From Candidatus Harrisonbacteria bacterium (GTDB taxonomy: Bacteria; Patescibacteriota; Minisyncoccia; UBA6257; 02-FULL-45-10c): a DNA stretch of 64,000 nt. Position 1 is the stretch's first letter. Each line of letters starts with the position of its first letter. Location of the stretch: NCBI GenBank assembly GCA_016192685.1, contig JACPTS010000001.1, forward strand, positions 161,710-225,709. The letters are read 5' to 3'. Shown here one piece after another: positions 1-64,000 of the stretch. The position numbers and the translations under genes are program-made. A model generated the notes under the pieces. It was not told the origin of the DNA and did no database searches. It was given only the letters and a program-made list of their open reading frames with translations.

Positions 1-174
1 CAATTTTAATTTACCGATTGTCTGCCGGCTTTTCAGTGAAGTTTTATCCGCCGTCATAATCAAAATTTCTAAAATAAAATCTTTATTTTCATCCATCAAA
101 ATTTTTACCGTTTCTTCCAAAGAAAAGGTTTCGTTAATTACCGGCAAAATTATAGAAACATTTTTAGTATTCAT
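1..174 (-). CDS. GT2 glycosyltransferase (Dpm1/ArnC-like), N-terminal fragment running off the window; the ORF track missed it
   Basis: ATG at 174..172 overlaps the stop of the upstream GT-C ORF (ATGA); the translation MNTKNVSIILPVINETFSLEETVKIL has the GT2 N-terminal motif (IILPxxNE). Confidence 0.5.
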   Translation of the reverse strand, partial: MNTKNVSIILPVINETFSLEETVKILMDENKDFILEILIMTADKTSLKSRQTIGKLKL

Positions 175-1757
175 AGTTCATAAACAGCTAGATTACTTCC
201 GCCATAATTTCCTTCCGTCGGGAAACCGCTTACATCCAACTTTTTCAAACGCTCTATCGGATTATCAATCCCCAAAAAAGATTTATAGCGGTAAGTCAAA
301 GCAATTTCATAATCAATAATATAATTGATGTTTGATTTTTGAAAAAATTCCCATAAACGATTCTCTTTCATCGCCTCGTACGCCTGCTGATTTACCAACC
401 CATCCGCGTTCAGCACAAAACGGCCGCTGAAATATCCCATAATTCCGCTGTTAAACGACGCCATTCTCGCGTTTTCCGGCAGATGATTCCTTGCCCACAC
501 CGCCAGACGGTACATATCAGCTTGATTCGCCTGCTGGAAAAAAATATCCTTGGCGTAAAATCCGTAAGAAATTAAATAAAAAATCAGAAAAAAAACCGAA
601 ATTCGTTTTTGGTAAAAAGAAAATGGCTCTTCGCTGATCAATAGAACGGCGAATAAAATCGCGACTATCGGAAAAATGGAAAAATACCAGGGTCGGTTAG
701 ACCAACGAATTCCGCCGTGAACTAAAGCCAAAGACAAAAATCCCAAAAAGAAAATTGCAAATATAGTCCAGCCGGCTGATTTTAAAAATCCAAGACCTTT
801 TCTTTTCCATAAATAAATAACCGGACTGGCCAAAAAACCCGCGAACAACAACAGCCAGGCAGCTGATCTTGCCCACGCCTCAATCGCGTAACGCGACATC
901 GGCAAACCGATAGTCTGCAAAGAAAAAGCCAAAGCTCCGCCAAAATTATAAATTGACCAGAGAATAATCCTTGCTAAGCTGCGGCTCTTGTAAAAAAATA
1001 ATCGATGATTAATCAGGGTATAGGCCAAACCACTGGTCGGGAAAAATGAACCAAAATAAATCTTATTGTATAAAAACCACGGTCCGGCCAGCAGCGCCGC
1101 CGGCAAACAAAACCAAGTCAGCTTCTGCCAATCCGATCCTCTTTTCCAAATAATCGCCAAAACCGTAAAAGCGGCAAATAATCCGTAATCCAAACGGGCC
1201 AAAATCAAAAGTCCGGAAATTATACCCGCCAAAATAAAATTTTTATCGCTGTCTTGGCCGGAAAAAATTTCCAAACAAATTAAAATGAGCCAGCTGAAAA
1301 ATAAAAGTGATAGCGGCGTTTCCAAACCGTTTAAATAAAAAGTTAAATTCCAGGGATTCAAAACATAAGCGCCAAGCAGAATATACTGAACAATCCGATC
1401 TTTTATAAAAAAGTTTATTATTCTCCAAACAATTAATGCGGTAAAAAAATATAAAACCGCCGAAAGCCCCAAAATAACTTTAACTGCCAAAATCTTATCC
1501 GCCGGAATGAAATAATAAATCAACGCCAATAGCCCCATCCAAAGCGGATGATAGCCGTTGGTAAAATGCTCGCCGTCAAAAGTCGGCCCCAATCCCTTTG
1601 CTATATTAGAAGCGATTTTAAAATAATAAAAAGCGTCGTCAATAACAAAATAAGACAATATCTTTTCTATCGGCAAAAAAACCGTAGAAAAATAGGCCGC
1701 GAAAAGCAAGAATAAAAACATCGCGAAGATTTTATTTTCTTTCAAAAGCTGGACCAT
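171..1757 (-). CDS. GT-C fold polytopic membrane glycosyltransferase (PMT/ArnT-like)
   Basis: 528 aa with more than 10 predicted transmembrane helices; the loop motif VIDDAFYYFKIASNIAKGLG...TNGYHPLW is typical of polyprenyl-phosphate-dependent GT-C enzymes. Confidence 0.5.
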   Translation of the reverse strand: MVQLLKENKIFAMFLFLLFAAYFSTVFLPIEKILSYFVIDDAFYYFKIASNIAKGLGPTFDGEHFTNGYHPLWMGLLALIYYFIPADKILAVKVILGLSAVLYFFTALIVWRIINFFIKDRIVQYILLGAYVLNPWNLTFYLNGLETPLSLLFFSWLILICLEIFSGQDSDKNFILAGIISGLLILARLDYGLFAAFTVLAIIWKRGSDWQKLTWFCLPAALLAGPWFLYNKIYFGSFFPTSGLAYTLINHRLFFYKSRSLARIILWSIYNFGGALAFSLQTIGLPMSRYAIEAWARSAAWLLLFAGFLASPVIYLWKRKGLGFLKSAGWTIFAIFFLGFLSLALVHGGIRWSNRPWYFSIFPIVAILFAVLLISEEPFSFYQKRISVFFLIFYLISYGFYAKDIFFQQANQADMYRLAVWARNHLPENARMASFNSGIMGYFSGRFVLNADGLVNQQAYEAMKENRLWEFFQKSNINYIIDYEIALTYRYKSFLGIDNPIERLKKLDVSGFPTEGNYGGSNLAVYEL

Positions 1758-1829
1758 AATACGGACAATAAATTTATTTTACCTCCGAATCGGTTAAAAA
1801 TAAACCCGAAACCCGACATTTCTGTTATA

Positions 1830-3305
1830 TTGTATATCATGAAAGCTTGTTTATTTTTGCACAGAAGATACACCCAAATCGGCCACGCGCTGGCTGTTAA
1901 TCTTAAAAAATTGGGGGTTGCGGAATTTTGCGCCTACGTCAGTTTCCGTCCTCCTTACGATTTTTTGATTTCCCAAAAAGACATCAAATATACCGCCTTG
2001 CTTTTAGACCAAGACTTGCAAAACCAATCCGAAAAAGAAATTTTAGATCCGGAATTTCTTAAAAATCTGGAAAAAAAATACGGGATTCCCAACCTTTGGC
2101 CGTATCTTTACAACGATCGGACAATAATGATGGGAGTTCCGCCGCGAGAATACCAATGGAGCCCCAAACCGCCGTTTTCCCACGAGAAAATGATGAAAGC
2201 CATTCAGGCGCGGGCAAAAGCCATTATTGCGATGCTGGAAAAAGAAAAGCCTAATTTTATTTTTATGGCAGTAGTCAACAATTTGGGGCCGACCCTTCTT
2301 TATCACATCGCCAAAAAAATGGGCATCCGGACTATCTTGTTAAGCCCGACTCGGATTGGCATAAGACAAAATTTAAGCGATGATTATAAAACTTTTACCG
2401 AAACCAATAAAATTTTTGAGGATTATCAAAATGGCATCCGCAAAAATAATCACCGCGAAGAAGCCATAAAATTTCTTGAAACCTTTCGTGCCAATCCCAG
2501 CCCGTATTTTAAAAGATATATTCCCCAATACGGTTATACAAAAATATTCAAATCATTTTTCTGGCTGATTAAAAGCAATCTGAAATATATTTTTAAAAAA
2601 AATAAAGGCTTTGACGATGAAATTCCCTGGCTAACCTTCTGGAATAAGACCCAAATAAAAATGCGGAATCTTTACGGTTTCAGCGATTTTTATTCCGAAC
2701 CAAATTATGAAGAAGATTATGCTTTTTACACTCTGCATGAAGAACCGGAAATGGCCACGCTGCTTTTTGCTCCGCATTATACTGATCAAATACACGTCAT
2801 TAAGCAGATTGCCCGTTCTTTGCCGTTACATTACAAGCTCTATGTAAAAGAACATCCTTATATGGTCGGTTACCGGCCAAGGGCTTACTATAAAGAATTA
2901 TTAAAAATTCCCAATGTCTGCCTTATTAATCCGAACCTAAAAAGTTTTAAACTTACAAGCAACGCCAAAATAGTCTTTGGAATTACCGCTACCGCGAATT
3001 GGGAAGCAATTCTTCTTAAAAAACCGGCTATCAGTTTCGGCGAGGCATTTTACAATAAACTTTCCATGATAAAACGCTGCTCAAGCTATGAAAATCTCCC
3101 CCTTTTAACAAAACAACAGCTTGAAAATTTCCAACACAACGAAGAGGAGCTGATAAACTTTGTTTCCGCTATTCTGGAAGATTCAGTGGAAGCTGATATT
3201 GTTAATCTTTGGGAAGGGCCGATGATAACCAATGAAGAAATGTATGAAAACGAAGGAATCGTCAAACTGGCCGCCTTTTTGGCAAAATATTTAAAAATTT
3301 CCTAA
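1830..3305 (+). CDS. capsule polysaccharide biosynthesis protein (KpsS/KpsC-like, Capsule_synth family)
   Basis: C-terminal KEHPYMVGYRP...SNAKIVFGITATANWEAILLKKPAISFGEAFY matches the KpsS-type HP and G-x-A-x-Y motifs. Confidence 0.45.
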   Translation: MYIMKACLFLHRRYTQIGHALAVNLKKLGVAEFCAYVSFRPPYDFLISQKDIKYTALLLDQDLQNQSEKEILDPEFLKNLEKKYGIPNLWPYLYNDRTIMMGVPPREYQWSPKPPFSHEKMMKAIQARAKAIIAMLEKEKPNFIFMAVVNNLGPTLLYHIAKKMGIRTILLSPTRIGIRQNLSDDYKTFTETNKIFEDYQNGIRKNNHREEAIKFLETFRANPSPYFKRYIPQYGYTKIFKSFFWLIKSNLKYIFKKNKGFDDEIPWLTFWNKTQIKMRNLYGFSDFYSEPNYEEDYAFYTLHEEPEMATLLFAPHYTDQIHVIKQIARSLPLHYKLYVKEHPYMVGYRPRAYYKELLKIPNVCLINPNLKSFKLTSNAKIVFGITATANWEAILLKKPAISFGEAFYNKLSMIKRCSSYENLPLLTKQQLENFQHNEEELINFVSAILEDSVEADIVNLWEGPMITNEEMYENEGIVKLAAFLAKYLKIS

Positions 3306-4023
3306 TTCTATCCAGCGCGATAAATCTTCTGCTTTTAAACACATAAGTGTATTCCTCCCCCTCGCGGCTGCCGAAAAACATTTTAAAATTAGCTACATTA
3401 GCTTTCTGGGGAGTTGAATAATTAATGGAACCTAATCCGACAAATTCATATCCTTTTTCTTTGGCATATTTACAAATCTCAAAAATCAATCTTCTGGTAG
3501 CCGAACCGATAAGCTTATAAAGCTCTTTATTTCTCTCGCCCATTCCCATTCTTTTTGAACACATAGCTCTTACCTGAAGATAAGGAAATAAATCGTAGCA
3601 AGGCACGGAGGCAATCAACTCATCTTTATAATAAGCATTAAAAAGCAAGGTGTTTTGAAAACTGTCTATTTTCCAGGGCTTTCTCCCCTGCGCCCGCTCA
3701 AATTCTTTATAAAGATTATAAGTTTTTTTTAAATCATCGTTGGCAAGCCGGAATTCAAGATTGGAAATCTTGTAAGTCCCCAAAACCTCCTGCCTGGTTC
3801 TTCTCGCGAATCTGTCTAAAATTTCCTCAATTGTCCCGCCTAAATGAATATTGGCCAGTTTTTTACGCACCAAGCCATAACCTTCTTTTTCCAGGCTTAA
3901 ATCATTATAAGAAATTACGGTTATATAATCGTATTTATTCTTATCAAGCAATTCCCTAAGATTTTCTCCTTGATATAAAACCCTCAAAGAATGCAGAAAA
4001 AATTTGTTTTTTTTAAAAATCAT
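3262..4023 (-). CDS. FemAB/GNAT-like acyltransferase
   Basis: 253 aa; acyltransferase-like fold signature; translationally coupled to the upstream fusion gene (4020/4023 overlap). Confidence 0.4.
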   Translation of the reverse strand: MIFKKNKFFLHSLRVLYQGENLRELLDKNKYDYITVISYNDLSLEKEGYGLVRKKLANIHLGGTIEEILDRFARRTRQEVLGTYKISNLEFRLANDDLKKTYNLYKEFERAQGRKPWKIDSFQNTLLFNAYYKDELIASVPCYDLFPYLQVRAMCSKRMGMGERNKELYKLIGSATRRLIFEICKYAKEKGYEFVGLGSINYSTPQKANVANFKMFFGSREGEEYTYVFKSRRFIALDRIRKFLNILPKRRPV

Positions 4024-5870
4024 TTTTGAGCGATATAAATCGGAAATTTATCCAAAAAAGCCAGCGCGAATTCCGGCGCGATTAATAATTTTCTTCCGTT
4101 CCCGATTATTTTAACATCTTTAAAACCCGATCTCAAAAGAGATTTCTTTTCTCCCCAAAGATTATTATAATATTGGGTTACTTTTCCAAAATCATACCTC
4201 TCAATTCTCCAGTGCGGACCGATTTTTAATCTGCCGATATTATTCAAAAATATCCTCCGGCTGGTTTTTGTTCTGGGGATGCAAAGACCGTTGTGGCTGG
4301 AATAAATTAAAACTCCGCCGGGCCTCAAAACTCTCTTCATTTCTTTTATGGCATTTTCCCTTTCTTCCAAAGAAGGCAGATTATCTATTCCATTGAACGA
4401 AAAAAATACGGCATCAAAACTATTGTCTTTAAAATCCAGCTTTCTGGCGTCCATCGCCCTGAAATCAATGCTTGGATAGTCTTTTTGGGCTTGCTCAATT
4501 AAAGGGAGAGAAATATCAACGCCAATAACCCCGCACCCGTTTTTAAAAATATAATAAGTAGTCCTGCCGGCTCCGCATCCGACATCCAATACCCGGGAAC
4601 CGGCCGGCATATATTTTTTAATTACATATTCTTCGCCCGGACGCAAATATTTTTTTGAATATTCCTTAACTGAAAGTTCGGAAGAAAAAGAACGGGTATT
4701 TTCCAGGCCGATTTCAGTTATCTGATTTTTGGAAATTCGTTCAATAAAAGCCAGAATGCTTTCCACTCTTTTTTGCCAGGTATATTTTTTAACATCAATC
4801 AAAGCTTGGGCAACAAGGCCTTCTGAAAAATCGCGGTTTTCAAAAATTTTGATTATAGCCGCGGCCAGATCTGATGGACTGTTCGGAGAAATTAATACGG
4901 AATTATGATTATTAAAAATCTCTTTGAGCGAGGGTAAATTAGTGGTAATAATCGGCCGGCCGGAAGCCATATATTCAAAAACTTTAAGCGGCGACATATA
5001 AAAATTATAATGTTCGTTTTCCGGAAAAGGGGCGATCAAAACATCAAAGGCCCTTAAATATAACGGAATCAAATCGTGTTTTACCATGCCGACAAAAATA
5101 ATTCTGTCTTCTAAATTTCTTGTTTTGGCCTCATTTTTATAAAATTTTATGTCGTCTTCGTGACCTCCCACTAAAACCATAAGAATATCCCGGTGATTTC
5201 TTAAATCAGCAAGAGCCCCAATAGCCGTATCAATGCCTTTTTCCATACCCAAAGTTTTTAACATTCCCGCGTAACCGATGATTTTTTTATCCAATGGCAG
5301 ATTTAATTTCTTTCGGCATTCATCCTTGGTCAAATTAATATTAAATTTTTCCAAATCCACCGCATCAGGCGCAACCAAAATCTTATCAGGAGCTATTCCC
5401 AATTTTACCAATCGCTCTTTTATAAAACTGGTTAAAACAACCAGAGCCTTGGCGCGTCTCATAACCAGCAAATAAAAATTACCGGCGCCCCTGGACAAAG
5501 AATGAACCTCTAAAACAACGCCGCTAAAAAATATCCCGGCGGCCGGCTCTCTGGAATAAAGCAAGTCGTAGTTGGAGAATAAAAGTCTTAATCTGGAAAT
5601 CAATAAAAAACTGTATAGCTGTATAAAAAACGCTATCCGGCTGCCCATAAACCATGGGAAAAGATCCAGACAAAATATTTTTTTTATTAAAAAATTTTTC
5701 TTTATTCCATAATGGTCAAAAGGGTCCTGTTCTTTCTCTATTCTCCTGGGAACCCAAAGCTCAACTTCACAGCCATTTTCCGCGAAAGCCGAGCACATCT
5801 GCATCACTTGAAAACCATGCGCCAAATTGGTGGGCAATCTTGAATTAGAAATATAAATCAGCTTTTTCAT
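4020..5870 (-). CDS. bifunctional GT4 glycosyltransferase (N-terminal) fused to a class I SAM-dependent methyltransferase (C-terminal)
   Basis: GT4 motif EYMASGRPIITTNLPSL; C-terminal VLDVGCGAGRTTYYIF...DNSFDAVFF...LRPGGVLIY (methyltransferase motifs I-III). Confidence 0.7.
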   Translation of the reverse strand: MKKLIYISNSRLPTNLAHGFQVMQMCSAFAENGCEVELWVPRRIEKEQDPFDHYGIKKNFLIKKIFCLDLFPWFMGSRIAFFIQLYSFLLISRLRLLFSNYDLLYSREPAAGIFFSGVVLEVHSLSRGAGNFYLLVMRRAKALVVLTSFIKERLVKLGIAPDKILVAPDAVDLEKFNINLTKDECRKKLNLPLDKKIIGYAGMLKTLGMEKGIDTAIGALADLRNHRDILMVLVGGHEDDIKFYKNEAKTRNLEDRIIFVGMVKHDLIPLYLRAFDVLIAPFPENEHYNFYMSPLKVFEYMASGRPIITTNLPSLKEIFNNHNSVLISPNSPSDLAAAIIKIFENRDFSEGLVAQALIDVKKYTWQKRVESILAFIERISKNQITEIGLENTRSFSSELSVKEYSKKYLRPGEEYVIKKYMPAGSRVLDVGCGAGRTTYYIFKNGCGVIGVDISLPLIEQAQKDYPSIDFRAMDARKLDFKDNSFDAVFFSFNGIDNLPSLEERENAIKEMKRVLRPGGVLIYSSHNGLCIPRTKTSRRIFLNNIGRLKIGPHWRIERYDFGKVTQYYNNLWGEKKSLLRSGFKDVKIIGNGRKLLIAPEFALAFLDKFPIYIAQK

Positions 5871-5903
5871 ATCTATTTAACCATCCTGAAAGATGAGTGG
5901 TTT

Positions 5904-6695
5904 TTATGCCCAATTAAACGGTTCTAAATAAAACCACCGCATCCTCGCAGACTGTCCCGCCGCCAGACTGTCGTGTCTTCCTTCGTCCATACTATTAAAA
6001 ATAAAATATTTTTTAAAAAAAACATTATAAAGTTTAGGCAGAATCATTGGAAAATCCTCAAGCATCCTTTTTCTTTCCCATATTTCAGTGATTTTATGGG
6101 TATTTTTAAAACGGCCTTGAATCATGTCTCCAATTCCATCAAATACGCAACAATCATGTATCTCAACTATTATATGGCAGGTATTGAGTTTTGGAATTAT
6201 AAAATTATCCAAAAGAATTGCTTCCGCTCCCTCTATATCCATGATAATCAAACATTTTTTATTATTCGGTATGCTTTCGGTTAAAGACTTGGCGTCGCAC
6301 AATCCATAAACTTTTATCCTATCAAAGACACCATTGATTCTGGCCATTTTCTCTATGGAATCCCTGCCATTTTTATCCGCCTCAAAAGCAATAATTCCGG
6401 CCTTAGGATTTTTCATAGCCATGCCAACGGCATAATATCCTTCCGCCGCCCCGACATCAATAATAACCTCAAATGATTTTTCAAATGTCTTTCTTATTGT
6501 CGGAGCTATTTCCAATTCATAGGTTCCCAGAAGCTTTGGCAGAAAACGGCTTCCTACGCTCTCATCAACATACTTCATGCCCAAAAAGGGGCCTGAAATT
6601 ACTGTATTATTAATTTTCCGCTTAAAAAAATAGGTAACGTATTTCCGGGTGATAAATCTTTCTAAATACCGATTTAAAATACGAAATAGCTTCAT
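5904..6695 (-). CDS. FkbM-family methyltransferase
   Basis: VIIDVGAAEGYYAVGMA...IIAFEADKNGRDSIEKMARINGV...IIMDIEGAE. Confidence 0.7.
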   Translation of the reverse strand: MKLFRILNRYLERFITRKYVTYFFKRKINNTVISGPFLGMKYVDESVGSRFLPKLLGTYELEIAPTIRKTFEKSFEVIIDVGAAEGYYAVGMAMKNPKAGIIAFEADKNGRDSIEKMARINGVFDRIKVYGLCDAKSLTESIPNNKKCLIIMDIEGAEAILLDNFIIPKLNTCHIIVEIHDCCVFDGIGDMIQGRFKNTHKITEIWERKRMLEDFPMILPKLYNVFFKKYFIFNSMDEGRHDSLAAGQSARMRWFYLEPFNWA

Positions 6696-6702
6696 TAAAA
6701 AA

Positions 6703-8466
6703 TTATTTAATTACTTTGAAAATTAAATTGTTTTCCACGGCGGCCGCTAATTCCAAAAAAGGATAATTCATAAATTCTTTCTCTAAATAGCCGTATTCGC
6801 TATCGTCCCTATCCAATAAAATATAATCAGCGGAATATTGCTTCAAAGATTTTTCAAATCCAAGTTCTCTGTAAAAATCAATTTTTTTTAAAATTCTATC
6901 AACATATTCTTTCGGAACCAATGTGCTCGGCCTGGTCTTAACCTTAAAAAGACCCAAAATCTTGTTGCGAATCACTTCATTTTGGTATCTTTCTATAAAT
7001 TTATTGGTCCAAATATTCATATTTTCTCCCTCAATATATCCGCCATCAATTCCCTTTTTGAAAAAGTTTTGCGCAATCCATCGATTTTCCAATTCATCGT
7101 CAGAAATCAGAAATCGGCCGACATCGGGATTCCAAAAAACATTGTTGGAAGTATAAATAGGAATAAACCAGCCATAATTTTTTCCAAGCGAATAAACAGC
7201 GGAATTTTTCGGGGAATTATCATTAAACCAATCCGCCACGCCGGAAAGCTTTTGCCAATCCTTCAATGCGGAAATATTCGCAGGCATTATAAACCAAGAA
7301 GAGCCGAATTCAATTCCCTTTCTCTCCCGATAAAATAAAAAGCTTAAAAGAAGCAATATTAAAATAACCGCTAAATAACTTTTAGCGTTTAAAATATTGC
7401 TTTTATAATTCTTCCAAATTATTGAAGCGCAAAAAGCGAAAATTAAGAACAAAAACAATACCACAATCGGATAATAATGCGTTGAAAAAGAAAGCGCCTT
7501 GCCAGTCAGAACATTTTGCCAATTCAATGCCGTGCCGCCCAAAACCAAACTATAAACAAAAATATTTTTTTTGTAATCGGCGCCTTTGCCAATAAAATAC
7601 CAAATCACCAAACCAGCGACGATAAGCGAAACATTAAAATAGGCAGCCGGGTAATGATTCAATAAAAATCCAAAGCGGAACCAAATATCAATATAATCAG
7701 GATATGATTCCGCTTTCTTCAAATTCAAAAAATATGGAATAACAAATAACGCGGCGGGAATGATAAAAAGCAAAAAATTCTTAAAGTGATAAACTATTCT
7801 TTTCTCCTTAATAGCTAAAAAAAGCAGGGTTAGGCAATAAACGGCCAGAATAGCCGCCCAACAATAAGGATAAATATATAAAACCGCGCTGGAAACCATA
7901 GCCAAAATAAAATTCAATATTGCCAGCTGCTTCCAAGTTTTTTCTTTATCGCTGATAATTTTCAAAACCAATAACAAACCTAAAAACAAAAAAATAAAGC
8001 TGAATTGCGGATTAATGGGCCTATTAAAATAGAAAATAAATAATAAATAATAAAAAGCGGAAAAAATACTGGCCATAACCCTAGACTCAACCAATTGCAA
8101 TATCAAAAAATAGAGAATTGCCACGCCCATAAAGGGCAATAAAAAATCATTTATCGCCGCCGCGGCCGGAACAGATAAATTAATAAATTTCGCTTCAAAA
8201 GCCAAAATAATTTCTGCCAATGACGGAGTTATGTAGGGTTCGTCTTTATGTTCTTTTAAATAAACATTTCCAAAATTATAATGACCGTCATAAGCCTCCT
8301 TAGTCATGGCTATATAATGAGTCTCGTCATTATTAAACATCGGGAAAATACCCTTAAAATCAGGTCCAATTTTGCTGATAACAGAAATGGTCGGGAAAAC
8401 AATCAATACTCCTATTGTAAAAGCAAATAAAAAAATAAAGCCGTGCTGTTTTAGGAATTGCTTCAT
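6703..8466 (-). CDS. polytopic membrane protein, GT-C-like (possible glycan polymerase/transferase)
   Basis: 587 aa with more than 12 transmembrane helices; DE-containing first loop (FNNDETHYIAMTKEAYDG) similar to the neighbouring GT-C genes. Confidence 0.4.
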   Translation of the reverse strand: MKQFLKQHGFIFLFAFTIGVLIVFPTISVISKIGPDFKGIFPMFNNDETHYIAMTKEAYDGHYNFGNVYLKEHKDEPYITPSLAEIILAFEAKFINLSVPAAAAINDFLLPFMGVAILYFLILQLVESRVMASIFSAFYYLLFIFYFNRPINPQFSFIFLFLGLLLVLKIISDKEKTWKQLAILNFILAMVSSAVLYIYPYCWAAILAVYCLTLLFLAIKEKRIVYHFKNFLLFIIPAALFVIPYFLNLKKAESYPDYIDIWFRFGFLLNHYPAAYFNVSLIVAGLVIWYFIGKGADYKKNIFVYSLVLGGTALNWQNVLTGKALSFSTHYYPIVVLFLFLIFAFCASIIWKNYKSNILNAKSYLAVILILLLLSFLFYRERKGIEFGSSWFIMPANISALKDWQKLSGVADWFNDNSPKNSAVYSLGKNYGWFIPIYTSNNVFWNPDVGRFLISDDELENRWIAQNFFKKGIDGGYIEGENMNIWTNKFIERYQNEVIRNKILGLFKVKTRPSTLVPKEYVDRILKKIDFYRELGFEKSLKQYSADYILLDRDDSEYGYLEKEFMNYPFLELAAAVENNLIFKVIK

Positions 8467-8479
8467 ACAAAAAAATATA

Positions 8480-9214
8480 TCATACGAATATCTTATGCCG
8501 CAACCAAAAATAAAATCCGCTTAGCTTAAAAACAAATTTAAATAATGAAGTATTCGCGTAGATATCCGTGCGATTATTTAAAACCCTTGCGCCTCTCTCG
8601 TTCAAAAAGGAGGTGATTAGCTGATTTCCGGCTCCTTTTGGAAAAACAAAAACATCGGGATAACTATTTTCCTTAAAATTTTCTTTAATAAAATTTTCGG
8701 ATTTTTTATACTCCAAAACAATTTCAGCCTCGGTTAATTCTGAAAAAGATTTATGGGAATAGCCATGATTGGCTATGGCCGCGCCGCTCTTTTCCAAACT
8801 CTTAAGATCCGGAAGGGAGCAAATGCTTCTCTGTTTATCTTTTTCCTTCGTGGCAAAAACAGCCTTTTTCCCCAATAAAGCCGGGTTAATAAAAACAACT
8901 GCCGGAAAATTATATTTTTTCAAAATCGGCATGGCATTTATAAATATATCTTTAAAAGCGTCATCAAAAGTGATAAGAACGTTTCTGCCTTTCAATTTTA
9001 ATAATCCGTTTTTGAAATCTAAAAAATCTTGCAAGCTTATGACTTTCGCCCCGCTTTTATCCAAAAAGGCCATCTGCTTTTCAAAGTTGCCGCTGGATAC
9101 GGAAATCGGCGTTTCTCCGTCAGAGACCGAATGGTAAATTAATACCGCCGGAGACGCAAAAAATAACTTATCTATTTTAATTAATAAAAAATTAAAAATC
9201 GGTAAAAAAATCAT
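8480..9214 (-). CDS. polysaccharide deacetylase (NodB/CE4 family)
   Basis: VLITFDDAFKDIF..., NFPAVVFINPALLG, IANHGYSH. Confidence 0.7.
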   Translation of the reverse strand: MIFLPIFNFLLIKIDKLFFASPAVLIYHSVSDGETPISVSSGNFEKQMAFLDKSGAKVISLQDFLDFKNGLLKLKGRNVLITFDDAFKDIFINAMPILKKYNFPAVVFINPALLGKKAVFATKEKDKQRSICSLPDLKSLEKSGAAIANHGYSHKSFSELTEAEIVLEYKKSENFIKENFKENSYPDVFVFPKGAGNQLITSFLNERGARVLNNRTDIYANTSLFKFVFKLSGFYFWLRHKIFV

Positions 9215-9266
9215 TTTATCAATAAAACAACTGGTTCCGAATTAAGGTTATATATAAGTATAACGC

Positions 9267-10436
9267 ATGAGAATCACTTTTTTAACAACCCAAATCAATC
9301 TTAAAACCGGAGGCGGATCTAACCTTACCCCCCATTTAAAAGCTTCCTCAATGCGAAAACTCGGCTATGAAGTAAGAATGATTACGTTTTTTCCGGAAAA
9401 AAATGCTTTTCTGGAAAAACCGCCTTATTTCGTGATAGAATCGCCGACTAAGTTCAAAAATTGGCTGATGCTCCAATTAAAAATATTTTTCGTTCTTAAA
9501 AAATACGAAAATACTTGCGATGTTTTTGCTTTTGAGGGCGAACATTTTATTTGGGGTGCCGGCCTTTATCGCTTGTTAAACGGCAAAACGCCGATTCTTT
9601 TGCATTTTAACGGCCCAATTTTTTCCATCTACGAAAATGGCACAACCTATAAAGCCGAATATCTTCCCAAAAAATCAATAAAGGCAAAAATATCGTTCTG
9701 GTTAAGAATAATATTTGAAAAAAATATCGGATTACTCTGGGCAAATAATATTGACATTTTTACCGCTGATTCTCCGTTAATTAAAAATTGGCATGAAAAT
9801 TTCGGATTTGATAAAAATAAAATTGTGGTCTTACCGGAATTCGTGGATTTAGAATCGTACTTTAAAAAATCAGCGGCTGAAAGCGCGGCCAAAAAAGATA
9901 AAATAAACCTTATCTATGTCGGAAGACTGGCTCCGGAAAAAGGCGTTGATACTCTTTTAACCGCGATAAAAGAAATGAAAAATAAAACGGATGTTTTAGT
10001 CCGCATAGTCGGCGACGGACGCCAAAAAGAAGAACTGATAAAACTCGCGCGCGAGTATAAAATAGAAAATACTGTTATTTTTTATCCATGGGCTGATAAA
10101 AAAACTCTGGCTGACTTATATCATTGTTCTGATATATTCGTGCATCCGGCGCGATGGGCCGAACCTTTTGGCGTAACTATAGTTGAAGCAATGGCCTCCG
10201 GTCTGCCCGTAATCACGCCGAAAATCAGCGGGTCATCCTGGGCTGCCGGAGAAGGGGGCCTTACGTTTGAAAACGGCGATTCCGAAGATTTAAAAAACAA
10301 AATAGAAAAATTAGTTAATGATGAAAATCTTAGAAAAAAACTGGCTGGGAAAGCGAAAAAACGGGCAGAACAATTTGATTACAGAAATTACATAAAAACA
10401 TTGGAAAATCTGATTAAAAAAATAGCGATAACTTAA
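9267..10436 (+). CDS. GT4 family glycosyltransferase
   Basis: ARWAEPFGVTIVEAMASGLPVITPKISG (E-x7-E motif). Confidence 0.8.
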   Translation: MRITFLTTQINLKTGGGSNLTPHLKASSMRKLGYEVRMITFFPEKNAFLEKPPYFVIESPTKFKNWLMLQLKIFFVLKKYENTCDVFAFEGEHFIWGAGLYRLLNGKTPILLHFNGPIFSIYENGTTYKAEYLPKKSIKAKISFWLRIIFEKNIGLLWANNIDIFTADSPLIKNWHENFGFDKNKIVVLPEFVDLESYFKKSAAESAAKKDKINLIYVGRLAPEKGVDTLLTAIKEMKNKTDVLVRIVGDGRQKEELIKLAREYKIENTVIFYPWADKKTLADLYHCSDIFVHPARWAEPFGVTIVEAMASGLPVITPKISGSSWAAGEGGLTFENGDSEDLKNKIEKLVNDENLRKKLAGKAKKRAEQFDYRNYIKTLENLIKKIAIT

Positions 10437-11401
10437 GATTTGCGCGCAAAAACCCCTATAATACCGCTCTTTCCGGCCGCCAACGCGCTAATAAACAAAA
10501 AAACAGAAATAATCGCCGCGGGCATAATAACAATCAGGTTAACCGCTAAATCCTTAAAATGCTTTTTATAAACATCACGCCAGGCAATCTTATGATTTAA
10601 AAAATCAAAAAGCAGATTTTTTCTTTTAGTCAAAACATTTAAAATACTTTGCACATAGCCGAAAAACTCATAAATAAAACTCCCGGGGAAAACTTTAATT
10701 TCAGAAAATCCAATCTCTTTAAGAAGTAAGTTTATTCCTTTTGGGGAAAAATGGAATAAGTGGCGAGGCACGTCCAAATGAAACCAATTTTCTTTGAAAA
10801 TTTTTGCCTGCAATGATTGAAAATTTGGAACTTCTATAATTAGAACGCCTTCCGGCCGTAAAATTCTTTTAATTTCAACTAAATACCCCCGCAAATCGCT
10901 AAGGTGCTCTAAAGAATGCCACATAGTAACCGCATTAAAAAAATTGTTTGCAAATTTTTGGCCCCCAAGATCTCCCTTATAAATAAAACTCTCTGCCCCG
11001 ATCAATAGATGCTCCGGCGGCGCCATTTCCGTCCCTACCGCTGACCAGCCGCGCGCGCGCATGCTCATCAAAAAAGTTCCGTTGCCGCAACCGATGTCCA
11101 ATAAAAAAGGCGGGGCGGTTTTTTCTTTTGCAAATTTCATTACTTCCCTTTCTCGGCTATAATTTATAAATTTTTCCACAAAAGATTTTCTGCGGCCATA
11201 ATACCTTTCATTATAATATTCAGCAATGCTCTTGCCGGGCGATTGCAATTTAATAACGGCAGAACCGCAATGAGAACATTCATAAACCGCGAAGGGCTCT
11301 AAAGAAATATAATCCCTGGCCTCAAAAGAACGACTCAAAATCGCATTTTTGCACACGGGGCAAATAAAATCAGAATTTTCCATAAATTTCATAACCATCA
11401 A
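10433..11401 (-). CDS. class I SAM-dependent methyltransferase with N-terminal Cys4 zinc ribbon
   Basis: CPVCKN...CSHCGS; LLDIGCGNGTFLMSM; LRPEGVLIIEVPN. Confidence 0.7.
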   Translation of the reverse strand: MMVMKFMENSDFICPVCKNAILSRSFEARDYISLEPFAVYECSHCGSAVIKLQSPGKSIAEYYNERYYGRRKSFVEKFINYSREREVMKFAKEKTAPPFLLDIGCGNGTFLMSMRARGWSAVGTEMAPPEHLLIGAESFIYKGDLGGQKFANNFFNAVTMWHSLEHLSDLRGYLVEIKRILRPEGVLIIEVPNFQSLQAKIFKENWFHLDVPRHLFHFSPKGINLLLKEIGFSEIKVFPGSFIYEFFGYVQSILNVLTKRKNLLFDFLNHKIAWRDVYKKHFKDLAVNLIVIMPAAIISVFLFISALAAGKSGIIGVFARKS

Positions 11402-12830
11402 TTCTTACGGCCTTTGAATAATAATTTTTCAGGGCTATAATTTCCGCCTCTGAAAACTCTTGTCCCGAAGCAAATACCAAAACATCCGGAAAGTGATTAA
11501 TTAAAAAAGAATTATTGCCTATCGCCGGAATCCCGGCCAAAGTAATTGCCTGATATCGCTTGTCAGTCCGCAAAAGAACCGAGAGTTTCGGAGAATCAAG
11601 AATTCCAACTGATTTCTGCGAAAAATTATCATTAATATAGGATGCCGTTTTAATTTCTGAAACAGAATGGAAAATCTGGGCGCCGGTAAATAATCGGGCA
11701 AATTGAATTACGATTAAAAATCCTGAGGTAATAATAACCGCTTGCTCATTATTAATTTTAAGTTTAGAAATAAATTTTCCGAATCTTAAAAAAATTTCCG
11801 ATAAAGTCCAGGGCAATAAAATAAATATTAAAAGCTCGGCTATTAAAATATATCTCAGCCAGCCCGGGCTTCGCAAATAATAAATAAAAGCTAAAAGACA
11901 ATAAAAAACAACAAAATTATAAAGGGACTTTATTTTTTTGTCTTCCGCGTAATACCAGCCGAATAAAATCAAAATAAATAAAACGCCAAAATAAATAAGC
12001 GTGGGAGAATGTAAAAAATTCAACAAATTATTAGTGACATTGGCGGTTATTTCGGAACTATAAGGATTTCTATAAAAATTAAACAAGCCAAACCAAATGT
12101 CTTTTAAAAAAGGGTTCTGCGGAACTAAAAATATCCAGCCGATAGCCGCCGGCGCCATCCCTAAAATGATTTTTAATAACCTCTGAAAAAAAATCTCCCC
12201 CTCTAAAAAGAAAGCGAAAATAATTGCCGGAAATGCCAACAAAAATACCGCTGGCTTTGTGACTATTGCCAGCCCAAGAAATAAGCCGCTCCAATAATAA
12301 GCGCTCTTATTCAACCAAAAATAAATAGCTGAAAGCAAAAAAATAAATCCCGGTATTTCTCCCACCGCCGTCCGGCCGCTTCCATAAAATGAAGCAAATG
12401 AGGCTATCAAAATAACGGATAATAAAGATTTATTTTTACCGAATAAACTTTTTCCGAAAAAATAAACAGCCAATAAAGCAATAACCATTAACAACAGCAT
12501 AAAAATTCTAACCGCCGTAAAATTATAGCCGAAAAATTTAAAGATTAATGCCAAAGCAATCGTTAAAGGGTAGCCTGTTGATTGTAAAAACTGGGGAAAT
12601 CCCGAAAATTTATCCGGCGCGATTTGGATGTCCAAAATTCCCAATCTTGAAAAACCGCGCGCCAGTTCTAAAGTAACCGTTTCATCAATCCAGATTCGCG
12701 GTTTAGTCGTTAGCGTAGAAATAGAAAAAGACAAGACGAAAAAAATAATAACGCCTAAAAATACCCGCGCGTAATATTGTTCAAGAAAATTTTTCCACCC
12801 TGCTAAATTGGACATAATTTTTAATACCAA
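11370..12830 (-). CDS. GT-C fold membrane glycosyltransferase (PMT/ArnT-like)
   Basis: DE motif in the first loop (WIDETVTLELARGF); about 12 transmembrane helices; overlaps the upstream GT2 gene. Confidence 0.6.
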   Translation of the reverse strand: MVLKIMSNLAGWKNFLEQYYARVFLGVIIFFVLSFSISTLTTKPRIWIDETVTLELARGFSRLGILDIQIAPDKFSGFPQFLQSTGYPLTIALALIFKFFGYNFTAVRIFMLLLMVIALLAVYFFGKSLFGKNKSLLSVILIASFASFYGSGRTAVGEIPGFIFLLSAIYFWLNKSAYYWSGLFLGLAIVTKPAVFLLAFPAIIFAFFLEGEIFFQRLLKIILGMAPAAIGWIFLVPQNPFLKDIWFGLFNFYRNPYSSEITANVTNNLLNFLHSPTLIYFGVLFILILFGWYYAEDKKIKSLYNFVVFYCLLAFIYYLRSPGWLRYILIAELLIFILLPWTLSEIFLRFGKFISKLKINNEQAVIITSGFLIVIQFARLFTGAQIFHSVSEIKTASYINDNFSQKSVGILDSPKLSVLLRTDKRYQAITLAGIPAIGNNSFLINHFPDVLVFASGQEFSEAEIIALKNYYSKAVRIDGYEIYGKF

Positions 12831-13563
12831 ATCTAAACAATAAATATCTCAATAAAACCGCTAAAATCGCGAAACCATATTTTATACTTCTCATAAACCC
12901 AATCATGGAAGCCTCCGGAAAATATCTGGTAATAATCGGGACCTCCCTTATCTTCGCTCCGGCAATTTTCATTTGAACTATAATTTCCGTATCAAAAACA
13001 AAATCGTCGGAATTCAATTCCAGCGGCAATTCTAAAACTTTTCTGCTATACGCGCGGAATCCGGAATGATATTCGCTTAAATTCGTACCGACAACTAAAT
13101 TTTCAAATTTGGTTAAAAAAATATTGGCGATAAATTTCCAATAAGGCATTCCTCCGGCCAAAGCATCTCTAGGAAAAACCATACGCGAACCAATAACCGC
13201 GTCCGCGCCGCCATCAGCTATCAAAGCAACCATTTTAGGAATATAGGTCGGGTCATATTGAAAATCCGGATGAACCATCACCGCGATATCAGCTCCTAAT
13301 TTCAACGCTTCCGCGTAACAAGTTTTTTGGTTGCCGCCATAGCCGAGATTTTTTTTATGGATAATAGTTTTTAATCCTAATTTTTTAGAAACTTCGGCGG
13401 TATTATCCTGACTGGCATCATCAACTAAAATAATATCATCTACCCAATCTTTAGGAATGGCAAAGAGGGTCTTTTCCAAAGTTTTAGCGGCATTATAAGC
13501 GGGTAAAACAACGATAATTTTTTTATCAGACACCATCTTACTCATAAAATAATAATACCCCAA
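12781..13563 (-). CDS. GT2 glycosyltransferase (polyprenol-phosphate sugar synthase, Dpm1/ArnC-like)
   Basis: IIVVLPAYNAAKTLEKTL...DDIILVDDASQDNT...ADAVIGSRM. Confidence 0.8.
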   Translation of the reverse strand: MGYYYFMSKMVSDKKIIVVLPAYNAAKTLEKTLFAIPKDWVDDIILVDDASQDNTAEVSKKLGLKTIIHKKNLGYGGNQKTCYAEALKLGADIAVMVHPDFQYDPTYIPKMVALIADGGADAVIGSRMVFPRDALAGGMPYWKFIANIFLTKFENLVVGTNLSEYHSGFRAYSRKVLELPLELNSDDFVFDTEIIVQMKIAGAKIREVPIITRYFPEASMIGFMRSIKYGFAILAVLLRYLLFRFGIKNYVQFSRVEKFS

Positions 13564-13742
13564 AACTCTTATTTTACCTCTCTCAAGCTATTTTAGAAGC
13601 GCCTGACTAATCCGGTTGAAAACACAAAAGGCATTTCATATTTTTATAGTATATAGTACTATATTAAAAAACAAAATAATAGGCAAAATAAAGCCTTGTT
13701 CCTTTTTGGAATTCCAAAGAGTTATAATATAAACGATAATTT

Positions 13743-14819
13743 ATGACCAACCAAGAAATCTTTAAAAGAGATATTGATTCTATTATTACTTCAATTGAAA
13801 AAGAAGCGGTCAATTTTTCCGGAAAAACTATTTTAATGTCCGGCGGCGCCGGATTTCTTGGCAACTACATTATTTCTGCCCTTTTACGGCTTAATGATAG
13901 CCTGCTTAAAACCAATCCTTGTAAAGTGATAGCTATGGACAATTTTATAACCGGGTCAAGTTTGTCCGAAAACCTTACCAAAAATCCTAATTTCCAATTT
14001 ATTGAACACGACGTCCGAAAACCGCTCCCGGAAGATTTAAATGCTGATTTTCTGATTCACGCGGCCGGCCTTGCTTCTCCTTATTATTACCGCAAATTCC
14101 CGCTGGAAACTATTGAAGTGGCAGTTAACGGCACAAAAAATTTTTTAGAATTTGCTAAAAATAAAAAAGTCCAGAGCTTATTATATTTCAGCTCTAGCGA
14201 GATATATGGCGACCCGGAGCCGCGCTTTATCCCTACGCCAGAAACCTACTGGGGCAATGTTTCCGCTATCGGGCCTCGCGCCTGCTATGACGAATCAAAG
14301 CGGCTCGGCGAAACGCTTTGCATGACCTATTATCAGCTCTATAAAGTACCGGTAAAAATCGTGCGTCCATTCAACGTCTATGGCCCAGGAATGAAAGCCA
14401 ATGATTACCGGGTAATCCCGACTTTTATGGTGAAAGCAATAAAAGAAGAACCTCTTCCGGTGCATGACCGAGGAAACCAAACTCGGACTTTTTGCTATAT
14501 TACCGATGCCACCCAAGGATTCCTGAAAGTACTGGCTTCCAATAAGAATGGGGAGGTTTATAATGTCGGTAAAAATGAAGAAGAAATTAATATGATGAGT
14601 TTAGCGGCAATAATCAGCAATTTGGCTAATAACAAAGCCCAAGCCCAATTAATCGCTTATCCGGAATCTTACCCGGCTGGCGAACCGCAGCGCCGCTGTC
14701 CGGATTTAACTAAAATTAAAAAAGAATTGAGCTATAATCCCAGCATTGACTTAAAAACTGGCCTCGCTCGCACTTTAGCTTGGTATAAAAATCTAATTAA
14801 TCAACAAAACGAGTCTTAA
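13743..14819 (+). CDS. UDP-glucuronate decarboxylase / UDP-xylose synthase-like NAD-dependent epimerase/dehydratase
   Basis: ILMSGGAGFLGNY, MDNFITGS, SSSEIYGDP, YDESKRLGE..VRPFNVYGPGM (short-chain dehydrogenase extended family, UXS/ArnA-C-terminal-like). Confidence 0.7.
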   Translation: MTNQEIFKRDIDSIITSIEKEAVNFSGKTILMSGGAGFLGNYIISALLRLNDSLLKTNPCKVIAMDNFITGSSLSENLTKNPNFQFIEHDVRKPLPEDLNADFLIHAAGLASPYYYRKFPLETIEVAVNGTKNFLEFAKNKKVQSLLYFSSSEIYGDPEPRFIPTPETYWGNVSAIGPRACYDESKRLGETLCMTYYQLYKVPVKIVRPFNVYGPGMKANDYRVIPTFMVKAIKEEPLPVHDRGNQTRTFCYITDATQGFLKVLASNKNGEVYNVGKNEEEINMMSLAAIISNLANNKAQAQLIAYPESYPAGEPQRRCPDLTKIKKELSYNPSIDLKTGLARTLAWYKNLINQQNES

Positions 14820-15495
14820 TAACCGTCCATAAAATCAAAAAGCCGTGTTTCCAACTAATTTTTTTGCCTTGTTCATAATCGCGCGGGTAGTAACGAATCG
14901 GCACATCCACTATTTTATAGCCGCGCTTTAAAATTTTGCAGATAAGCTCGTTATCATAATCAAAATTATTAGTTTCCACCTCAACTGAATCAGCGAGTTT
15001 TTTAGTAATCGCCTTATAACAGCCTTCGTATTCTTCGGCATTATTCCAATAAAGCCAATTAGTGGCCCAAGTAATCGCGCTATTGCCAAACCAATGCAGC
15101 CAATAAGAAAGCGTGGTCCGGCGAGAATCATTTGGCGGTTGGATGCGTACACCATTAGTAACTTCAGCCTCACCTCGCAAAATCGGGGCAATCATCACTG
15201 AATAATCGTTAGGGTCATATTCCAAATCCGCATCCTGGGGAATCAACAAATCTCCGGTGGCGGCTTTAAAACCGGTTTTCATTGCTCCGCCCTTGCCAAG
15301 ATTCTTTTCGTGGAAAATGTAACGGATACCTGAAATTTTCTTTATAATATCCCTGGTTCCGTCATTAGAACCGTCATCAACCACAATAATTTCCTTTTCT
15401 ACGCCAACTAAATTTACTGCCTTAATGCGGCGAATAATTTCCTCAATAGTGTTTTTTTCATTATAAGCGGGTATAATAATTGAAAGTTTAAGCAT
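14797..15495 (-). CDS. GT2 glycosyltransferase
   Basis: LSIIIPAYNEKNTIEEII...IIVVDDGSNDGT. Confidence 0.75.
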   Translation of the reverse strand: MLKLSIIIPAYNEKNTIEEIIRRIKAVNLVGVEKEIIVVDDGSNDGTRDIIKKISGIRYIFHEKNLGKGGAMKTGFKAATGDLLIPQDADLEYDPNDYSVMIAPILRGEAEVTNGVRIQPPNDSRRTTLSYWLHWFGNSAITWATNWLYWNNAEEYEGCYKAITKKLADSVEVETNNFDYDNELICKILKRGYKIVDVPIRYYPRDYEQGKKISWKHGFLILWTVIKTRFVD

Positions 15496-15523
15496 AAAAA
15501 GATTATACCAATATTAGTGAAAA

Positions 15524-16252
15524 TTATTTTTCAAGAATTCCGGCAGCAATAAGATTCGCGCGCAAAAGCGAATCAAAAGTGCCGGCATCAGTCCATTCTG
15601 ATTCTAAAATCTTATAGGACATTAAATTTCTTTTTATATAATAATTATTAACGTCGGTTATTTCCAGTTCTCCCCGCTTTGACGGCTTAATTTTTTTAAT
15701 AATTTCAAATACCTCATTGTCATAAAGATACATCCCGGTAACCGCTAGGTCAGATTTCGGCTTTAACGGCTTCTCTTCCACCTTAACCACTCTGCCCCTA
15801 GAAATCTCAGCAACTCCAAAACGGTTGGCATCCGAAACGGACTTTAAAAAAATTTTTGCCCCCCTTTTTTGTCTTGCAAACTCCCGAACTCCCCTTTGAA
15901 TCTCCTTAGAATCCATAAAAATATTGTCTCCAAGAATAACGGCGATTTTACCGTTATCAGAAAAATCATCGGCAATATCTAGGGCATGAGCAATTCCCCC
16001 GGCATTTTCTTGTACCTCATAGGATAAATTCACTCCGAATTTTTTGCCGGAACCAAGCAAATTAACAAAGTGCCCGGCATGTCCCCGGCCGGAAATAATC
16101 AAGATGTTTTTAATGCCGCATTGGATTAAAGTCTCCAACGGCCAATAAATCATCGGTTTTTTATATACCGGCAAAAGATGTTTATTGGTTACTAAGGTCA
16201 ACGGACTTAACCTGGTTCCATTTCCGCCAGCTAAAATTACTCCTTTAAGCAT
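15524..16252 (-). CDS. sugar-1-phosphate nucleotidyltransferase (RmlA/GlmU N-terminal-like)
   Basis: MLKGVILAGGNGTRLSPLT...KHLLPVY.KPMIYWPLE. Confidence 0.75.
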   Translation of the reverse strand: MLKGVILAGGNGTRLSPLTLVTNKHLLPVYKKPMIYWPLETLIQCGIKNILIISGRGHAGHFVNLLGSGKKFGVNLSYEVQENAGGIAHALDIADDFSDNGKIAVILGDNIFMDSKEIQRGVREFARQKRGAKIFLKSVSDANRFGVAEISRGRVVKVEEKPLKPKSDLAVTGMYLYDNEVFEIIKKIKPSKRGELEITDVNNYYIKRNLMSYKILESEWTDAGTFDSLLRANLIAAGILEK

Positions 16253-16324
16253 AAAAATTTATAAATTATTAATATTACCGCTCTTTTTTAAAACATTCCG
16301 GACTCAGTCAAGGTTTTCTTGTGA

Positions 16325-17668
16325 CTAATAAGATAAATCCCTGATTCTTTCTATAATCCGCTCCCAATTTCTTAATATATCAAAAACGGCATTTGTCAGC
16401 AGCAACAATGCTAAATACAGAGCCGGCTTCCAAGAAATGCGCTTAGCTAAAAATTCACTTAATCCGTAACCGGCAAAAACCGCAAAAAACGGGTAAGCTA
16501 GCATCCGATATCTGGTTTCTATTATAATACCGACTACCGCAAGCGGCATCATTACCAGCATTGCCAAAAAAATTTTGGCGAGGGTTTTTTCTTTGGCTTC
16601 TAAATTTCTAATCTGCCAGATTCCCCAAAATCCAAGAATAAAAAGCAAAACTGAATAAACCGCCGATGAAGTTAAAGTAACTGCCTTACTCCAACCAGAA
16701 AGATGGAACCAAAAACCAGTTGGCCGGGCAAAACTGAAATAAATAGAAATCCTATAAATGGTCAGTTTTAAAAATTCCCAAGGATTACTCAAGATAAATT
16801 TTATGGCATCATTAGTAGCCAATTTATTAACCTGAACTCCATTTAATCCCGATGGATAACGATCTAAAACCGAAAAATCTCCTTGTTCGCCGCTTGCTCC
16901 CGGATGGTTGCCAGTCAACAAATTAAATCCGGCGGCCGCGTTAGTTGGCGCAAAAACTCCGTAAATTTGATAATTTCTGGCAATCCAAGGCAAAAATAAG
17001 GCCAAAATAGCAATGCCTGCCAAAAATAAATGTTTCCAATTTTTAGCTGTTAAAAAATAAACGGCAATCGGGAAAAATAAAAATGCCGCCGGAGTGCGCA
17101 CTAAAGCTGCAGACCCGACAGCCAGTCCCAGCCACAAAGCCAAAACCGGGGATTTTTCCGCCGCATTATAATATCGGCAAAATAAATAAGATGTCAGGAT
17201 AATTAAAAAAATCCCTAAAGTTTCCGTCATTAACATACCCTGCATAGTAATCAAATCCGGAGAAAAACCGATTAAAACCGCGGCAGTTAATCCAATAAAA
17301 TAATTCCAGCGGGTTTGAAAAATTTCCTTAGTAATTAAAAAAATCAATAAAGCTGATAATGCGCTTAATAAAGCTTGAATAATCCAAACTGCTTCATAGT
17401 TATGGCCAAAAATATAATAAATCAACGCTAAGAAAATTTCGTATCCCGGGCCGATTCTGATAATGGAATTATCTTGCTGGATAGTAGTATCCAATGTTTC
17501 CCGATAGCCATTTCCCAAAACAATATTCCAAGCAATGTTATCGTAAGCCCCGGCATCTACCGCCGGAGAAATCTGGAAATAAAAAGAATAAGATAAAGAA
17601 ATAAAAAAAATCGCAACTAAAAATATTAATAACCAAATCTCTTGTTTTCTATTTAAAAAATAATCCAT
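16325..17668 (-). CDS. GT-C fold membrane glycosyltransferase (ArnT/PMT-like)
   Basis: 447 aa polytopic; loop DAGAYDNIAWNIVLGNGY is paralogous to the motif in ORF 171..1757. Confidence 0.6.
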   Translation of the reverse strand: MDYFLNRKQEIWLLIFLVAIFFISLSYSFYFQISPAVDAGAYDNIAWNIVLGNGYRETLDTTIQQDNSIIRIGPGYEIFLALIYYIFGHNYEAVWIIQALLSALSALLIFLITKEIFQTRWNYFIGLTAAVLIGFSPDLITMQGMLMTETLGIFLIILTSYLFCRYYNAAEKSPVLALWLGLAVGSAALVRTPAAFLFFPIAVYFLTAKNWKHLFLAGIAILALFLPWIARNYQIYGVFAPTNAAAGFNLLTGNHPGASGEQGDFSVLDRYPSGLNGVQVNKLATNDAIKFILSNPWEFLKLTIYRISIYFSFARPTGFWFHLSGWSKAVTLTSSAVYSVLLFILGFWGIWQIRNLEAKEKTLAKIFLAMLVMMPLAVVGIIIETRYRMLAYPFFAVFAGYGLSEFLAKRISWKPALYLALLLLTNAVFDILRNWERIIERIRDLSY

Positions 17669-18075
17669 TAAACTATATTATCAACGTCATCGGTAGAAGC
17701 GTGGTTAGTTTTTATCTCTAAAAAACCAAGGCCGGTTTCTTTGGCAACAAGATTTTTAACGGCAATACGCTGACGGTTAATATCTCGAATTAAAATCGCG
17801 CGCCGGCCGACTTCTTCCAGTCCCAATATTCCCTCTTTGCCTTGCCGAATGTCCGCCTCTAAATCCCAACAATTGCCATTAATTTTATGAAGTTGGTCTA
17901 TCCAATCCTGTTTTACCGATACTCCCTTCATACGGTAGTTATCTATGGCTTTTTCATAAGCTAAAAATTCCTTTTCCAAAAGGGGTTCAAATTTTTTTTG
18001 CTCTAAATTTAATCTTTCTAATTTTAACTTCAAAATAGTATAACGGTCAATTAAATCTGCGAGTGATATTTCCAT
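17668..18075 (-). CDS. hypothetical coiled-coil protein
   Basis: 135-aa ORF inside the operon (stop overlaps the next start). Confidence 0.4.
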   Translation of the reverse strand: MEISLADLIDRYTILKLKLERLNLEQKKFEPLLEKEFLAYEKAIDNYRMKGVSVKQDWIDQLHKINGNCWDLEADIRQGKEGILGLEEVGRRAILIRDINRQRIAVKNLVAKETGLGFLEIKTNHASTDDVDNIV

Positions 18076-18144
18076 AAATATGGCGCTAATCTTAATAATA
18101 TATAACTATATTCCAAATAAATTTATTTGTATACAAAAAATTAT

Positions 18145-19287
18145 CTAATTTAAACCCAAAATCTTTTTATATAATAAAAAATTTTCTTTAGCATAACTTT
18201 CCCAAGTGAAAATTGCCGCCCGCCTTAAGCCTTTTTCTATCATTTTCTTTCTAAAATCATTGTCGGTCATTACTTTAACCATTGCCTCCATTATTTCCTC
18301 AACTTTATAGGGGTCTACCAATAATGCCGCGCCTCCGGCAACCTCCGGCAAAGAAGTCAAATTAGAAGTAATTACCGGAGTGCCGCAACCCATTGCTTCC
18401 GCCACCGGCAAACCAAAGCCCTCATTCAAAGAAGGGAAAACTAAAGCAGTTGCTCCGCGATAAAAAGCGGGCGAATCCTCCAATGGTACATAATTGATGA
18501 ATAAAATATCATTTTTATATTTTGAATTCTGCGCCGTTCTCCGAACCTCATCGCCTCCATAAGAACCCTTGCCAATAAGAATTAATTTTTCTTCAATTGG
18601 CCGGGAATCGCGCAACATAATATAGGCCTCAACTAACCGCTTAACATTTTTGTGAGTTTGCATTCCCCCCAAATAAAGGAAGTATTTTTCAAAATTAACA
18701 TTGTATTTTTTAAGCGTTTGGCGCACAATTTCTTCCGGCAATGGCTTATAAATCGGATCAATACCGTTATAAATCGTGAAAACTTTTTCCGGCAAAAGAC
18801 GAAAATCATAAATCGCCTCTTTATTGCCGTATTCCGAAACCGCGATGGCCACGTCAATATAATTGTTAAAATGGCGCATATAAAAGTTAAAAAAGAAATT
18901 CGGAATCGTAAAAATATGAGGCGCCCGCTCGCCCGTTCCTCCATGAACGGTCACTACCGTCTTTTTTGCCGGCACCCGCCAGAAAAAAGGATAAGGCCGC
19001 GGCATAAGCCAATGAACAATATCAAATTTTTCTTTGGTAGTCAGACAAAACCAGATAAAAGAAAAAAAATGGGATGCCCAGGGAAGACGCAATAAAGGTA
19101 TTAAAATTTCATGCGCTTTTTCATAAAGCGGGTCATCCGGCATTTTTTTATAATGGATTAAATAGATTTCCAATTCCGGATACTTAAGCAAATTTTCAAC
19201 TAACCGCCTCGCAAAGACCGAGCGTTCCGGCCGCCGATCCATCACATCGGATATAATGGCGATTTTAATCTTTTGATTAATTTTCAT
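18145..19287 (-). CDS. GT4 family glycosyltransferase
   Basis: FPSLNEGFGLPVAEAMGCGTPVITSN. Confidence 0.8.
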   Translation of the reverse strand: MKINQKIKIAIISDVMDRRPERSVFARRLVENLLKYPELEIYLIHYKKMPDDPLYEKAHEILIPLLRLPWASHFFSFIWFCLTTKEKFDIVHWLMPRPYPFFWRVPAKKTVVTVHGGTGERAPHIFTIPNFFFNFYMRHFNNYIDVAIAVSEYGNKEAIYDFRLLPEKVFTIYNGIDPIYKPLPEEIVRQTLKKYNVNFEKYFLYLGGMQTHKNVKRLVEAYIMLRDSRPIEEKLILIGKGSYGGDEVRRTAQNSKYKNDILFINYVPLEDSPAFYRGATALVFPSLNEGFGLPVAEAMGCGTPVITSNLTSLPEVAGGAALLVDPYKVEEIMEAMVKVMTDNDFRKKMIEKGLRRAAIFTWESYAKENFLLYKKILGLN

Positions 19288-19288
19288 A

Positions 19289-20215
19289 TCACGGCTTTTT
19301 AAATATTAAAAGCATATTTTTACCGTCTTTGGGATAAAAAAATCCCAGAATTTTATTCAAAAGGACAATAAAAGGATTTTTATAATGTTCAACAAATACC
19401 CAATATAGATGATTATAAGTTTCAAAAAATATTAACTCAAAATTTAAATATTGATTAATGTCTTTAATGGTAAATCCCCTGATATTATAATATTCAACTA
19501 TATTATCAATTTTCAATCTGGTAAGCCTTTGATTAATTAAACCCTCTGCCAAAAGGCTATTATTTATTTTGGCTGTTAATTCATCTTCCTGATTTCCCTG
19601 CTTCAAAATTGTTTTATCATACTCTAAAAATCCCCTTTTTCTCAAAATATCAAAAATAGACTTAGGGTGGTATAACACATACAAAATTCTATATAACGTC
19701 CAAATAATCCAATTTTTATAAAAAAGCGCGTTGGCCTCATGGCCGATAATCAAATATCCCCCTTTTTTTAAAACACGGCTAACTTCTTTTAAAAAAAATC
19801 CGGTATCGGGAATATGATGCAGTACTGAATTCATGGTTATCACGTCCGCGGAATAATTCTCTAACGGGAGACATGTGCCGTCATAAATTTTATATGACAG
19901 ATTACAATCAAATTTCTTTTGTCCCAATTTTGTCCGGCATTGATTTAATATTTCCCGAGAAATATCGGCGCAAATCATCTCATCGTCACGTTTTAGATAA
20001 GGGCAAATAACACTGGGGACAAAGCCTGTTCCACAGCCTACATCCAAAACTATTCTTTTCTTTTCTGAATTTTTCAAAAATAATTCCGCGATCTTTTTCC
20101 ACCGCGGGACTTCCAATACAATAATTTCATCGTGGGAATGATCATAGGATTCACCGCCTAAATTATAAAAAAGCTCATTGGTCCTGCGAACTAATTCATC
20201 TGAATATTGAATCAT
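19289..20215 (-). CDS. class I SAM-dependent methyltransferase
   Basis: VLDVGCGTGFVPSVI...ADISREIL...LKKGGYLIIGH. Confidence 0.7.
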   Translation of the reverse strand: MIQYSDELVRRTNELFYNLGGESYDHSHDEIIVLEVPRWKKIAELFLKNSEKKRIVLDVGCGTGFVPSVICPYLKRDDEMICADISREILNQCRTKLGQKKFDCNLSYKIYDGTCLPLENYSADVITMNSVLHHIPDTGFFLKEVSRVLKKGGYLIIGHEANALFYKNWIIWTLYRILYVLYHPKSIFDILRKRGFLEYDKTILKQGNQEDELTAKINNSLLAEGLINQRLTRLKIDNIVEYYNIRGFTIKDINQYLNFELIFFETYNHLYWVFVEHYKNPFIVLLNKILGFFYPKDGKNMLLIFKKP

Positions 20216-20261
20216 AAATTTACTTATTTTTAATATAACTCCACGCCGATAAACGCTGTTT

Positions 20262-21362
20262 CTACCTAATTAATTCCGTAAATTTATTTATGGCATTAAG
20301 AATATCATAACGCTTAACCCAATCCTTTAAAGATTGTTTTATTTTCTCCAATTCTTCCGGTTTCTTAGAAAGAATTTCCGCTATTTTTAAGGAAAATTTT
20401 TCTGTATCGTTGGCTTTGACCAAGTAGTTATGCATTAGAGGCGGGATGATATCACGAACCGCGCCAACATCGGTCGCAACAAATGGCACGCCGGTAGCCA
20501 TTGACTCTAAAATAACATGAGGGAATCCTTCCTCGTCTGACGGCATAATAAAAACATCCGCAATGGCAAAATACCGCAACACTTCATTTTGCGGAATCCA
20601 ACCCAACATCCGAACCTTATCCCGTAATTCATAATTCCTGATTCCTAATTCTATATTTTCACGTTCTGGCCCGTCGCCGATTATAAGAATAACAAATGAT
20701 GAATTATGAATAATGAAATTTAATTTTTTTGCGATTTCCGGCAAATAATGCGCCCCTTTTCGTTTTGACAACCGATGCGCAAACAAAATCACTTTTTTAT
20801 CATTATCAATTTGCAGTTTCTTTCTCAATTCACCGCTTGTCGCTTGCCGCATGTCGCTTGTCACTTGCTCAATATTTATCCAATTAGGCATTATTTTTAT
20901 TTTTTTAATCGGGATACCGTAATATTCAGAATAATTTTTAGCTAACGACTCGGTGCCGGTCACAAAAAAACTTATTGATTTATAAACGGCTCTTTCAAAA
21001 CTTTCCCTGAAAATATTTCTTTTATATTTCCATGGTTCACCGCAATTCCAATAAAATACCCGCCCGCCGAAAACCTTTACTGCCAAAGACGCCATAAAAG
21101 CTCCTAAAAAAGAATAATGGACATAAAAGTCTTTATATCCGCGAAAACGCGCGTATAACAGATTACCCAGCATCCTAATGAATCGTATCGGCCAAAAATC
21201 ATAGAAAAAAACCTGGGTTTTCTCCGTAATTAAATAAATATTAAAATTTTTTTTAAGCTCATTTAGAAAATTGCCTAGGTAAGCAAAATGGGTGTGGTCG
21301 TTTTTTTTAAATTCCCGCACCAGATAACACAATTTGATTCTTCCCGTAAAATCTTTTTTCAT
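20262..21362 (-). CDS. GT4 family glycosyltransferase
   Basis: MPSDEEGFPHVILESMATGVPFVATDVG. Confidence 0.8.
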   Translation of the reverse strand: MKKDFTGRIKLCYLVREFKKNDHTHFAYLGNFLNELKKNFNIYLITEKTQVFFYDFWPIRFIRMLGNLLYARFRGYKDFYVHYSFLGAFMASLAVKVFGGRVFYWNCGEPWKYKRNIFRESFERAVYKSISFFVTGTESLAKNYSEYYGIPIKKIKIMPNWINIEQVTSDMRQATSGELRKKLQIDNDKKVILFAHRLSKRKGAHYLPEIAKKLNFIIHNSSFVILIIGDGPERENIELGIRNYELRDKVRMLGWIPQNEVLRYFAIADVFIMPSDEEGFPHVILESMATGVPFVATDVGAVRDIIPPLMHNYLVKANDTEKFSLKIAEILSKKPEELEKIKQSLKDWVKRYDILNAINKFTELIR

Positions 21363-21382
21363 AATAAATTCAATGCTTGAGA

Positions 21383-22114
21383 CTATTTTCTGAAACGCAA
21401 AGCGAAAGCTACCCTTAAGGATTCAAAAATATCCTCTAAAGAACTCTTGGAGGCGCCGCCGCCCCGTTCTAAAAATTTGATCTGAATCTCTTTTATTTTC
21501 GCGTCGTTCCGGTACATTTCATATAATAAATGAATTTTATACGCGTGCCGCCTGGATAAAATCCTGTTTTCATCCAATGGCAATTTTTCAAAAAATCCTT
21601 CTGCGCGCGATAATTTCAAACCGGAAGTATTATCATTGGTCGGAAGCCGTAAAACCCATTTTATAAATAAACTGCCAAATCGGCTTAAAAGCTTCCTGTG
21701 CCAGGCCCATTCTTGCGGTATGCTTCCCCCGAGAACGTAGCGGGAACCGATCACATAATCATAGCCATTATCTAACTCCGCGATCAGCCGCTTTATGTCT
21801 TTAGGGTCATGCTGAAAATCGCCGTCAAATTCAATAAAGGCGCCGGCTTTTAAATCCTTAACCGCGTAATTTATGCCGGTAATATAAGCCATGCCCAACC
21901 CCCGCTTTTCTTTTTCCACTATTAAATCAATGTTTTTATAAATTCCCTTCTTTTGATTCACTGCTTCAGCCGTACCGTCCGGAGAATTTCCGTCCACGAT
22001 TAAAATCCCCATCTCATGATTCGGAATATTCTTGAATTCTTCCTCTAGGGCATCAATCAAATTAGAAATGGTTTCCCGCTCATTATAAGTTGGAATAATA
22101 ACTACAATTTTCAT
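21383..22114 (-). CDS. GT2 polyprenol-phosphate sugar synthase (Dpm1-like)
   Basis: MKIVVIIPTYNERETI...ILIVDGNSPDGT...YDYVIGSRY; the start overlaps the stop of the upstream GT-C gene. Confidence 0.8.
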   Translation of the reverse strand: MKIVVIIPTYNERETISNLIDALEEEFKNIPNHEMGILIVDGNSPDGTAEAVNQKKGIYKNIDLIVEKEKRGLGMAYITGINYAVKDLKAGAFIEFDGDFQHDPKDIKRLIAELDNGYDYVIGSRYVLGGSIPQEWAWHRKLLSRFGSLFIKWVLRLPTNDNTSGLKLSRAEGFFEKLPLDENRILSRRHAYKIHLLYEMYRNDAKIKEIQIKFLERGGGASKSSLEDIFESLRVAFALRFRK

Positions 22115-23793
22115 GGTAATTTATATAACGCTACCGGCGGGCCGAATTCTTTAATTTTAAACAAATTAAAGGGATTTCCTAAAAGCTGGCCTATATACGG
22201 CGAATACCTCTCCTGAAATTCCCCAAAGGATTCCAATAATGCCCCGCGGGAGGCAATACTTTGAATCCGATTGAAATGCGCTGGATTTTTCTCAAAATCT
22301 ATCTGGCTGGTCAAAAGATATTGATATTTTTGCTTTTTGGCATAATTCTCCAGGCCGGAATAAAATTCCTGATTTTGAATTGTATATAAATTTAAAGCAT
22401 GAAAACTCGGCTGCTTGGGAAAATTTTCTTCCGCCAAATCTACTTTTCTTAATGACCCGGAATCAATAATTCTTTGTTCTTTAATAGCTTCCGGAGTGGC
22501 CGGCAAACGAGTTAGCCGCGCGTAAACCAAAATTTTAGAGCCGGAAGGGATATTAGCTTGAGTCCATTCTATTAAATGATTGCGTGAATCATTCTGATAC
22601 AATAAATAGCTTAATCGTAAAGAAAAAACTGCCGGCATAGCCAAGATCAGAATCAAAATAGCAATCAGAATACGACTATTAATCCTTTTATAAGACTCCG
22701 CCACGCCATAAGCAGCCATTATCGCTAATATCGGGAAAACCGGCAGAGTAAAACGATGCTCGTAACGGAAAAATAAATAAAAAATCGCGCTATATGCGTA
22801 TATAAAAAGAAATACCGGCCAAAAAAGATTACGCCTGTGAAAAACGGTAAATAATAATCCCAAAACGGCAAAAAATGCCAAAATCGGTTCAGATAATACT
22901 ACTGGCTTCAAAAAAATAAACAAACTCGTGACAATTCCCAAAATAGATTTTGTTTCCTGAAAAGTTAAATCGCCGCGAAATCCAAAACTTTGAGGATATA
23001 AAGCTCCGGGTAGAATTGCCAGCCAAGCAAAAATAACTAAACTGCCGTAAAAATATTTTTCTTTAATAAGAGCCGATAAATTTCTTTGTTCGTAAAATAA
23101 GTACCAAACGGCAATTAATATTAATAAAAGCACATTAATCGGACTGACACCTACCCCAACTCCAACCGCTAAAACCGCCGCCAAATACCTTTTCCCTAAA
23201 TCCCGCATAGCGGGATCGGGCGTCCCGCTTCGCGGGATTAGTCGAAATTCCCAATCTAAATTTAAAATCCACAACACTAAAATCGTAAAAAAAGACACTG
23301 GCAGCCAATGCCGGCCGTTAGTCGACATAAGAATATGGAATAAGCTGGTAGTCAAAAAGAATGCAGCTAGTAAAGCCGGGGCTTCCTGTCTTAAAATATT
23401 TTTTGCAACTCTATACAAGAGATAAACTGAAACAACCCCCATTAAAACATTAAAAAAACGGGCAATTAGAAAAAATTGGGATAAATCACTGGTAAGATAA
23501 TAAATAAATTGCTCCCGGCCGCCGCTAAAAAGCAGATATTTTATGCCAAGTAAAATGGAAAATGGTAAAAGATATAAGTAAGAAAGATAGGGCGGATAAT
23601 ACAAAACCGTCCTAAATTCTTCTAAATAAGACGCCGGCAGCAAAGTTTTCAGCTGGATCATTTTTAGGGCCGCCAAAGTAAATGGCGGCTCGTCATCAAT
23701 CAGCCAAAGCGGCAAACCATAATTGATACCCGCCACCCTAACCAAAAAAGCAAAAACTAATATATAGATAAGAAGCCATTTTGGACTAAACAT
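22111..23793 (-). CDS. GT-C fold membrane glycosyltransferase
   Basis: 560 aa polytopic; LIDDEPPF DE motif after the first transmembrane helix; a GC-rich double-hairpin insert lies at 23195..23250. Confidence 0.55.
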   Translation of the reverse strand: MFSPKWLLIYILVFAFLVRVAGINYGLPLWLIDDEPPFTLAALKMIQLKTLLPASYLEEFRTVLYYPPYLSYLYLLPFSILLGIKYLLFSGGREQFIYYLTSDLSQFFLIARFFNVLMGVVSVYLLYRVAKNILRQEAPALLAAFFLTTSLFHILMSTNGRHWLPVSFFTILVLWILNLDWEFRLIPRSGTPDPAMRDLGKRYLAAVLAVGVGVGVSPINVLLLILIAVWYLFYEQRNLSALIKEKYFYGSLVIFAWLAILPGALYPQSFGFRGDLTFQETKSILGIVTSLFIFLKPVVLSEPILAFFAVLGLLFTVFHRRNLFWPVFLFIYAYSAIFYLFFRYEHRFTLPVFPILAIMAAYGVAESYKRINSRILIAILILILAMPAVFSLRLSYLLYQNDSRNHLIEWTQANIPSGSKILVYARLTRLPATPEAIKEQRIIDSGSLRKVDLAEENFPKQPSFHALNLYTIQNQEFYSGLENYAKKQKYQYLLTSQIDFEKNPAHFNRIQSIASRGALLESFGEFQERYSPYIGQLLGNPFNLFKIKEFGPPVALYKLP

Positions 23794-23799
23794 ATGAGC

Positions 23800-24969
23800 T
23801 TATTTTAACATCATTAGAGAATCTCTGTATTTTTCCAAATATTCTTTTTTAACAGGCCATTTTTCCAGTAATTTTAAGCTGTTTTGCTTAAATTCTTCTC
23901 TTTTTGGCGGCCTGCCTGCCGGTAGGCAGGAATTTTCCATTAGTTCCAAAATCGCTTTTGCAAGCGCTTTTTGGTCTCCTATCGGAACTACTTTGCCGTC
24001 CAAATCATCAATCAAAAGCTCCCCCGCTATACCCACATCAGTCATGACCACCGGCAATCCGGCCGCCATTGCCTCAACCACCGTGCGGCCATAACCCTCA
24101 TAATTAGAAGTCAATAAAAATAAATCCGCGGTTTTATAATAGGAAAATAATGTTTGAGAATCAACGACAGATTCAAATTGAACATTATTTTCCAACTTAT
24201 AACTTTTAACTAATAACTTATAACTTTTTAATTCCGGTCCGTCGCCGACAATCAGCAACAAAAGATTCCTGATTCCTGATTCCTGATTCCTAATTCTATT
24301 AAATGCCTCAATCGCCATTCCGATATTTTTTTCCTTTGTCAGGCGCGAAGCCATTAAAATTATAAAATCATGTTCAGGATATTTATTATGAAGATCAGTT
24401 TTTACTTTGGCAGATTGAATTTTTTTAATATCAACGAAAATTGGCAAAACTACTGGTTCAGCTTTTAGCTTTAAGCTTTTAGCTTTTAGTGATTGTTTTA
24501 TTCGCTCCGAAACAACGCGAATACCATCGGCGCGGGGTAATAAGAATTTAGCAAGCAATACGCGCAATCTATTAAGTAAGGATTCATTTTTAAAATACGG
24601 ACTAAAAACATCGGTATGGATTTGGAATTGAAGCGGCAATTTATAACGCAATTTTAATAGCCAGCCGACAAAACCGGTTTCAAAAGGGTCCTGGCAAGTT
24701 ATAACTGATAACTTATGACTAATAACTAATGACTTTGCAATTTGATAAGCATCCCATAAATATAATATTTTTAAACGGCTATTGGTCGGATAAACCCAAA
24801 TATTGTTGTCAATTGTTGTCTGTTGTCTGTTGTCTGTTGTCTGTTTTTTTGTGAAAACAACAATATGCAGCTCCTCAAAAAGCGTTCCGTATTCCACCAT
24901 CCGTTTTTGCGTCCCCGAACCATTGTCTAAAGCAGTGCGGTCAGTTGAAAACATTAAAACTTTAATCAT
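23800..24969 (-). CDS. GT4 family glycosyltransferase (contains two in-frame 7-mer tandem arrays)
   Basis: SNYEGYGRTVVEAMAAGLPVVMTDVG; arrays at 24264..24291 and 24814..24841. Confidence 0.75.
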   Translation of the reverse strand: MIKVLMFSTDRTALDNGSGTQKRMVEYGTLFEELHIVVFTKKQTTDNRQQTTIDNNIWVYPTNSRLKILYLWDAYQIAKSLVISHKLSVITCQDPFETGFVGWLLKLRYKLPLQFQIHTDVFSPYFKNESLLNRLRVLLAKFLLPRADGIRVVSERIKQSLKAKSLKLKAEPVVLPIFVDIKKIQSAKVKTDLHNKYPEHDFIILMASRLTKEKNIGMAIEAFNRIRNQESGIRNLLLLIVGDGPELKSYKLLVKSYKLENNVQFESVVDSQTLFSYYKTADLFLLTSNYEGYGRTVVEAMAAGLPVVMTDVGIAGELLIDDLDGKVVPIGDQKALAKAILELMENSCLPAGRPPKREEFKQNSLKLLEKWPVKKEYLEKYRDSLMMLK

Positions 24970-26078
24970 AACTTTTTCAATAAATCCATTAATTCTCTAA
25001 GCATTTTTTCTTTAGAAAAATTCTTGGCGGTATTTCTAGCCGTTTCGCTTAACTTTTCCCGCAACCGGCTATCTGTCATCAATTTTTTCAATGCCAAACT
25101 AAACGACTGGATATTATTATATTCTGCCAACAAACCGTTTTTGCCGCTCTCAATAACTTCCGAATTTCCTCCGACTTTAGTGGTTAAAACCGGCAAGCCC
25201 GCCCCCATCGCCTCAATTATCTGATGAGAAAATCCTTCATAGCCGGTATTTAAAGCAAAAATACTGGCCCGGCTTAAATAAGCATTTAATTCACTTTTTG
25301 ATAAAGCCCCGGTAAAAATAACCTTATCTAAAACTTTCAACTTTTCACTTTTAACTTTTAACTTATTAAGTTCCGGACCATCGCCAATAATAACTAATTT
25401 CCAATCCGGAAAATCTTTTATTAAACCGGAAAAAACTTCCAAGAGTATTTCAAAGCCTTTCCAGGGCACCAGCCGGCCAACCGAAATAATAAGCTTTTCC
25501 CGAACGCTTGATTTTAATTCCGGCAGATCAATACCATTATAAATAACTCTAATCTTATAGCTTTCTACTCCCCACCCTAAAACTATTTTTTTTAAATACT
25601 CACTGGGAACAATCAATAAATCGGCGTTTTTAGCGGTAAATTGCTGGAAAAAACGGAGTATTTTCACCGGCAGTCCATAACGCTTTTTCTGAAATTCATC
25701 CGGCAACTCCTTAACCCCGAATCGCTGAACCCCCTGCTCCCAGGCATAGTCGCCGACTATTTTAAGGACAAATTTTTTCTTTGATAATTTAGCCGCGAGC
25801 ATCGCCGGCAAGCCGGCGCTGATCGGATCCTGAGCAAAAATAATATCCGCATTCCGCCCTAACTGAATAGCTTTTATAAAATAAATAAGATGCCTCAATC
25901 CTTTTGGTAATCTTCGAGATACTCTAAAAACCCTGTCAGCATCTCCGGCCGGCGCTTCGCCATAAGTTAGCACTTTAGCCAAAAAATCTTCGGGTAATTT
26001 TTCTAAAAGCAATTTAGTATAGGTAGCCGGACCGCCGATTTCCGGCGGGAAAATTCCTGTGGCTATTAAAATTCGCAT
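24966..26078 (-). CDS. GT4 family glycosyltransferase
   Basis: NTGYEGFSHQIIEAMGAGLPVLTTKVGG; 7-mer array at 25333..25367. Confidence 0.8.
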   Translation of the reverse strand: MRILIATGIFPPEIGGPATYTKLLLEKLPEDFLAKVLTYGEAPAGDADRVFRVSRRLPKGLRHLIYFIKAIQLGRNADIIFAQDPISAGLPAMLAAKLSKKKFVLKIVGDYAWEQGVQRFGVKELPDEFQKKRYGLPVKILRFFQQFTAKNADLLIVPSEYLKKIVLGWGVESYKIRVIYNGIDLPELKSSVREKLIISVGRLVPWKGFEILLEVFSGLIKDFPDWKLVIIGDGPELNKLKVKSEKLKVLDKVIFTGALSKSELNAYLSRASIFALNTGYEGFSHQIIEAMGAGLPVLTTKVGGNSEVIESGKNGLLAEYNNIQSFSLALKKLMTDSRLREKLSETARNTAKNFSKEKMLRELMDLLKKL

Positions 26079-26079
26079 G

Positions 26080-27282
26080 TTAAGTATTAATTAATTTATC
26101 AAAAATATTTTTAAATAATCCGGCGATTCTGTCCCAAGAATAGTTTTCTTGAACAAGCAACTGGCCATTTTTTATAATATTTTTCCTAAGTTCCGGGTTC
26201 ATTAAAAGCCGGTGGATTTTTTCCGCTAAATCCTTCGGGTTATTCACTTTGGCGAAAAGGCCGGTTGCCTGCCCTGAGCTCGTCGAAGGGTCTTTCAAAA
26301 AGTCAGTAATTCCACCGACCGGCGTTCCAATTACCGGCAAGCCGGCGGCCATAGCTTCCAAAAAAGAACTTCCCAATCCTTCAGATCGGGACGGCCGGAC
26401 AAAAATATCAGAAACTTTAAGATAAAGCGGAATATCCCGCTGCGAAATCTGACCTAAAAATAAAACATTATTTTCTAACTTGAGACTTGAGACTTTGGAC
26501 TTGAGATTTTTATATTCCGGGCCATCGCCTATTATCAAACATTTCATATTCAACATTTTACTTTTACAAATAGCAATCGCTTCTATCAAAGTATCAATCC
26601 CATTTTTATAAACCAGCCGTGAAGTGGTAACAATCACGTATTCATCTTGTAAACCTAAATTTGCCCGCGCGGCTTTTAATTCCGCGTTGGTATATCCTGT
26701 TCCGAATAATTCCAAATCTACGCCATTGGGAATAATTTCAATTGGCGCTTTTGCTCCCCGCCGCTTAACAAAATCCTTCAAATAACTGCTGATAGCCTGA
26801 ATATAATCGGCTTTTTTAATAATCATTCCTCCAAAAAATCCAACTAAACCGAATTTTCCTAAAACCATATGTTTTTCTGAATCACCCTCCTGAATAGTCA
26901 ATAAAAACGGGATTCCCGGATGGTTTAATTTAAAAAAAAGCGCGGCGATTCCGCCGTAGGAAGCCATAATGGCCCAGATCGCCTGAAAACGTTTCTGCCG
27001 ATGCAATCGCTCCGCCTCTTGCCAGGCGCTAAAAATGTAAAAAATTTTATTCCAGACTCGGCCGTATCTTTTGCCTTTATTACTGCCCTTCCCAAACCGA
27101 ATAATTTCAACGTTTTCCTGCCTTTCTTTAGACAGCCAGCGAGAATCAAATTTATAAGTAAAAACCGTGAAATTTAACCCCTTTTGTCGTTTAATAACCT
27201 CCCGGGCGGCTATCTCCGCCCCGCCCTCAAAGGGGGCATAAGCTAGAGAAAAAACCGCTATATTAGACTTATTCATAATCAT
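26080..27282 (-). CDS. GT4 family glycosyltransferase
   Basis: PSRSEGLGSSFLEAMAAGLPVIGTPVGG. Confidence 0.8.
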   Translation of the reverse strand: MIMNKSNIAVFSLAYAPFEGGAEIAAREVIKRQKGLNFTVFTYKFDSRWLSKERQENVEIIRFGKGSNKGKRYGRVWNKIFYIFSAWQEAERLHRQKRFQAIWAIMASYGGIAALFFKLNHPGIPFLLTIQEGDSEKHMVLGKFGLVGFFGGMIIKKADYIQAISSYLKDFVKRRGAKAPIEIIPNGVDLELFGTGYTNAELKAARANLGLQDEYVIVTTSRLVYKNGIDTLIEAIAICKSKMLNMKCLIIGDGPEYKNLKSKVSSLKLENNVLFLGQISQRDIPLYLKVSDIFVRPSRSEGLGSSFLEAMAAGLPVIGTPVGGITDFLKDPSTSSGQATGLFAKVNNPKDLAEKIHRLLMNPELRKNIIKNGQLLVQENYSWDRIAGLFKNIFDKLINT

Positions 27283-27311
27283 AAAAGTTATAATTAAGTA
27301 TAACTAAAGTT

Positions 27312-28454
27312 ATGAAACAAAAAGTACTCTATATAATCACTAAAGCCGATATCGGCGGCGCCCAGAAATACGTTAACGATCTATCTACTGGCATTGACAA
27401 AAACGTTTTCGAACCGAAAATTCTTTACGGCGGCCGCGATATCCACTGGTTAATCCGCGATGCTAAACCTTGGCTATTTTTTCTTCCTGACTGGCTAGCT
27501 ATTATAGAATTGATAAAAATTTATAAACGCGAACGGCCGCAAATTATCCATCTAAATAGCTCCAAAGCCGGATTTCTTGGCTCAATTGCCGCAAAATTAT
27601 ACTCATTAACTCTACGACCTACGACCTACGACCTACGACCTAAAATCATTTTCACCGCCCATGGCTGGGTATTCAACCCAACCAATGCCATCTCTCTGCC
27701 AATCCGTTGGTTTTATATTCTCCTCCATAAAATCGCCGCGTTGTTTCAAGATAAAATTATTTGTGTTTCAGAATATGACTACAATCTCGCGTTATCCCGC
27801 GGGATAACGCCAAAAGAAAAATTAGTTACAATTTATAACGGCATTGACCCGAATATTAAATTTTTAGATAAAGAAACAGCTAAAAACGAAATAACAAAAA
27901 AACTTACGACTTACGACTTGCGACTTACGACTAATTGGCCGTGGATTGGATCAATTGGGAGACTCGTTAAAGAAAAAAATTATGAAACCTTATTAGCGGC
28001 AGCGAAATTTATTCCTAATGCTTATTTTTTTATTATTGGCTCAGGGCCAGAGTCAAATAGTCTAAAAGTCAAAAGTCAAAATTCAAATGTCAATAATCGG
28101 TTTTTCTTTATTGAACCGACTGGCAATGATGCCCAATATTTAAAAGCTTTTGATATTTTTGTAATGTCCTCCATTAAAGAAGGTTTACCCTACATATTAT
28201 TGGAAGCGATGGCGGCCGAATTGCCAATTGTGATAACCGAAGCTGGCGGCATGCCGGAAATAATTAAAAATCATGAAAATGGCTTGATGGTATCGCAAAA
28301 GAATCCGGAAATGCTCGCTAAGGGCATTCAAGGATTATTATTTAATAAAAATATCGCCGCGGAACTTGGAAAATCAGCTGGTTTAATAGTCCGAGAAAAA
28401 TTCGGTTTGAATAAAATGATATCGGAAACTTCCTCACTTTATTTTGATATATAA
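27312..28454 (+). CDS. GT4 family glycosyltransferase (contains two in-frame 7-mer tandem arrays)
   Basis: SSIKEGLPYILLEAMAAELPIVITEAGG; arrays at 27613..27640 and 27903..27930. Confidence 0.8.
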   Translation: MKQKVLYIITKADIGGAQKYVNDLSTGIDKNVFEPKILYGGRDIHWLIRDAKPWLFFLPDWLAIIELIKIYKRERPQIIHLNSSKAGFLGSIAAKLYSLTLRPTTYDLRPKIIFTAHGWVFNPTNAISLPIRWFYILLHKIAALFQDKIICVSEYDYNLALSRGITPKEKLVTIYNGIDPNIKFLDKETAKNEITKKLTTYDLRLTTNWPWIGSIGRLVKEKNYETLLAAAKFIPNAYFFIIGSGPESNSLKVKSQNSNVNNRFFFIEPTGNDAQYLKAFDIFVMSSIKEGLPYILLEAMAAELPIVITEAGGMPEIIKNHENGLMVSQKNPEMLAKGIQGLLFNKNIAAELGKSAGLIVREKFGLNKMISETSSLYFDI

Positions 28455-29116
28455 TCTTCTAAAGCAGATTTAAGCCTTAAATTATCAGGATTAGCCATCA
28501 ACCCTTGCAATAAAATACTTTCTGTCTGATTAGATTTTTCCTTATAAACCGATTCATAAATAGTCGCCAAGTCTAAATAAGCTTGGATGTTTTGCGGATT
28601 ATTTTGAATAGATTTAAGATAATTTTCTTCGCTTTTGGGATAATCTTTTATATAAAACCCGTACAAATCTCCCAAATTATGATAGCCGATATAATCTTTA
28701 GGGCGAATCAAAGCTCCAAAAGCCCAGGCCTCAGCCGCGCCGCTATAATCACCGATCACCCGACGATAAGCTCCCAAATCATACCAAGCGTAAATCGTGT
28801 CGTAATCAGATCTTATTAAATCGGAAATTTCTTTTATTTTTGCCTCTGCCCGTTTTCTATCAATTTCCGCAAGCGGCGCGCTAACCATAACTGGCCGGGA
28901 AATAATTTCGGCGGCCATCGCCCTTAAAACTTCTTTATTATCTTTTTTAACAATTTCTTCTACTGGCGGCTTTTCTTCAATTTTTGAAGCCGTTGATAAA
29001 TTTTCCGGCAGCTTAATTTCCGGAACTAAAGCGCTGCCCCGCTTCGGGCTAAAATACCAACCAGCAACACCAAGAACCGCTACTGCCAATAAAATTAAAA
29101 GTAATTTTTTTATCAT
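28439..29116 (-). CDS. membrane-anchored TPR-like repeat protein
   Basis: N-terminal transmembrane helix; C-terminal YxxLGxxY TPR-like repeats. Confidence 0.45.
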   Translation of the reverse strand: MIKKLLLILLAVAVLGVAGWYFSPKRGSALVPEIKLPENLSTASKIEEKPPVEEIVKKDNKEVLRAMAAEIISRPVMVSAPLAEIDRKRAEAKIKEISDLIRSDYDTIYAWYDLGAYRRVIGDYSGAAEAWAFGALIRPKDYIGYHNLGDLYGFYIKDYPKSEENYLKSIQNNPQNIQAYLDLATIYESVYKEKSNQTESILLQGLMANPDNLRLKSALEDYISK

Positions 29117-29136
29117 AAATAATCCGATAAAAAATA

Positions 29137-30831
29137 TTATATATCAAAAATGGTGAATTTGTAAACCCTAAACATCGGCAGCCCGTTTTTCCCATAAATA
29201 ATCTTTTCCGGTTGAAGCCCTTTGCTTAATAAATAACTTTCAAATTTTAAGGCGATAGTTTTATCCTTTTTAAAAGGGTTTAAAATCGTATTTTCCGTGC
29301 TTTGCACGAAATAAAATTGGAATTTGCCGTAATCCTGGCCGCTATTTAACGCCTTATAAAAATTTTCTAAATAAAGCGCCGGCGTGCTGTGATAAAAAAA
29401 TCTGCGATAAAATATCCATTCTAAAGTCGGTAAAGCAACATTATCATTATAGACAATCATACGAAGCTCTCTATCGGCGTTTTTAGATTTCCGAAGGGCA
29501 AATTTATAAGTTAGGTCATTTAAATGCGAGTTATCCGATTCCGGAATAACCGCGGATTCTTTTCCGGCGAATTCCTCTTCAAAATAGCGATCTAATTTTG
29601 CCATTCCGTAGTCTGGATATCGGATAAAATTGGTATTAATAGAATGAATAATTTCCCAAGCAAAAAAACCGATCATCAACGCTTTTAGCGCATAACTCCA
29701 TTTCGATTTTTTAAAACTCCATAAAGCAGCCGAAAGAAAACCGACAAAAACAGCGAAGGCCGGGCCGTAAAGAGTTAAAAATCTGTGCGCTGATCCAATT
29801 TTCACCAAAAGTAAAGTAAGGAAAAAAATATACAGCCAGAAAAATAAAATTCCTTTTGAACGATTCTTGGCAAAAACAAAAATAGAATAAACTATTCCGG
29901 CCAAAATCGCCAGCATCGCCGAAATTCCATAATAACCCACGGGGAAAATAGAATTAGTTTTCGCATCCCATCTTTGAACCGCCAAATTTCTCCAAAGATC
30001 GGGGAACGGCGCCTGAGTTTTACCGACAGAACCAGTCCATTCCGGCGTCTCCTGACCAAAAACATAGGCGAACTGAAGGTCAAAATGGCCGGTAGTTTGA
30101 TAAAGATAAAAATTATATACCAAAACCGGGGAAAACATTAATAAAGCTAAAATTAAAGCGGCAAATAAATAGGCCCAATCAGTCCTAATAGTCTTATAAG
30201 TCCAATAAGTTAGATAAACCGGCACGATAAACACGCCGGTATATTTGGTAAGCGCTACCAACCCCAAAGATATTCCCCAAAGCCACCATTTCCGCTTATT
30301 TTCTAAAAATTGAAGAAATAAATGTATATTTAAAAGAATAAAAAACAGCAAAATCGGCTCCAGCATACTAAGGCGAAAAACCCACACCAAAGCCCCATTA
30401 ACCGCGAAAAATAAGGCGGAAAATAAAGCTAAGGCCTCATCTTCAAATAATTTTTTCACAATTAAATAAAGAAGATAAGCGGATAAAACGCCGACAATTA
30501 TCGCCGGCAAACGGGCTACCAAAAGCGAATCGCCGAAAACCCGGAAAAAAAAGTTCATAATCAGAATCCCAAGCGGCGGCAAATCATGAAAAGAAAGTTT
30601 AGACCACCAAGGCAACGGCTGACTTTTATACCATTCCAGAGGTGTAGTCTGAAAACTAGTGCCTAAATAATCTACATAACCAATAGCTCTAAAAGCATCT
30701 ACCGCCTCATCGCCAAATAAATCCTGGCCCCAAACACCCCAAAACCGCAGTAAAAAAGCCAATATCAAAATCCCAAACAAAATTATACGAATTTTCCGCA
30801 TATTCGTATTATTTTCGTATTTCGCAATCAT
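29137..30831 (-). CDS. GT-C protein O-mannosyltransferase-like (PMT/ArnT family, GT39/GT83-like)
   Basis: DE motif in loop 1 (FGDEAVDAFRAIGY); ...SLLVARLPAIIVGVLSAYLLYLIV...LGLVALTKYTGVF; paralog of ORF 31776..33461. Confidence 0.7.
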   Translation of the reverse strand: MIAKYENNTNMRKIRIILFGILILAFLLRFWGVWGQDLFGDEAVDAFRAIGYVDYLGTSFQTTPLEWYKSQPLPWWSKLSFHDLPPLGILIMNFFFRVFGDSLLVARLPAIIVGVLSAYLLYLIVKKLFEDEALALFSALFFAVNGALVWVFRLSMLEPILLFFILLNIHLFLQFLENKRKWWLWGISLGLVALTKYTGVFIVPVYLTYWTYKTIRTDWAYLFAALILALLMFSPVLVYNFYLYQTTGHFDLQFAYVFGQETPEWTGSVGKTQAPFPDLWRNLAVQRWDAKTNSIFPVGYYGISAMLAILAGIVYSIFVFAKNRSKGILFFWLYIFFLTLLLVKIGSAHRFLTLYGPAFAVFVGFLSAALWSFKKSKWSYALKALMIGFFAWEIIHSINTNFIRYPDYGMAKLDRYFEEEFAGKESAVIPESDNSHLNDLTYKFALRKSKNADRELRMIVYNDNVALPTLEWIFYRRFFYHSTPALYLENFYKALNSGQDYGKFQFYFVQSTENTILNPFKKDKTIALKFESYLLSKGLQPEKIIYGKNGLPMFRVYKFTIFDI

Positions 30832-31767
30832 TAAAAGGCAGTAATTTGAGGTCCGACAATCGGGAAAGAATTATTTTTAGTAATCGTAGCTACGCGGTTA
30901 AGGTCATTATAGTCGTAAGCCGAAACATCCAAGACAGATTCAATATCTAACCGAACATATGGTTTTTCCGCTCCGTAACTATAAGTAACAAAATACCCCA
31001 ATACATAATAACTATTTCCGGAGACGATTAGCCCCTTATTTTCTTTAGTTTCATTGGGAATAAGCTTAAATTCAACAACTCCACTTTGAGAAATATCCGC
31101 TTCCGCCAATACCGGACCACTATCCGCGTTAGCTAATAATTTAAATTTCGTAAGATAAAGATTATTAAAAGTGCCTTTATTTTTAAAGCGAATTTGGGTA
31201 ATAGCGATTTTTTCGTCCGCGGAAACTTTAAAAGCGGTTAAAGTTTTTTCTCCGTAACTGCTTAGGGTTATTGATGGATAGGTTGTTTCAATCTTGAGCG
31301 TGCTTTCAAAAGGATTGGGTAAGATTACTGCCGGGGTTGTAGTGGCAACAGCTTCTTCTAAAACTGGTTTAGGCTCTGGCATTGATGCTGGCTCCGGCGC
31401 TTGGGTCGGTGCCGGAGCTGGAGCTGAAACCGCTGCCGGTGCTTGCCCTGAGCTTGCCGAAGGGCCGCCCATTTTCGCCCGAGTTCTCGGACCAAAATAT
31501 CCGGCTGCCGGAGAAACTCCGTTCGCGGCCTGCCATTTGGCAAGAGCTTTCTTGGTTAGAGAACCGAAGGTTTCGGTTTCATTGCCAGGAGAGCCTGCGC
31601 CGCTAAGAGGTAAGGGGGGTGGGAGCTGCTAATTGAGTTTGCAAGTTAGCGATTTGCGCTAACAAGGCTGCAATTTGCTCTTCCAAAGTTGCTCCGTGGA
31701 CGACTGTCAATACGCCAACGCCAGAAAGCGAAACAATTGTAGCCGCTAATAATAATTTCTTTTTCAT
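30831..31767 (-). pseudogene. secreted PG-binding Ser/Thr/Pro-rich surface protein, paralog of the N-terminus of ORF 33555..37193, interrupted by a +1 frameshift in a G6/C6 homopolymer (31614..31619)
   Basis: The ATG at 31767 gives MKKKLLLAATIVSLSGVGVLTVVHGATLEEQIAALLAQIANLQTQLAAPTPLTS*, with the stop at 31603..31605. The downstream frame reopens at 31628 and continues as ...SGAGSPGNETETFGSLTKKALAKWQAANGVSPAAGYFGPRTRAKMGG... to 30831. Deleting one G from the run fuses the two into a continuous 311-aa ORF. Confidence 0.5.
31466..31698. repeat. copy 1 of a duplicated DNA cassette (139 bp plus 75 bp identical segments) encoding the signal-peptide-proximal and PG-binding module shared with the gene at 33555..37193
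   Basis: 31466..31604 is identical to 36778..36916; 31624..31698 is identical to 37019..37093. Confidence 0.85.
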
Positions 31768-31775
31768 TATTTTAA

Positions 31776-33461
31776 TTATAACTTAAATTTATAAACCGTA
31801 AACATTAAAAGATTATCATAGCCATAGATTGTTTTTACAGGGCTTAGGCGCAATTCTTGATTCAAAAATAATTCCAAATCTTCAGCGGCATTAGAATGAA
31901 ATATCGGATTCAAATACGTCTTCCGGCTTGCTTTGGCAAAATAAATATCATAGCCGTCAAATCGGCTAGCGCCGTCTTTTAAAAAATTTTTAAATTGAGT
32001 TACCGTAAAACTTGGGAAGCCGGAATAATACGTGCGCCTGGTAAAAACCCAAAGCCGCGGCGACAAAGCTATATTTTCATCATAAATAATAATGGTTGAT
32101 TTTTCGCTGGCCGGAATCCGCCGGGCGTTCATTTTAAGAAGGCGGTCTAAATGCGGATTGGAAGAAGCCGGAATGGCCAATGACCGTTTCTGGCCCAATT
32201 CAACATCAAAATAATGGTCTAAAGCAGCTATCCCAAAATCCGGAAAGGTCAGAAAAATATCAATCGCAAAAAATAATTCGTAAGCCAAAAAGGTAACCAA
32301 TAAAATCTTAAATAGAACTTCTTTGTGGAATTTAGAATATAAATAATCAAAAAAGTAAGCAATAAGCATAGCCGCGGGCGCGGCATATAAAACGATAAAG
32401 CGGAATGCCGAGCCGATTTTAATAAGCATTAGAGTAATAAAAATAAAATTAAGCAGCCAAAAAATTAAATAATTCTCATTGGTCTTATTAGTCCTATAGG
32501 ACTTATAGGTCCGATAAGCCGCCCAACCGATCCCAGTTAAGGCCGCCAAAAGAAACGGAATAGAATACATCAATGTCAAATTAGAAATAATCTCCGAAAA
32601 GGGGTCTTGAATTTTTCCTAATGACGCCCGCCATTCAGGAGTTGGCTGATTAAATACATACGCAAACTGCAAATCAAAATGGCCAACCGTCTGCCAAAGA
32701 TAAAAATTGTAAATCAAAACTGGACTAAACAATAAAAACGCTAAACCGAAAGCGGAGAACAAATAGGCCCAATCAGTCCTATCAGACCTATTGGTCCAGT
32801 AAGTCTTATAAGTCCAATAAGTTAGATAAACCGGCACCAAGAAAATACTCGTGTATTTTGTTAAAAAAGCAAGGCCGAGCGTCATGCCGAATAGCCACCA
32901 ATCTTTGGAGGTTCGACCTCCATTGGAGGTCGAACCTCCCCAAAGTTTAAAAAAATAATAAATGTTTAAAAGGATGAAAAAAATCTGGACTGATTCAAAT
33001 AAACTGGAACGGGAAATCCAGATATGAATCAAACTGAGAGAAAGCAGCAGAGGCGCGAAAAATTTTGACAATGAATTTATGAAAACTCTCTCTGATAATA
33101 GATAAACCAAATAAATTGATAAAATGCCGGCAATCGCCGACGGCAAACGGGCGACAAAAAGCGAATTTCCAAAAATTTTAAAAAATAGATTCTGGATTAA
33201 AAAAAAGAGCGGAGGATGGTCATGAAAGGAAAGATGCGTCCACCAAGGCAAGACCGCTGCGTCTTTAAACCATTGGATCGGCGCGGTTTGGTCGTCATTT
33301 TGGATATAATCCAGATAGCCGATGGAACGAAATGCGGTAAAGCCCTCGTCGTGGTAAAATTCCGAAGAACCAAGCCCCCAAAATCGCAAAAGCGCGGCTA
33401 AAAAAAGAATCGCGATTAAGACCTGTTTTTCGGTAATTTTATATCCAAAGATAGTAAACAT
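31776..33461 (-). CDS. GT-C protein O-mannosyltransferase-like (PMT/ArnT family)
   Basis: YHDEGFTAFRSIGY DE motif; LFVARLPSAIAGILSIYLVYLL; LGLAFLTKYTSIF; carries a 33-nt perfect GC-rich palindrome insert (32903..32945) that the paralog lacks. Confidence 0.7.
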   Translation of the reverse strand: MFTIFGYKITEKQVLIAILFLAALLRFWGLGSSEFYHDEGFTAFRSIGYLDYIQNDDQTAPIQWFKDAAVLPWWTHLSFHDHPPLFFLIQNLFFKIFGNSLFVARLPSAIAGILSIYLVYLLSERVFINSLSKFFAPLLLSLSLIHIWISRSSLFESVQIFFILLNIYYFFKLWGGSTSNGGRTSKDWWLFGMTLGLAFLTKYTSIFLVPVYLTYWTYKTYWTNRSDRTDWAYLFSAFGLAFLLFSPVLIYNFYLWQTVGHFDLQFAYVFNQPTPEWRASLGKIQDPFSEIISNLTLMYSIPFLLAALTGIGWAAYRTYKSYRTNKTNENYLIFWLLNFIFITLMLIKIGSAFRFIVLYAAPAAMLIAYFFDYLYSKFHKEVLFKILLVTFLAYELFFAIDIFLTFPDFGIAALDHYFDVELGQKRSLAIPASSNPHLDRLLKMNARRIPASEKSTIIIYDENIALSPRLWVFTRRTYYSGFPSFTVTQFKNFLKDGASRFDGYDIYFAKASRKTYLNPIFHSNAAEDLELFLNQELRLSPVKTIYGYDNLLMFTVYKFKL

Positions 33462-33494
33462 ATAAATAATATAAGTCCAATGGCCCCCAAAATC

Positions 33495-33521
33495 AAAACC
33501 CCCCGCAAAGCGGGGGGTTTT
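33495..33521. terminator. rho-independent terminator hairpin (bidirectional), downstream of the giant surface protein gene
   Basis: aaaaccccccgc-aaa-gcggggggtttt. Confidence 0.6.
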
Positions 33522-33554
33522 GTAATCTCTAGATTATCTCAAGTAATTTAGAAA

Positions 33555-36500
33555 CTATTTAGACAAAGTGGTAGCGGTCATGTTCGTTGCCGGTAATCCA
33601 GTCACGCCATAACCATTGGTCCAGTCCAGATTGTACTGGTACTGAAGATTAGATTCATTGGATGAAGTGGATCGCGGCGACCAAATAAAGTCGTTTTGAC
33701 CGTCACTGTTTATCGTGCTAGCTGAACCAAGAGTACCAGCAGTTACGCCACCACTGCCAACATATTGGCCAGGAGTCAAAGTCGGATAAGCCGAGTCGCC
33801 TTCCAACTGAACGCTAAGGTTTTCAGCAGTTCCAGAAGGAGCGAGTGTGCCAACCGAACCTCTTAATTCAAACCAGCGGGATTCGCCGGAAGGAATCTTC
33901 ATAGTAGTGGTGCCTAAGGCACAACCAGTTTTGTCCGGGAAGATTTCCACAAGCGCGGAGCCTGTTCCAAGATTTCCGCCAGTAGCAGCTGATGCGCCAG
34001 ATGTCCTGCCATTGTAGCAATTCCCAGCGTTAATCAAACCGCCAGCATTGTTCGCTCCGCTAAAATCACCGTCTGGAGAACTATATCCGGAATCAGTGAA
34101 AGCGTAAAGCGAAAACTTAGTGGTAGTAGCATTGGAACTTGCCGCTGTTGACGAAGATACGCTGAAAGAAAGCTTAAACAAGTTAATGTCTCCTTGTTTA
34201 GCAGTTATCTTAAAGCGATAGAGCGGCAAGCCATCCTGCGCTTGAAGGGTCTTGTTCGCAAGAGTGCCAGCTTCAAACGTCGGATAAGCTCTCATAATCC
34301 TAACACCGGTGGAAGAGGCAAGAGCGCTGGTCGGAGTAATTGTCTGACCAGAAGAAAGGCCGGTTCCATAGTTAGAAGTGAGGCCGCCGCCGCCGTCATA
34401 GTCAACTTTCAATAAATCGCCAGATTTAACGAGCGGACCAGAAGCGGAAATTCCAGCAAGAGTTCCTTTGACAGTCAAAACTTTAGAACCGTCTTTTGGA
34501 ACTGTGAAGCCGGTAATGGTCGTAGAAGTAGCATTGTCGTTACTGGAGAAAGTGGCAGTGCCAAGCTTGGTAGCTCCATCCCACAAAGTAACTTCTTGGT
34601 TAACTAAGTCAACCGGAGTGTTAGAAGCGCCATCGCTCAATATCAGAGTCAATTGTTTGATGGAAACATCTTCATTAGTAGCGCTGTACTTCAAACGGGA
34701 CAACGTTACTGTTTCGCCAGGAGAAGCAACTAGATAATTCTCTGTAGCTTCCAAGGTAACCGCGAAACTGCCATTGGTTGTCGCCGACATCAATTGGCCC
34801 ATATTATCGTTTTCCGTTACAGTGGCGCTCTGTCCGGATACCAAACCAGTTGGCGACGGAGAAGAATCGCTATCATAACCCCAACGATAAGAACCAGTGG
34901 CCGCGGATTTCAAATCGCACTTCAAAGACAATTGCTTGGTAGCTCCCTTGGTAAGGGTCAAGCCAGTGCCGTCAAAAGTAAACGAAGTGGAAGAACCGCG
35001 AGCCGAAGGATTGACCACGTTACCGCCAGTGGTAAGCAAGGTCGCGCCATCATAAAGTTTGCAGTTAGTTAAATCAGTCGCGCTGCCGCTCGGAATATTA
35101 TATTCCAATGGAAGCGAAGTTAACCGCAAATCTTCACCGGATGCCGCCGTATCCAAGATATACTTGGCAAACTCAAACTGCTGAACGCCAGCAATAACAG
35201 TCTGCGCGATTGGCACAGACGAAACACTGACAGTCATTGCCGGACCTTTGGCAGTCATAGTCTGGCCCGAAACTTTAGAAGTCGGGCTAGGAGTAACTGT
35301 AACGCCAGTAGCTTGGCCAGTTACCGTACCCCAGTCACTGGAAGGAGTAGTAGAAGCCACAATCGTGTCGTTATTTTCAAACGCAGTTGTGCCAGCTGCT
35401 AATTTACCAACCATTTTAAGTTTGGTAACGCCAACCGGGAAGGTAATCGTATCAGTGAAAGTCAAGTTGGCTGTTCCAGCAGTATCCAAAGCTGTTGAGC
35501 TCGGATCAACCGGACCGGCAAGAGTCTTGCCAGTAGCCGCATCAATAAGCTTTACATTATCTAAGTCATCTAGACCAAGACCGGTAGTACCGGAGCTTTG
35601 CGTAAGCGTAATGTGCATTTTTATACTGCCAACAGAAATCTGTTCACCTTTAACATCAACTGACCATCCGCCTAACGGCTGATCAGCCAAGTTAATGGCG
35701 ATATTTTGAGCCGCCACGGTGTTATCCGCGCTAACGGTCATAGTTCCGGTAGAAACCAAGACCTGAGCCGCGTCATACCATGGGTCTTCTGTGTTGCTGA
35801 AAGCGGCCGTATCATCGGTCGGATCAGTTGACCCGGTTTGCGGAGGAATAATGCCATAGCCATAGGTTTCGCCTACGACAAAGAGATCAGTCCTTTTCGC
35901 AAGATCAAAGTCAATTGTCCTGGATGATCCGCTGACAACGTCACCTTTGAGATTGACTTCTTTATTAAAGCCCTTGTCAATCAAGATACCGCTGCCTGGG
36001 AAAACTGATGAATAATACTTCCCATCAGAACTTATAGTAGTGTCGTAGGAAGTACCATCAACAACGGTTTTCACATTGCCCAAATCCGAAGATCCGGCAG
36101 AACCGGTTTGATTCCAACGGATAGACTTCAAATAGACTTTTTCGGCAGAGCCGGCAGTAACTTTAACCGAAGAAAAGGTGTAACTCGTGGTACCAATTTC
36201 TTTGGTTTGGCTAGCGCCTGGATCTAACGGGCCACGAGCCATAGTAACGCTACCAATTGTTAAGGTTTCGTTAATGGTATGAGTGGTTCCAGTAAGAGGC
36301 AAAGCGCCATTTACGGCTGCTGAGGTATTAACCGCAGTTACCCGCAAAGCCAAAGTCTGGCCTCCATAAGAGCCGCCGACAGCTGCGCGATTTGCCGCAA
36401 CCGTTACAACTTTAGTGGTACCGGCTGCTACTTTCATTGACTCGCCAACTGTGGCTTTATGCTCGGAACTTAAAGTCTTTTTAAGGCCAAGCTGGTTGCC

Positions 36501-37193
36501 AGCATCATCTAATAAGAGAACGCTGTCCAAAGCCGCGTCAGCAGCTAAACCAGTTCTTTCTACTGTTAATCCGGTAACAGTTACATCGCCGTCAGCAGAA
36601 GCAGTCAAGTAAACCTTAGTAAAAGGAATTCTTGCCGCATCGCCAGGAGCGAGAGTCGCTGTTGGCTGGTCTGGAGCTAACGTTACCGTTAATCCAGTGC
36701 CTTGCGGTGTTACTACCACCACTGGAGCTGGCGTTGTACCGCCAGTTGTTGGAGCTGGTGCTGGAGCCGCTGCCGCGCCGCCCATTTTCGCCCGAGTTCT
36801 CGGACCAAAATATCCGGCTGCCGGAGAAACTCCGTTCGCGGCCTGCCATTTGGCAAGAGCTTTCTTGGTTAGAGAACCGAAGGTTTCGGTTTCATTGCCA
36901 GGAGAGCCTGCGCCGCTATATTGCTGTAAGGCCTTGACTGCCGCTCCTTTGCTGCCGAGGGTGAGGTCCCCAGAAGAGGTAAGGGTAGCGGAAGCAGTGC
37001 CTGTTCCAGCTGATTCTTGAGCTGCTAATTGAGTTTGCAAGTTAGCGATTTGCGCTAACAAGGCTGCAATTTGCTCTTCCAAAGTTGCTCCGTGAGCAGC
37101 CATTGGAAGCAAAGTTCCTGCTCCGGAAAGGGAAATAACTGTCGCAATTGATACGACAGCTGTAGAAACTTTGTTAATTAATTTATTTTTCAT
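33555..37193 (-). CDS. giant secreted Thr/Ser/Gly/Ala-rich cell-surface protein with N-terminal signal peptide and peptidoglycan-binding-like domain (S-layer-like, candidate O-glycosylation substrate)
   Basis: 1212 aa. Signal peptide MKNKLINKVSTAVVSIATVISLSGAG, then a coiled segment, then a PG_binding_1-like LGSKGAAVKALQQY...ETFGSLTKKALAKWQAANGV...GYFGPRT, then more than 1000 aa of low-complexity T/S/G/A-rich beta-like repeats. Confidence 0.7.
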   Translation of the reverse strand: MKNKLINKVSTAVVSIATVISLSGAGTLLPMAAHGATLEEQIAALLAQIANLQTQLAAQESAGTGTASATLTSSGDLTLGSKGAAVKALQQYSGAGSPGNETETFGSLTKKALAKWQAANGVSPAAGYFGPRTRAKMGGAAAAPAPAPTTGGTTPAPVVVVTPQGTGLTVTLAPDQPTATLAPGDAARIPFTKVYLTASADGDVTVTGLTVERTGLAADAALDSVLLLDDAGNQLGLKKTLSSEHKATVGESMKVAAGTTKVVTVAANRAAVGGSYGGQTLALRVTAVNTSAAVNGALPLTGTTHTINETLTIGSVTMARGPLDPGASQTKEIGTTSYTFSSVKVTAGSAEKVYLKSIRWNQTGSAGSSDLGNVKTVVDGTSYDTTISSDGKYYSSVFPGSGILIDKGFNKEVNLKGDVVSGSSRTIDFDLAKRTDLFVVGETYGYGIIPPQTGSTDPTDDTAAFSNTEDPWYDAAQVLVSTGTMTVSADNTVAAQNIAINLADQPLGGWSVDVKGEQISVGSIKMHITLTQSSGTTGLGLDDLDNVKLIDAATGKTLAGPVDPSSTALDTAGTANLTFTDTITFPVGVTKLKMVGKLAAGTTAFENNDTIVASTTPSSDWGTVTGQATGVTVTPSPTSKVSGQTMTAKGPAMTVSVSSVPIAQTVIAGVQQFEFAKYILDTAASGEDLRLTSLPLEYNIPSGSATDLTNCKLYDGATLLTTGGNVVNPSARGSSTSFTFDGTGLTLTKGATKQLSLKCDLKSAATGSYRWGYDSDSSPSPTGLVSGQSATVTENDNMGQLMSATTNGSFAVTLEATENYLVASPGETVTLSRLKYSATNEDVSIKQLTLILSDGASNTPVDLVNQEVTLWDGATKLGTATFSSNDNATSTTITGFTVPKDGSKVLTVKGTLAGISASGPLVKSGDLLKVDYDGGGGLTSNYGTGLSSGQTITPTSALASSTGVRIMRAYPTFEAGTLANKTLQAQDGLPLYRFKITAKQGDINLFKLSFSVSSSTAASSNATTTKFSLYAFTDSGYSSPDGDFSGANNAGGLINAGNCYNGRTSGASAATGGNLGTGSALVEIFPDKTGCALGTTTMKIPSGESRWFELRGSVGTLAPSGTAENLSVQLEGDSAYPTLTPGQYVGSGGVTAGTLGSASTINSDGQNDFIWSPRSTSSNESNLQYQYNLDWTNGYGVTGLPATNMTATTLSK
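36778..37093. repeat. copy 2 of the duplicated cassette (N-terminus of the giant surface protein gene)
   Basis: see copy 1. Confidence 0.85.
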
Positions 37194-37591
37194 AATCTTT
37201 TTTTGACCTTTCCTCTTGAACTAAATTTATCGACGATTTAACCCAAGAAGAAATTTTTTAGTTATTAATTTGTTAATTTTACGTTTCAAAAATTATCCCT
37301 TTTTACTGTCCCCGCTAAGCGGAGCCGACCCCAGTAAAAGAATAATCTGATATCTAAATGAAAAATCTCGCTTTTGAGCGAGACTGAATTCATTAACTGA
37401 CAACTAACGACCGACGACAAACAACTTTAAAAGTCGTTAGTCGTAAGTTATTAAGTCGTAAGTCAATTTTTCGATCCAGCCTCACTCTGAATCTCTACTT
37501 TTTTAGTATATAACTTTTAGCCTAAAATCTCAAAGCTAAATTGTGTATAATAGGAGACTTTTGGGCTTCAGAATATATAACGATATTGGAG

Positions 37592-38236
37592 CTAATTTAT
37601 TACGCTTTGAACAGCTGCCTTATAATAGCTTGCCGGTCCCCCATTGCCTACTCTTTCAATTACCCCTTGTTCACATAATCTTTGCAGGTCATATCTTAGG
37701 GTTCGTTCGCTAACATCCGGAAATTCAACCAATAAATCCTTAAAGCGGCAACCATTGCCGGATTTTATCCTATTTATGATTGCCGATTGCCGAATTGCCG
37801 CATTTAAACCATTGTTGTTTACTTTTGATTCTGAATCTAAGGACTCTTCTTTCTTATTATTTTCTTCTGGCACTTCTGGTAATCTAGCTCTAAAAAATGT
37901 CTCTAAATCAGGCAATACTTCGTTTAAATTGCCGGATTGCCGAATTGCCGCATTAAGGCTATCTAATTCCCTAACTAAAATCGTGGCGTTGACCGGCTCT
38001 ATTTCATAAATAGAATGGCCAAGGCGGACTAAGCCGTCTAGAACTGAAATTGTAGCCAGTGCCTTGTTAGCGTTATCCAGACTGCTATCCGCGCTTACCC
38101 GGCTGGAATTTTCTAAAAGTTCCACTGCCAGGGCTTCCAATCGCGAACGCAAATCCTCTCTCTTCACGTACCAAGCTACCCTGATTAAGGCATAAGATAT
38201 TTCGCGGGCCTTATCTCTAATAAATTGCGCGGACAT
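37592..38236 (-). CDS. putative transcriptional regulator with C-terminal winged-helix (DeoR-like HTH) domain and an internally duplicated helical N-terminal domain
   Basis: C-terminal RFKDLLVEFPDVSERTLRYDLQRLCEQGVIERVG; duplicated LNAAIRQS segments, encoded by the repeated gccggattgccgaattgccgcatt. Confidence 0.45.
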   Translation of the reverse strand: MSAQFIRDKAREISYALIRVAWYVKREDLRSRLEALAVELLENSSRVSADSSLDNANKALATISVLDGLVRLGHSIYEIEPVNATILVRELDSLNAAIRQSGNLNEVLPDLETFFRARLPEVPEENNKKEESLDSESKVNNNGLNAAIRQSAIINRIKSGNGCRFKDLLVEFPDVSERTLRYDLQRLCEQGVIERVGNGGPASYYKAAVQSVIN

Positions 38237-38282
38237 AGAAATAATTCTATATCTACCGCGAAAGAAAAGTCAACTTAAAAAT

Positions 38283-39050
38283 TTAAATGGTTAATGCCCA
38301 ACTGGAACTCCAAAAAATAAGCCCAGCTAAAATTAAAAAGAAAACCAAGTGCTGGATTAAAAATTCCCGAGAGATGCCGCCGGTAAAATGTTTAAAAAGA
38401 AAATCCGCCAGCGCAAAAGTAAAAAGCAGCATTAAATTAGCCGAACTGATAAAACCGACCGGCAAAAGCGCCGCTGCCCAAAGAAGCTGGGCCACCAGGA
38501 AGGCGGCAACGCCGGCCGCCAAAAGCTCGCGTTTCGGAAAACTAAAAGCGGAAATAAGTTTCAGCCATTCTCGAAAAAGCAAAAAAGAGGCAAAAATTGC
38601 GGCGCCGTATTTCAATAAAAACCACTCGGATTTATCCGACAGGAAAAATTCAATATAAATAGAATAAAAAATCAAAATGGCGGCTAGATAATATAACCTG
38701 CTTCTTTTTATAAAATGATAATTTTTAATTCCCGCCAAAAGATAAAAAATAAAGGCGTATAAAAAAATGCCAGGCCAAAATAAAATAGATTTTTCCAAAA
38801 TCCGCATTCCCAAAATCGCCGCCGGCAATAAAACCAAAAAAGCGTAGCCAGTGGAATAATTTTGAAAAAGCGGCCTGGCGTAAATCGCCGTACTACCCAA
38901 AATAAATAAAAATAACGGGAAAAGACTGAAATCCCAAACCGCTGTCCAGGCCAGCAAAGTGCCGAAAATAATACTTTTAAGAAGTAGCAATAACCGGTTC
39001 TGGTGCGCCTGCCACTGATTTTGTAAGGCTGATTTTAGCTTTTCCGCCAT
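38283..39050 (-). CDS. hypothetical polytopic membrane protein
   Basis: 255 aa with about 8 transmembrane helices; overlaps the 3' end of clpB by 74 nt. Confidence 0.4.
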   Translation of the reverse strand: MAEKLKSALQNQWQAHQNRLLLLLKSIIFGTLLAWTAVWDFSLFPLFLFILGSTAIYARPLFQNYSTGYAFLVLLPAAILGMRILEKSILFWPGIFLYAFIFYLLAGIKNYHFIKRSRLYYLAAILIFYSIYIEFFLSDKSEWFLLKYGAAIFASFLLFREWLKLISAFSFPKRELLAAGVAAFLVAQLLWAAALLPVGFISSANLMLLFTFALADFLFKHFTGGISREFLIQHLVFFLILAGLIFWSSSWALTI

Positions 39051-41703
39051 GTTTTAATTCGCCCTTAATAATCTTATCCGCCATTTTATCTATAATCACT
39101 TTTTGAATCAAACGCCGGAGCGGCCGGGCACCGTATTCCGGGCTATAACCATTTTCTATTAAATAATTTTTTAATGAAGCATCAATAACCAACTTCATTC
39201 CTTTTTCTTCAATCCTCTGCCTTACTTCTGCCAGCTGTTTCTCAACAATCGCTTCAATATCTTTTTTCTTAAGCGGATTAAAAATGATAATTTCGTCAAT
39301 CCGGTTCAAAAATTCCGGCTTAAAACTGTTTTTTAGCTCTTCCTGGATTTTTTCCTTAAAAACCCGACCACGCTCTTCCTGCTCGCCATCGCCGCCGCTA
39401 ATGGCATTAGCGGAAAAACCCAAATTAGCCATTTCTTTTAAGTAATGGCTGCCGACATTGGAAGTCATGATAATAATAGAATTTTTAAAATTCACTATCC
39501 GCCCCTTGCCGTCGGTAAGGCGCCCGTTATCCAAAACCTGAAGCAAAATATTAAAAACTTCCGGATGGGCTTTTTCAATTTCATCAAACAAAATCAAACT
39601 ATACGGGCGGTGCCGGACAATTTCCGTCAGCTGGCCGCCTTCTTCATAACCGACATAGCCGGGCGGCGAGCCAATCATCCGGGAAACCGCGTGCTTCTCC
39701 ATATATTCGGACATATCAATCCGCACCAGCGACTTTTCGTCATTAAACATAAATTCCGCCAGCGCTTTTGCCAGTTCGGTTTTACCGACCCCGGTCGGGC
39801 CGAGAAACATAAATGACCCAAGCGGACGATTTTCATCCGAAAGTCCCGCTCTGGCGCGCCGCAAAGCGCTGGATACCGCGCTGATTCCTTCTTTTTGGCC
39901 GATGACTCTGCCGGATAAAACCTCTTCAATTTTTACTAATTTTTCCCCTTCGGATTCCAGCATTTTCGTTACCGGAATACCGGTCCAGCGGGAAACCACC
40001 AGCGCCACATCTTCTTCATCAACGCTTTCTTTTAAAAACCGCTCAGCCCTATCAGCCCTATCAGACTTATCAGACTTATCAGACTTATTAACCTTATTAG
40101 ACTTATCAGTCCTATTAGACCAACCAGACTTATAATTCCGATTCTCAAAATTCTTGAAGTTTTTCTCGGCCAGCGGCAATTGGCCGTAAAGAATCTGGGC
40201 GACCCTTTCTAAATTGCCTTCCCGCTCGGCCACTTCCGCTTCCCGCTTTAAATCTTCAATTTTCTTCCGCAAATTATGCAAATTTTCAAAAGCGATTTTT
40301 TCCGCGTGCCATTTCGCCGATAAATCGTCATTTTTTTCTTTTAGCTCCGCGATTTCTTTTTCTACTTCTTTAATCCGCTTTTTGCTTTCGGCTCCGGTTT
40401 CTTTCAAAAGCGCTGACCGCTCCACTTCCAGGCGAGTAAGCGCCCGGCGGACTTTATCAATCTCACCGGGCAGGCTTTCCGTTTCTAAACGCCGCGCCGC
40501 GGCCGCTTCGTCCACCAAATCAACCGCTTTATCCGGCAAAAACCGGTCGGCGATGTATCTCGCGGATAAATTCACTGCCGCCAGCAAAGCCTCATCGCTG
40601 ATCCTAAGGCCGTGATGAATTTCATATTTTTCTTTAAGGCCGCGCAAAATCGTCAAACTGTCTTCCAGATTCGGCTCTTCCACTAAAATCGGCTGAAACC
40701 GCCGTTCCAAGGCCGGGTCCTTTTCAATATGCTTTTGAAATTCTTTTAAAGTAGTGGCGCCGATCGCGTGCAGTTCGCCGCGGGCTAAAGCCGGCTTTAA
40801 TAAATTAGAAGCGTCCACCGCGCCCTCTGCCGCTCCGGCGCCTACTATCATATGTATTTCATCAATAAAAAGAATGAGCCGGCCAGCCGCGTTTTGAATT
40901 TCTTTTATAAAAGCTTTTAAGCGGTCTTCAAACTCGCCGCGGAATTTCGTGCCGGCAATCAAAGAACCGATATCCAGCATTATAATTTCTTTATCCTTTA
41001 GGGGCTCGGGAACATCTCCGGAAACAATTCTTTGCGCCAATCCCTCAACAATCGCGGTTTTTCCAACGCCCGGCTCGCCGATTAAAATCGGATTATTTTT
41101 TGTCCGTCGGGAAAGAACTTGGATTACCCGCCTTAGCTCTTCATCGCGGCCGATTACCGGGTCTAATTTTCCATCGCGGGCTTTGTCCGTAAGATTGATG
41201 GCGTATTTATCCAAAACTTGAAATTTGCTTTCCGGCGTCTCATCGGTAACCCGCGTAGAGCCGCGAAGCTGGGCAAGAATCCGAAGCGCCGCCTCTCGTT
41301 TAAAACCGGCCCGCTCCAGTAAAATCTGGGCGGCGGAAGCCGTCTCTAAAATTCCGAGCAGCAAATGCTCACAGGAAATAAATTCGTCTTTTTGGGCCTG
41401 GGCAATTTTGGCGGCTTTATCCAAAACCTGCATCAATTCCTGCGACAAATACAGCTGGCCGACATTGGAAGCGGTAAAAATTTTCGGCAGCTTTTTTAAT
41501 TCTTCTTCAATCTGCTGGTCTAATTTATCCAAATTCACTCCGCTTCGCATTAAAAGCGGCTGGACTAAAGATTGGGTGTCGGGAATAAGCGCCGCCAAAA
41601 GATGGAGCGCCTTGAATTCGCCATGATTTTTTGCAGCAGCCAAGTCCTGCGCATTCTGAAGCGCTTCCTGCGCTTTAATTGTGAAACGATTGAAATTCTT
41701 CAT
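38977..41703 (-). CDS. clpB: ATP-dependent chaperone ClpB, with an in-frame low-complexity (KSD)n-like insert
   Basis: Clp N-terminal domain; two AAA modules ([24 protein letters not shown]); the middle coiled-coil; the ...VSRWTGIPV signature. The insert [34 protein letters not shown] is encoded by 9-nt periodic repeats at 40040..40135. Confidence 0.95.
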
Positions 41704-41769
41704 CTACTTTTTAGTATAACATTTACATTATAGCAGTAGTTTTAGCACTCTGTCAATGGGAGTGCTAAT

Positions 41770-41980
41770 CGGCTCAGCCGGTAACTCTTTCCTCAACCCG
41801 TTTCGCGAATCCAGCGATTCGCTCACTTGTGCTCGTCGTTTCGTCGCTCGGTTTAAATTAAGAACGAGCGGACCATGCCGAAGCGACTGCGCGGGTTTCG
41901 GAGAAAAGTTACCGGCTTCGCCTCTTTATTGGGAAATTTAAAAATAAAAAAACCGCCAAACGAGTTGGCGATTTTTTTCT
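41770..41980 (+). ncRNA. putative structured small RNA of unknown class (long closing stem, internal hairpins, intrinsic terminator)
   Basis: GC-enriched; agccggtaactctttcctc (41776..) pairs with ggagaaaagttaccggct (41903..); internal hairpins gcgaatc-cagc-gattcgc and gctcgtcg...cgagcgg; terminator cgccaaacgagttggcg followed by a T-run at 41945..41980; no ORF. Not SRP, tmRNA or RNase P by motif. Confidence 0.3.
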
Positions 41981-41986
41981 AGACTT

Positions 41987-42223
41987 TTATAAACTATTCA
42001 AATCCGCTTCCGTGCTTTGAAGTTCTGCCTCCAAATCGCCAAAATCAGTGGCATTCAGTTCGGCTTCAATGGCAGTAGTGGTGTCATCCGCGCTAAGAGC
42101 TGGTCCGGCAATTTCCGAAACGCTGGGAGCGCTGGCTGGCCAATAGCTCCAGCCAAGCCAAGCCGCCGCGGCAATCACTGCCGCTACTACAACCCAAAGC
42201 CAAGTTTTTGATTTTTGTTCCAT
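41987..42223 (-). CDS. small membrane-anchored acidic protein (hypothetical)
   Basis: 78 aa; transmembrane helix WLWVVVAAVIAAAAWLGW. Confidence 0.35.
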   Translation of the reverse strand: MEQKSKTWLWVVVAAVIAAAAWLGWSYWPASAPSVSEIAGPALSADDTTTAIEAELNATDFGDLEAELQSTEADLNSL

Positions 42224-42260
42224 GTTGTTATTTGTTGTTATTAATTGTAGTCAATTGTTT

Positions 42261-43172
42261 TTATTGTGTTGGAGCTGGCGCAGTTTCAGTATTTTGAGCC
42301 GGAGCTTCAGCAGCTTCTTCATTAACTTTTGGAACGCGACCAAGAGTCCGGGTAGCCTCAACTACCGCCCTGTGTGCTGTCTGAACTGCTTCTCTTGCCG
42401 CTTTCAAATCTTTATTCAAAGCTTCGCGGGCAGCTGCCACCGCGGATTTAAGCGCATTTTCATCAGTAATGCCAATTGGATAAGTCTTTGCAAGCTGAGC
42501 TTCAAGCGCAGTCCGGGCACTGGCAATGGCAGTTTTGGCTTTTTCTATCGCAGTTCTTACCGCGGAAACATCTTTATCATTAGCCTCGGCCTTGTCCGCG
42601 CGCGCGGAAACTTTTCCAAGCAATTCTTCCAATCTAGTCAAAGTATTTAATAAATGATTGGTTTGCTTGGCGTTGATTTCCGTAAAGCGGTTATCTAATC
42701 GCTCCGCTGCCGCTTTTTTCTTTTCATCTTTAATTTTTTCTAATTTGGATTTTAATTCGGCTTTTTGCGCCTCACGCTTAGTTTTAAATTCTTCTTTGGC
42801 GGCGTCCACTTTTTGTTTAAAGACTTCTCTTTCTTTTTGAAGATTGGCTTTAAACTCGGTCTGCGCTGTTTTTACCGCTTCTCTTTTTTTAGTCACTAAA
42901 TTTCGGACTGCTTCTTTTCCTTTAGTGGCCGCGTTTTTCAAAGCTTCTCTCTGTTCGCCGGCCGCGGTTTTGACTGCTTCCCGTTTTTCGGCGACTGCCT
43001 CTTTCACGGCCGCCTTTCTCTCCGTAACTGCGTCTTTTGCGGCTTCCCTGGCTTCTGTCGCGGCAGTATTAGATTTGGAACTGTTATAATTCTTCGTTTG
43101 CGCGAAAACCGTCAAGCCATTGGCAGCAACTAAACTAGTTACTAAAATGCTGTTTATAATTAATTTTTTCAT
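42261..43172 (-). CDS. secreted Ala/Lys/Glu-rich amphipathic helical repeat protein (apolipoprotein/LEA-like 11-mer repeats)
   Basis: Signal peptide, then repeated EAVxxKREAVKTA-type units. Confidence 0.5.
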   Translation of the reverse strand: MKKLIINSILVTSLVAANGLTVFAQTKNYNSSKSNTAATEAREAAKDAVTERKAAVKEAVAEKREAVKTAAGEQREALKNAATKGKEAVRNLVTKKREAVKTAQTEFKANLQKEREVFKQKVDAAKEEFKTKREAQKAELKSKLEKIKDEKKKAAAERLDNRFTEINAKQTNHLLNTLTRLEELLGKVSARADKAEANDKDVSAVRTAIEKAKTAIASARTALEAQLAKTYPIGITDENALKSAVAAAREALNKDLKAAREAVQTAHRAVVEATRTLGRVPKVNEEAAEAPAQNTETAPAPTQ

Positions 43173-43181
43173 ATATAAACA

Positions 43182-44540
43182 TTATAACACGCGCATTAAA
43201 ACTTTAGTCAATCGGTCAATTTCAGCTTTGGTAGTCGGCCGGCCGAAAGTGAATCGCAGACTGCTCATCGCCCGCTCTTCACTATGCCCCATAGCAGTTA
43301 AAACATGCGACGGCTGGCAGGTACGCGCAGTACAGGCGGATCCCGGAGAAACCGCGAAACCGGCCAAATCTAATTTGATAAGCAATTCTTGCGCCGCACT
43401 GCCTGGAAAATAAAAATTAAGATTATTCGGATTTCTTTTTTCCAAATCTTCCGGACCGTTCAATTTTGCTTTGGGCGCGATTTTTTTCATCCGCGCCAAA
43501 AAATACTCCTGCAATTTCCGCAATCTCTTATTTTCTGAATTTCTTGATTTCTCAACCAATTCCACTGCTTTTCCAAATCCGACAATGGCCGGCACATTTT
43601 CTGTCCCGCCCCGCAAGCCGTATTCTTGTTGGTTACCACCGGTAATAATCGGATGAAGCATAAAACTTGAAGCATGAAACATTTCTTTTTGTTTCAAGTT
43701 ACGTGTTTCATGTTTCATGAAAAGTGCGCCAGCTCCTTTTGGCCCATAAATTTTTTGCGCCGATAGCGTCAGTAAATCCACGCCCAACTCATTAACATCG
43801 CAATTTAAATAATTGAAAGCTTGGACGGCATCGGTGTGCAGCAATGGATATGCCATTGCTGAACTTTTAACATTTAACTTTTGACTTTTAACTTCTCTAA
43901 AATTTCGGATAATCTCCGAAATTTTAGAGATTGGCTGAATAATTCCCACTTCATTATTCACATACATCGCGGAAACTAAAATAGTCCGCTCGTCCAACGC
44001 ATCTTTCAGCTTTTTCAAATCCACTAATCCATTTTTATCTACAGGCAGATAAACCACCTCTACGCCGTCTTTCTCTAAGTCTCGCGCGGTTTCTAAAATA
44101 GAATCGTGCTCAATAGAAGAAACAATTATTTTAGGTAAAAATGGTTCAGCTGTTTTCGTGCGGAAACTACGGAGCTCCGATTTGCTTGGTTCCGCCGAAG
44201 GCGGAAAATCGGAGCGAGGCGTAGCGGGCTCTCGCCGCTGGAGCGAGAGAACCGCGGTTCCGGTAGAAAATTGCTGAACCATTTTCACCGCGCCCCGCAG
44301 CGCCAAGTTATTTGCTTCAGTTGCTGAGCTCGTAAAAATTATTTCCCGATAATTTGCGCCAATAGATTTCGCAACGATATCACGTGCCTGAAAAATCGCT
44401 GCCGAAGCTTCCTGCCCAAACCAATGCAAAGCCCCGGGATTGCCGAATTTTTTAGACCAGTACGGCTCCATCGCCTTTTTCACTCGCGAGTCCAGCGGCG
44501 TCCCAGCCGCGTAATCAAAATAATAACGTTTCAGCCTCAT
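43182..44540 (-). CDS. iscS: cysteine desulfurase (IscS/NifS family, class V aminotransferase), with about 45-aa and about 14-aa in-frame inserts
   Basis: YFDYAAGTP, SSATEANNLA, LLHTDAVQA, SAQKIYGPKGAGALF, class V fold; inserts at 44141..44282 (GC-rich element) and 43650..43720, 43865..43900 (AT-rich repeats). Confidence 0.85.
   Translation of the reverse strand: MRLKRYYFDYAAGTPLDSRVKKAMEPYWSKKFGNPGALHWFGQEASAAIFQARDIVAKSIGANYREIIFTSSATEANNLALRGAVKMVQQFSTGTAVLSLQRREPATPRSDFPPSAEPSKSELRSFRTKTAEPFLPKIIVSSIEHDSILETARDLEKDGVEVVYLPVDKNGLVDLKKLKDALDERTILVSAMYVNNEVGIIQPISKISEIIRNFREVKSQKLNVKSSAMAYPLLHTDAVQAFNYLNCDVNELGVDLLTLSAQKIYGPKGAGALFMKHETRNLKQKEMFHASSFMLHPIITGGNQQEYGLRGGTENVPAIVGFGKAVELVEKSRNSENKRLRKLQEYFLARMKKIAPKAKLNGPEDLEKRNPNNLNFYFPGSAAQELLIKLDLAGFAVSPGSACTARTCQPSHVLTAMGHSEERAMSSLRFTFGRPTTKAEIDRLTKVLMRVL
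44141..44282. repeat. GC-rich multi-hairpin palindromic element, copy A (in frame within iscS)
   Basis: Closing inverted repeat atggttcagc/gctgaaccat; internal hairpins ctccgattt...aaatcggag, ttccgcc-gaa-ggcggaa, ctctcgc-cgctg-gagcgagag; conserved aactacgga, gaggcgtag, cgctggag, ccggt..atagaaa. Confidence 0.8.
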
Positions 44541-44592
44541 ATATATATGATAGCTTGAAATATTAATAAGAATAAGTTACTCTATCAACTAA

Positions 44593-45075
44593 ATGGATAA
44601 ACAATTATTTAACAGCTCTTTTGGCTTGAAATTGACCGCCGGCCAAGTCGTTCAAACCATATCAAAATTTATAGAAGAAGATCCTAAAAGGGAATATAAG
44701 ATTATTGTCGGCACGGATTCCGAAAAACGTTCGGATGATAAAGCTGACTTTGTAACGGCAATTGTAATTCACCGGGTCGGCAATGGCGGCCGTTATTTTT
44801 GGCGCCACGCGGAAGCCGCTCAAATCCATACTCTTCGCGACCGGATGTGGAAAGAAGTTATTTTTTCTTTAGAATTCAGTAAAGAATTGGTGGTGCTTTT
44901 AAAAGACGCGGGTTTGGAAAAATGCGGCTTTGAAATCCACGTGGATGTCGGCGAAAACGGCGCCACCCGTTCCATGATACAAGAACTGGTCGGGGCTATC
45001 CGCGCCAACAACTTTGAAGCCAAAACCAAACCGGAAAGCTACGCGGCCAGTAAGGTGGCGGACCGACACGTGTAA
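44593..45075 (+). CDS. YkuK/DUF458-like RNase H-fold protein (hypothetical)
   Basis: IIVGTDSE...FVTAIVIHRVGNGGRYFW. Confidence 0.35.
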   Translation: MDKQLFNSSFGLKLTAGQVVQTISKFIEEDPKREYKIIVGTDSEKRSDDKADFVTAIVIHRVGNGGRYFWRHAEAAQIHTLRDRMWKEVIFSLEFSKELVVLLKDAGLEKCGFEIHVDVGENGATRSMIQELVGAIRANNFEAKTKPESYAASKVADRHV

Positions 45076-45077
45076 AT

Positions 45078-45641
45078 ATGGATAAATTAGTCATAGACAT
45101 TGAAACCAAAAACACTTTTCAAGATGTCGGCGGGTATCAAAACCTGACCGACCTTCTGATTTCTTTTGTCGGAGTTTACTCCTACAAACAAGACGCTTAT
45201 TTGTCTTTTTTTGAACACGAGTTAGAAGATTTAAAAAAACTGCTTCAAAACGCCGGCTTAATAATCGGCTTCAGCATTAACCGTTTTGACCTGCCGATTT
45301 TAAATAAACATTTAAACATAAATTTAAACGCTATTGATAATATAGATATTCTGGACGATATTGAAGCAAAACTCGGCCACCGGGTCGGCCTTGATTGGCT
45401 TTCGCAAACTAATTTAAAAGTTGGAAAATCAGCTCATGGACTGGACGCGATTAAATTTTATAAAGAAGGCCGGCTGGAGGACTTAAAAAACTATTGCCTG
45501 CAAGACGTAAAAATTACCAAGGATTTATACGAACTCGGCAAAAAACAGGGGCATCTTCTGGTGCCAACTAATTACGGGGCGGAAATCGCCAAGGTGGAAT
45601 TTAATTGGCAGGAACGAATGCCGTTACAGACCCTATTTTAA
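45078..45641 (+). CDS. DEDDy-type 3'-5' exonuclease domain protein
   Basis: Exo I VIDIETKN; Exo III YCLQDVKITKDLY. Confidence 0.55.
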   Translation: MDKLVIDIETKNTFQDVGGYQNLTDLLISFVGVYSYKQDAYLSFFEHELEDLKKLLQNAGLIIGFSINRFDLPILNKHLNINLNAIDNIDILDDIEAKLGHRVGLDWLSQTNLKVGKSAHGLDAIKFYKEGRLEDLKNYCLQDVKITKDLYELGKKQGHLLVPTNYGAEIAKVEFNWQERMPLQTLF

Positions 45642-45670
45642 AAATTAAAAAAACCGCTTTGGTTGCGGTT

Positions 45671-46000
45671 TTATTTTTTTCTCTTTTTTAAATATCTCTC
45701 TTCTAATCTTTCTATCAATTCTTTGTCCTCCAGATAATATAATTCTCCGTCATCAAGAAAAAAATTGAGAATCAATTGACCGAGGCGCAAATCGGAATTT
45801 TTTAACCAAATCTTTTCCAATCTTTGCAAAATTTCCCTGATTCGCGCCGGATTGCGCCCAGGCCCCGAATAATCTTTTTCTAATTTCTTCCAAACTTTTT
45901 CAAAGTCAGAAAAATCAGCTCGTAAACCCTGATTTTTTATCGAGCAGGTAGGCAAATGCCTATCAGCAAATCCGCAAGGACAAAAATTCTTTTTTGCCAT
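45671..46000 (-). CDS. hypothetical protein with N-terminal Cys cluster
   Basis: 109-aa ORF; CPCG...C motif. Confidence 0.3.
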   Translation of the reverse strand: MAKKNFCPCGFADRHLPTCSIKNQGLRADFSDFEKVWKKLEKDYSGPGRNPARIREILQRLEKIWLKNSDLRLGQLILNFFLDDGELYYLEDKELIERLEERYLKKRKK

Positions 46001-46023
46001 TAAACCTCCTTCAAGAAACTAAA

Positions 46024-47421
46024 TTAGACTATAATCAACTTTTTCAGATTTTGCAACTCCTTATTTAAAATATTTTTATCCGTCGATTCTATATTCAAAC
46101 GCAATAAATTTTCTGTATTGGAGGGACGAAGATTGAACCAATAATCTGAAAACTCTATTGTAAGCCCATCTAAACTTAGAATCTGCTTTGCTCCTTGCCG
46201 ATATCTCATTTCAACTGCCCGAAGAACTTTTTCTTTATCCCGAACTTCAAAATTCAGCTCGCCGGAGCGGTAGTATCTCGGCAATTTATCCAACCAACTG
46301 GCCAAATCCCCCTTCAAGGCAGAAACAAAATTTATTACTTCAATCGCCGCTAAAATTCCGGAATCGCAGTAAAAGAATTTTTTAAAGTAGTAATGCCCGG
46401 AATGTTCCAATCCTAAAGAAGCTTTCTTCTCACGCATTAATTTTTTGAAAAAATAATGGCCGACTCGAGAAATAATCGCGCCTTTTACTTTAATGCGTTT
46501 GCTGGATACTACTCCTACCACATAAGGCGATGGAAAAAGTTTTGTTAAAATATAAGCGCTTTCGTTCGGGTCAATCCACCGGCCGCGATTATCTATAAAA
46601 AATACCCTATCTCCGTCCGCGTCAAAAATCACCCCCAGATCGGCCTTTTGTTTTTTTACTTCTTTTTCCAATTGGCCAGTTGCGCCTTTTAAAAGCGGAT
46701 TCGGCCCATGCGCCGGAAAATTCCCGTCCGGATTGTCATTTATAAAAATTGTCGTTAGTTGTTTGTTGTTAGTTGTAAGTTGCCGCAATATGCGGCCGGT
46801 TGTGCCATTGGAACAATCAAAAACCACTTTTAATTTTCGTTTGGGTTTTAAAAATTTTTTAAGAAAATAAGAATACAAGGATATATCGGATTTGCCTGCG
46901 TTTCGTACGGCAACTACGGAGCCGCCAAAAGATTGGTCTCGCCGAAGGCGAGTTTTGGCGGCGAGGCGTAGGCGCGCTCCGCCGCTGGAGCGGAGCGACG
47001 CCGGTGCCGATAGAAATGCAGGCGAAGCCGATACTAATTTCAAAATTTCCTTACCGCTGATTGGCCGCGCATTTTTACCAACTACCTTTAAACCGTTATA
47101 ATTTTTAGGATTGTGAGAAGCGGTTACCATAATCCCGCCATCGGCTTTCAATTTATTAACCAAAAAATAAAGCGTCGGGGTAGTCATAATTCCTACAGAA
47201 ATAACTTTTAACTTGTAACTTTTAACTTTTAACCCGCTAGTAACTGCTTTATATAATGTAGGTGAACTTAACCGGCCATCGCGGCCAACAATTATTTTTG
47301 CCCGCCCGCCAAAATGTTTCCCAACCGCCGCGGCGATTTGAAAAGCTGTTTCCTCATTTAATTCTTCCGGGTATTTCCCCCGGACATCGTAAGCTTTAAA
47401 AATTTTTGGTTCTATCGGCAT
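46024..47421 (-). CDS. pgm: phosphoglucomutase/phosphomannomutase (alpha-D-phosphohexomutase), with an in-frame GC-rich element insert
   Basis: KAYDVRG, IMVTASHNPKNYNGLKV, GVIFDADGDRVFFID, GLEHSGHYYF. The ORF-track start at 47550 is probably too early; MPIEPKIFKAYDVRG at 47421 fits the family. Confidence 0.85.
   Translation of the reverse strand: MPIEPKIFKAYDVRGKYPEELNEETAFQIAAAVGKHFGGRAKIIVGRDGRLSSPTLYKAVTSGLKVKSYKLKVISVGIMTTPTLYFLVNKLKADGGIMVTASHNPKNYNGLKVVGKNARPISGKEILKLVSASPAFLSAPASLRSSGGARLRLAAKTRLRRDQSFGGSVVAVRNAGKSDISLYSYFLKKFLKPKRKLKVVFDCSNGTTGRILRQLTTNNKQLTTIFINDNPDGNFPAHGPNPLLKGATGQLEKEVKKQKADLGVIFDADGDRVFFIDNRGRWIDPNESAYILTKLFPSPYVVGVVSSKRIKVKGAIISRVGHYFFKKLMREKKASLGLEHSGHYYFKKFFYCDSGILAAIEVINFVSALKGDLASWLDKLPRYYRSGELNFEVRDKEKVLRAVEMRYRQGAKQILSLDGLTIEFSDYWFNLRPSNTENLLRLNIESTDKNILNKELQNLKKLIIV
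46894..47012. repeat. GC-rich multi-hairpin palindromic element, copy B (in frame within pgm)
   Basis: Closing inverted repeat gcctgc/gcaggc; hairpins ccgccaaaa...ttttggcgg, ctcgcc-gaa-ggcgag, gctccgc-cgctg-gcggagc. The same conserved single-stranded motifs as copy A, with compensatory changes in the stems. Confidence 0.8.
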
Positions 47422-47472
47422 CGCATTTAAATTATAGCTTAATGATATAATAAAATTGAATTCCGAATTGCC

Positions 47473-49563
47473 ATGACTAAAAAAAATAAGAAAAACAAGC
47501 CTGGCCAAAATTTTCCAGGAAAACTGCGGTCTTTCCGTTCCCAAATCCATCCGGAAACCGAACGGAGCATTTTAGCGGTTTTTTTCATTGCCGCCAGCGC
47601 AGTCTTAATTTTAGCCAGTTTTCATAACGCCGGCCCGGCTGGAGAATTTATTTTTAACTGGCTGACGAAATTCTTCGGGTTTGGCTATTACTTATTTCCT
47701 ACTATTTTTCTGGTTATCGCCGGAGTCTTTCTTTCCGGCGGAAAAGAAGAAAACGACCGGTCGCTGGGAATGACTTTTTTGGGCGGAACGCTTTTTATAA
47801 TTTCCGGACTCGGTTTAATTGATATCCTTTATCCGGCCAAAGGAGGCTGGATCGGAGAATGGATGGGAATGATTGAAATTCCTTTTGGTTATATTGCCGG
47901 CATTATTATCGCCGCCACCATCCTAATCTCCGCCCTGCTTTTAACTATTAATCTGCCGCTAAAATTATGGCGGCCGAAGCCGAAAATTATCATTCAAACT
48001 CCGGAACCAGAAAAACCGGCAGCCGGAGAAACTGCTTTAACTCCCAAGGAAGAAAAAAAGATAGAAGCCCCGACAATAAAAATAGAAAATCCTAAAGCCT
48101 TTTTTACTCCAAAAAAACAAATTAAAGCTTCGGCTGACGCTATTGGAAAAAACTATACTCCCCCGCCGCTTTCGCTTTTAAAATCCACCATTGAGAAACC
48201 GACAGCCGGCGATTTGCGCGCCAACGCCAACATTATTAAAAGAACTCTAGACAGTTTTGGCATTCCGGTGGAAATGGGAGAAATTTCCATCGGCCCGAAA
48301 GTTACCCGATACACCCTAAAGCCAGCCGAAGGAATAAAACTGGCGCGCATCACGGCTTTAAATCAGGACTTAGCCTTGGCGCTCGCCGCCCATCCCATCC
48401 GGATTGAAGCGCCAATCCCAGGAAAATCCCTGGTCGGCATTGAAGTGCCGAATAAATCCGCGGCCATTGTCCGTCTTGGCAGTTTAATGGCTTTTCCGGA
48501 ATTCACCGCTTCCGGCCCGCTGGGATTTATTTTGGGGCGGGATGTCAGCGGCGACCCGATTATGGCGGACATCGGCAAAATGCCGCATCTTTTGATTGCC
48601 GGTTCCACCGGTTCTGGAAAATCAGTCGCCATCCATTCTTTAATTATTTCTCTTTTATATAAAAATTCTCCGGAAACTTTAAAATTGATACTGATTGACC
48701 CGAAGCGGGTAGAACTTACTATCTATAATGAAATTCCCCATCTAATCGCTCCGGTGATTACCGACGGCAAAAAAGCGCTCGGGGTTTTCCGCTGGGCAAT
48801 TGAAGAAATGGAAAAACGGTATGAAAAACTCCAAGCCGCGGGCGCCAGAGACATTAAAAGCTATAACGCTTCCCGACCCAGCGAATCCCTGCCTTATTTA
48901 GCAATCATAGTTGATGAACTGGCGGATTTAATGGCGGCTTATGGCCGCGACGTGGAAAGCGCTATTGTCCGCCTTGCCCAAATGGCTCGCGCCACCGGAA
49001 TCCATCTGGTGCTTTCCACCCAAAGGCCGTCAGTAGAAGTTATCACCGGACTAATTAAAGCAAACATTACTTCCCGCATGGCGCTTCAAGTAGCGAGCCA
49101 AGTGGATTCCCGAACTATTCTGGATATGTCCGGAGCGGAAAAACTGCTGGGCGGCGGCGATATGCTTTTTGTTTCCGCGGAACTTTCTAAGCCCAAAAGA
49201 ATTCAGGGCGCTTACATCAGCGAAGAAGAACTCCACGCGGTTACTGATTTTATTCGCGACAACAATGAAATCTTAAAAAATGAAACCGGTGAAGAACCAG
49301 AAGATCTTAACCCGACGATCGCGGACAAATTTGATTTTGATGAATTCGCCAGCGCCGAAGAAGATGATGAATTATATGACGAGGCAGTAGCCGTTGTCCG
49401 AGAAGCCCAAAAAGCTTCGGCCTCTCTTTTACAGCGCCGACTGGCAGTCGGCTATGCCCGCGCCGCGCGCCTTTTGGACATCATGGAAGAGCGCGGCGTG
49501 GTCGGCCCAGGCGACGGCGCCAAACCGCGGGAAGTATACATTGATAAAACCGATAATTTATAA
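47473..49563 (+). CDS. ftsK: DNA translocase FtsK
   Basis: N-terminal transmembrane helices; GSTGSGKSV Walker A; LILIDPKRVEL; IVDELADLM; RATGIHLVLSTQRPSV; C-terminal gamma winged-helix (LLQRRLAVGYARAARLLDIMEERGVV). Confidence 0.9.
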   Translation: MTKKNKKNKPGQNFPGKLRSFRSQIHPETERSILAVFFIAASAVLILASFHNAGPAGEFIFNWLTKFFGFGYYLFPTIFLVIAGVFLSGGKEENDRSLGMTFLGGTLFIISGLGLIDILYPAKGGWIGEWMGMIEIPFGYIAGIIIAATILISALLLTINLPLKLWRPKPKIIIQTPEPEKPAAGETALTPKEEKKIEAPTIKIENPKAFFTPKKQIKASADAIGKNYTPPPLSLLKSTIEKPTAGDLRANANIIKRTLDSFGIPVEMGEISIGPKVTRYTLKPAEGIKLARITALNQDLALALAAHPIRIEAPIPGKSLVGIEVPNKSAAIVRLGSLMAFPEFTASGPLGFILGRDVSGDPIMADIGKMPHLLIAGSTGSGKSVAIHSLIISLLYKNSPETLKLILIDPKRVELTIYNEIPHLIAPVITDGKKALGVFRWAIEEMEKRYEKLQAAGARDIKSYNASRPSESLPYLAIIVDELADLMAAYGRDVESAIVRLAQMARATGIHLVLSTQRPSVEVITGLIKANITSRMALQVASQVDSRTILDMSGAEKLLGGGDMLFVSAELSKPKRIQGAYISEEELHAVTDFIRDNNEILKNETGEEPEDLNPTIADKFDFDEFASAEEDDELYDEAVAVVREAQKASASLLQRRLAVGYARAARLLDIMEERGVVGPGDGAKPREVYIDKTDNL

Positions 49564-49577
49564 TAAACTGGTTATTT

Positions 49578-50225
49578 ATGGAAACTCACAAAGACCTTAA
49601 AACTTTATTGGATGACGCCCTGGAACTTCGCAATGTCAATCATGAGAGGCTGGCAGAGCTCACCGGCATTTCCGAACGCTACCTTTGGGCAATTCAAAAT
49701 CTGGAAGTTGATAAATTGCCGGCCGCTCCTTACGTCCGCGGCTATCTTAAAAAAATTTCTGAAGTCCTCCATTTAAATCACGACGAGCTTTGGGAAATGT
49801 ATAAAAAAGCCATGGAGAAAAAAACTGCCGGCCGCTATGACACTCTGCCGGCTAACCGTTTTTCTATCCGGCATTTATCCCGGAGAGAATTATTTTTATT
49901 AGGAGCCGGCGCTCTGCTGATTCTTTACCTTATAATTAACCTGCCAAGGCTAATCGGCAAACCAACTCTTGTTGTTACCAATCCAACCGCGCCGATTTTC
50001 GCGTTTTTTGAAAAAACTATTATTTTAACCGGATATTCAAACCAAAGAGACAAACTCACGGTTAATGGCGAAGAAATTTTTATTTCAAAAACCGGCGAGT
50101 TTTCCAAAGAATATTCTTTACAGCCCGGATTAAATAAGATAGAATTTAAGGCAAAGCGATTCCTGGGAAAAGAAGTTTCGGAAATTAGAGAAATAATTTA
50201 TCAACCAATCAATGGTCAAAGATAA
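49578..50225 (+). CDS. RodZ-like cytoskeleton protein (HTH + transmembrane helix + C-terminal domain)
   Basis: N-terminal [33 protein letters not shown], one transmembrane helix. Confidence 0.45.
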
Positions 50226-51210
50226 AAAATTAACAGAAGAAAATAAAGACTTAGAAAATCTCCTTTCCTCGTTGCAGGGAAAATTCGGCGAAGGCGCAAT
50301 AATGAAACTGGGCGACGCCAAAAAAGTAAACGTGGACGTGATTCCCACCGGTTCTTTTTCTTTGGATTTGGCATTGGGCGTCGGCGGCATACCTAAGGGA
50401 AGAATCGTAGAAATTTTCGGCCCGGAATCATCCGGCAAAACTACCCTGGCTTTAAATGTCGTTGCTCAAGCGCAAAAAAAGGGCGGCAGAGCCGCTTTTA
50501 TTGACGCCGAACACGCCATGGACCCGGATTATGCCGCCAAGCTCGGAGTTAAAATAAAAGAACTTTTAATTTCCCAGCCGGACAGCGGCGAAGAAGCCTT
50601 AAATATTTTAGAAAGCCTGGTAAAATCCGGAATGATTGATGTGGTAGTGGTGGATTCCGTAGCCGCCCTTACGCCTAAAGCGGAACTGGAAGGAGAAATG
50701 GGCGCGACTCACGTTGGTTTGCAGGCGCGGATGATGTCCCAGGCGCTGCGAAAACTTACGGCGATTTCCGCCAAATCCAACACGATGATTATTTTTATCA
50801 ATCAGCTCCGGGAAAAAATCGGCGTAATGTGGGGGTCTCCCGAAACAACGCCCGGCGGCCGAGCGCTTAAATTCTATTCTTCCGTCCGGATTGACGTGCG
50901 CCGGATCGCCCAAGTTAAAAAAGGCGACGCCGTAGTCGGCAACCGAGTCAGAGCCAAAGTGGTAAAAAATAAAGTGGCGCCGCCGTTTCGCGAAGCCGAA
51001 TTTGACATTATGTTCGGCGAAGGCATTTCTTACGAGGGCGATGTTCTTAATGCCGCCCTAAAACACGGCGCGGTTACCAAATCCGGCGCCACCTACTCTC
51101 TGGAGGGCCAAAAACTCGGCGTAGGATTTGATAAAGTAACGGAAATGCTGAAAGAAGATAAAAAACTTTTAAACGAACTTAAGAAAAAAACCGAATCAAT
51201 TTTAAAATAA
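50212..51210 (+). CDS. recA: recombinase RecA
   Basis: [64 protein letters not shown]. Confidence 0.95.
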
Positions 51211-51286
51211 TTTTCCGCCAGTCTTGTAAAATTCTTTAAAAAGTTTATCATATAATTAGTCCTAAAAATCATAATGGGCGGTTAGG

Positions 51287-51580
51287 ATGAAAACCAACGG
51301 ACAACTGCCGATTCAAGAATTGGAAGAGTGCGTTAAAAAACTTCAAGAAACTGAAGACGGCAACTATATCGTCTGGGCCGCTATCGGACCGGATGATCAC
51401 TTTCTCAAAGACCAGCAAGGCAAAATTATTGCCAGCACTTCCCCAATTGATATCCAATCAAAAATAGAGGAATGTTATCCGGAATTGGCAAAAAAGAAAA
51501 CTTATCACCTTAAACCTCTGACCGAAGAATACCTGGAAAGAATTAAAACCAGAAGTATTTATCCAAGACTCCCTCATTAG
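51287..51580 (+). CDS. hypothetical protein
   Basis: 97-aa ORF, no recognisable motif. Confidence 0.3.
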   Translation: MKTNGQLPIQELEECVKKLQETEDGNYIVWAAIGPDDHFLKDQQGKIIASTSPIDIQSKIEECYPELAKKKTYHLKPLTEEYLERIKTRSIYPRLPH

Positions 51581-52425
51581 AGGGAGTTTAATTTGTAAAA
51601 ATTTTTAAATATCTCGGCAACTAATATCGGTCCGGTTCCGCCCGGTGTGGGAGTATAAAAGCTTAAATCATGAAGCTTAAAACTTGAAACATCTAAATCT
51701 CCGTGAATTTTTTTCGTATCTGTTTCATGTTTCATGTTACATGTTTCATCGCACAAGCTGTAGCCAAAATCAATAACGCCCGCGCCTGGCTTTAACATTT
51801 CCGGCTTTATTAAGCCGCCTTTTCCAACCGCGGTAATCACCAAATCCGCTTCTCTAATTTTTGATAAATCACTTTTGCTGTGGAAAATAATTAATTCTTT
51901 ACATTTGCCCCGCAGCCAATCCGCCATTGGTTTCCCGACCAAAAATCCCCTTCCAACCACCGCTATCACTTTAGTCTTAAGTTCATAATCTCTGGTCTGT
52001 AGTATATCTTTAACCACTTCCACTGGCAGCGGCGAAACAAATTTTTGGCTTTCCGGCGTCAGCGCGTCAATATCTTGTTTCGGGTTAATTGCGGCTAAAA
52101 CCGTGTCGCGGTTAAAATGCGGCGGCAGGGGCAATTGCACGATTAAACCGCCGATTTCAGGATCAGCGCCGATTTTCTTAATTTCCGAAATTAAATCTTC
52201 CTCTAAAATTTCATCTCCAAATTGAAATAATTCAAAAACTATTCCCAATTCTTTAGCCATCAGTTCTTTCTGCCGCAAAAAACTTTTGGACTGCGCCGCT
52301 TGAGGTGAGCCCGTCGAACCAACTAAAATCGCGGCCAGAATTTTATTTGGTTTTGATAATTTTTTTAAATCTGAAATAATATCACTTGCTAATTTTTTAC
52401 CGTCAATTACCATGCGATTTTCCAT
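51577..52425 (-). CDS. folD: bifunctional methylenetetrahydrofolate dehydrogenase/cyclohydrolase FolD (with C-terminal-region insert)
   Basis: ILVGSTGSPQAAQSKSFLRQK, LIVQLPLP, VIAVVGRGFLVGKPMA, TPTPGGTGP; insert CNMKHETDTKK...SSFKLH encoded at 51660..51750. Confidence 0.85.
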   Translation of the reverse strand: MENRMVIDGKKLASDIISDLKKLSKPNKILAAILVGSTGSPQAAQSKSFLRQKELMAKELGIVFELFQFGDEILEEDLISEIKKIGADPEIGGLIVQLPLPPHFNRDTVLAAINPKQDIDALTPESQKFVSPLPVEVVKDILQTRDYELKTKVIAVVGRGFLVGKPMADWLRGKCKELIIFHSKSDLSKIREADLVITAVGKGGLIKPEMLKPGAGVIDFGYSLCDETCNMKHETDTKKIHGDLDVSSFKLHDLSFYTPTPGGTGPILVAEIFKNFYKLNSL

Positions 52426-53387
52426 TACAAAATCATTCTTATCGCCTTGGCAATTTTCTCCGAATCATGCCGCACGAAACCTTTCGGCCTTAATAAATCG
52501 GCGGTTACCGGCATAAAATTTTTATTCAGGCGGATATTCCCTAAATCCGGCTCAACAAATTCCGCCCGTTCTTTGATATAACCGGCTAATCGCCGCGGCG
52601 ACGGTTTCCGGTTATTGATAATGGCAAAATCCAAAACTTCTTTTCCCAGATAAGACTGCAAAGTATTAATAAAATCAGAAGCGGAAAAATTATTGGTTTC
52701 CCCGAATTTAGTCATTAAATTGGTGAAGTAAGCCACTTTCGCTTTAGTTTTTTGAAGCGCCTCTCTCATTCCTTTTACCAGCAAATTAGGAATTAAACTG
52801 GTGTATAAATCTCCCGGACCGATAATTACTAAGTCAGCTTCTAAAATCGCTTTCCGGGCATTAGGATTAAGCGCCGCTTCCGGCTTTAGCCAAACTCTTT
52901 TTATTTTTATCCGGCCGTCATGGTTGGGAATATCAATATTGGTTTCTCCTTTTATAATTTGGCCGTCTTCCAATTCGGCTAAAAGCTGCGCCCGATCAAG
53001 GGTAACCGGCACCACCTTTCCTTCTGCCAGCAAAATTTTACCGGCCTCCTCAATGGCTTGCTCAAAATCATCGGTAATCCGATGAAGGGCGGTAATTAAT
53101 AAGTTGCCGAAAGTATGGCCAGCCAGCCCCACCCCTTCTTGAAACCGATAAGAAAATAAATTCGCGAGCATCTTATTATCCGAAGCCGAAAGGGCAATTA
53201 AAGCCCGGCGGATATCTCCGGGCGGAAGCATTCCAAATTCTTCCCGCAGAATGCCGGTGGATCCGCCGTCGTCGGCCATCGTGACAATCGCGGTCAAATT
53301 TTTAAAATGCGGCTTGAGGGCGGTAAGAACCGTAAAAACACCGGTGCCGCCGCCGATAACTACAATCTTTTTATTAGCTTGCTTCAT
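52425..53387 (-). CDS. yvcK: YvcK/CofD-family gluconeogenesis factor (UPF0052)
   Basis: KKIVVIGGGTGVFTVLTALK...AIVTMADDGGSTGILREE...LPPGDIRRALIAL. Confidence 0.8.
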   Translation of the reverse strand: MKQANKKIVVIGGGTGVFTVLTALKPHFKNLTAIVTMADDGGSTGILREEFGMLPPGDIRRALIALSASDNKMLANLFSYRFQEGVGLAGHTFGNLLITALHRITDDFEQAIEEAGKILLAEGKVVPVTLDRAQLLAELEDGQIIKGETNIDIPNHDGRIKIKRVWLKPEAALNPNARKAILEADLVIIGPGDLYTSLIPNLLVKGMREALQKTKAKVAYFTNLMTKFGETNNFSASDFINTLQSYLGKEVLDFAIINNRKPSPRRLAGYIKERAEFVEPDLGNIRLNKNFMPVTADLLRPKGFVRHDSEKIAKAIRMIL

Positions 53388-53456
53388 CTCTCAATAATTA
53401 TAACCTCCTATTCTTCCAATTGTTTTTCCAATTAGCTAACAATGCGTTGGAGATTA

Positions 53457-53945
53457 TTATTGAAATAAGCTCCAAATTAAAAATCCAAGCATTACTGTAA
53501 TCAAAGCCAGTTTTATCGCGCTGCCAGCCAGAAATCCAATGGCTGTTCCTTTCGCGGATTGCAAAGCTTGCCCCGATTCTTTTCCTTCAAATAATTCTCC
53601 CAGAAAAGCGCCGAGAAGCGGCCCGATAACAATTCCAATCGGACCCAAAAAGGCAACTCCTAAAATCACGCCGATAAATGAACCGATTATTCCAAAGCGG
53701 CTGGCATTATATTTTTTTGCCCCAATTATTGGCGCAATTATGTCCACCGCCATTGTCAGCAAAACAAATCCTAAAAATATTAAAAGCGCTTTCCAGGTAA
53801 TTGCGGCAAAATTAGTCGCGTAAGCGAAAATCAGCATTCCCAGCCAAGCCATTGGGACTCCGGGCAATAAGGGGAGTATTACGCCCAATCCTCCGGCAAT
53901 CATTAATAGGAAAGATAAAATGATGAGTAAAATTTCTGCTAACAC
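53457..53945 (-). CDS. DUF456-family membrane protein
   Basis: 162 aa, 4 transmembrane helices, GGLGVILPLLPG. Confidence 0.5.
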   Translation of the reverse strand: MLAEILLIILSFLLMIAGGLGVILPLLPGVPMAWLGMLIFAYATNFAAITWKALLIFLGFVLLTMAVDIIAPIIGAKKYNASRFGIIGSFIGVILGVAFLGPIGIVIGPLLGAFLGELFEGKESGQALQSAKGTAIGFLAGSAIKLALITVMLGFLIWSLFQ

Positions 53946-53959
53946 ATTATAATAATAAC

Positions 53960-54334
53960 ATGAGAATAATTATCCCGAAATTAAGCACTGCCCTTCCCAA
54001 TTTTTTACGGCAATGCGGCTATACGCAAATTTCCAATCCCCATAAAAATCAAGAAGTTAGTTATGCCCGCAGTCTGAACCCGGGCCGATTTTATCCGCGT
54101 TTTCACGCTTATCTAGAAATTGGCTCCGTGGAAACAAAAATTAATCTGCACCTGGACGCTAAAAAACCAAGCTACGAAGGAACCACTGCCCACAGCGGCG
54201 AGTATGAAGGCGCGCTGGTGGAGAAAGAGGCAGAACGGATAAAAAATGCCGCTCAAAAATTCCTTTCCCAAACGCCGTCTCAACCCCTTGGCTTTCAAAA
54301 GAAAAAATCATTCTGGAAGCGGCTATTTTCATAA
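53960..54334 (+). CDS. hypothetical protein
   Basis: 124-aa ORF. Confidence 0.3.
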   Translation: MRIIIPKLSTALPNFLRQCGYTQISNPHKNQEVSYARSLNPGRFYPRFHAYLEIGSVETKINLHLDAKKPSYEGTTAHSGEYEGALVEKEAERIKNAAQKFLSQTPSQPLGFQKKKSFWKRLFS

Positions 54335-54390
54335 AGCTCCGCGCAGCAAGCTGCGGAGTATTCGGCGACGGAGAATAAAAATTGGGCCGC

Positions 54391-54702
54391 TTAAAGCGGC
54401 CCAAAAATATATTTAATCAAGGCGGCAATAACTAACAGCAAAACCAAAAACAAAATCGCGCAAACAACAGACTGCCGCCAGCTGACAATTTTATAAATGC
54501 GGTCTTCTACCGGCACCGCCACTGCCGAACACCACTCACACTTTGGCTTTTCCCAATAATCAAACAAAAAGCCGCGGGTCCAATGGCCAACTACCAATTT
54601 CCCGCCGCACTTTAAACAGCAGCCAAACCAAAACCATTTAAGCTTGTTCCGCCAGGTGGCTCGGTTTTTTTGGACTTCATCCAAAAGCTTATTCGGATCC
54701 AC
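54391..54702 (-). CDS. hypothetical Cys/Trp-rich protein with C-terminal transmembrane helix
   Basis: 103-aa ORF. Confidence 0.3.
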   Translation of the reverse strand: MDPNKLLDEVQKNRATWRNKLKWFWFGCCLKCGGKLVVGHWTRGFLFDYWEKPKCEWCSAVAVPVEDRIYKIVSWRQSVVCAILFLVLLLVIAALIKYIFGPL

Positions 54703-54797
54703 CGCTTTGAATTATTTTCAAGCTTTCCTGACCTCAAATTAACACTAAAAAAAGAGCAGGTCAATCAGGGTGCCTAGAGGGAATCACAAATAATTTG

Positions 54798-54869
54798 GGA
54801 GGCATACCGGATTCGAACCGGTGCAAACGCTGCCACAGAGCGTTGTGCTGCCGCTACACCAATGCCTCC
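54798..54869 (-). tRNA. tRNA-His (GTG) with encoded G-1
   Basis: Manual fold: G-1, acceptor GAGGCAT/ATGCCTC, C73, anticodon stem ACGCT/AGCGT with loop CTGTGGC, T-arm ACCGG-TTCGAAT-CCGGT. Confidence 0.8.
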
Positions 54870-54898
54870 ATCTTGGCCCTAAACCCTATTTCTAAACT

Positions 54899-55384
54899 TT
54901 ATTTATAAAGAATTAACCTTCTTGCATAGCCATGATCAACTTTTAATTTCTTGCCAATCTTCCTATAGGATAAACCCCGCCCTCTTAAAAATTTACAAGC
55001 TTTTATCTTTTTCTGCAAACATAATTTATTTTTAAATTGATTAGATACTATTTTTGCGACTATTGGAATAGTTTTTCGCGCAATACCTTTTTTAACTATT
55101 AAATAAGGGTAAATACTTTTAAGAAAAAATAGAACGTCTTTTTGGCGCGCGATGCAATATACCCAATTTTCTTTCCAATGAGGTTTTCTTTTTTTGGCCT
55201 TACAAATATTGCCCATCCCGGAAAAATCTTGAATTTCTTTTAAAACTCCCTCGTGGGTTTGGGGAATTGCAATACGATAATCATTTTTACCGTTTTTCAC
55301 TATATTTCCTTCCCCGTCTACAAATCCAGCTATATAACCCCAATTGATATTCATAATCCCAAGAATAACATATTCTGGTGACAA
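54899..55384 (-). CDS. free-standing LAGLIDADG homing endonuclease
   Basis: WGYIAGFVDGEGN (LAGLIDADG motif), 161 aa, basic C-terminus. Confidence 0.7.
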   Translation of the reverse strand: MSPEYVILGIMNINWGYIAGFVDGEGNIVKNGKNDYRIAIPQTHEGVLKEIQDFSGMGNICKAKKRKPHWKENWVYCIARQKDVLFFLKSIYPYLIVKKGIARKTIPIVAKIVSNQFKNKLCLQKKIKACKFLRGRGLSYRKIGKKLKVDHGYARRLILYK

Positions 55385-55551
55385 ATACTATATACCACTT
55401 ATAATTAAAATCACCAAAATATTAACTTTAATTTATCTTTACTTAAAGATTCAAAGAAAGTCTAGAAAACAAAAAGCCCCGCTAGGATGCGGGGCCACCT
55501 TAAGCAGGAGCTTAAGGATTTGATTGGAGAGGAGTTGTAGGACTGGCCGTC

Positions 55552-55884
55552 CTACGCAGGCACGACGATGAGCATCTTGGGCCGATCCGGAATGGCTTTG
55601 AAAAAGCCGTTCCCCCGGAGATCCACCCCGTAATGCCGTGCGATCTTTCCGAGCACGCGCCGGCTGATCCGCTTCGGAAAGCGGTTCCGGATCTCGGCCA
55701 TCACCCACTGCTCGGCGGTCATCTCGCCGTAGTGATAGTAGAGCTCCTTGACCGATGGCATCGCCGGCAGGCCCAGCCGCTGAATCAGCGGCGCGAGCGG
55801 CACGAGCGGCTCCTCCGTGATCTTCCGGCTCTTGTTCAGCCGGAAGATGTCCAACAGCGACAGCGCGGCATTCTTGAGGTTCAT
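55552..55884 (-). CDS. hypothetical protein in a compositionally foreign (about 60% GC) segment, possibly a mobile-element remnant
   Basis: 110-aa ORF; GC content far above its surroundings; followed by GC-rich terminator hairpins at 55465..55484 and 55514..55532. Confidence 0.35.
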   Translation of the reverse strand: MNLKNAALSLLDIFRLNKSRKITEEPLVPLAPLIQRLGLPAMPSVKELYYHYGEMTAEQWVMAEIRNRFPKRISRRVLGKIARHYGVDLRGNGFFKAIPDRPKMLIVVPA

Positions 55885-55968
55885 GGCTCCACCTCTGCTT
55901 TATTTAGGTACATAAGCTTTTCAGCTTACAAAATAAGTATAGCATACTTTAAAGCTTTTGTCAATAGT

Positions 55969-55990
55969 GCCTGGGCGGTGAATCCGCTTC
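55969..55990 (-). repeat. partial direct duplicate of the tRNA-Phe 3' end (acceptor/T-arm remnant), adjacent to a degenerate copy of the intron 3' hairpin
   Basis: tgcctgggcggtgaatc is identical to 56164..56180; the hairpin cgagcacataaagcattatgtgctcg (about 56050) resembles the intron hairpin ccgagcatataaattttatatgctcgg. Confidence 0.6.
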
Positions 55991-56163
55991 GCTAGAACAC
56001 TCGCCCTTCGGGCTCTTTGGAACCCAGCGGTTCCAACCCGAGCACATAAAGCATTATGTGCTCGGTGCCTCCGCCACGAGAAAACTCCCGTTTTCCCGAC
56101 CCCTTTCCCGTGTTCGATTCACCGCAAAAATTTAAAAACGGCATTCGCCGTTTTTAAATTTTG

Positions 56164-56464
56164 TGCCTGGGCGGTGAATCGAACACCGGACGCCAGCCTC
56201 TTCCAAGGCTAACTTGGACTATATCATCACCGAGCATATAAATTTTATATGCTCGGGCTAGGCGCTTCGTCCCGCAATGCGGGACTACTCCCCGAAAGGA
56301 TAGTCTCTACACCTTCAACGATTACAAAATCGAAGCTTGGCTCGGGATTCCCAAATAAAAATGTCATTTGACCTTCCCCGAATTCACCTAGTTTTTCAAC
56401 CCCGCTTACGCGGGGAAGCCCCAAAGAATTTGAGGGCTGCGCTCTACCACTGAGCTACCCAGGC
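56164..56464 (-). tRNA. tRNA-Phe (GAA) interrupted by a group I intron between positions 33 and 34 (5' exon 56464..56433, 3' exon 56203..56164)
   Basis: Exons fold into a cloverleaf: acceptor GCCTGGG/CCCAGGC, D-arm GCTC-AGTGGTA-GAGC, anticodon stem CAGCC/GGCTG, loop CT|GAAGA, T-arm CGGTG-TTCGATT-CACCG, A73. Confidence 0.7.
56204..56432 (-). mobile_element. group I intron (229 nt, no ORF) in the tRNA-Phe anticodon loop
   Basis: P1: exon GCCCU pairs with intron GGGGC, with U.G at the splice site. P10: intron UCUUU pairs with the 3' exon GAAGA. P7 elements AGAGACUA (R) and GAUAUAGUCC (S). Terminal G before the 3' exon. Confidence 0.7.
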
Positions 56465-56568
56465 ATAAATATAATTTAAACAAAATTGGCATTTAATTCA
56501 AGTTATTGACTTATTAAACTAACTGAAATATCTTTAAACTAACTTTAAAAACCGCATAAGAGTTTGTT

Positions 56569-57585
56569 ATGGACGAATCGAAAAGAGAAGAATTAACCGA
56601 TAGCGGATATTCCTGGAATTTTCTTTGGTATGCCTTGCCAGCCGCCTTTATACTCTTGGTTGGTTATCAATCCTGCCGCAAAAATAAAAATTATAACTCT
56701 AATTTGGAAGCCGGCATTCCTCCGGGGGTAAATTTATACAGCCAGCCGATCAGCTCTGCCACCGCCAAAGAAAAAATTGCCGTGATTTCCATTCAGGGGG
56801 AAATCAGCCCCAAAAACAACATGGTGGAAATTACTATTGCCAAGCTGAAATCGGCAGCAACGGATCCGGATATAAAAGCCGTAATTCTTAAAATAGAAAG
56901 CCCCGGCGGCGATGTAAATTCTACCAATTTAATTTGGAATGAAATAAATAAATTAAAAACTTCAAAAAAGCCGGTAATTGCTTTTTTTAATTATATAGCG
57001 GCTTCCGGAGCTTATTATATTTCGGCGCCGGCTGATAAAATCGTATCCACCCCGGAAACCTGGACCGGCAGCATCGGAGTTATTTTCCAATCTCTCAACC
57101 TTTACGGATTAACTGAAAAATTGGGAGTCAAAATGATGACCATTAAATCGGCGGCCAACAAAGATATGCTTTCCCCATATCGCCAGCCGGAACCGGAAGG
57201 TGAAAAAATCATGCAGGCGCTTGTTAACGAAAGCTATGATGCTTTTGTTGGGGTGGTAAGCCAAGGAAGAAAAATGAACGAGGTCAAAGTCCGAAAATTG
57301 GCCGACGGCAGAATTTATTCCGCCAGACAAGCAAAAGAAAATGGATTAGTGGATGAGATCGGTTACTTTGAAGATGCGGTTAAACTAGCCAAACAATTAA
57401 GTAAATCCGAAGAGGCATCCGTAGTGGAAATTCAAGAAAGAATCAGCTTTTCCGGATTATTTTTTAATCAATTTTTAACTAAAAATGATTCTCCGCCGTT
57501 AAAGTCAATGGAGAAATTGCTGCCTAAAAGCGGATTATATTATATTGATCCGGCTTTACTGATAATGTACCAAAGCAATCATTAA
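56569..57585 (+). CDS. sppA: signal peptide peptidase SppA (S49 family, 36K type)
   Basis: KIAVISIQGEI, AVILKIESPGGDV, KPVIAFFNYIAASGAYYIS, TGSIGVIFQ. Confidence 0.85.
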   Translation: MDESKREELTDSGYSWNFLWYALPAAFILLVGYQSCRKNKNYNSNLEAGIPPGVNLYSQPISSATAKEKIAVISIQGEISPKNNMVEITIAKLKSAATDPDIKAVILKIESPGGDVNSTNLIWNEINKLKTSKKPVIAFFNYIAASGAYYISAPADKIVSTPETWTGSIGVIFQSLNLYGLTEKLGVKMMTIKSAANKDMLSPYRQPEPEGEKIMQALVNESYDAFVGVVSQGRKMNEVKVRKLADGRIYSARQAKENGLVDEIGYFEDAVKLAKQLSKSEEASVVEIQERISFSGLFFNQFLTKNDSPPLKSMEKLLPKSGLYYIDPALLIMYQSNH

Positions 57586-57624
57586 AAATTAAGCGCGCTC
57601 CGATTTATCGGAGCGTTTTATATT

Positions 57625-57696
57625 GTCTCCCCGCGAAGAATCGAACTTCGATCTACTCCTTAGAAGGGAGTCGTTCTATCCGTTGAACTACGGGGA
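57625..57696 (-). tRNA. tRNA-Arg (TCT)
   Basis: Manual fold: acceptor CTCCCCG/CGGGGAG, D-arm GTTC-AACGGATA-GAAC, anticodon stem ACTCC/GGAGT with loop CTTCTAA, T-arm CGAAG-TTCGATT-CTTCG. Confidence 0.7.
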
Positions 57697-57706
57697 GGTA
57701 TATAAC

Positions 57707-57780
57707 TTGGTCGGAGTGCTGGGAATCGAACCCAAGCCGCGTGCTCCCAAAGCACGTATACTGCCATTATACGACACTCC
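57707..57780 (-). tRNA. tRNA-Pro (TGG), CCA encoded
   Basis: C1-G72 acceptor CGGAGTG/CACTCCG, A73, CCA; anticodon stem CGTGC/GCACG with loop TTTGGGA (G37); T-arm TTGGG-TTCGATT-CCCAG. Confidence 0.7.
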
Positions 57781-57897
57781 GATTATTCTATATTACCCAA
57801 AATTATAGCTAAAAAGCAAAAATTGACGAATTTGAATATATGTTTATAATAATAGTAACAATACCTAGCTCATTATAAATTTAAGCGATAACCGAAA

Positions 57898-58056
57898 ATG
57901 GCTAGGAAAAACTGCAAAAAAAGGCGCTGCCATAAACGCTTTCTGCCGTTGCCGAAAATTCCCCTGACCGAAACTCAAAGAAAAACCATAACCGATCCCC
58001 TGGAAATCCTTTCTGATAAATGGGGAAATCGCAAGCCTTTTAAAAAGGCGAAATAG
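57898..58056 (+). CDS. small basic hypothetical protein (52 aa), not in the ORF track
   Basis: MARKNCKKRRCHKRFLPLPKIPLTETQRKTITDPLEILSDKWGNRKPFKKAK; followed directly by a terminator hairpin. Confidence 0.25.
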   Translation: MARKNCKKRRCHKRFLPLPKIPLTETQRKTITDPLEILSDKWGNRKPFKKAK

Positions 58057-58085
58057 CCCTCCGACGTGCGTCGGAGGGCTTTCTT
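58057..58085 (+). terminator. rho-independent terminator
   Basis: ccctccgacg-tgcg-tcggaggg followed by a T-rich stretch. Confidence 0.5.
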
Positions 58086-58692
58086 AACTGACAAGATTAT
58101 CAAACTCCCGCATTTTTTGATTGAAAAGATCATTGAGTATGTTAATTTCCTTAACTTCCTGATTCATATTTTTAATCAAAGTTTGCACCTCTTCAGAACC
58201 TTGCGGAATAACTCCAGAAAAAGTAAGCTCTAAAATCTGCAGAAGCGAATTCAAAGAGTCGTTGTAAACTATTAAATGAGTAATCAGGGCTACTTCATCA
58301 CGCACGGCATCTGTGGCTAAATTTCTCGCTTTAGTCGGGGTAATTCCCCCTGCCGCTTCCGTCATAGCGCCAATTTCTTTAGCTAAATCAGCGGCTTTAA
58401 CCCGAGATTTTTTAGAATTTTCCAATTCTTCCTTAACCAAAACCAAAGCCCTGGGATAATTATTTTTACGCTCCTGCAGGGAAATTTTATCCAGATTTTG
58501 AACAGAAATATCGGTTAAAGCCACTATTTCTTTTGCCACTAAAGCGCTCCGGCTTCTTGCCTCAAAAAATTCATTGGGCACGAAGCTTTTGCCAAGTAAA
58601 AAATAACCGGCCAGATAAAGGGCCAAAAAAGAACCCAGCAGCAGGATTGTTCCCCGAAAACTCTTTTTCATTTTAAAAGCTTTGACATTCAT
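58084..58692 (-). CDS. membrane-anchored hypothetical protein
   Basis: 202 aa; N-terminal transmembrane helix, then a helical domain. Confidence 0.4.
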   Translation of the reverse strand: MNVKAFKMKKSFRGTILLLGSFLALYLAGYFLLGKSFVPNEFFEARSRSALVAKEIVALTDISVQNLDKISLQERKNNYPRALVLVKEELENSKKSRVKAADLAKEIGAMTEAAGGITPTKARNLATDAVRDEVALITHLIVYNDSLNSLLQILELTFSGVIPQGSEEVQTLIKNMNQEVKEINILNDLFNQKMREFDNLVS

Positions 58693-58838
58693 ATCTCTAT
58701 ATAATAGAGGAATTTTGAAAAAATTTACAATATTCTTGTCTGGTAAAATTTTTATTGCTATAATACTTCAGTAAAGAATCTCGCCTTCGCGATCTATTTA
58801 GCGGGCTTGCCCGCCGTAGCTCGCTTCAGCGAGCAAAG

Positions 58839-58912
58839 GCGGGTATCGTATAGTGGCAATACAACAGGTTTCCAACCTGTGGCCGGGGGTTCGATTCCCC
58901 CTACCCGCTCCA
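58839..58912 (+). tRNA. tRNA-Gly (TCC), CCA encoded
   Basis: Acceptor GCGGGTA/TACCCGC; anticodon stem ACAGG/CCTGT with loop TTTCCAA; T-arm GGGGG-TTCGATT-CCCCC; flanked by GC-rich processing hairpins. Confidence 0.85.
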
Positions 58913-59018
58913 TTCTTCGCCACCGGAGAAGAATGGCCCTTCGTAGCTTTACGCGAAGAAGGGCTATTCAAAATTTGACAATGGCTCAACGGAAGGCTTC
59001 GAATGGCTGCGCACTATT

Positions 59019-59261
59019 ATGTATTTTGTATATATTTTAAAAAGTATAAATTTTCCGAATCAAACATATACAGGTTCTTCTTCTAATTTAAAAAATAGAT
59101 TGCAATCGCATAACGATGGCGCCAACAAACACACCAGCAAATTCAAACCTTGGAAATTGATTTGGTTTTGCGCCTTTCCCACAAAACAGAAAGCTGAAGT
59201 ATTTGAAAAATATCTTAAAACTGCTTCTGGTATTGCCTTTAAAAGAAAAAGATTGATATAG
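59019..59261 (+). CDS. stand-alone GIY-YIG nuclease domain protein (YhbQ/UPF0213-like)
   Basis: YFVYILKS...YTGSSSNLKNRLQSHN; about 80 aa. Confidence 0.7.
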   Translation: MYFVYILKSINFPNQTYTGSSSNLKNRLQSHNDGANKHTSKFKPWKLIWFCAFPTKQKAEVFEKYLKTASGIAFKRKRLI

Positions 59262-59445
59262 CGACGGATTTCCGCTCCAGACACACTCTTGAAAAATTTT
59301 CATTAATCAAGTAAAGTATATTTATTGAGTTAAATTGAATCCGTGCCGTTGGTACGGATTTTTAATTTGGAAAAAACCTCATAGCTATTGCGGTATAATT
59401 AGATTAGGAGGCCTTCGTAACTAAGGCAGCCCTCATTCGTTCTAT

Positions 59446-60021
59446 ATGTTAGACAACGAAAAAAATCATATTCGGCAGGCCAAAAAAGGCAATCCAGAGG
59501 CCTTTGGGCTTCTTTACGACCATTATCTGCCCCAGATTTACCGGTTTATTTTTCTCAAAGTATCCAATCGGACAGAGGCGGAAGATTTGACTCACGAAGT
59601 ATTTCTAAGCGCTTGGCAAAGCCTTCCTAATTATAAATACGAAGGTTTTCCGTTTTCCAGCTGGCTATACCAGATTGCCAAAAACGCCACCATTGATTTT
59701 TACCGAACCGCTAAAAAAAATCTTCCGATTGAATTGGTAAATGAAGAATTGGTAAAATTCACCCCCCGTGATCCGGAGGAACTGAATACTCTTCTGGAAT
59801 TGGAGCAGATTAAAACCTGCATTCGCCAGCTGAAACCGGAATATCAAGACGTTTTAATTATGAGATTTGTGGAAGACCTTACTCATGAAGAAATCGCGGC
59901 AGCGCTGGAAAAAAGCCAAGGAGCCGTTCGCCTCATTCAGCATCGGGCAATAAAAGAACTGCGGAATCTATATTATGGAAAAAATTTAAACGACTATGGA
60001 ACAACTACTCACGAAGCTTAA
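59446..60021 (+). CDS. RNA polymerase sigma-70 factor, ECF subfamily
   Basis: Region 2 EAEDLTHEVFLSAWQSL...FSSWLYQIAKNATIDFYR; region 4 DVLIMRFVEDLTHEEIAAALEKSQGAVRLIQHRAIKELR. Confidence 0.85.
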   Translation: MLDNEKNHIRQAKKGNPEAFGLLYDHYLPQIYRFIFLKVSNRTEAEDLTHEVFLSAWQSLPNYKYEGFPFSSWLYQIAKNATIDFYRTAKKNLPIELVNEELVKFTPRDPEELNTLLELEQIKTCIRQLKPEYQDVLIMRFVEDLTHEEIAAALEKSQGAVRLIQHRAIKELRNLYYGKNLNDYGTTTHEA

Positions 60022-60370
60022 ATCAATTCAACCAACCCAAAATTTCCAAGAACGCTCTAAGGCGATTATTTTACTTTCCCGCCAAAACCAGCCGCAAACT
60101 GTCTGGAATTCTCTTCTAGCTATGCCACACCAAAGAATTACCTTTGGCTTAACGGCGTTGGCAGTTTTTCTAATCTTGGGGAGCCTTTCCGCCCTGAATA
60201 ATTCCTCAGTTTCCCAATCTTTGGTTTCCAGCTTAGACCAAGAAAATCTCACTGCCGAAGTTAAATCGCTGGATATCCAGATCCAGCTGGCGCAAATCCA
60301 ATACTACCAAGACTCTATTAAAAAAATTGAAGTGGCCCTGAAAGAAATCTCCGAAGAATCAGAATTATAA
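59996..60370 (+). CDS. putative anti-sigma factor (single-pass membrane protein, translationally coupled to the sigma gene)
   Basis: 26-nt overlap with the sigma gene; transmembrane helix ITFGLTALAVFLILGSL. Confidence 0.45.
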   Translation: MEQLLTKLKSIQPTQNFQERSKAIILLSRQNQPQTVWNSLLAMPHQRITFGLTALAVFLILGSLSALNNSSVSQSLVSSLDQENLTAEVKSLDIQIQLAQIQYYQDSIKKIEVALKEISEESEL

Positions 60371-61152
60371 TGAAAAAGATTTTACAAAACATCTTTATCG
60401 GCCTGCTCTTAACAGGCCTCTTTTTCATTTCTTTCAATTCCGCGGAAGCCCAAACTATTAATCTCCGATCCGCCTTTAAAAAAGCAGCGGAAAAAATAAG
60501 CGCCTTTATTGATTTTAAAAAAAAGGAAACAACGCCCCTACCTTTAGAAAAAACCGGGATTAAAAAAGAAGCGCTCACTAAAATATTTGAACTGACGCTT
60601 TTAGAACAGCAAGATCTTCAAAATAAACTGAGGGGGCTTAAAAATCTTGGCGAAAAACAAACGGAATTAAAAAACGAATTATTAACCTCTCTTCAGGAAA
60701 ATGAAAATGCCTATCGCGAATTAAAAAAACAGCTGGAAGAAGCAAATACCTCGGAAGAAATAAAACGGCTGGCCAACGACTTCAATAATTGGCGGAATTT
60801 AGTTTATAAGCCGAAAGTGGAAAAAGTAATTTCTTTTACGCTGGTTTTCCAGCAAAAAGATACTTTTAATATTGCCAAAACCAGACTGCGAAATATTAAA
60901 AAAGAACTGCCCAATTTAGATTGGGCCGATGATCTTATTGCTAAGGCGGAAGCAAAAATTCAAAAAGCGGTTTCTTTAAATAACCAAGCCGCGGATCTTA
61001 TCTCGCAAGAATTAAGGCCCGGCTTCTTTAAAAGATTAATTGGACAAAATTATCTTCCTGCCATTAAATCACTGACAGAAGAAAGCGACCAGGAAATCAA
61101 AGATGCTTATCAAATTTTTGTTGAATTAGGAAAGGCAGTAAAAGAAAAATAG
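60370..61152 (+). CDS. secreted coiled-coil protein (hypothetical)
   Basis: Signal peptide MKKILQNIFIGLLLTGLFFISFNSAEA; ATGA overlap with the upstream gene. Confidence 0.4.
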   Translation: MKKILQNIFIGLLLTGLFFISFNSAEAQTINLRSAFKKAAEKISAFIDFKKKETTPLPLEKTGIKKEALTKIFELTLLEQQDLQNKLRGLKNLGEKQTELKNELLTSLQENENAYRELKKQLEEANTSEEIKRLANDFNNWRNLVYKPKVEKVISFTLVFQQKDTFNIAKTRLRNIKKELPNLDWADDLIAKAEAKIQKAVSLNNQAADLISQELRPGFFKRLIGQNYLPAIKSLTEESDQEIKDAYQIFVELGKAVKEK

Positions 61153-61155
61153 GTT

Positions 61156-61431
61156 TTACTTTACTGCTTCTTTCAAAGCTTTTCCGGCTTTAAATTTCAC
61201 CCGAATAGAAGCTGGAATAGTCAAGCTTTCTCCGGTTTTGGGATTCCGGCCGGAACGGGCTGCTGCTTTTCTGGTAGAAAAAGTTCCAAATCCGGTCATA
61301 GTTACTTCTTCCCCGCGAGCCAGTGACTTCGTCACCGCGGCAAAAACCGCCTCCACCGCCTTCTGCGCTTGTTTTTTTGTCCCGCACTTCGCCGCCTTTA
61401 ACACGGCTTGTACTAAATTTTCTTTGGTCAT
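61156..61431 (-). CDS. hup: DNA-binding protein HU
   Basis: MTKENLVQAV...GFGTFSTRKAAARSGRNPKTGESLTIPASIRVKFKAGKALKEAV; the ORF-track start at 61491 is a spurious N-terminal extension. Confidence 0.85.
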   Translation of the reverse strand: MTKENLVQAVLKAAKCGTKKQAQKAVEAVFAAVTKSLARGEEVTMTGFGTFSTRKAAARSGRNPKTGESLTIPASIRVKFKAGKALKEAVK

Positions 61432-61592
61432 GTTTTTAATTATACCAAATAAAAAACAAAAATTAAATTGAATTTCAAAATTCTTATTCAACCATTCCCT
61501 GCCTGCCGGCAGGCAGGGATCTAATTAGAGAAAATAAGAAATAAAAAAACCGCTGGGCAAAGGAAGTCAGACTTCCCAAGCCAAGCGGCTTT

Positions 61593-61841
61593 TTATTTAT
61601 AAATTTTATCCCGCGGACCCACCTCTAATAAAAGAATTTCTCTTTCGTTAAGAAATTTGAAAATAATCCTAAACTTACCGACTCGGACTTTATATTTACC
61701 AACCAAATCTTCACGCAATGACTCAATTTTTACTGTACCACTTTCTAATCTTTCTAATTTCTTTTTAACTTGTAATTGAATCGTGTGATCAAGTTTCTTT
61801 ACAGAATCCAAAAAACTATTGCCAAAATGCAATAAGTACAT
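61593..61841 (-). CDS. RelE/ParE-family toxin (type II toxin-antitoxin)
   Basis: 82 aa; ...LVGKYKVRVGKFRIIFKFLNEREILLLEVGPRDKIY (RelE/ParE signature). Confidence 0.65.
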   Translation of the reverse strand: MYLLHFGNSFLDSVKKLDHTIQLQVKKKLERLESGTVKIESLREDLVGKYKVRVGKFRIIFKFLNEREILLLEVGPRDKIYK

Positions 61842-61847
61842 AAAAAA

Positions 61848-62075
61848 TTAAGAAAGCAGCATCTTCAAAAAGGTCTTGGAATTAAACCGATATTTTGGTT
61901 TTTCTATTTCGGCTTTCAAGACCCTTTTAACAAATTCTGGGCGGTATTCACCTTCGGAATCTTTTGCTTTACGCAAAAGTGGGGCGATAAACTCCTTAAT
62001 TAATTCTTGTTTAAGCTCTTCTTTTAGCTCTCTTTTTAATTTTTGTATTGTTGCCGTACTCATAATTACTTTCAT
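61848..62075 (-). CDS. putative antitoxin of the RelE/ParE module
   Basis: 75 aa; lies directly upstream (6-nt gap) of the toxin on the same strand. Confidence 0.45.
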   Translation of the reverse strand: MKVIMSTATIQKLKRELKEELKQELIKEFIAPLLRKAKDSEGEYRPEFVKRVLKAEIEKPKYRFNSKTFLKMLLS

Positions 62076-62133
62076 TATAGCAAAAAATAAAAACTGGTCA
62101 AATGCCGTAATTTAAAAACAAAAAACCGCTTAG

Positions 62134-62436
62134 CTAGCAGCTTTTTAATGAAAGTTCTTTAATATGACCGGATTTAAGCATAATGTTTAAGAAGCTACGA
62201 CATCTTGCCTCATGCGTTTTTCCTCTAAGATAATCCTTCCCAAACTCTGCCGACCTTACCGCTTTTGCAAGATAACTCATGTAATCAGCTTTTGTCCTTA
62301 CTTTTAAAAATGGGCTTCGATCTTTAAACATGTGGTCAACAATTTCTGTCGGCGTGCCAACGGCCAACCCATTCATTCGGCAAGAATATCCGGAATGATA
62401 TCGAATTTTCATTACTTTCTCCTTCTGCTTTTTCAT
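62134..62436 (-). CDS. hypothetical protein
   Basis: 100-aa ORF. Confidence 0.3.
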   Translation of the reverse strand: MKKQKEKVMKIRYHSGYSCRMNGLAVGTPTEIVDHMFKDRSPFLKVRTKADYMSYLAKAVRSAEFGKDYLRGKTHEARCRSFLNIMLKSGHIKELSLKSC

Positions 62437-62571
62437 TATGGTCTCTCCTCTTTCTATTATCGATTTACTATCTCATAGATTACTTTAACTGAATCGTTGC
62501 GTCAAGTTCAAAAAACAAAAAACCCCGCACTGTTAGTGACGGGGCAGACCACTGGGCGAACCCAAGAACAT

Positions 62572-62607
62572 TTGTCTAACCTTTTGCGATCGCAAAAGGT
62601 TAGACAA
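62572..62607. promoter_or_regulatory. 36-bp perfect palindrome centred on GATC (candidate operator/recognition site), flanked by two terminator-like hairpins (62523..62546 and 62625..62652)
   Basis: ttgtctaaccttttgcGATCgcaaaaggttagacaa. Confidence 0.4.
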
Positions 62608-62683
62608 ATCATCAAAAAAACAAAAACCCCCGTAAATTTCATACGGGGGTGGGGCACTGAGTTTATCCAAAGCGGTCTTGGAT

Positions 62684-62908
62684 TTATGAGCTACCCAATA
62701 ACTTGCGCAGCCGGGAATCCCGCTTTTTCTTAATTTCGACGATCTTCGCCTTAATCTCGGCTTTCTCGCTTGCTCTTGAAGAGATATAAAATCCTACGGC
62801 ATCGCGAATCTGGTCAGCAGTCGTGGTATTGTCCAGTTCTGCAAGCGCAAGGAGTAGATCAAGTTGTTCATTATCTAACCTAATAGAAACAATGGTTCTC
62901 TCGCTCAT
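62684..62908 (-). CDS. ribbon-helix-helix (CopG/Arc/MetJ-like) DNA-binding protein
   Basis: MSERTIVSIRLDNEQLDLLLALAELDNTTTADQIRDAV; the true start is probably the internal Met at 62908. Confidence 0.5.
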   Translation of the reverse strand: MSERTIVSIRLDNEQLDLLLALAELDNTTTADQIRDAVGFYISSRASEKAEIKAKIVEIKKKRDSRLRKLLGSS

Positions 62909-63019
62909 TTCATCCCTCTTTTGGAATCTAAAAAGAGGATAACAAAACAATATTTAATTGTCAAATTCTAGAAAATTTAAATTCAACTAAACGAGGTTGA
63001 ATTTTCTAAAACTAAAATA

Positions 63020-63158
63020 AAACCAGCTTGCATGTTTCGTAGAGCAACTACGGAAGCGCCAAAAGATTGGTGTCCTGCGAAGCAGGACTTTTGGCGCTGA
63101 GGCGTAGGCGCGGTCGCCCGCTGGAGGCGACCGACGCCGGTGCTCATAGAAATATACG
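63020..63158. repeat. GC-rich multi-hairpin palindromic element, copy C (intergenic, 3' of rny)
   Basis: Closing inverted repeat aaaccagct/agctggttt; hairpins gcgccaaaa...ttttggcgc, gtcctgc-gaa-gcaggac, ggtcgcc-cgctg-gaggcgacc. Confidence 0.8.
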
Positions 63159-63187
63159 AGCTGGTTTTTAAAATTGGTTCGGAAAAA

Positions 63188-64000
63188 CTAACGAGCCACC
63201 TCCACTGCCCGCATCTCACGGATAACATTCACCTTAATCTCGCCCGGATATTTCATATCGGTCTGGATTTTATGGGCAATATTTTTTGCCAGTTCCAAAG
63301 CGCCAAAATCATCCACTTTTTCCGGAATCACGAAAACTCGCACTTCCCGTCCCGCGGAAAGCGCGTAAGCATTTTTCACGCCCGGAAAACCAGTGGCAAT
63401 TTTTTCCAAATCTCCCAGCCGCTTTATATAATTTTCCACTGTTCCCCTCCGGGCGCCCGGACGAGCCGCCGACAAAACATCGGCCGCGGTAACAATAAAT
63501 GATTCCGGATTGGAATAGGGATACTCTTCATGATGCGACTGCATGGCTTTAATAATTTCTTCATCAATGCCGTATTTTTGCAAAATTTTCCGGCCCAATT
63601 CCACGTGCGTTCCCTCCACTTCATGGTCAATGGCTTTCCCAATGTCATGAAGCAAAGCGCCTTTTTTCGCCACCTCAACCCGCGCTCCAAGCTCTGCCGC
63701 AATAATGGCGGAAATATGCGCCATTTCAATGGAATGGACTAAAACATTCTGGCCAAAACTGGTCCGGAAATAAAGCCGGCCCAAAAGCTGGATAATTTCT
63801 TTCGGCAAACCGACTACGCCGACTTCCAATGCCGTATTCTCGCCGATTTCCACCATTCGCTTATTTAACTCATTTTTCGCTTCTTCCACTTTTTCTTCAA
63901 TTTTTGCCGGCTGAATCCGGCCGTCCTTAATCAATCTCTCCAGCGCCATGCGCGCGGTTTCCCGGCGCAGCGGGTCAAAAGAAGAAAGCACAATCGTGTC
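63188..64000 (-). CDS. rny: ribonuclease Y (KH + HD domains), C-terminal part; the N-terminus lies beyond the window end
   Basis: HDIGKAIDHEVEGTHVELG (HD), ...AGREVRVFVIPEKVDD...YPGEIKVNVIREMRAVEVAR (RNase Y C-terminal signature). Confidence 0.85.
   Translation of the reverse strand, partial: DTIVLSSFDPLRRETARMALERLIKDGRIQPAKIEEKVEEAKNELNKRMVEIGENTALEVGVVGLPKEIIQLLGRLYFRTSFGQNVLVHSIEMAHISAIIAAELGARVEVAKKGALLHDIGKAIDHEVEGTHVELGRKILQKYGIDEEIIKAMQSHHEEYPYSNPESFIVTAADVLSAARPGARRGTVENYIKRLGDLEKIATGFPGVKNAYALSAGREVRVFVIPEKVDDFGALELAKNIAHKIQTDMKYPGEIKVNVIREMRAVEVAR

Follow-up and report, generated by a model that had tools for sequence, protein, structure and literature searches.

Our analysis of a 64,000-nt stretch of DNA (the window) from Candidatus Harrisonbacteria, a tiny groundwater bacterium of the CPR/Patescibacteria, reveals a class of arrays with a 7-nt period, common both here and in the genomes of many other CPR/Patescibacteria. 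The sequence shared by iscS and folD is beyond chance, the period of 7 nt is specific, and the arrays are in frame, purged of stop codons, located at the sites of variable loops, and shared across genes and genomes. The reading that we favour, with a little better than even confidence, is that they are dispersed heptamer-array repeats of DNA-level origin, copied in blocks of ~33 nt, and tolerated and translated in surface loops of their host proteins.

iscS and folD carry copies of one repeat family

The original prediction was that one AT-rich inverted-repeat motif, with its peptide, is inserted in two unrelated housekeeping enzymes, IscS and FolD. The sequences that it quoted are present in both genes, at 43653-43719 (iscS) and 51657-51749 (folD), and the identities of both hosts are confirmed. 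The features of the two genes are:

43182..44540, minus strand: iscS gene (Aminotran_5/IscS by Pfam, PDB, and homologue searches)
43653..43682, minus strand: iscS site 3, 3′ arm, ATGTTTC ATGCTTC AAGTTTT ATGCTTC AT; encodes MFHASSFMLH
43683..43689, minus strand: A-rich loop of the iscS hairpin
43690..43719, minus strand: iscS site 3, 5′ arm, CATGAAA CATGAAA CACGTAA CTTGAAA CA (coding strand); encodes (M)KHETRNLKQ
43862..43894, minus strand: iscS site 2, 33-nt (AAGTTAA)4.7 array; encodes EVKSQKLNVKS
44134..44289, minus strand: iscS site 1, GC-rich palindromic element of ~150 nt, in frame; RNA fold −69.8 kcal/mol, z = −7.7
51577..52425, minus strand: folD gene (FolD by Pfam, PDB, and homologue searches)
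51657..51692, minus strand: folD arm B, ATGTTTC AAGTTTT AAGCTTC ATGATTT AAGCTTT; encodes DVSSFKLHDLSF
51693..51713, minus strand: conserved FolD codons KKIHGDL between arms A and B; host sequence, not repeat
51714..51749, minus strand: folD arm A, ATGAAAC ATGTAAC ATGAAAC ATGAAAC AGATACG; encodes DETCNMKHETDT

The motif common to iscS and folD comprises ~4.5 tandem CATGAAA units (30-33 nt) set against an inverted, degenerate TTTCATG array. Specifically, the 23-mer ATGAAGCWTAAAACTTGAARCAT occurs within the window only at 43653-43675, in the 3′ arm of iscS site 3, and at 51670-51692, in folD, with 0 matches in 100 dinucleotide-preserving shuffles; the 15-mer GTTTCATGTTTCATG has exact matches at 43705-43719 (iscS) and 51722-51736 (folD) and, with ≤2 mismatches allowed, 6 matches in the window vs 0.17 expected; and the spacing from 23-mer to 15-mer is 29 nt in both genes. 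The iscS 5′ arm also contains the family signature GTTACGTGTTTCATG (plus strand, 43698-43712). Each of these two segments is a copy from a single heptamer-built repeat family, and the related peptides that had been proposed, MKHETRNLKQKEMFHASSFMLHP and CNMKHETDTKKIHGDLDVSSFKLHD, are present in the IscS and FolD translations. Shuffles and expected counts rule out chance as the source of this similarity and of the second family described below.

In an AF2 model of IscS, the core is confident and pLDDT falls below 50 at 94-131 and 279-311. The IscS inserts align opposite gaps of the solved IscS structure 4r5f.

The FolD loop and its host gene

The two folD arms flank the conserved K-I-x-G-D motif of FolD. 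The proposal that the inserts lie where orthologues are shorter holds for arm A, which is 33 nt extra relative to the close relative L001 (85% identical), but fails for arm B, which overlies variable site B, a loop already variable in nearly all Parcubacteria FolDs. Arm B is complementary to arm A (p < 0.003). Among long versions of site B, the best period is 7 in 29 of 41 variants, whereas basal short loops are without periodicity; a period-7 self-identity of at least 0.5 is reached by 27 of the 41 variants vs 0.4% of shuffles. We dropped the possibility that the window and L001 inherited one arm B array that then changed in concert, as 4 of 7 unit positions in common between two periodic sequences is not significant.

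The original prediction had also named an outcome that would speak against it, namely that the shared segments are loops present in orthologues with no nucleotide-level similarity. The window FolD loop does occur in some distant orthologues (L034, L120, and L135), but the nucleotide identity between the window and L034 is 78% in the loop (71% at third positions) and 55% outside it (38% at third positions). Conversely, the identity between the window and L001 is 85% outside the loop and 55% inside. By these sequence comparisons the loop is decoupled from the phylogeny of its host gene. Its patchy distribution, its absence from the closest relative, and a nucleotide conservation far above that of the rest of the gene together point to a repeat family and argue against an inherited protein loop.

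Arrays of period 7 recur in frame across the window

A second AT-rich family, with a 9-nt unit 'acttttaac', had been described as recurring in iscS, pgm, and GT4 genes. The recurrence is borne out, with 13 matches in the window vs 0.46 expected (iscS 43862-43894, pgm 47202-47233, and four GT4 genes at 24194, 25332, 26478, and 28064), but the unit is one of 7 nt, AAGTYAA on the coding strand. Instead of two special families, the window contains a general period-7 class: ~20-21 arrays of 24-34 nt, with at least 8 unit types and with other periods nearly absent. The further features of the window are:

8026..8054, minus strand: (TTTATTA) array in ORF 6703..8466
20625..20867, minus strand: three arrays in GT4 20262..21362 (20625-20651 GAATTAG, 20695-20717 TTCATTA, 20834-20867 CAAGCGA)
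24194..24845, minus strand: five arrays in GT4 23800..24969 (24194 AAGTTAT, 24264 GAATCAG, 24457 CTAAAAG, 24701 AGTYATT, 24814 AACAGAC)
25332..25364, minus strand: (AAGTTAA) array in GT4 24966..26078, directly after the GDGPE motif
26478..26502, minus strand: (AAGTCTC) array in GT4 26080..27282, position as in its paralogues
27612..28087, plus strand: three arrays in GT4 27312..28454 (27612 CTACGAC, 27902 ACTTACG, 28064 AAAAGTC)
37395..37470, no strand: intergenic hairpin of heptamer arrays, (GACTTAC)n followed by (GTCGTTA)n
46751..46782, minus strand: pgm site 3, (CAACTAA)4.6 array
46900..47017, minus strand: second copy of the GC-rich element, in frame at pgm site 2
47202..47233, minus strand: pgm site 1, (GTTAAAA)4.6 array; encodes GLKVKSYKLKV
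63034-63153: further copy of the GC-rich element

Period 7 stands alone. A strict score gives 9 arrays at period 7 vs 0-1 at other periods, except 14, its double, with 4; a looser score gives 18 vs ≤3, with the same exception; TRF and an autocorrelation scan give 16-18 arrays vs ≤3 elsewhere, again except 14 (17 and 11); and 383 kb of Parcubacteria DNA contains 113 unique period-7 arrays vs ≤15 at any other period, with a tight length distribution (median 30 nt, IQR 26.5-32). Several units recur at separate loci of the 64 kb (AAGTYAA at 6, GAATYAG at 2, CGACTWA/ACTTACG at 4, and CATGAAA at 2). Inverted pairs are formed in iscS, folD, GT4 20262..21362, and 37395-37470; in GT4 20262..21362, the GAATTAG and TTCATTA arrays are paired around the IIGDGPE codons. 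The idea of pure insertion does not fit the GT4 arrays, which occupy the normal segment following the GDGPE motif.

Nineteen of the ~20-21 arrays are inside ORFs, in frame, in a window that is 90.6% coding. Perfect consensus units would place 10 in-frame stops in these 19 arrays, and 0 are observed, vs 37 in the two remaining frames of the sense strand and 63 in the antisense direction. In particular, three copies of AAGTTAA have lost the in-frame TAA in three ways (TCAA, TACA, and TGAA). Several units of one array share parallel substitutions in comparisons with close relatives; at pgm site 3, for example, L001 has CGACTAA, with the A-to-G difference repeated in three units. Judged from their open frames, the arrays are apparently translated into extra protein loops, and, by extrapolation from 64 kb of the 608-kb genome, they occur in roughly a third of its genes. 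The suggestion of a dispersed repeat family tolerated or translated within proteins holds at its core: unrelated proteins tolerate the arrays in frame and presumably express them. Pure insertion is not general.

Two other candidates were rejected. Protein-level heptad selection as the main cause of period 7 disagrees with arrays of 11 codons, which span 1.6 heptads, and with identity at a lag of 7 nt. Membership in a known RNA family found no support in Rfam, with no match at or near any array in a gathering-threshold scan of the whole window and none for the GC-rich element (44100-44320) at E ≤ 1.

Relatives and other CPR genomes carry the same class

At the array loop sites, close relatives have other heptamer units or clean 33-nt gaps. 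Specifically, at iscS site 2, L003 has an exact 33-nt gap and L001 a (GTCAnnA) array; at pgm site 1, L001 has a (GAATTAG)/(ATAATTC) hairpin and L003 (AAAGTCA); and other units are present in close relatives at iscS site 3 and across pgm sites 1-3. The relative L005 has four copies, each of ~84 nt, of an (AGGGTTT)n-loop-(CTAACCC)n structure, three in iscS and one in pgm, within 4.5 kb; two of them have an identical 23-nt loop. In L007-type lineages, 21 kb contain 0 arrays. An assembly artefact was rejected: over 46988-56111, five Logan contigs of different runs agree at 100% identity, and the same array class is seen in relatives drawn from ENA, JGI, and NCBI. Array length polymorphism was not seen among these five same-population contigs, which may be one strain.

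A genome-contig scan returned 99 stretches, of which ~40 belong to CPR MAGs spread over several classes, the window's own genome not being among the matches. Unrelated CPR MAGs have arms that match those of iscS at 28 of 30 positions, GTTRCGTGTTTCATG, the signature without periodicity, is found at 8 loci, and the CATGAAA hairpin family is present in many CPR genomes, both intergenically and in frame (TsaE, PrmC, FtsW, and FolD). Our literature search found no paper linking CPR/Patescibacteria with heptamer, tandem, or simple sequence repeats of this sort.

Origin of the arrays

The origin by slippage and template switching, the way in which copies spread, and translation itself are inferred, in the following sequence. 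Replication slippage on 7-nt units would generate and homogenise arrays, a process already suggested for heptameric SSRs elsewhere among bacteria. Ready-made blocks of ~33 nt would then be carried to further sites, either a lone arm or a whole arm-loop-arm, most likely by replication template switching or recombination rather than by a dedicated transposase; nearby snap-back copying would yield an inverted partner arm, with host sequence left as the 'loop'. Within genes, the survivors would be only those copies that lie in permissive surface loops, keep the frame, and have lost stop codons, and the ribosome would read them as low-complexity, probably disordered peptide loops, with no benefit to the host required. 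A block of 33 nt does not hold a whole number of heptamers, so slippage of one unit at a time cannot have produced the arrays in essential genes. Further points count against slippage with template switching: the size is a tight ~30 nt whatever the unit, and neither target-site duplications nor defined termini are seen at the 33-nt gaps or the L005 copies. The conservation of units and signature variants across distant CPR lineages could instead reflect a selected function. We also entertain, tentatively and with appreciably less than even confidence, an undescribed self-propagating CPR micro-element, a ~33-nt block of ~4.7 heptamer units written in one step, often with an inverted partner 20-45 nt away, spread between genes and CPR lineages by a dedicated activity with a ~30-nt ruler, such as that of a polymerase, reverse transcriptase, or recombinase, and a major source of the additional loops by which CPR proteins exceed their homologues in length and variability.

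A more conventional mobile origin, which we regard as doubtful but worth weighing, would have the arms as termini of a non-autonomous element of MITE, RPE, or REP type, inserted by a trans-acting transposase or HUH/tyrosine enzyme recognising a heptamer-repeat hairpin. The discrete arm-loop-arm copies at four L005 sites, the presence or absence of arrays as a 33-nt block, the patchy CPR distribution with a conserved signature unit common to several genomes, the decoupling of the FolD loop from gene phylogeny, and the occurrence of both intergenic and intragenic copies are consistent with such an element. However, no target-site duplication or common target motif is found at the 33-nt gaps or the four L005 copies, sharp termini are not seen and arrays fade into degenerate units, no transposase is present among the annotated genes around iscS, pgm, and folD, many arrays are single and partnerless, and at least 8 unit types would demand as many recognition specificities. 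In addition, the arms flank conserved host codons in FolD and in two GT4 genes, an arrangement that a single insertion of a preformed hairpin cannot produce. Alternatively, the hairpins could be selected functional structures, either mRNA stem-loops that tune translation or decay or protein-binding sites, with the peptides as a by-product. Nucleotide-level conservation of the unit and of the non-periodic signature extends over distant CPR lineages, co-variation between arm A and arm B is seen in four lineages of FolD, many intergenic copies adjoin gene starts or ends, and the iscS site 3 copy folds as a hairpin better than shuffles (RNA z = −3.4). This reading is nonetheless unlikely, given that close relatives lack the arrays or have other units with no sign of gene loss, that the folD copy folds weakly (RNA z = −1.4), that complementarity is absent from 6 of the 10 FolD variants in which arm A is inserted, that single arrays do not fold, and that the host genes are unrelated in function.

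Three further readings concern the fate of the segments in the host gene. Several segments form hairpins and are located in essential enzymes, and animals are known to remove inverted-repeat inserts from mRNA in a hairpin-dependent manner (PMC12779559); the segments could accordingly be intervening sequences that are excised from mRNA or bypassed by the ribosome and never appear in protein. We judge this very unlikely, as all 19 intragenic arrays are in frame and stop-free in the host frame only, all 10 consensus-predicted stops have been mutated away, insert sizes are multiples of 3 (33 nt), and array orientation tracks the coding strand, including in the single plus-strand GT4 (27312..28454). 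That the segments are ordinary lineage-specific protein loops under protein selection, with an incidental iscS-folD nucleotide likeness, is scarcely credible: the FolD loop peptide is present in some distant orthologues (P0123, P0212, and P0232) and the IscS insert sites vary across the phylum too, but amino-acid selection cannot yield a 7-nt period, the motifs shared by iscS and folD have zero chance expectation, third-codon-position identity is higher in the FolD loop than in the rest of the gene, and the closest relative lacks the loop. The shared motifs, the period of 7, the relatives, and the third-position identity already contradict it. Phase-variable contingency repeats, switching genes on and off by gain or loss of 7-nt units, would suit a unit that shifts the reading frame and a GT4 cluster with 13 arrays across five genes, a typical setting. 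Such switching is exceedingly improbable here, since the arrays are imperfect (88-100% identity to their own consensus) and of constant length at ~4.5 units, they are also present in iscS, folD, and pgm, the five contigs of different runs are identical over the region, and, in relatives whose pgm is split, the break does not coincide with an array.

If the dispersed-repeat reading is true, about one third of the genes in this small genome carry translated repeat DNA, and the hypervariable loops of IscS, FolD, PGM, GT4, TsaE, and PrmC were written by a DNA-level repeat process, not by protein selection. The annotation, alignment, and phylogeny of CPR proteins would then be affected, arrays would explain some assembly breaks, and the loops would constitute a natural test of the tolerance of an essential enzyme to random peptides.

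Relation to known repeat systems

Heptameric SSR arrays and in-frame palindromic insertions are known already; distinct here is the presence of heptamer arrays in frame within CPR genes. Heptameric SSRs are over-represented in many bacteria, with a preference for about four units, and arrays of this SSR/STRR type have been described in Xanthomonas, with 70-75 convergent inverted heptamer pairs per genome, and in heterocystous cyanobacteria, including Nostoc (Rehm et al. 2015, PMC4692102; earlier studies by Mrazek et al. 2007 and Mazel et al. 1990, as cited there). The window arrays resemble them in having tandem 7-nt units with many dispersed loci per unit type, a preference for about four units, and frequent convergent inverted pairs able to form stem-loops; in both, sequence and length at the same locus differ between close relatives, and slippage has been proposed, in one hypothesis tied to the size of the polymerase active site (PMC4692102). 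The known arrays, however, are rich in G, lie mostly between genes, and are depleted from coding regions, and G-quadruplexes have been held responsible for their preference for four units (PMC4692102), whereas the window arrays, in a CPR host, are mostly A/T-rich, have at least 8 unit types, are intragenic, in frame, and stop-purged in 19 of ~20-21 cases, and keep to ~30 nt without G-tracts. Here arrays of about four units are preferred even though G-tracts are lacking, so G-quadruplexes cannot explain the preference, and attention turns to the process by which arrays are created or kept short. Phase-variable SSRs are perfect repeats that vary in unit number, and the imperfect, fixed-size arrays of the window differ from them in both respects.

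MITE and REP sequences share with the window repeats a small size, a non-coding origin, an inverted-repeat architecture, many copies, and sometimes in-frame gene fusion, of which Coxiella QMITE is a MITE example (PMC5896051). The window repeats differ in their tandem-subrepeat arms and lone single arms and, at the 33-nt gaps and the four L005 copies, in having no flanking target-site duplication or sharp termini.

The heptamer arrays in FolD of other Parcubacteria contain a nested 20-nt GC palindrome, CCTGCCTRCCGGCAGGCAGG. Elhai et al., in 2008, reportedly described small dispersed repeats of 21-27 nt in Nostoc that occur beside or inside other repeats and may be mobile, no enzyme for this being known. 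The GC palindrome is similar to these in size and nesting; we know of no report of the Nostoc repeats as translated inserts in housekeeping enzymes.

Rickettsia palindromic elements (RPEs; Ogata et al. 2000, as summarised in PMC10969869) are likewise palindromic, in frame in unrelated housekeeping genes with a conserved peptide at fold-compatible positions, without a known transposase, and found in small, reduced genomes. One family in frame in unrelated ORFs is also what we find here (IscS and FolD in the window; TsaE, PrmC, and FtsW elsewhere). RPEs are ~100-150 bp without internal 7-nt periodicity, whereas the AT-rich units have that periodicity, range from ~33 nt (single arm) to ~70-90 nt (hairpin), may have arms that flank host codons, and belong to another phylum. 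The closer RPE analogue is the GC-rich element of ~150 nt in iscS and pgm (44134-44289 and 46900-47017), which is of a different repeat class from the heptamer arrays.

Arrays shared by iscS and folD

The motif singled out by the original prediction lies in two housekeeping genes, and the sequences quoted from them are present where it placed them:

43182..44540 (-): iscS, a class-V aminotransferase/cysteine desulfurase gene; product 100% identical to an annotated protein of a Candidatus Harrisonbacteria MAG (608-kb contig), top PDB match IscS 4r5f
51577..52425 (-): folD
43653-43675 and 51670-51692: 23-mer ATGAAGCWTAAAACTTGAARCAT, only occurrences in the window
43705-43719 and 51722-51736: 15-mer GTTTCATGTTTCATG, exact matches
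iscS segment, coding strand: CATGAAA CATGAAA CACGTAA CTTGAAA CA, short A-rich loop, ATGTTTC ATGCTTC AAGTTTT ATGCTTC AT
folD segment, coding strand: ATGAAAC ATGTAAC ATGAAAC ATGAAAC AGATACG, 21 nt coding KKIHGDL, ATGTTTC AAGTTTT AAGCTTC ATGATTT AAGCTTT

As these coding-strand sequences reveal, each segment comprises a tandem heptamer array opposite an inverted, more degenerate array. The spacing from 23-mer to 15-mer is 29 nt in both genes, and no shuffle reached the observed counts of the two words. The exact arm variant TTCAAGTTTTAWGCTTCA is, among 191 loci, common only to iscS and folD of this genome, which suggests within-genome copying or conversion.

A survey of 120 homologues of FolD and of 80 FolD loci from metagenomes reveals two variable sites, one on either side of a conserved K-I-x-G-D-F motif; the loop of the apparent folD hairpin is thus composed of host codons. 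Basal site B, of 9-10 aa, shows no periodicity. Expanded site B has a best period of 7 in 29 of 41 unique variants and a period-7 self-identity of at least 0.5 in 27 of 41 (0.4% of shuffles), with many unit types. In four lineages, the window's among them, arms A and B are reverse complements of each other (p < 0.003 each); in six others they are not. In the glycosyltransferase (GT4) paralogues, an array lies directly 3' of the GDGPE motif in five of five, and a further array lies just before GDGPE in two. The arrays are not pure insertions in every case.

A general class of period-7 arrays

TRF identified ~20 period-7 arrays in the window, with 4-5 copies each and at least eight different units. 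A strict autocorrelation scan yielded nine arrays at period 7, four at period 14 (its double), and 0-1 at each other period within 4-15; a looser score yielded 16-18 at period 7 versus at most three at others, period 14 excepted. Nineteen arrays lie inside ORFs (the window is 90.6% coding), the hosts being five GT4 genes, the phosphoglucomutase gene pgm (46024..47550), iscS, folD, and one unknown ORF. The unit AAGTYAA recurs in iscS, pgm, and four GT4 genes; GAATYAG, CGACTWA/ACTTACG, and CATGAAA also recur. The proposed second family, "acttttaac", is real (13 matches versus 0.46 expected), but it repeats in units of 7 nt rather than 9, and the two special families give way to a general class with at least eight unit types.

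In 383 kb of Parcubacteria DNA, we found 113 unique period-7 arrays, versus at most 15 for any other period, with a median length of 30 nt (IQR 26.5-32) and only three exceeding 35 nt. Control Prevotella loci have one array in 178 kb, and L007, a contig of a Parcubacteria relative whose IscS lacks inserts, has none in 21 kb.

The same sites in relatives

When iscS, pgm, and folD are aligned at the nucleotide level with the syntenic contig L001 and with L003, the window arrays coincide exactly with positions where relatives diverge.

Variable sites in the window and in relatives
iscS site 2: window, 33-nt (AAGTTAA) array; L001, (GTCAnnA) array; L003, exact 33-nt gap
iscS site 3: window, CATGAAA hairpin; L001, (AAGAGAC)x3
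pgm site 1: window, (GTTAAAA); L001, (GAATTAG)5-loop-(ATAATTC)5 hairpin; L003, (AAAGTCA)
pgm site 3: same A-to-G change in three units between window and relative
folD arm A: window, 33 nt; L001, without

Across Parcubacteria, an alignment of 27 IscS proteins contains three hot-spot sites, with the same peptides reappearing at different sites. The window and L001 folD genes are 85% identical outside the loop and 55% inside, whereas the FolD gene of L034 (identical to L120; assembly labelled Saccharibacteria), which shares both the arms and their position, is 55% identical to that of the window outside the loop (third codon positions, 38%) and 78% inside (71%). The L034 loop thus exceeds, and the L001 loop falls below, the rest of its gene, and on these identities the loop's history is decoupled from that of the gene.

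Dispersal across genomes

Scanning 185,579 species genomes with the pattern ATGAAACATGAAACN{10,40}TGTTTCA returned 99 stretches (chance expectation <10 by rough calculation): ~40 from CPR MAGs, ~30 from an unrelated Prevotella repeat, and ~9 Planctomycetes hairpins. This is evidence that the CATGAAA-type inverted repeat forms a dispersed family, as predicted. CPR matches span Moranbacteria, Saccharibacteria, Azambacteria, Parcubacteria, Falkowbacteria, Spechtbacteria, and Minisyncoccia; many are intergenic perfect hairpins, and others form in-frame parts of TsaE, PrmC, the N-terminus of FtsW/RodA, and prepilin leaders. The iscS arms match arms of unrelated MAGs at 28 of 30 positions, and the non-periodic signature GTTRCGTGTTTCATG (43698-43712) occurs at eight loci in at least five other genomes. 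The Prevotella UMGS287 and Alloprevotella repeat (L013, L019, L026, and ~25 other loci) is a conserved intergenic ~130-nt element, AAAACACTGWGGGAGCG....CGCTCCCTCAGTGTTTT then ATGAAACATGAAACTAAAAATGAAACAT...ATGTTTCA; each genome carries dozens of copies, and the element has no relation to the CPR arrays.

Reading frame and predicted structure

Sequence patterns provide evidence that the arrays would be read by the ribosome. Perfect consensus copies would place an in-frame stop in ten arrays, and none is observed; stops number 37 in the two remaining sense frames and 63 on the antisense side. In AAGTTAA arrays, the same TAA is eliminated by three different routes in three arrays. Array orientation tracks the coding strand, including that of the plus-strand GT4, and the array coding strand is A-rich (43% A versus 31% in host ORFs).

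In the AlphaFold2 model, the IscS core is confident, and pLDDT falls below 50 at residues 94-131 (a separate GC-rich element) and 279-311 (CATGAAA hairpin). Both segments fall on gaps in the alignment with solved IscS; the FolD loop is only 4-5 residues longer than that of solved FolD 8wfc.

Interpretation and known systems

The original observation as a whole is confirmed; its interpretation holds in large part but has to be broadened and corrected. We favour, as probable on balance, DNA-level dispersed heptamer-array repeats, copied as ~33-nt blocks and translated in permissive loops. The 33-nt quantum occurs three times; since 33 is no multiple of 7, arrays in essential genes cannot have grown unit by unit and must arrive as blocks. 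A dedicated mobile element ranks second and is unlikely. In the relative's contig L005, an ~84-nt element, (AGGGTTT)4.4 plus a 19-23-nt A/T loop plus (CTAACCC)4, occupies all three IscS sites and pgm, with an identical 23-nt loop in two copies; no target-site duplication is visible at its copies. Selection for an RNA or DNA structure ranks third and is quite improbable, with remaining readings well below. Hairpin folding of the iscS copy beats shuffles (RNA z = -3.4); that of the folD copy is weak (RNA z = -1.4), yet the complementarity between its arms is significant.

Many bacteria have an excess of heptameric SSRs, and slippage has been proposed to be tied to polymerase active-site size (PMC4692102). 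The window arrays share their architecture but are A/T-rich and built from many unit types, and nearly all of them lie within genes, in frame and purged of stops; G-quadruplexes cannot account for their ~30-nt size limit. Rickettsia RPEs (PMC10969869) are likewise in-frame inserts in unrelated housekeeping genes, and are palindromic; they differ in being 100-150 bp and without 7-nt periodicity. In the literature library searched, nothing relevant turned up on CPR/Patescibacteria and such repeats.

Other features of the window

The window has three copies of a GC-rich palindromic repeat, ~120-150 nt long (genome GC, 40%):

44134-44289: iscS; fold -69.8 kcal/mol (z = -7.7)
46900-47017: pgm; Logan contigs break inside this copy
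63034-63153: intergenic, just downstream of RNase Y-like ORF 63188..63991

The two genic copies are in frame, adding ~43 aa to IscS. The iscS copy is ~95% identical to that of L003 (by eye from the alignment), while flanking codons look ~80% identical; related peptides (..RQFSxGT...SELRSFRTKTAEPF..) occupy the same IscS site across Parcubacteria. The element has no Rfam match. At the position of the window's pgm copy, the phosphoglucomutase gene of several relatives breaks into two ORFs, one for domain I and one for domains II-IV (L003 2348-3623; L005 6578-7961; L006 5889-7271; L007 2516-7294), with ~3.5 kb and three genes, including an AAA ATPase, separating the halves in L007. The longest pgm ORF overlaps ftsK (47473..49563) and, at 47422-47550, starts 43 codons upstream of the relatives' start (MPIEPKIF...); the true start is probably ~47421.

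A 20-nt GC palindrome, CCTGCCTRCCGGCAGGCAGG, lies at 23905-23930 (in frame in GT4 23800..24969, peptide CLPAGRQA) and 61498-61520 (intergenic), and is nested in heptamer arrays at FolD site B of other Parcubacteria (P0134, P0137, P0219, P0221, L126; peptides ..CLPVGRA.., ..PAGRQ..).

A group I intron at 56194-56442 (-) (Rfam RF00028, 73 bits) splits the anticodon loop of a tRNA gene uncalled by ARAGORN; with putative exons GCCTGGGTAGCTCAGTGGTAGAGCGCAGCCCT / GAAGAGGCTGGCGTCCGGTGTTCGATTCACCGCCCAGGCA and putative splice sites, this would be, by eye, a candidate tRNA-Phe(GAA). A 9-nt tandem array, TATCAGACT x 9.3, encodes a peptide at 40043-40133 (-) in ClpB-like ORF 38977..41703, which is ~20 residues longer than ClpB of L003 and L006. 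Two paralogous ORFs carry more 9-nt arrays (CCAATAAGT), at 30175-30210 and 32769-32822. Direct repeats with 100% identity, ~5.3 kb apart, pair 31464-31605 with 36777-36918 (142 nt) and 31623-31698 with 37019-37094 (76 nt), one copy of each lying at the 5' end of a 1212-aa ORF (33555..37193).

Follow-up and report, generated by a model that had tools for sequence, protein, structure and literature searches.

Organisation of the tRNA cluster

The sequence analysed here, referred to as the window, is a 64,000-nt stretch of Candidatus Harrisonbacteria (CPR), GCA_016192685.1 JACPTS010000001.1:161710-225709. Within it, a 1.7-kb interval contains tRNA-Phe, tRNA-His and the features between and behind them, and the minus strand carries every element. 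Loci of relatives are denoted by L numbers. In minus-strand order, with the basis of each assignment, the features are:

56464..56433 (−): tRNA-Phe 5' exon, identical to positions 1-32 of L006 tRNA-Phe
56432..56204 (−): group I intron, 229 nt, ORF-less, inserted between U33 and G34 of the tRNA-Phe(GAA) anticodon loop (Rfam RF00028)
56203..56164 (−): tRNA-Phe 3' exon, by comparison with the intron-less L006 tRNA-Phe (56163-56203 adds one base)
56163-56180 (−): repeat copy 1, 18 nt, within the tRNA-Phe 3' end (repeat analysis)
56127..56162 (−): hairpin between tRNA-Phe and block, perfect 16 bp, A/T-rich with a G+C centre, resembling a bidirectional terminator (inverted-repeat analysis)
55967..56126 (−): tRNA-trailing structured block, about 160 nt, with an 80-nt core conserved in L013 and L023
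56125..56110 (−): block 5' arm, reverse complement of the T-arm, followed by a conserved purine-rich junction
56098..56077 (−): block helix P2 (alignment of three copies)
56067..56037 (−): block palindrome, 31 nt, in the window copy only (arms 56038-56049 and 56054-56065)
56036..56017 (−): block helix P3 (alignment of three copies)
56013..56003 (−): block hairpin P4, followed by GTGTTC-TAG
55994..55985 (−): block mini-hairpin P5, after GTGTTC-TAG
55984..55967 (−): repeat copy 2, 18-nt duplicate of the tRNA-Phe 3' end forming the block's 3' end (exact match to 56163-56180)
55885..55964 (−): cassette promoter TTGACA-17-TGcTATACT (11/12 matches) and 5' UTR, conserved in eight loci
~55913-55928 (−): cassette 5' UTR hairpin (eight-locus alignment)
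within 55885..55964 (−): cassette Shine-Dalgarno sequence GAGGTGGAG, conserved in eight loci
55552..55884 (−): GC-rich ORF, 110 aa, predicted orphan protein (homologues, codon pattern)
55475..55551 (−): cassette 3' UTR with a C/T-rich box, CCAAATCC and two hairpins (terminator scan; eight aligned loci, including L019)
55498-55517 and 55475-55496 (−): the two 3' UTR hairpins, the latter a terminator (terminator scan)
54899..55354 (−): LAGLIDADG gene, free-standing, single-motif, 151 aa (Pfam, PADLOC, PDB profile, family alignment)
54797-54868 (−): tRNA-His(GTG), 'type A' allele (ARAGORN; Rfam tRNA 59.5 bits)
54768..54785 (−): 3'-end fragment of a 'type B' tRNA-His, GATTCCCTCTAGGCACCC, starting at T-loop G57 and equal to the 3' end of the intact L006 tRNA-His

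The five features named in the initial annotation all exist and needed small coordinate corrections only; its description of the interval as a hotspot for selfish or mobile DNA is also borne out. What does not hold is the proposal that a single integration or homing event unites them: the interval consists of four separate modules, each recurring in relatives. The anatomy, the synteny and the assignments to families are direct observations. Tiny as CPR genomes are, this one tRNA cluster combines a predicted self-splicing intron, a conserved tRNA-bound endonuclease and a small element that would rebuild a tRNA.

Composition changes abruptly at the GC-rich segment, as would be seen if it came from mis-assembly or mis-binning, an outcome under which the initial annotation would have been void. 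However, contigs of four separate SRA runs match 56404..51552 at 99.9-100% identity and reproduce both junctions of the GC block, AT-rich host sequence resumes on either side, and a GC-rich cassette occupies the equivalent place in at least six other genomes. We therefore regard a chimeric join as practically out of the question.

tRNA-Phe's group I intron

The intron scores 73.3 bits against RF00028, for which the gathering score is 50 (E = 4e-18), and covers model positions 1-253, the full length. In the cmscan alignment P1 reads AGCCCU|C...GGGGCU, with the U that ends the 5' exon paired with G; the intron ends in ...CCUUG, the terminal base being G. By these features it is a group I member and is predicted to splice. 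Exon/intron borders were set by hand, and the joined exons equal the intron-less L006 tRNA-Phe except for one T-arm base. ARAGORN gave no call for this intron-bearing tRNA-Phe. The intron was seen in the window only, tRNA-Phe of L006, L013 and L017 being intron-less.

Group I introns have been noted in CPR tRNAs (PMC8172020). Like the introns of bacterial tRNA-Leu(UAA), tRNA-fMet, tRNA-Ile and tRNA-Arg, the one described here is ORF-less, lies in the anticodon loop, has its 5' exon U paired in P1 and a terminal G, and is sporadic among relatives. It differs from them in its host gene, tRNA-Phe(GAA), and in its site, 33/34; a limited literature search found no description of this combination. 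We take this ORF-less 229-nt intron, seen only in the window, as one of the elements that would have entered the cluster.

The GC-rich cassette

The segment described earlier as about 60% GC has a GC content of 58-65% in 200-nt windows across 55500-55899, and no 333-nt stretch of the 64 kb is richer in GC than the one in which its ORF (55884..55552) lies. The ORF itself is 62% GC, with GC1/2/3 of 0.61/0.38/0.87; its GC3 compares with 0.39 +/- 0.05 in 44 long ORFs of the window. In homologous ORFs, whose hosts have 35-48% GC, GC3 is likewise 0.74-0.96. Two other GC-rich spots of the window, at ~31.3 kb and ~36.6 kb, were considered as cassettes and rejected, since they code for Ala/Pro/Gly-rich linkers of surface proteins. 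The best explanation of the locus, given further below, does not account for the GC3 anomaly.

The ORF family comprises 13 homologues and 22 representative clusters among 1.84 billion proteins. Differences at codon positions 1/2/3 amount to 0.33/0.27/0.46 and indels are in frame. Together with the GC1/2/3 values, the greater variability of the third position and the lack of an Rfam family, this led us to reject the idea that the GC island is a structured RNA mistaken for an ORF; its codon pattern and homologues indicate that it is a real, predicted orphan protein gene. Codon identity is 0.60 against 0.50 expected, with synonymous sites near saturation, which weakly suggests synonymous constraint at the RNA level. 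The AF2 model of the protein has a pLDDT of 79, exceeding 90 at residues 41-110, and an N-terminal helix. Its C-terminal domain appears winged-helix-like in this model: the top Foldseek PDB matches are the winged-helix domains of MarR, F93 and MCM8, all weak (E >= 0.28), and Pfam HTH_26 matches at E = 0.11. Pfam, PHROGs, NCBIfam and PADLOC gave nothing usable on function, and tblastn found no relatives in phage genomes. A protein-pattern scan of genome contigs returned no further loci, and a metagenome scan returned only a locus already known.

The promoter is the sole match to TTGACA-N17-TATA[A/C]T in the 64 kb (55964..55936). Promoter and UTRs align over eight loci, among them L019, although the L019 ORF is unrelated: in the same slot, within a stretch of 55-61% GC, it has a non-homologous ORF, and a hhalign probability of 0.3 led us to reject it as a distant homologue of the 110-aa protein. 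Coding content may thus be exchangeable between conserved flanks. In L006 and L014 the cassette stands upstream of tRNA-His with its GC anomaly kept, in loci that have no repeat, intron or endonuclease. This contradicts the view that the GC-rich ORF was acquired recently. We propose that the cassette, with its consensus promoter, 5' hairpin, strong Shine-Dalgarno sequence, GC3-rich ORF and double-hairpin terminator, is an older syntenic resident. Where a conserved slot keeps its ORFs persistently rich in GC3, the equation of a GC island with recent horizontal transfer is called into question.

The endonuclease gene and tRNA-His

A free-standing LAGLIDADG ORF is present as annotated at first, but by family alignment it begins with the ATG at 55354 and is 151 aa long (55354..54899), in place of 161 aa from a TTG start. 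It matches Pfam LAGLIDADG_1 (PF00961) with 24.1 bits against a cut-off of 23.1, and PADLOC HEase at 1.5e-7. A profile of the family (18 members, 46-85% identical to the window protein) finds I-MsoI in the PDB at 3e-9 and I-CreI at 1.8e-4 or weaker. The motif D13-G14-E15-G16 is invariant in all 18, and E15 aligns with the catalytic Asp of I-MsoI. A C-terminal extension is conserved as well and was read by us as HTH-like. By these matches the protein is a member of the LAGLIDADG homing endonuclease family, and cleavage is predicted. An inverted repeat GGTGA...TCACC lies upstream of the gene (~55377-55415) and, in a by-eye comparison, also in relatives.

Seven loci with the gene were compared, five from homologue look-ups plus L011 and L013. 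At all seven the gene is free-standing between a terminator and tRNA-His, not within an intron or intein, and it ends 3-12 nt before tRNA-His (7/7), the distance in the window being 30 nt. L006 and L014 are empty sites. Moreover, tRNA-Phe is intron-less in the endonuclease loci L013 and L017, and the intron occurs in the window only. The enzyme is thus neither the escaped endonuclease of the tRNA-Phe intron nor that intron's own, as had been supposed. Between the window and L019 the endonuclease is 75% identical, and the S49 peptidase 47%. The empty sites, together with conservation exceeding that of neighbouring genes, indirectly suggest that the gene may home.

Type-A tRNA-His stands beside the endonuclease gene in the window, L011, L013, L018 and L021; in L017 the neighbour is type B and in L019 a hybrid allele, so the association with type A applies to only five of seven loci. 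In the window the tRNA-His fragment begins 11 nt downstream of the intact gene, and a TTGACC promoter-like box follows it. L013 has the same fragment after its type-A tRNA-His and L011 a diverged one there; in L018 and L021 a displaced fragment was not seen. It appears that the endonuclease gene travels with the abutting tRNA-His, usually type A, and that the native type-B tRNA-His was overwritten up to the T-loop, its 3' end from G57 remaining. The activity of the enzyme and its target are, like the sequence of events, our reading of these arrangements.

The structured block behind tRNA-Phe

The direct repeat of the tRNA-Phe 3' end is real but 18 nt long and not 17: 55967-55984 equals 56163-56180 at 18 of 18 positions, starting at T-loop G57. 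We calculated a chance expectation of ~5e-5 for an exact 18-mer pair in 2.7 kb. The inverted T-arm fragment exists too, at 56106-56125 and not at 56120-56140; its 20 nt are 95% complementary to 56171-56190. The degenerate copy of the intron's 3' hairpin was found as the block palindrome, an inverted copy of the intron P9 hairpin (56230-56256) that agrees at 27 of 31 positions (own count) and lies 190 nt away.

In form the repeat is att-like, as suggested earlier: a tRNA 3'-end duplication beginning in the T-loop, which is the classical geometry of integrase sites in tRNA genes, a kind of site described in general terms in PMC1635311. With the foreign-looking composition of the ORF, this geometry speaks for one element integrated in the tRNA-Phe 3' end, the 18-nt repeats being attL and attR and the ORF and LAGLIDADG gene its cargo or debris. 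However, just 178 nt separate the repeat copies, the insert is without an ORF, and both the GC-rich ORF and the endonuclease gene lie outside the pair. No third copy of the tRNA-Phe end was found in the window with up to 3 mismatches allowed, and an integrase is absent. In addition, relatives without the repeat have the cassette in synteny, and the endonuclease is tied to tRNA-His at 7/7 loci. Relatives with the same arrangement minus the repeats had been named as evidence against a scar: L006 is largely of this kind (genes and tRNA neighbours alike, the S49 gene placed differently), and in L013 the repeat has decayed. Integration of a single cargo-bearing element is thus very improbable.

Nor is the repeat a local one-off remnant. 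It forms the end module of a small, conserved element, which is found as DNA in three copies (window, L013 and L023). L013 has the order of the window: tRNA-Phe, hairpin, block, promoter, ORF, endonuclease gene, tRNA-His, fragment. L023, in another Patescibacteria genome, has tRNA-Ala(GGC), a hairpin and a block whose last 20 nt repeat the tRNA-Ala 3' end (20/20 nt, G57 to CCA). In all three the block ends with its own tRNA's 3' end from G57 and begins with a segment complementary to that end; the 5' arm varies with the tRNA, CGGTG in the window versus GAGGG in L023. Hairpins of like form but unlike sequence precede the block in L013 and L023. The core is also found in seven further metagenomic spurious ORFs (P0034-P0040), in five of which (P0034-P0037, P0039) a tRNA-gene-like peptide of varying sequence adjoins it; in two metagenomic spurious ORFs with the core the tRNA 3' end occurs twice. 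A small structured element of this kind, duplicating the end of the tRNA next to it, appears to be undescribed.

The 80-nt core has a mean column identity of 94% among the window, L013 and L023. Within its helices 51 of 51 cells pair, including three compensatory pairs and, on the tRNA-sense strand, two G.U pairs. Among 500 shuffles, 23 scored as high as the real alignment, and since there are only three DNA copies these covariation statistics are weak. P3 exists in three versions with pairing kept in all, and P2 has one compensatory pair and the two G.U pairs.

Searches for further copies covered several collections. A covariance model found the three copies only in 119 kb (the 64-kb window and 12 other loci), and of the hits to a 19-mer in genome contigs, L023 proved to be a true copy and L022 a fortuitous match within a gene. 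Viral contigs, scanned twice with patterns in IMG/VR, and phage genomes, searched by blastn, yielded no block. Rfam 15 has nothing credible for the block in the window at E <= 1; for L023 it gives only a sub-threshold tmRNA_permuted match (29 bits vs 47) owed to the T-arm of the genuine tRNA-Ala. A permuted tmRNA or pseudo-tRNA with an acceptor stem was rejected, because 5'-strand candidates pair in differing registers between copies and the one in the window resembles Phe and not Ala.

Mobile element, resident RNA or repair product

We favour the view that the block is a small non-autonomous element, site-specific at tRNA T-loops, which would restore the tRNA on insertion. The unit is about 180 nt of non-coding DNA at the tRNA-Phe T-loop, namely the terminator-like hairpin and the structured block. 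Inverted repeats of half a T-arm (GAACAC...GTGTTC) delimit its constant core, 'TAG-hairpin-G' comes after them, and both junctions with tRNA-derived sequence lie at C56|G57: the left flank corresponds to the reverse complement of G57-C66, the right flank to G57 up to the tRNA 3' end, i.e. the 18-nt repeat. In L013, TAGCGTAGCG|GATTCCCTC... precedes the tRNA-His fragment, the same right-end signature as that of the window block, TAGCGAAGCG|GATTCACC....

The same core could instead belong to a resident functional ncRNA gene linked to the tRNA, e.g. for an RNA that mimics a tRNA or serves processing or regulation, its closing helix and 3' tail made of T-arm and acceptor sequence, usually single-copy and situated after the tRNA of origin. 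Strong conservation of the unpaired purine-rich junctions, along with that of the helices, agrees with this, as do helix substitutions that are compensatory or G.U on one strand only, the single copy in the window with none but the known copies in the 119 kb, the absence from the viral and phage sequences searched, and the position of one copy among housekeeping genes. On the other hand, neither the window nor L013 has a recognisable promoter; a strong hairpin stands directly upstream, and between it and the block a promoter would not fit. The window copy tolerates a 31-nt insertion, and the 3' third of the block differs greatly between copies. The block is present after tRNA-Phe in the window and L013 and absent there in L006 and L017, and it is therefore polymorphic. 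Finally, the L013 block ends match the tRNA-Phe type of the window and L006 and not the present tRNA-Phe of L013, and its closing helix is degraded; the ends were therefore fixed at insertion and did not follow the change of the adjacent tRNA. Taken together, we find a resident RNA rather unlikely.

Both tRNA fragments of the window begin at G57, and T4 SegB recognises the T-psi-C motif of tRNA genes (PMC2330249). The fragments and the block might then be products of repair after T-arm breaks made by the LAGLIDADG enzyme acting like SegB, and not discrete insertions. The inverted T-arm duplication resembles snap-back repair, and the palindrome confined to the window copy, with its match to the P9 hairpin, fits templated repair synthesis. 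However, independent repairs would not yield a constant core that also follows tRNA-Ala in L023 and occurs in the seven metagenomic ORFs. Moreover, the genes listed for ~19 kb about one block copy include no endonuclease, and a cutter of the universal T-loop would be lethal unless very selective. An origin by repair is improbable.

Mobility of the block and its mechanism are our reading of these comparisons. A mobile block would depend for its movement on a recombinase or nuclease that is encoded elsewhere and acts in trans, and the active form of the block could be DNA or RNA. We found no recombinase, transposase or reverse transcriptase near any block copy, and the gene list of a 36-kb contig with one copy names none over ~19 kb about the block; nor do the ORFs of the window between 53500 and 58000 include a recombinase. 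The length of the repeat follows the tRNA end (18 vs 20 nt) and is accompanied by inverted G57-C66, which counts against the insertion model and is unlike any standard transposase or integrase product.

A bolder formulation, which we put forward only tentatively, is that the block represents a new class of recombinase-less, RNA-structured Patescibacteria element. It would insert at C56|G57 of varied tRNAs and copy the tRNA 3' end directly and G57-C66 in inverted form, by means of a folded attachment site or an RNA guide or template; beside it, local biased conversion or cassette exchange would maintain a slot of exchangeable ORFs with GC3 >0.74 in AT-rich genomes. A mobile block would be a minimal tRNA-targeting element whose junction rule, C56|G57, is directly testable. 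A resident RNA would define an undescribed family of tRNA-mimicking ncRNAs.

For the locus as a whole, the base state in minus-strand order may have been tRNA-Phe, small-protein cassette, tRNA-His. With somewhat better than even confidence, we propose that at least three independent selfish or mobile elements accumulated in this tRNA cluster (the intron, the tRNA-trailing element and the endonuclease/tRNA-His pair), the cassette being the older resident.

Relation to known systems

CTX-phi, IMEX elements and integron attC sites integrate through an attachment site formed by folded single-stranded DNA, using a recombinase of the host. Like them, the block has no recombinase gene of its own, and its two inverted T-arm-like segments could form a target-mimicking duplex with a bulge at the presumed crossover. 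The T-arm is, however, much shorter than a dif site, and a single-stranded intermediate or a part for Xer or IntI would be hypothetical for the block.

Williams (2002) reportedly described integrative elements whose insertion site within tRNA genes is the T-loop sublocation. Shared with such elements are an intact tRNA, a displaced or duplicated 3' end beyond the insert, and an insert that is polymorphic among relatives. Both a direct repeat and occupied and empty sites were found, whereas a tyrosine or serine recombinase gene was not. The insert in the window further differs in being just ~180 nt long without an integrase, in having inverted G57-C66 and a conserved structured core, and in having a hairpin positioned precisely where C56|G57 join in the distal copy.

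I-CreI and I-MsoI, homodimeric single-motif enzymes of ~150 aa like the window enzyme, match its profile over residues 6-125, with YIAGFVDGEGS here and YIAGFLDGDGS in I-MsoI. They are encoded in rRNA group I introns, whereas the window enzyme is free-standing, has Glu and not Asp at the catalytic position, and carries the conserved C-terminal extension.

T4 SegB is a free-standing GIY-YIG homing endonuclease encoded in the tRNA gene cluster of T4; it recognises a T-psi-C stem-loop motif and drives the inheritance of neighbouring tRNA genes (PMC2330249). Common to both systems are a free-standing endonuclease gene among tRNA genes, relatives with homologous flanks that lack the gene, and co-inheritance of adjacent tRNA genes. 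The SegB site contains the T-psi-C stem-loop, and the displaced tRNA-His fragment of the window begins in the T-loop. The window enzyme differs in being a LAGLIDADG protein of the I-CreI/I-MsoI type with the extra C-terminal extension, in residing on a cellular CPR chromosome and not in a phage, and in abutting tRNA-His at every locus examined; its cleavage activity is predicted and its target putative. By analogy, the endonuclease/tRNA-His pairing may be a cellular counterpart of SegB.

Short-read assemblies break at this locus because of the inverted T-arm repeat, and standard tRNA finders miss intron-containing tRNAs; both affect completeness estimates of CPR genomes.

Organization of the tRNA-Phe to tRNA-His interval

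The region is made of independent elements stacked on a conserved tRNA cluster. New here are a family of tRNA-trailing blocks and a persistently GC3-rich exchangeable cassette. The minus strand of the window carries every element between tRNA-Phe and tRNA-His:

56464..56433, minus strand, tRNA-Phe 5' exon
56432..56204, minus strand, group I intron (Rfam group I intron model)
56203..56164, minus strand, tRNA-Phe 3' exon
56162..56127, minus strand, perfect 16-bp hairpin
56126..55967, minus strand, structured block of 160 nt, its 3' end an 18-nt copy of the tRNA-Phe 3' end
55964..55936, minus strand, consensus promoter of the cassette
55884..55552, minus strand, GC-rich ORF
55517..55475, minus strand, two hairpins with a T-run after the second
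55354..54899, minus strand, LAGLIDADG gene
54868..54797, minus strand, tRNA-His
54785..54768, minus strand, 18-nt fragment of another tRNA-His, 11 nt beyond tRNA-His

All five elements named in the initial annotation exist, with slightly corrected coordinates. The direct repeat is 18 nt long (55967-55984 = 56163-56180) instead of 17, the inverted T-arm copy is found at 56106-56125 and not at about 56120-56140, and the LAGLIDADG ORF has 151 aa, not 161, when it starts from the ATG common to its family. A chimeric join had been considered as the source of the jump in composition. Since 56404..51552 recurs at 99.9-100% in four contigs that come from separate sequencing runs, no assembly join accounts for the jump. 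The idea that the whole region is the scar of a single integration is not supported either. The cluster itself has been rearranged too, since the S49 signal-peptide peptidase gene (window 56569-57585, plus strand) differs both in strand and in the side of tRNA-Phe it occupies from its counterparts in L006 (2025-2921) and L019, two of the loci from relatives or other metagenomes (L numbers) used for comparison. There is also a difference in the orientation of tRNA-Pro.

ORF-less group I introns in the anticodon loops of bacterial tRNAs have long been known. The intron in the window has no ORF, interrupts tRNA-Phe(GAA) at position 33/34 and scores 73.3 bits with the Rfam group I intron model; ARAGORN makes no call for this tRNA gene. 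The joined exons are identical to the intron-less tRNA-Phe of L006 except for one T-arm base, and the intron is absent from tRNA-Phe of L006, L013 and L017. Group I introns in CPR tRNAs have already been noted (PMC8172020).

A structured block trailing tRNA genes

Comparison of sequences indicates that the 18-nt repeat is part of a conserved element family. There is one block copy in the window, and only three copies are available as DNA (window, L013 and L023). L013 has the same order of genes and elements as the window, with a nearly identical block between the tRNA-Phe hairpin and the ORF promoter. The 3' end of that block, GGATTCCCGCCCAGGCAC, mismatches L013's own tRNA-Phe (...CACCCCCGCGGCAC) and matches the tRNA-Phe type of the window and L006. 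The third copy was found by a search with a 19-mer of the core (the 80-nt conserved part) in a Patescibacteria MAG (L023), where tRNA-Ala(GGC) is followed by a hairpin and the block. The end of this block, GATTCCCCCCAGGTCCACCA, is a 20-nt copy of the tRNA-Ala(GGC) 3' end from G57 through CCA.

The 5' arm of the block, which is reverse-complementary to the T-loop and the 3' T-stem strand, varies with the tRNA (CGGTG-AATC vs GAGGG-AATC), and GAACAC farther inside is constant. On the 3' side constant GTGTTC-TAG, a hairpin of 10-29 nt and a G are followed by tRNA-derived GATTC... Thus, constant and tRNA-derived sequence meet at C56|G57 of the T-loop on both sides. Six-frame peptides of the core have matches in other metagenomes, namely seven spurious ORFs. 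In five of them the core is preceded by a tRNA-gene-like peptide of differing sequence, with a spacer in between, and in two the tRNA 3' end is present twice.

Mean column identity of the core is 94% in the three DNA copies. It consists of GAATCGAACACGGGAAAGGGGTC, helix P2, GGCGGAAG, helix P3 and AGAGC. P3 is present in the versions TTGGAACC/GGTTCCAA, TTGAAACC/GGTTTCAA and TTCAAACC/GGTTTGAA, P2 has one compensatory pair and two G.U pairs (A.C mismatches if read on the other strand), and all helix cells of the three copies are paired (51/51). The main rival explanation is that the block is a resident tRNA-linked ncRNA gene. The block family is not in Rfam, and L006 and L017 have tRNA-Phe genes without the block. 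We favor the possibility that the block is a small element, non-autonomous and with specificity for tRNA T-loops. Its tRNA-derived ends would have been fixed at insertion, and a folded attachment site could be formed by the paired inverted T-arm segments. Around one block copy the gene list contains housekeeping genes only and no recombinase, and the block was not found in IMG/VR or in phage genomes.

Only the window block contains a 31-nt palindrome, CACCGAGCACATAATGCTTTATGTGCTCGGG (minus strand, 56037-56067), which is absent from the L013 block. It is an inverted copy (27/31 by our own count) of the intron P9 hairpin at 56228-56258, 190 nt away. The palindrome has the look of an insertion copied from a local template. 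It may have arisen by templated repair or be a very small mobile palindrome.

Three independent short-read assemblies (L001-L003) stop at one point in the inverted T-arm repeat of the block (ends at window 56109-56111). The block structure fragments CPR assemblies at tRNA loci. In a JGI 3300050046 contig (genes at 8862-9487) a 110-aa gene without a Pfam match lies directly upstream of a block-bearing tRNA. In L023 the block and its tRNA-Ala repeat are followed by about 300 nt of 59-65% GC (~7340-7640, minus strand), in which no convincing ORF and no Rfam match were found. P0035 and P0038, two of the spurious ORFs, hint that GC-rich DNA follows other block copies too.

The LAGLIDADG gene and tRNA-His

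It had been proposed that the LAGLIDADG gene encodes the endonuclease of the tRNA-Phe intron. This is not supported: the gene is linked to tRNA-His and not to the intron. tRNA-His follows the gene in the window, L011, L013, L017, L018, L019 and L021, with a gap of 3-12 nt in relatives and 30 nt in the window, and tRNA-Phe has no intron in the endonuclease-bearing relatives with this tRNA in the locus (L013, L017). The family has 18 members, 46-85% identical to the window protein, with an invariant DGEG motif, and its profile matches I-MsoI and I-CreI.

Two alleles of tRNA-His can be distinguished. Five of the seven tRNA-His genes adjoining the LAGLIDADG gene are type A, and type B is found in endonuclease-free L006 and L014. 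A fragment, GATTCCCTCTAGGCACCC, lies beyond the type-A gene both in the window and in L013 and equals the 3' end of type B starting at G57. A diverged form of it is seen in L011. After the window fragment there is a TTGACC box, in a position corresponding to the TTGACA box downstream of the intact type-B gene of L006. The fragment and the matching boxes suggest that a unit of endonuclease and type-A tRNA-His replaced the native type-B gene up to its T-loop. Ahead of the L013 fragment stands TAGCGTAGCG, the signature of the block's right end. This suggests a block-type insertion at tRNA-His that predated the type-A replacement. The nearest precedent for the LAGLIDADG gene is T4 SegB. This endonuclease is free-standing and encoded in a tRNA cluster; the T-psi-C stem-loop motif is part of its site, and it drives the inheritance of the tRNA genes next to it (PMC2330249).

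The endonucleases of the window and L019 are 75% identical, as compared to 47% for the S49 peptidases of the same genomes, and their synonymous sites are partly diverged. Accordingly, selection acts on the gene, the gene has moved between lineages, or both are true.

An inverted repeat, TTGGTGA-N-TCACCAA, is conserved upstream of the LAGLIDADG gene in the window (55377-55415), L011, L013 and L019, and in all four loci it overlaps the presumed promoter. Its sequence resembles an operator, and it could be a putative site for the protein's own C-terminal extension. In L018 (1128-4065) a 524-aa large serine recombinase (Resolvase/Recombinase/Zn_ribbon_recom) and an AAA_25 protein are encoded just downstream of the endonuclease/tRNA-His pair; this arrangement resembles that of an element integrated at the tRNA-His of L018.

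The GC-rich ORF and its cassette

A Candidatus Harrisonbacteria (CPR/Patescibacteria) MAG encodes a hypothetical protein identical to the 110-aa protein. A word-indexed search found 13 homologues and an exhaustive search 22 representative clusters; homologues have 84-149 aa, and none in either set has a name or a Pfam domain. Pairwise differences within the family at codon positions 1, 2 and 3 are 0.33, 0.27 and 0.46, indels are in frame, and AlphaFold predicts a confident C-terminal helix-helix-strand-helix-hairpin domain. On these grounds the ORF encodes a real protein. The best PDB fold matches of the predicted domain are winged-helix proteins, none of them significant.

The ORF is a conserved occupant of its slot. 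tRNA-His is downstream of it in all loci whose contigs extend far enough (window, L006, L011, L013 and L014). The order in L006 is tRNA-Pro, tRNA-Arg, tRNA-Phe (no intron), S49 peptidase, ORF and tRNA-His, and the repeat and the endonuclease gene are both absent. Eight loci can be aligned in the promoter (TTGACA-17-TATAAT), the 5' UTR hairpin, the Shine-Dalgarno sequence GGAGGTGGAG and the 3' UTR (CCAAATCC and two hairpins). In L019 an unrelated 103-aa ORF is located between the same flanks, in a stretch of 55-61% GC. We conclude that the cassette is probably an expression slot with exchangeable content. Another variable insertion at this place is found in L011, where an AT-rich 214-aa ORF without a family match (668-1312) separates the GC-rich cassette from the endonuclease gene.

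No other 333-nt stretch of the 64 kb is as rich in GC as the one with the 110-aa ORF. The GC3 of this ORF is 0.87 as compared to a mean of 0.39 +/- 0.05 for the long ORFs of the window, about ten standard deviations higher. For all homologues examined as DNA GC3 is 0.74-0.96 and host GC 35-48%, and synonymous sites of the family are near saturation (identical codons 0.60 vs 0.50 expected from family codon bias). Thus, the bias is maintained and is not a remnant of recent transfer. Other stretches above 56% GC in the window are only 31290-31730 and 36580-37060, the Ala/Pro/Gly/Thr-rich linkers of putative surface proteins of 213 and 1212 aa, and these two stretches have a near-identical DNA segment in common.

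Follow-up and report, generated by a model that had tools for sequence, protein, structure and literature searches.

A group I intron in the tRNA-Phe(GAA) gene of Candidatus Harrisonbacteria, a further example of a recently published kind

Here we describe a tRNA-Phe(GAA) gene that a group I intron of 229 nt splits 3′ of U33, in a 64-kb stretch of DNA from Candidatus Harrisonbacteria (hereafter the window), at positions 56164..56464 of the minus strand. The host assignment agrees with an exact match to the Candidatus Harrisonbacteria protein HYY86_01090. We hold it very probable that this gene, which is likely the only copy, is interrupted between U33 and G34 by a ribozyme that would splice to give a normal tRNA-Phe. 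The analysis establishes the identity of the sequence, the integrity of its core, its homology, its covariation and its variable presence among relatives, whereas catalysis and the status of sole tRNA-Phe gene are what we infer. Introns of this kind were described in a paper of 2026, and what is new is the Harrisonbacteria example.

Results

The split gene and its exons

The gene consists of the following parts.

56433..56464, minus strand: 5′ exon of tRNA-Phe (nt 1-33), 32 nt, from ARAGORN on the joined exons; it contains the acceptor strand, the D arm, the 5′ strand of the anticodon stem, C32 and U33
56204..56432, minus strand: group I intron (Rfam RF00028), 229 nt, without an ORF, ending in ωG (56204)
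56164..56203, minus strand: 3′ exon of tRNA-Phe (G34 A35 A36 G37 through A73), 40 nt; CCA is not encoded

ARAGORN misses the split gene in its default mode and folds the joined exons into the class I cloverleaf of a 73-nt tRNA-Phe(GAA) with a variable loop of 5 nt and the discriminator A73. The spliced sequence is identical at 71 of 72 positions to an intronless tRNA-Phe (locus L254) and reaches 88-94% against other intronless tRNA-Phe genes, these being global-alignment scores, which are pulled down where ARAGORN included additional bases at the 3′ end. A 25-nt stretch of the 5′ exon is common to at least 77 intronless metagenomic tRNA-Phe genes.

The anticodon loop of the spliced tRNA reads CU-GAA-GA and therefore has a G at position 37. 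Bacterial tRNA-Phe mostly carries an A at this position, 3′ of the anticodon, where it is usually hypermodified, and the gene in the window departs from this pattern. The preliminary description had given both the loop and G37 correctly. The fetched loci, mostly Patescibacteria-like, contain 79 tRNA-Phe genes without an intron, and 52 of these have G37 as well. Going by these genes, G37 is a trait of the lineage, neither a defect nor specific to the intron.

Architecture of the intron

A covariance-model search of the whole 64-kb window gave a full-length match of the intron to the Rfam model RF00028 Intron_gpI (model positions 1-253) with a score of 73.3 bits, the gathering score being 50, and E=1e-16. 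The elements are listed in order from the 5′ splice site, with coordinates of the window; P5 and P8 are taken from the Rfam alignment.

56418..56437, minus strand: P1, exon GCCCU (56437..56433) with the intron guide GGGGC (56422..56418) and the wobble U33·G at the splice site
56423..56427, minus strand: P10, intron guide UCUUU with GAAGA of the 3′ exon, G34-A38 (56203..56199)
56400..56415, minus strand: P2 hairpin CCCCGC-GUAA-GCGGGG
56258..56391, minus strand: P3, long-range, CUAGGUG (56391..56385) with CGCCUAG (56264..56258)
56381..56376 with 56347..56342, minus strand: P4
56371..56351, minus strand: P5 hairpin
56335..56316, minus strand: P6 hairpin
56217..56305, minus strand: P7 pseudoknot, the guanosine-binding helix (R and S elements), GACUA (56305..56301) with UAGUC (56221..56217)
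56300..56289, minus strand: P7.1, UCCU-UUCG-GGGA, part of a peripheral module between P7 and P3′
56285..56269, minus strand: P7.2, GUCCCGC-AUU-GCGGGAC, joined to P7.1 by a GUA linker
56230..56256, minus strand: P8 hairpin, 11 bp, CCGAGCAUAUA / UAUAUGCUCGG
56194..56211, minus strand: probable tail-exon helix, intron UAGCC (56211..56207) with GGCUG (56198..56194) in the 3′ strand of the anticodon stem

P3 encloses P4-P6, the 5′ strand of P7, P7.1 and P7.2. The core contains the blocks GUAGAGACUA (56310..56301) and GAUAUAGUCC (56225..56216), P7 belongs to the blocks that are best conserved in the Rfam alignment, and every core pair is formed except for two U·U mismatches in P6. No ORF with a nuclease domain was found inside the intron, which is overlapped only by spurious ORFs of 59 and 40 aa. 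In the classification of Michel and Westhof, additional helices P7.1 and P7.2 between P7 and P3′ reportedly define subgroup IA, and the intron carries both at this place. None of the Patescibacteria tRNA introns is assigned to IC in the published survey (PMC13011429).

Covariation among homologous introns

Together with 36 homologous introns at tRNA-Phe 33/34, the intron makes up a set of 37 distinct sequences, picked by conserved sequence patterns, which were aligned. In this alignment, where many covariation cells are not independent events because 32 of the 37 introns have one exon context, 97.0% of cells are paired compared with 36-56% for slid partners, compensatory changes on both sides occur in 23 of 49 pairs, and none of 500 shuffles reached the observed values of pairing and covariation.

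The U-1·G pair and ωG are found in all 37 introns, and two pairs of P1 change on both sides where the exon sequence differs. P10 is paired in 100% of cells, and at its pair with tRNA nt 37, 35 introns have C-G while the two with A37 have U-A. Each of the six pairs of P2 shows two-sided changes, 98% of its cells being paired, in P6 all seven counted pairs covary, and the seven pairs of P3 are always formed, with compensatory changes in three. The three basal pairs of P8 are 89% paired, and two of them show compensatory changes. P4 is near-invariant and 100% paired; because it never varies in the alignment, it carries no covariation information, and the same applies to P7, which is paired and invariant in 37/37. 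Despite sequence differences, P7.1 and P7.2 adopt the identical two-hairpin fold in all 17 distinct introns that have the module.

Together with the covariance-model match and the fold of the joined exons, these results bear out every sequence statement of the preliminary description, at exactly its coordinates, and each structural detail of its interpretation, namely a 229-nt group I intron at this position in tRNA-Phe(GAA), its P1 with the U·G pair, its P10, its R and S elements, its terminal G before the 3′ exon and its lack of an internal homing-endonuclease ORF.

The tail-exon helix, which places the 3′ splice site in its loop, has five contiguous pairs in 28 of the 37 introns, and its pairing is compensatory in locus L099 (AUGCU:GGCAU) and in Doudnabacteria (GACGC:GCGUC). 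Judged from these changes, which represent few independent events, the helix probably forms. A P9 hairpin (CAAG/CUUG) that can be drawn in the window was discarded, as it is not kept in the homologs and the tail-exon helix is the conserved alternative.

Distribution, gain and loss

In Table 1 and the supplement of Nakagawa et al. 2026 (mSystems, PMC13011429), the genome GCA_016699995.1 of Doudnabacteria has a homologous Phe(GAA) 33/34 intron. Pattern scans of Patescibacteria genomes and metagenomes returned at least 40 more cases, including Candidatus Ryanbacteria, Candidatus Taylorbacteria, other Patescibacteria MAGs and at least 37 metagenome contigs. The expectation in the preliminary description that such an intron would be unusual in a CPR genome is contradicted by these cases, which suggest that the Phe 33/34 intron is frequent in Patescibacteria. 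The 31 complete metagenome introns listed are all 203-283 nt long.

Among the matches listed, about one third of the alleles with the same 5′ exon carry the intron, and the syntenic relative L257 is without it. From its absence in syntenic and near-identical alleles we take the intron to be old and mostly vertically inherited, with occasional loss or gain. Separately, ARAGORN calls of tRNA-Phe in Alphaproteobacteria (L018, L077, L085, L098 and L106) were excluded by the U-1/ωG rule as misplaced Leu(UAA) introns.

Splicing and alternative explanations

The split gene would be transcribed as one precursor, in which the intron would fold into a standard core (the P3-P8 and P4-P6 domains and the guanosine pocket of P7) with the added P7.1/P7.2 module, while nt 39-43, the 3′ strand of the anticodon stem, would probably be held by its 3′ tail as well. 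Attack by an external guanosine 3′ of U33 would come first, the freed 3′-OH of U33 would then attack after ωG, and ligation of the exons would yield the normal tRNA-Phe.

It is unlikely, in our estimation, that the intron is genuine and removed in vivo but depends on a protein. The intron is small and has no P9 hairpin, and a candidate maturase is encoded nearby.

54899..55384, minus strand: LAGLIDADG ORF, about 780 nt downstream of tRNA-Phe, matching Pfam LAGLIDADG_1 with 24.1 bits (cutoff 23.1)

Certain LAGLIDADG proteins are maturases of organellar introns. However, homologs of this ORF are located 3-12 nt upstream of tRNA-His(GUG) in 7/7 contexts, all of them intron-free and none with an intron-bearing tRNA-Phe nearby, and for this reason we reject it as homing endonuclease or maturase of the tRNA-Phe intron. 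A homing-endonuclease gene would be inside its intron or consistently linked to it, and this gene is neither. Conversely, the intron occurs without an adjacent LAGLIDADG gene in L175 and many other loci, and the LAGLIDADG gene beside the intron in L122 is broken. Related Patescibacteria introns of the genes for tRNA-Asn and for tRNA-Asp self-splice in vitro without protein, according to the published study (PMC13011429). The preliminary description was thus right about a LAGLIDADG gene in the vicinity; the implied link to the intron falls away, and from its genomic contexts the gene appears to be tRNA-His-linked, free-standing and unrelated to the intron.

Less likely again is a decaying pseudogene, in which the intron would be inactive and an intronless tRNA-Phe elsewhere in the genome would serve the cell. 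The scan for a second tRNA-Phe, which found none, covered 64 kb of the 608-kb contig, P6 has its two U·U mismatches, and no sigma-70-like promoter was called upstream of the split gene at the threshold of the consensus scan. Against decay, the invariant core positions, U-1·G, ωG, P1, P10, P3, P4, P7 and P8 are all intact, and the intronless gene to which the exons are nearly identical looks functional. Moreover, each Patescibacteria genome in the published table has a single tRNA-Phe, and the coexistence of intron-containing and intronless copies of one anticodon in a genome is reported to be rare (PMC13011429). We regard the split gene, on the basis of the 64 kb scanned, as probably the sole tRNA-Phe of this Candidatus Harrisonbacteria genome.

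The tRNA-Leu(CAA) returned by the intron mode of ARAGORN (-i), in which the intron moves by 1 nt in the 3′ direction so as to follow C34 and likewise ends in G (56203), has a negligible chance of being correct and is rejected because it places C instead of U before the 5′ splice site and so loses U·G, breaks the P1 and P10 registers that are conserved in 37/37 homologs, and requires a tRNA-Leu, which in bacteria is class II, from a class I body with a 5-nt variable loop that is almost that of an intronless tRNA-Phe(GAA), comparable boundary shifts of ARAGORN being documented.

A downstream element and a wider reading

Just downstream of tRNA-Phe there is an element of about 160 nt that includes a copied 3′ end of a tRNA, and after it comes a GC-rich ORF cassette. 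The element, described by the sequence pattern GAATCGAACANNGGAA(N)GGGGTCGGG, matched no Rfam family, with a limit of E<=1 for the window and of the gathering score for L175 and L257, ARAGORN detected no tmRNA in it, no integrase was found beside its copies in L188 and L199, and a pattern scan of viral contigs gave no match. For the GC-rich ORF, Pfam gave nothing significant, the top match being HTH_26 with E=0.11, which does not reach the cutoff, and PHROGs gave no match.

A wider reading, which we offer tentatively and consider somewhat improbable as a whole, joins several of these observations. In the precursor, the intron would hold the whole anticodon arm, with P1 taking nt 29-33, P10 nt 34-38 and the tail helix, in place of P9, nt 39-43; the Patescibacteria tRNA-Phe introns would form a clade of their own with a distinctive presentation of the 3′ splice site; this clade and the phylum's Asn/Asp introns would have swapped the P7.1/P7.2 module; and, separately, the locus would be a hot spot for small selfish DNA, where the ~160-nt element may represent a novel non-autonomous element with tRNA genes as its targets, or else a structured RNA of a new kind. 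In a limited comparison with the literature, we found no earlier mention of the tail-exon helix.

Discussion

A split tRNA-Phe of this type is easily missed or mislabelled, with ARAGORN silent by default and reporting Leu(CAA) in intron mode, and overlooking it would falsely imply that the organism is unable to decode Phe codons. The Harrisonbacteria case extends a class known from one complete genome. With two peripheral architectures of the Phe 33/34 intron and its presence or absence among syntenic relatives, it offers a natural system in which to follow how reduced genomes gain and lose introns that lack an endonuclease. The understanding of how group I introns operate is unchanged.

Comparison with known introns

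The phage T4 td-type IA motif GACUA-UCCC-UUU-GGGGA-GUA-(hairpin)-GAAACG resembles P7, P7.1, P7.2 and J7.2-3 of the window, which is a lead towards a possible relation, whereas the td intron resides in a protein-coding gene and has an ORF. BLAST showed no similarity to T4-like phages, the sole hit being 49 nt in Agrobacterium phage Atu_ph07, and a pattern scan of viral contigs for the Phe-intron junction gave no match.

The classical bacterial tRNA introns (IC3; for example in Azoarcus and Anabaena) are inserted in Leu(UAA) at 34/35, in Ile(CAU) and Arg(CCU) at 36/37 and in fMet(CAU) at 33/34. Like the intron in the window, they interrupt the anticodon loop, measure about 200-250 nt and have no ORF, and both have the exact core strings CCGAGCCAAGC...GAAGGUGUAGAGACUA in common; among the matches listed, a pattern built from these strings retrieved mostly Leu(UAA) introns of Proteobacteria and Acidobacteria. 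In contrast to the intron in the window, they have no P7.1/P7.2 between P7 and P3′ (ACTA-GACGG...), they occur in other host tRNAs and phyla, and they are distant from it in a crude tree.

The 35/36 introns of tRNA-Asn(GUU) as well as of tRNA-Asp(GUC) in Patescibacteria, assigned to subgroup IA (PMC13011429), come from the same phylum and stand next to the Phe introns in the crude tree. They (L120, L057, L050 and others) share with the window the P7.1-GUA-P7.2-GAAGCGCC module and the core sequence of P4-P6 and P7, but differ in insertion site (35/36 versus 33/34), in host tRNA, in having a P9 hairpin and, in some cases (L019, L066, L075 and L115), in containing an HNH endonuclease ORF.

Closest is the Doudnabacteria Phe(GAA) intron, which belongs to another host class and is 211 nt long compared with 229 nt in the window. 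In it, P7 and P3′ are separated by one hairpin, whose 17-nt loop is conserved ('type B'), instead of by P7.1 and P7.2 as in the window, and its P2, P5, P6 and P8 sequences are unlike those of the window. Both introns lack an ORF, are inserted at CU|GAAGA with G37, have U-1/ωG and the same logic of P1 and P10, contain the common core blocks AAUCCCGAGCCAAGC, GAAGGUGUAGAGACUA and GAUGAUAUAGUCCAA, and end in a tail complementary to the anticodon stem's 3′ strand.

Identity and junctions of the split tRNA-Phe gene

The split gene consists of two exons on the minus strand, which flank a 229-nt insert:

56464..56433, minus strand: tRNA-Phe 5′ exon, reading GCCUGGGUAGCUCAGUGGUAGAGCGCAGCCCU
56203..56164, minus strand: tRNA-Phe 3′ exon, reading GAAGAGGCUGGCGUCCGGUGUUCGAUUCACCGCCCAGGCA

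When joined, the exons were recognised by ARAGORN as a 73-nt tRNA-Phe(GAA), and the insert gave a full-length match to the Rfam group I intron model RF00028 (73.3 bits, gathering score 50, E=1e-16 for the whole 64-kb window), the sole non-tRNA Rfam match within the window. Both the split gene at 56164..56464 and the group I intron that the preliminary description had proposed were thereby confirmed; gene and match are real, far beyond chance.

Run with default settings on the window, ARAGORN reported only tRNA-His, Arg, Pro and Gly and missed the split tRNA-Phe, and in intron mode it slid the intron by one base and called a tRNA-Leu(CAA). We rejected this placement because a U precedes the 5′ splice site only if the junctions are set as U33|...G56204|G34, and because P10 (intron UCUUU with exon GAAGA) comes into register only at the U33/G34 junction. 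The tRNA body also argues against Leu(CAA), with its 5-nt variable loop, its discriminator A73 and its identity at 71 of 72 positions, once spliced, to the uninterrupted tRNA-Phe(GAA) of the comparison locus L254. Identity to other intronless tRNA-Phe genes was 88-94% by a global-alignment score that is depressed by extra 3′ bases in the ARAGORN calls. Boundary shifts by ARAGORN and tFind are already documented (PMC13011429; bioRxiv 10.1101/2020.01.27.920355), and among our comparison loci ARAGORN also miscalled Leu(UAA) introns as Phe. The split gene is probably the sole tRNA-Phe gene of this Harrisonbacteria genome; in Patescibacteria, intron-containing and intronless copies with the same anticodon seldom occur together in one genome (PMC13011429).

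Covariation of the intron core and the origin of G37

We aligned 37 distinct introns located between tRNA-Phe nucleotides 33 and 34 (Phe 33/34 introns), together with 10 and 13 flanking exon bases, and projected the helices of the window intron onto the alignment. Across the 49 pairs counted, 97.0% of cells were standard pairs, compared with 36-56% when the partners were slid by 1-3 columns, many of these cells not being independent events because 32 of the 37 sequences are relatives picked with one and the same exon string. Both-sided changes occurred in 23 of the 49 pairs, and none of 500 shuffles attained the observed values. Covariation was found in all six pairs of P2, all seven counted pairs of P6, three of seven pairs of P3 (in which every cell was paired) and two of three pairs at the base of P8, while P4 and P7 were invariant and hence uninformative.

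P1, formed in the window by exon GCCCU and intron GGGGC with a U.G wobble at the 5′ splice site, varied in step with the exon sequence. The U.G pair and a terminal intron G (omegaG) were present in 37/37 introns, so that these marks and P10, all noted at first reading, hold up. The P10 pair with tRNA position 37 was C-G in the 35 introns with exon GAAGA and U-A in the two with GAAAA (L060 and L114); because this pair covaries with nucleotide 37, it is evidence for the 3′ splice site as well as for the G37 that had been read in the tRNA-Phe loop. In the window copy all counted pairs are formed except for two U.U mismatches in P6, and there is no sign of decay. Judged by its sequence, the intron is intact and almost certainly functional.

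G37 was also found in 52 of 79 uninterrupted tRNA-Phe genes among the fetched loci, including the syntenic intronless loci L257 and L254. Because intronless genes share it, G37 is a property of these lineages and does not result from the intron. By analogy with G37 in other tRNAs, this base would be methylated to m1G.

A possible tail helix with the anticodon stem

A conserved P9 hairpin was not found in the comparison of the 37 introns. The intron tail carries UAGCC, 5 nt located three bases upstream of omegaG, which can pair with GGCUG, tRNA nucleotides 39-43, on the 3′ side of the anticodon stem. The pairing runs to five contiguous pairs in 28/37 introns and to at least four in 31/37. In hosts with GGCUG, the tail variants (U/C at one end, C/U at the other) preserve pairing, and two introns with different stems have matched tails (AUGCU:GGCAU in L099 and GACGC:GCGUC in Doudnabacteria). 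The helix is absent in L055, L060 and L114, the last two having a P9 hairpin instead. Per-sequence shuffles gave P of about 0.05-0.1 each, which is individually weak, and there are few independent compensatory events. If the tail helix forms alongside P1 (nt 29-33) and P10 (nt 34-38), the intron would hold the whole anticodon arm in the precursor, and the normal anticodon stem would be formable only after exon ligation.

Presence and absence of the intron among relatives

Gene order and intron status at related tRNA-Phe loci
Window: tRNA-Phe, terminator, ~160-nt element, promoter, GC-rich ORF, LAGLIDADG gene, tRNA-His; intron present
L257: gene order as in the window; intron absent
L254: tRNA-Pro, tRNA-Arg, tRNA-Phe (one base off the spliced window product), SppA-like gene, GC-rich ORF, tRNA-His; intron absent
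L122: tRNA-Phe, then immediately a broken LAGLIDADG gene, then tRNA-His; intron present

Because the window and L122 carry the intron while L257 and L254 lack it, the intron was gained or lost among fairly close relatives. Each of three routes could account for this: precise loss via a spliced copy, reverse splicing, or recombination with an allele that contains the intron. In L122:1-1285, the intron-bearing tRNA-Phe, a LAGLIDADG remnant in two ORFs and tRNA-His lie inside 800 nt; relative to this locus, the window has an extra block of ~780 nt (55385..56162) that comprises the ~160-nt element and the GC-rich ORF cassette.

Short-read assemblies of this organism that share the SppA-like gene of the window (Logan contigs L241-L245) break in or beside the tRNA-Phe locus. 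In one contig the break coincides precisely with the exon/intron junction (window 56433), and in two others it falls within the downstream element, near 56080. Such breaks are consistent with repeats or allele mixtures.

The element and the cassette downstream of tRNA-Phe

The extra block and its surroundings contain the following features:

56125..55967, minus strand: ~160-nt element, directly 3′ of tRNA-Phe and its terminator hairpin
56180..56163 and 55984..55967, minus strand: direct repeats GATTCACCGCCCAGGCAC at the tRNA end and the element end
55936..55964, minus strand: cassette promoter, near-consensus sigma-70 (TTGACA-17-TATACT)
55552..55884, minus strand: GC-rich ORF of 110 aa, 62-64% GC in DNA of about 40% GC
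55475..55496, minus strand: cassette terminator
54899..55384, minus strand: free-standing, single-motif LAGLIDADG ORF (Pfam LAGLIDADG_1, 24.1 bits, cutoff 23.1)
54797..54868, minus strand: tRNA-His(GUG), 30 nt downstream of the LAGLIDADG ORF

The 5′ end of the element, GCGGUGAAUCGAACACGGG, is the reverse complement of the tRNA T arm with one mismatch, and its 3′ end repeats 18 nt of the tRNA-Phe 3′ end without a mismatch, from the middle of the T-loop to one base past the discriminator. The element is predicted to fold into a multi-branch structure closed by its own two ends (MFE -77.6 kcal/mol, z=-6.1). Further copies follow tRNA-Phe in L175:6313-6474 and L257:207-360 and tRNA-Val(UAC) in L188:3974-4119 and L199:2776-2954. 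The terminal repeat matches the adjoining tRNA exactly in the window and L199 (18 nt) and nearly in L188, and it is mismatched to the adjoining tRNA-Phe in L257 and L175. Occurrence is sporadic, at 3 of roughly 115 tRNA-Phe loci examined. The window, L175 and L257 copies had no Rfam match, a pattern scan of viral contigs gave no match, and no adjoining integrase was seen. A regenerated tRNA end with a displaced fragment is described in the Islander paper as characteristic of integrase-mediated islands at tRNA genes (PMC4383910). By analogy, our leading guess is that the element may be a miniature non-autonomous integrative element; it could also be a new structured RNA.

In the window and L257 the cassette follows the element and is self-contained, with an ORF of 59-64% GC in DNA of 40-49% GC; it also has a conserved 5′ UTR hairpin and a GGTGGAG ribosome-binding site. 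The GC-rich ORF belongs to a family of about 12 homologs with 52-65% identity, always GC-rich, which in L252-L257 lie always near tRNA genes at variable positions; it matched no Pfam or PHROGs family.

The LAGLIDADG gene is linked to tRNA-His

The LAGLIDADG ORF is 100% identical to HYY86_01090 of a Candidatus Harrisonbacteria MAG at NCBI, the adjoining small ORF being HYY86_01095 of the same MAG, and has 19 homologs besides this exact match. The matching protein is encoded on a contig of 608,392 nt, and the CPR/Patescibacteria origin presumed at first reading is borne out. In all seven contexts fetched for five homologs (59-85% identity), tRNA-His(GUG) follows on the same strand 3-12 nt after the end of the gene; this gap is 30 nt in the window and 10 nt in L257. 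None of the seven has an intron-bearing tRNA-Phe beside the homolog, and in L246 an intronless tRNA-Phe lies 2.3 kb away. The LAGLIDADG gene is therefore linked to tRNA-His, and the connection to the intron suggested by its proximity does not stand. It may be a homing endonuclease gene with the tRNA-His locus as its niche.

In L247:1128-2702, a large serine recombinase gene (Resolvase and Recombinase domains) overlaps, on the opposite strand, the 3′ end of the tRNA-His directly after the LAGLIDADG gene, which hints at an integration site. A stand-alone GIY-YIG ORF in the window (59019..59261, plus strand, 80 aa, Pfam E=3e-18), beside tRNA-Gly(UCC) at 58839..58912, adds another nuclease-type or selfish-looking gene, a third, to this tRNA-rich stretch of 5 kb.

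Prevalence and relation to known tRNA introns

A scan of genome collections with the core pattern CCGAGCCAAGC...GAAGGTGTAGAGACTA gave at least 120 matches. Those listed were mostly Leu(UAA) introns of Proteobacteria and Acidobacteria, but genuine Phe(GAA) 33/34 introns were among them: in a Ca. Taylorbacteria locus (L055), a Ca. Ryanbacteria locus (L039) and three further MAGs (L060, L099 and L114), of which two or more belong to Patescibacteria. When metagenomes were scanned with the 25-nt 5′ exon, there were again at least 120 matches, from which the counts are samples and not totals: the matches listed comprised 77 intronless alleles (49 G37, 28 A37), 31 complete introns of 203-283 nt, all G37 and none with an ORF, and six intron-bearing contigs cut off on the 3′ side. 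The intron was thus present in about one third of the listed alleles with this exon. This frequency and a published example in Doudnabacteria contradict the expectation that a Phe 33/34 intron would be unusual in CPR; it is common in the phylum.

Two further observations concern other introns. ORFs with HNH-like Cys/His motifs enter the 5′ part of Asn-type introns, upstream of P2, in the Patescibacteria MAGs L019, L066, L075 and L115, consistent with the published HNH endonuclease genes of tRNA-Asn introns (PMC13011429). In L042:1549-1783 (JAIPUR010000020.1, a MAG labelled Methanosarcinaceae archaeon), a full-length Rfam group I match of 74.9 bits was obtained, around which ARAGORN found no split tRNA; this could be a genuine group I intron of an archaeon or the result of mis-binning.

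The window intron carries two hairpins between P7 and P3′:

Between P7 and P3′, minus strand: P7.1, hairpin UCCU-UUCG-GGGA, then a GUA linker
After the GUA linker and before P3′, minus strand: P7.2, hairpin GUCCCGC-AUU-GCGGGAC

The fold was identical in 17/17 distinct introns that have these two hairpins, despite differing sequences; among them are nine Phe introns as well as Asn/Asp-type introns of Patescibacteria. Most Phe introns (26 distinct) have instead a single 5-bp covarying stem with the conserved 17-nt loop UGAGUCCCAACAAUAAY. In a crude neighbour-joining tree (182 shared columns, P7-P3′ module masked, exon bases included, no support values), the Phe introns cluster with both architectures intermixed and have the Asn/Asp introns as neighbours, the introns of Leu, Ile, Arg and Met tRNAs being distant. 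This pattern would fit, without proving, module exchange or repeated change inside one Phe-intron lineage. P7.1 and P7.2 are a hallmark of subgroup IA. Their presence agrees with the published IA assignment for Patescibacteria, whose tRNA introns include none classed as IC (PMC13011429).

The preprint by Williams raises the number of bacterial tRNA classes known to be interrupted from four to 21 (bioRxiv 10.1101/2020.01.27.920355). In the 95 complete Patescibacteria genomes that Nakagawa et al. (2026, mSystems) surveyed, most tRNA introns lacked endonuclease genes, and a single Phe(GAA) 33/34 intron was listed, that of Doudnabacteria GCA_016699995.1; the study also describes self-splicing in vitro for related tRNA-Asn/Asp introns (PMC13011429). 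Interest in the window intron is modest and lies mainly in annotation and in the comparative study of intron gain and loss. The Doudnabacteria intron, taken from the supplement, is plainly homologous to that of the window, with the insertion site, the CU|GAAGA junction with G37 and the core blocks in common, but it has the single-stem, 17-nt-loop form whereas the window intron has P7.1 and P7.2. The intron type is thus already published, and the window adds a further member from a different class of the phylum.
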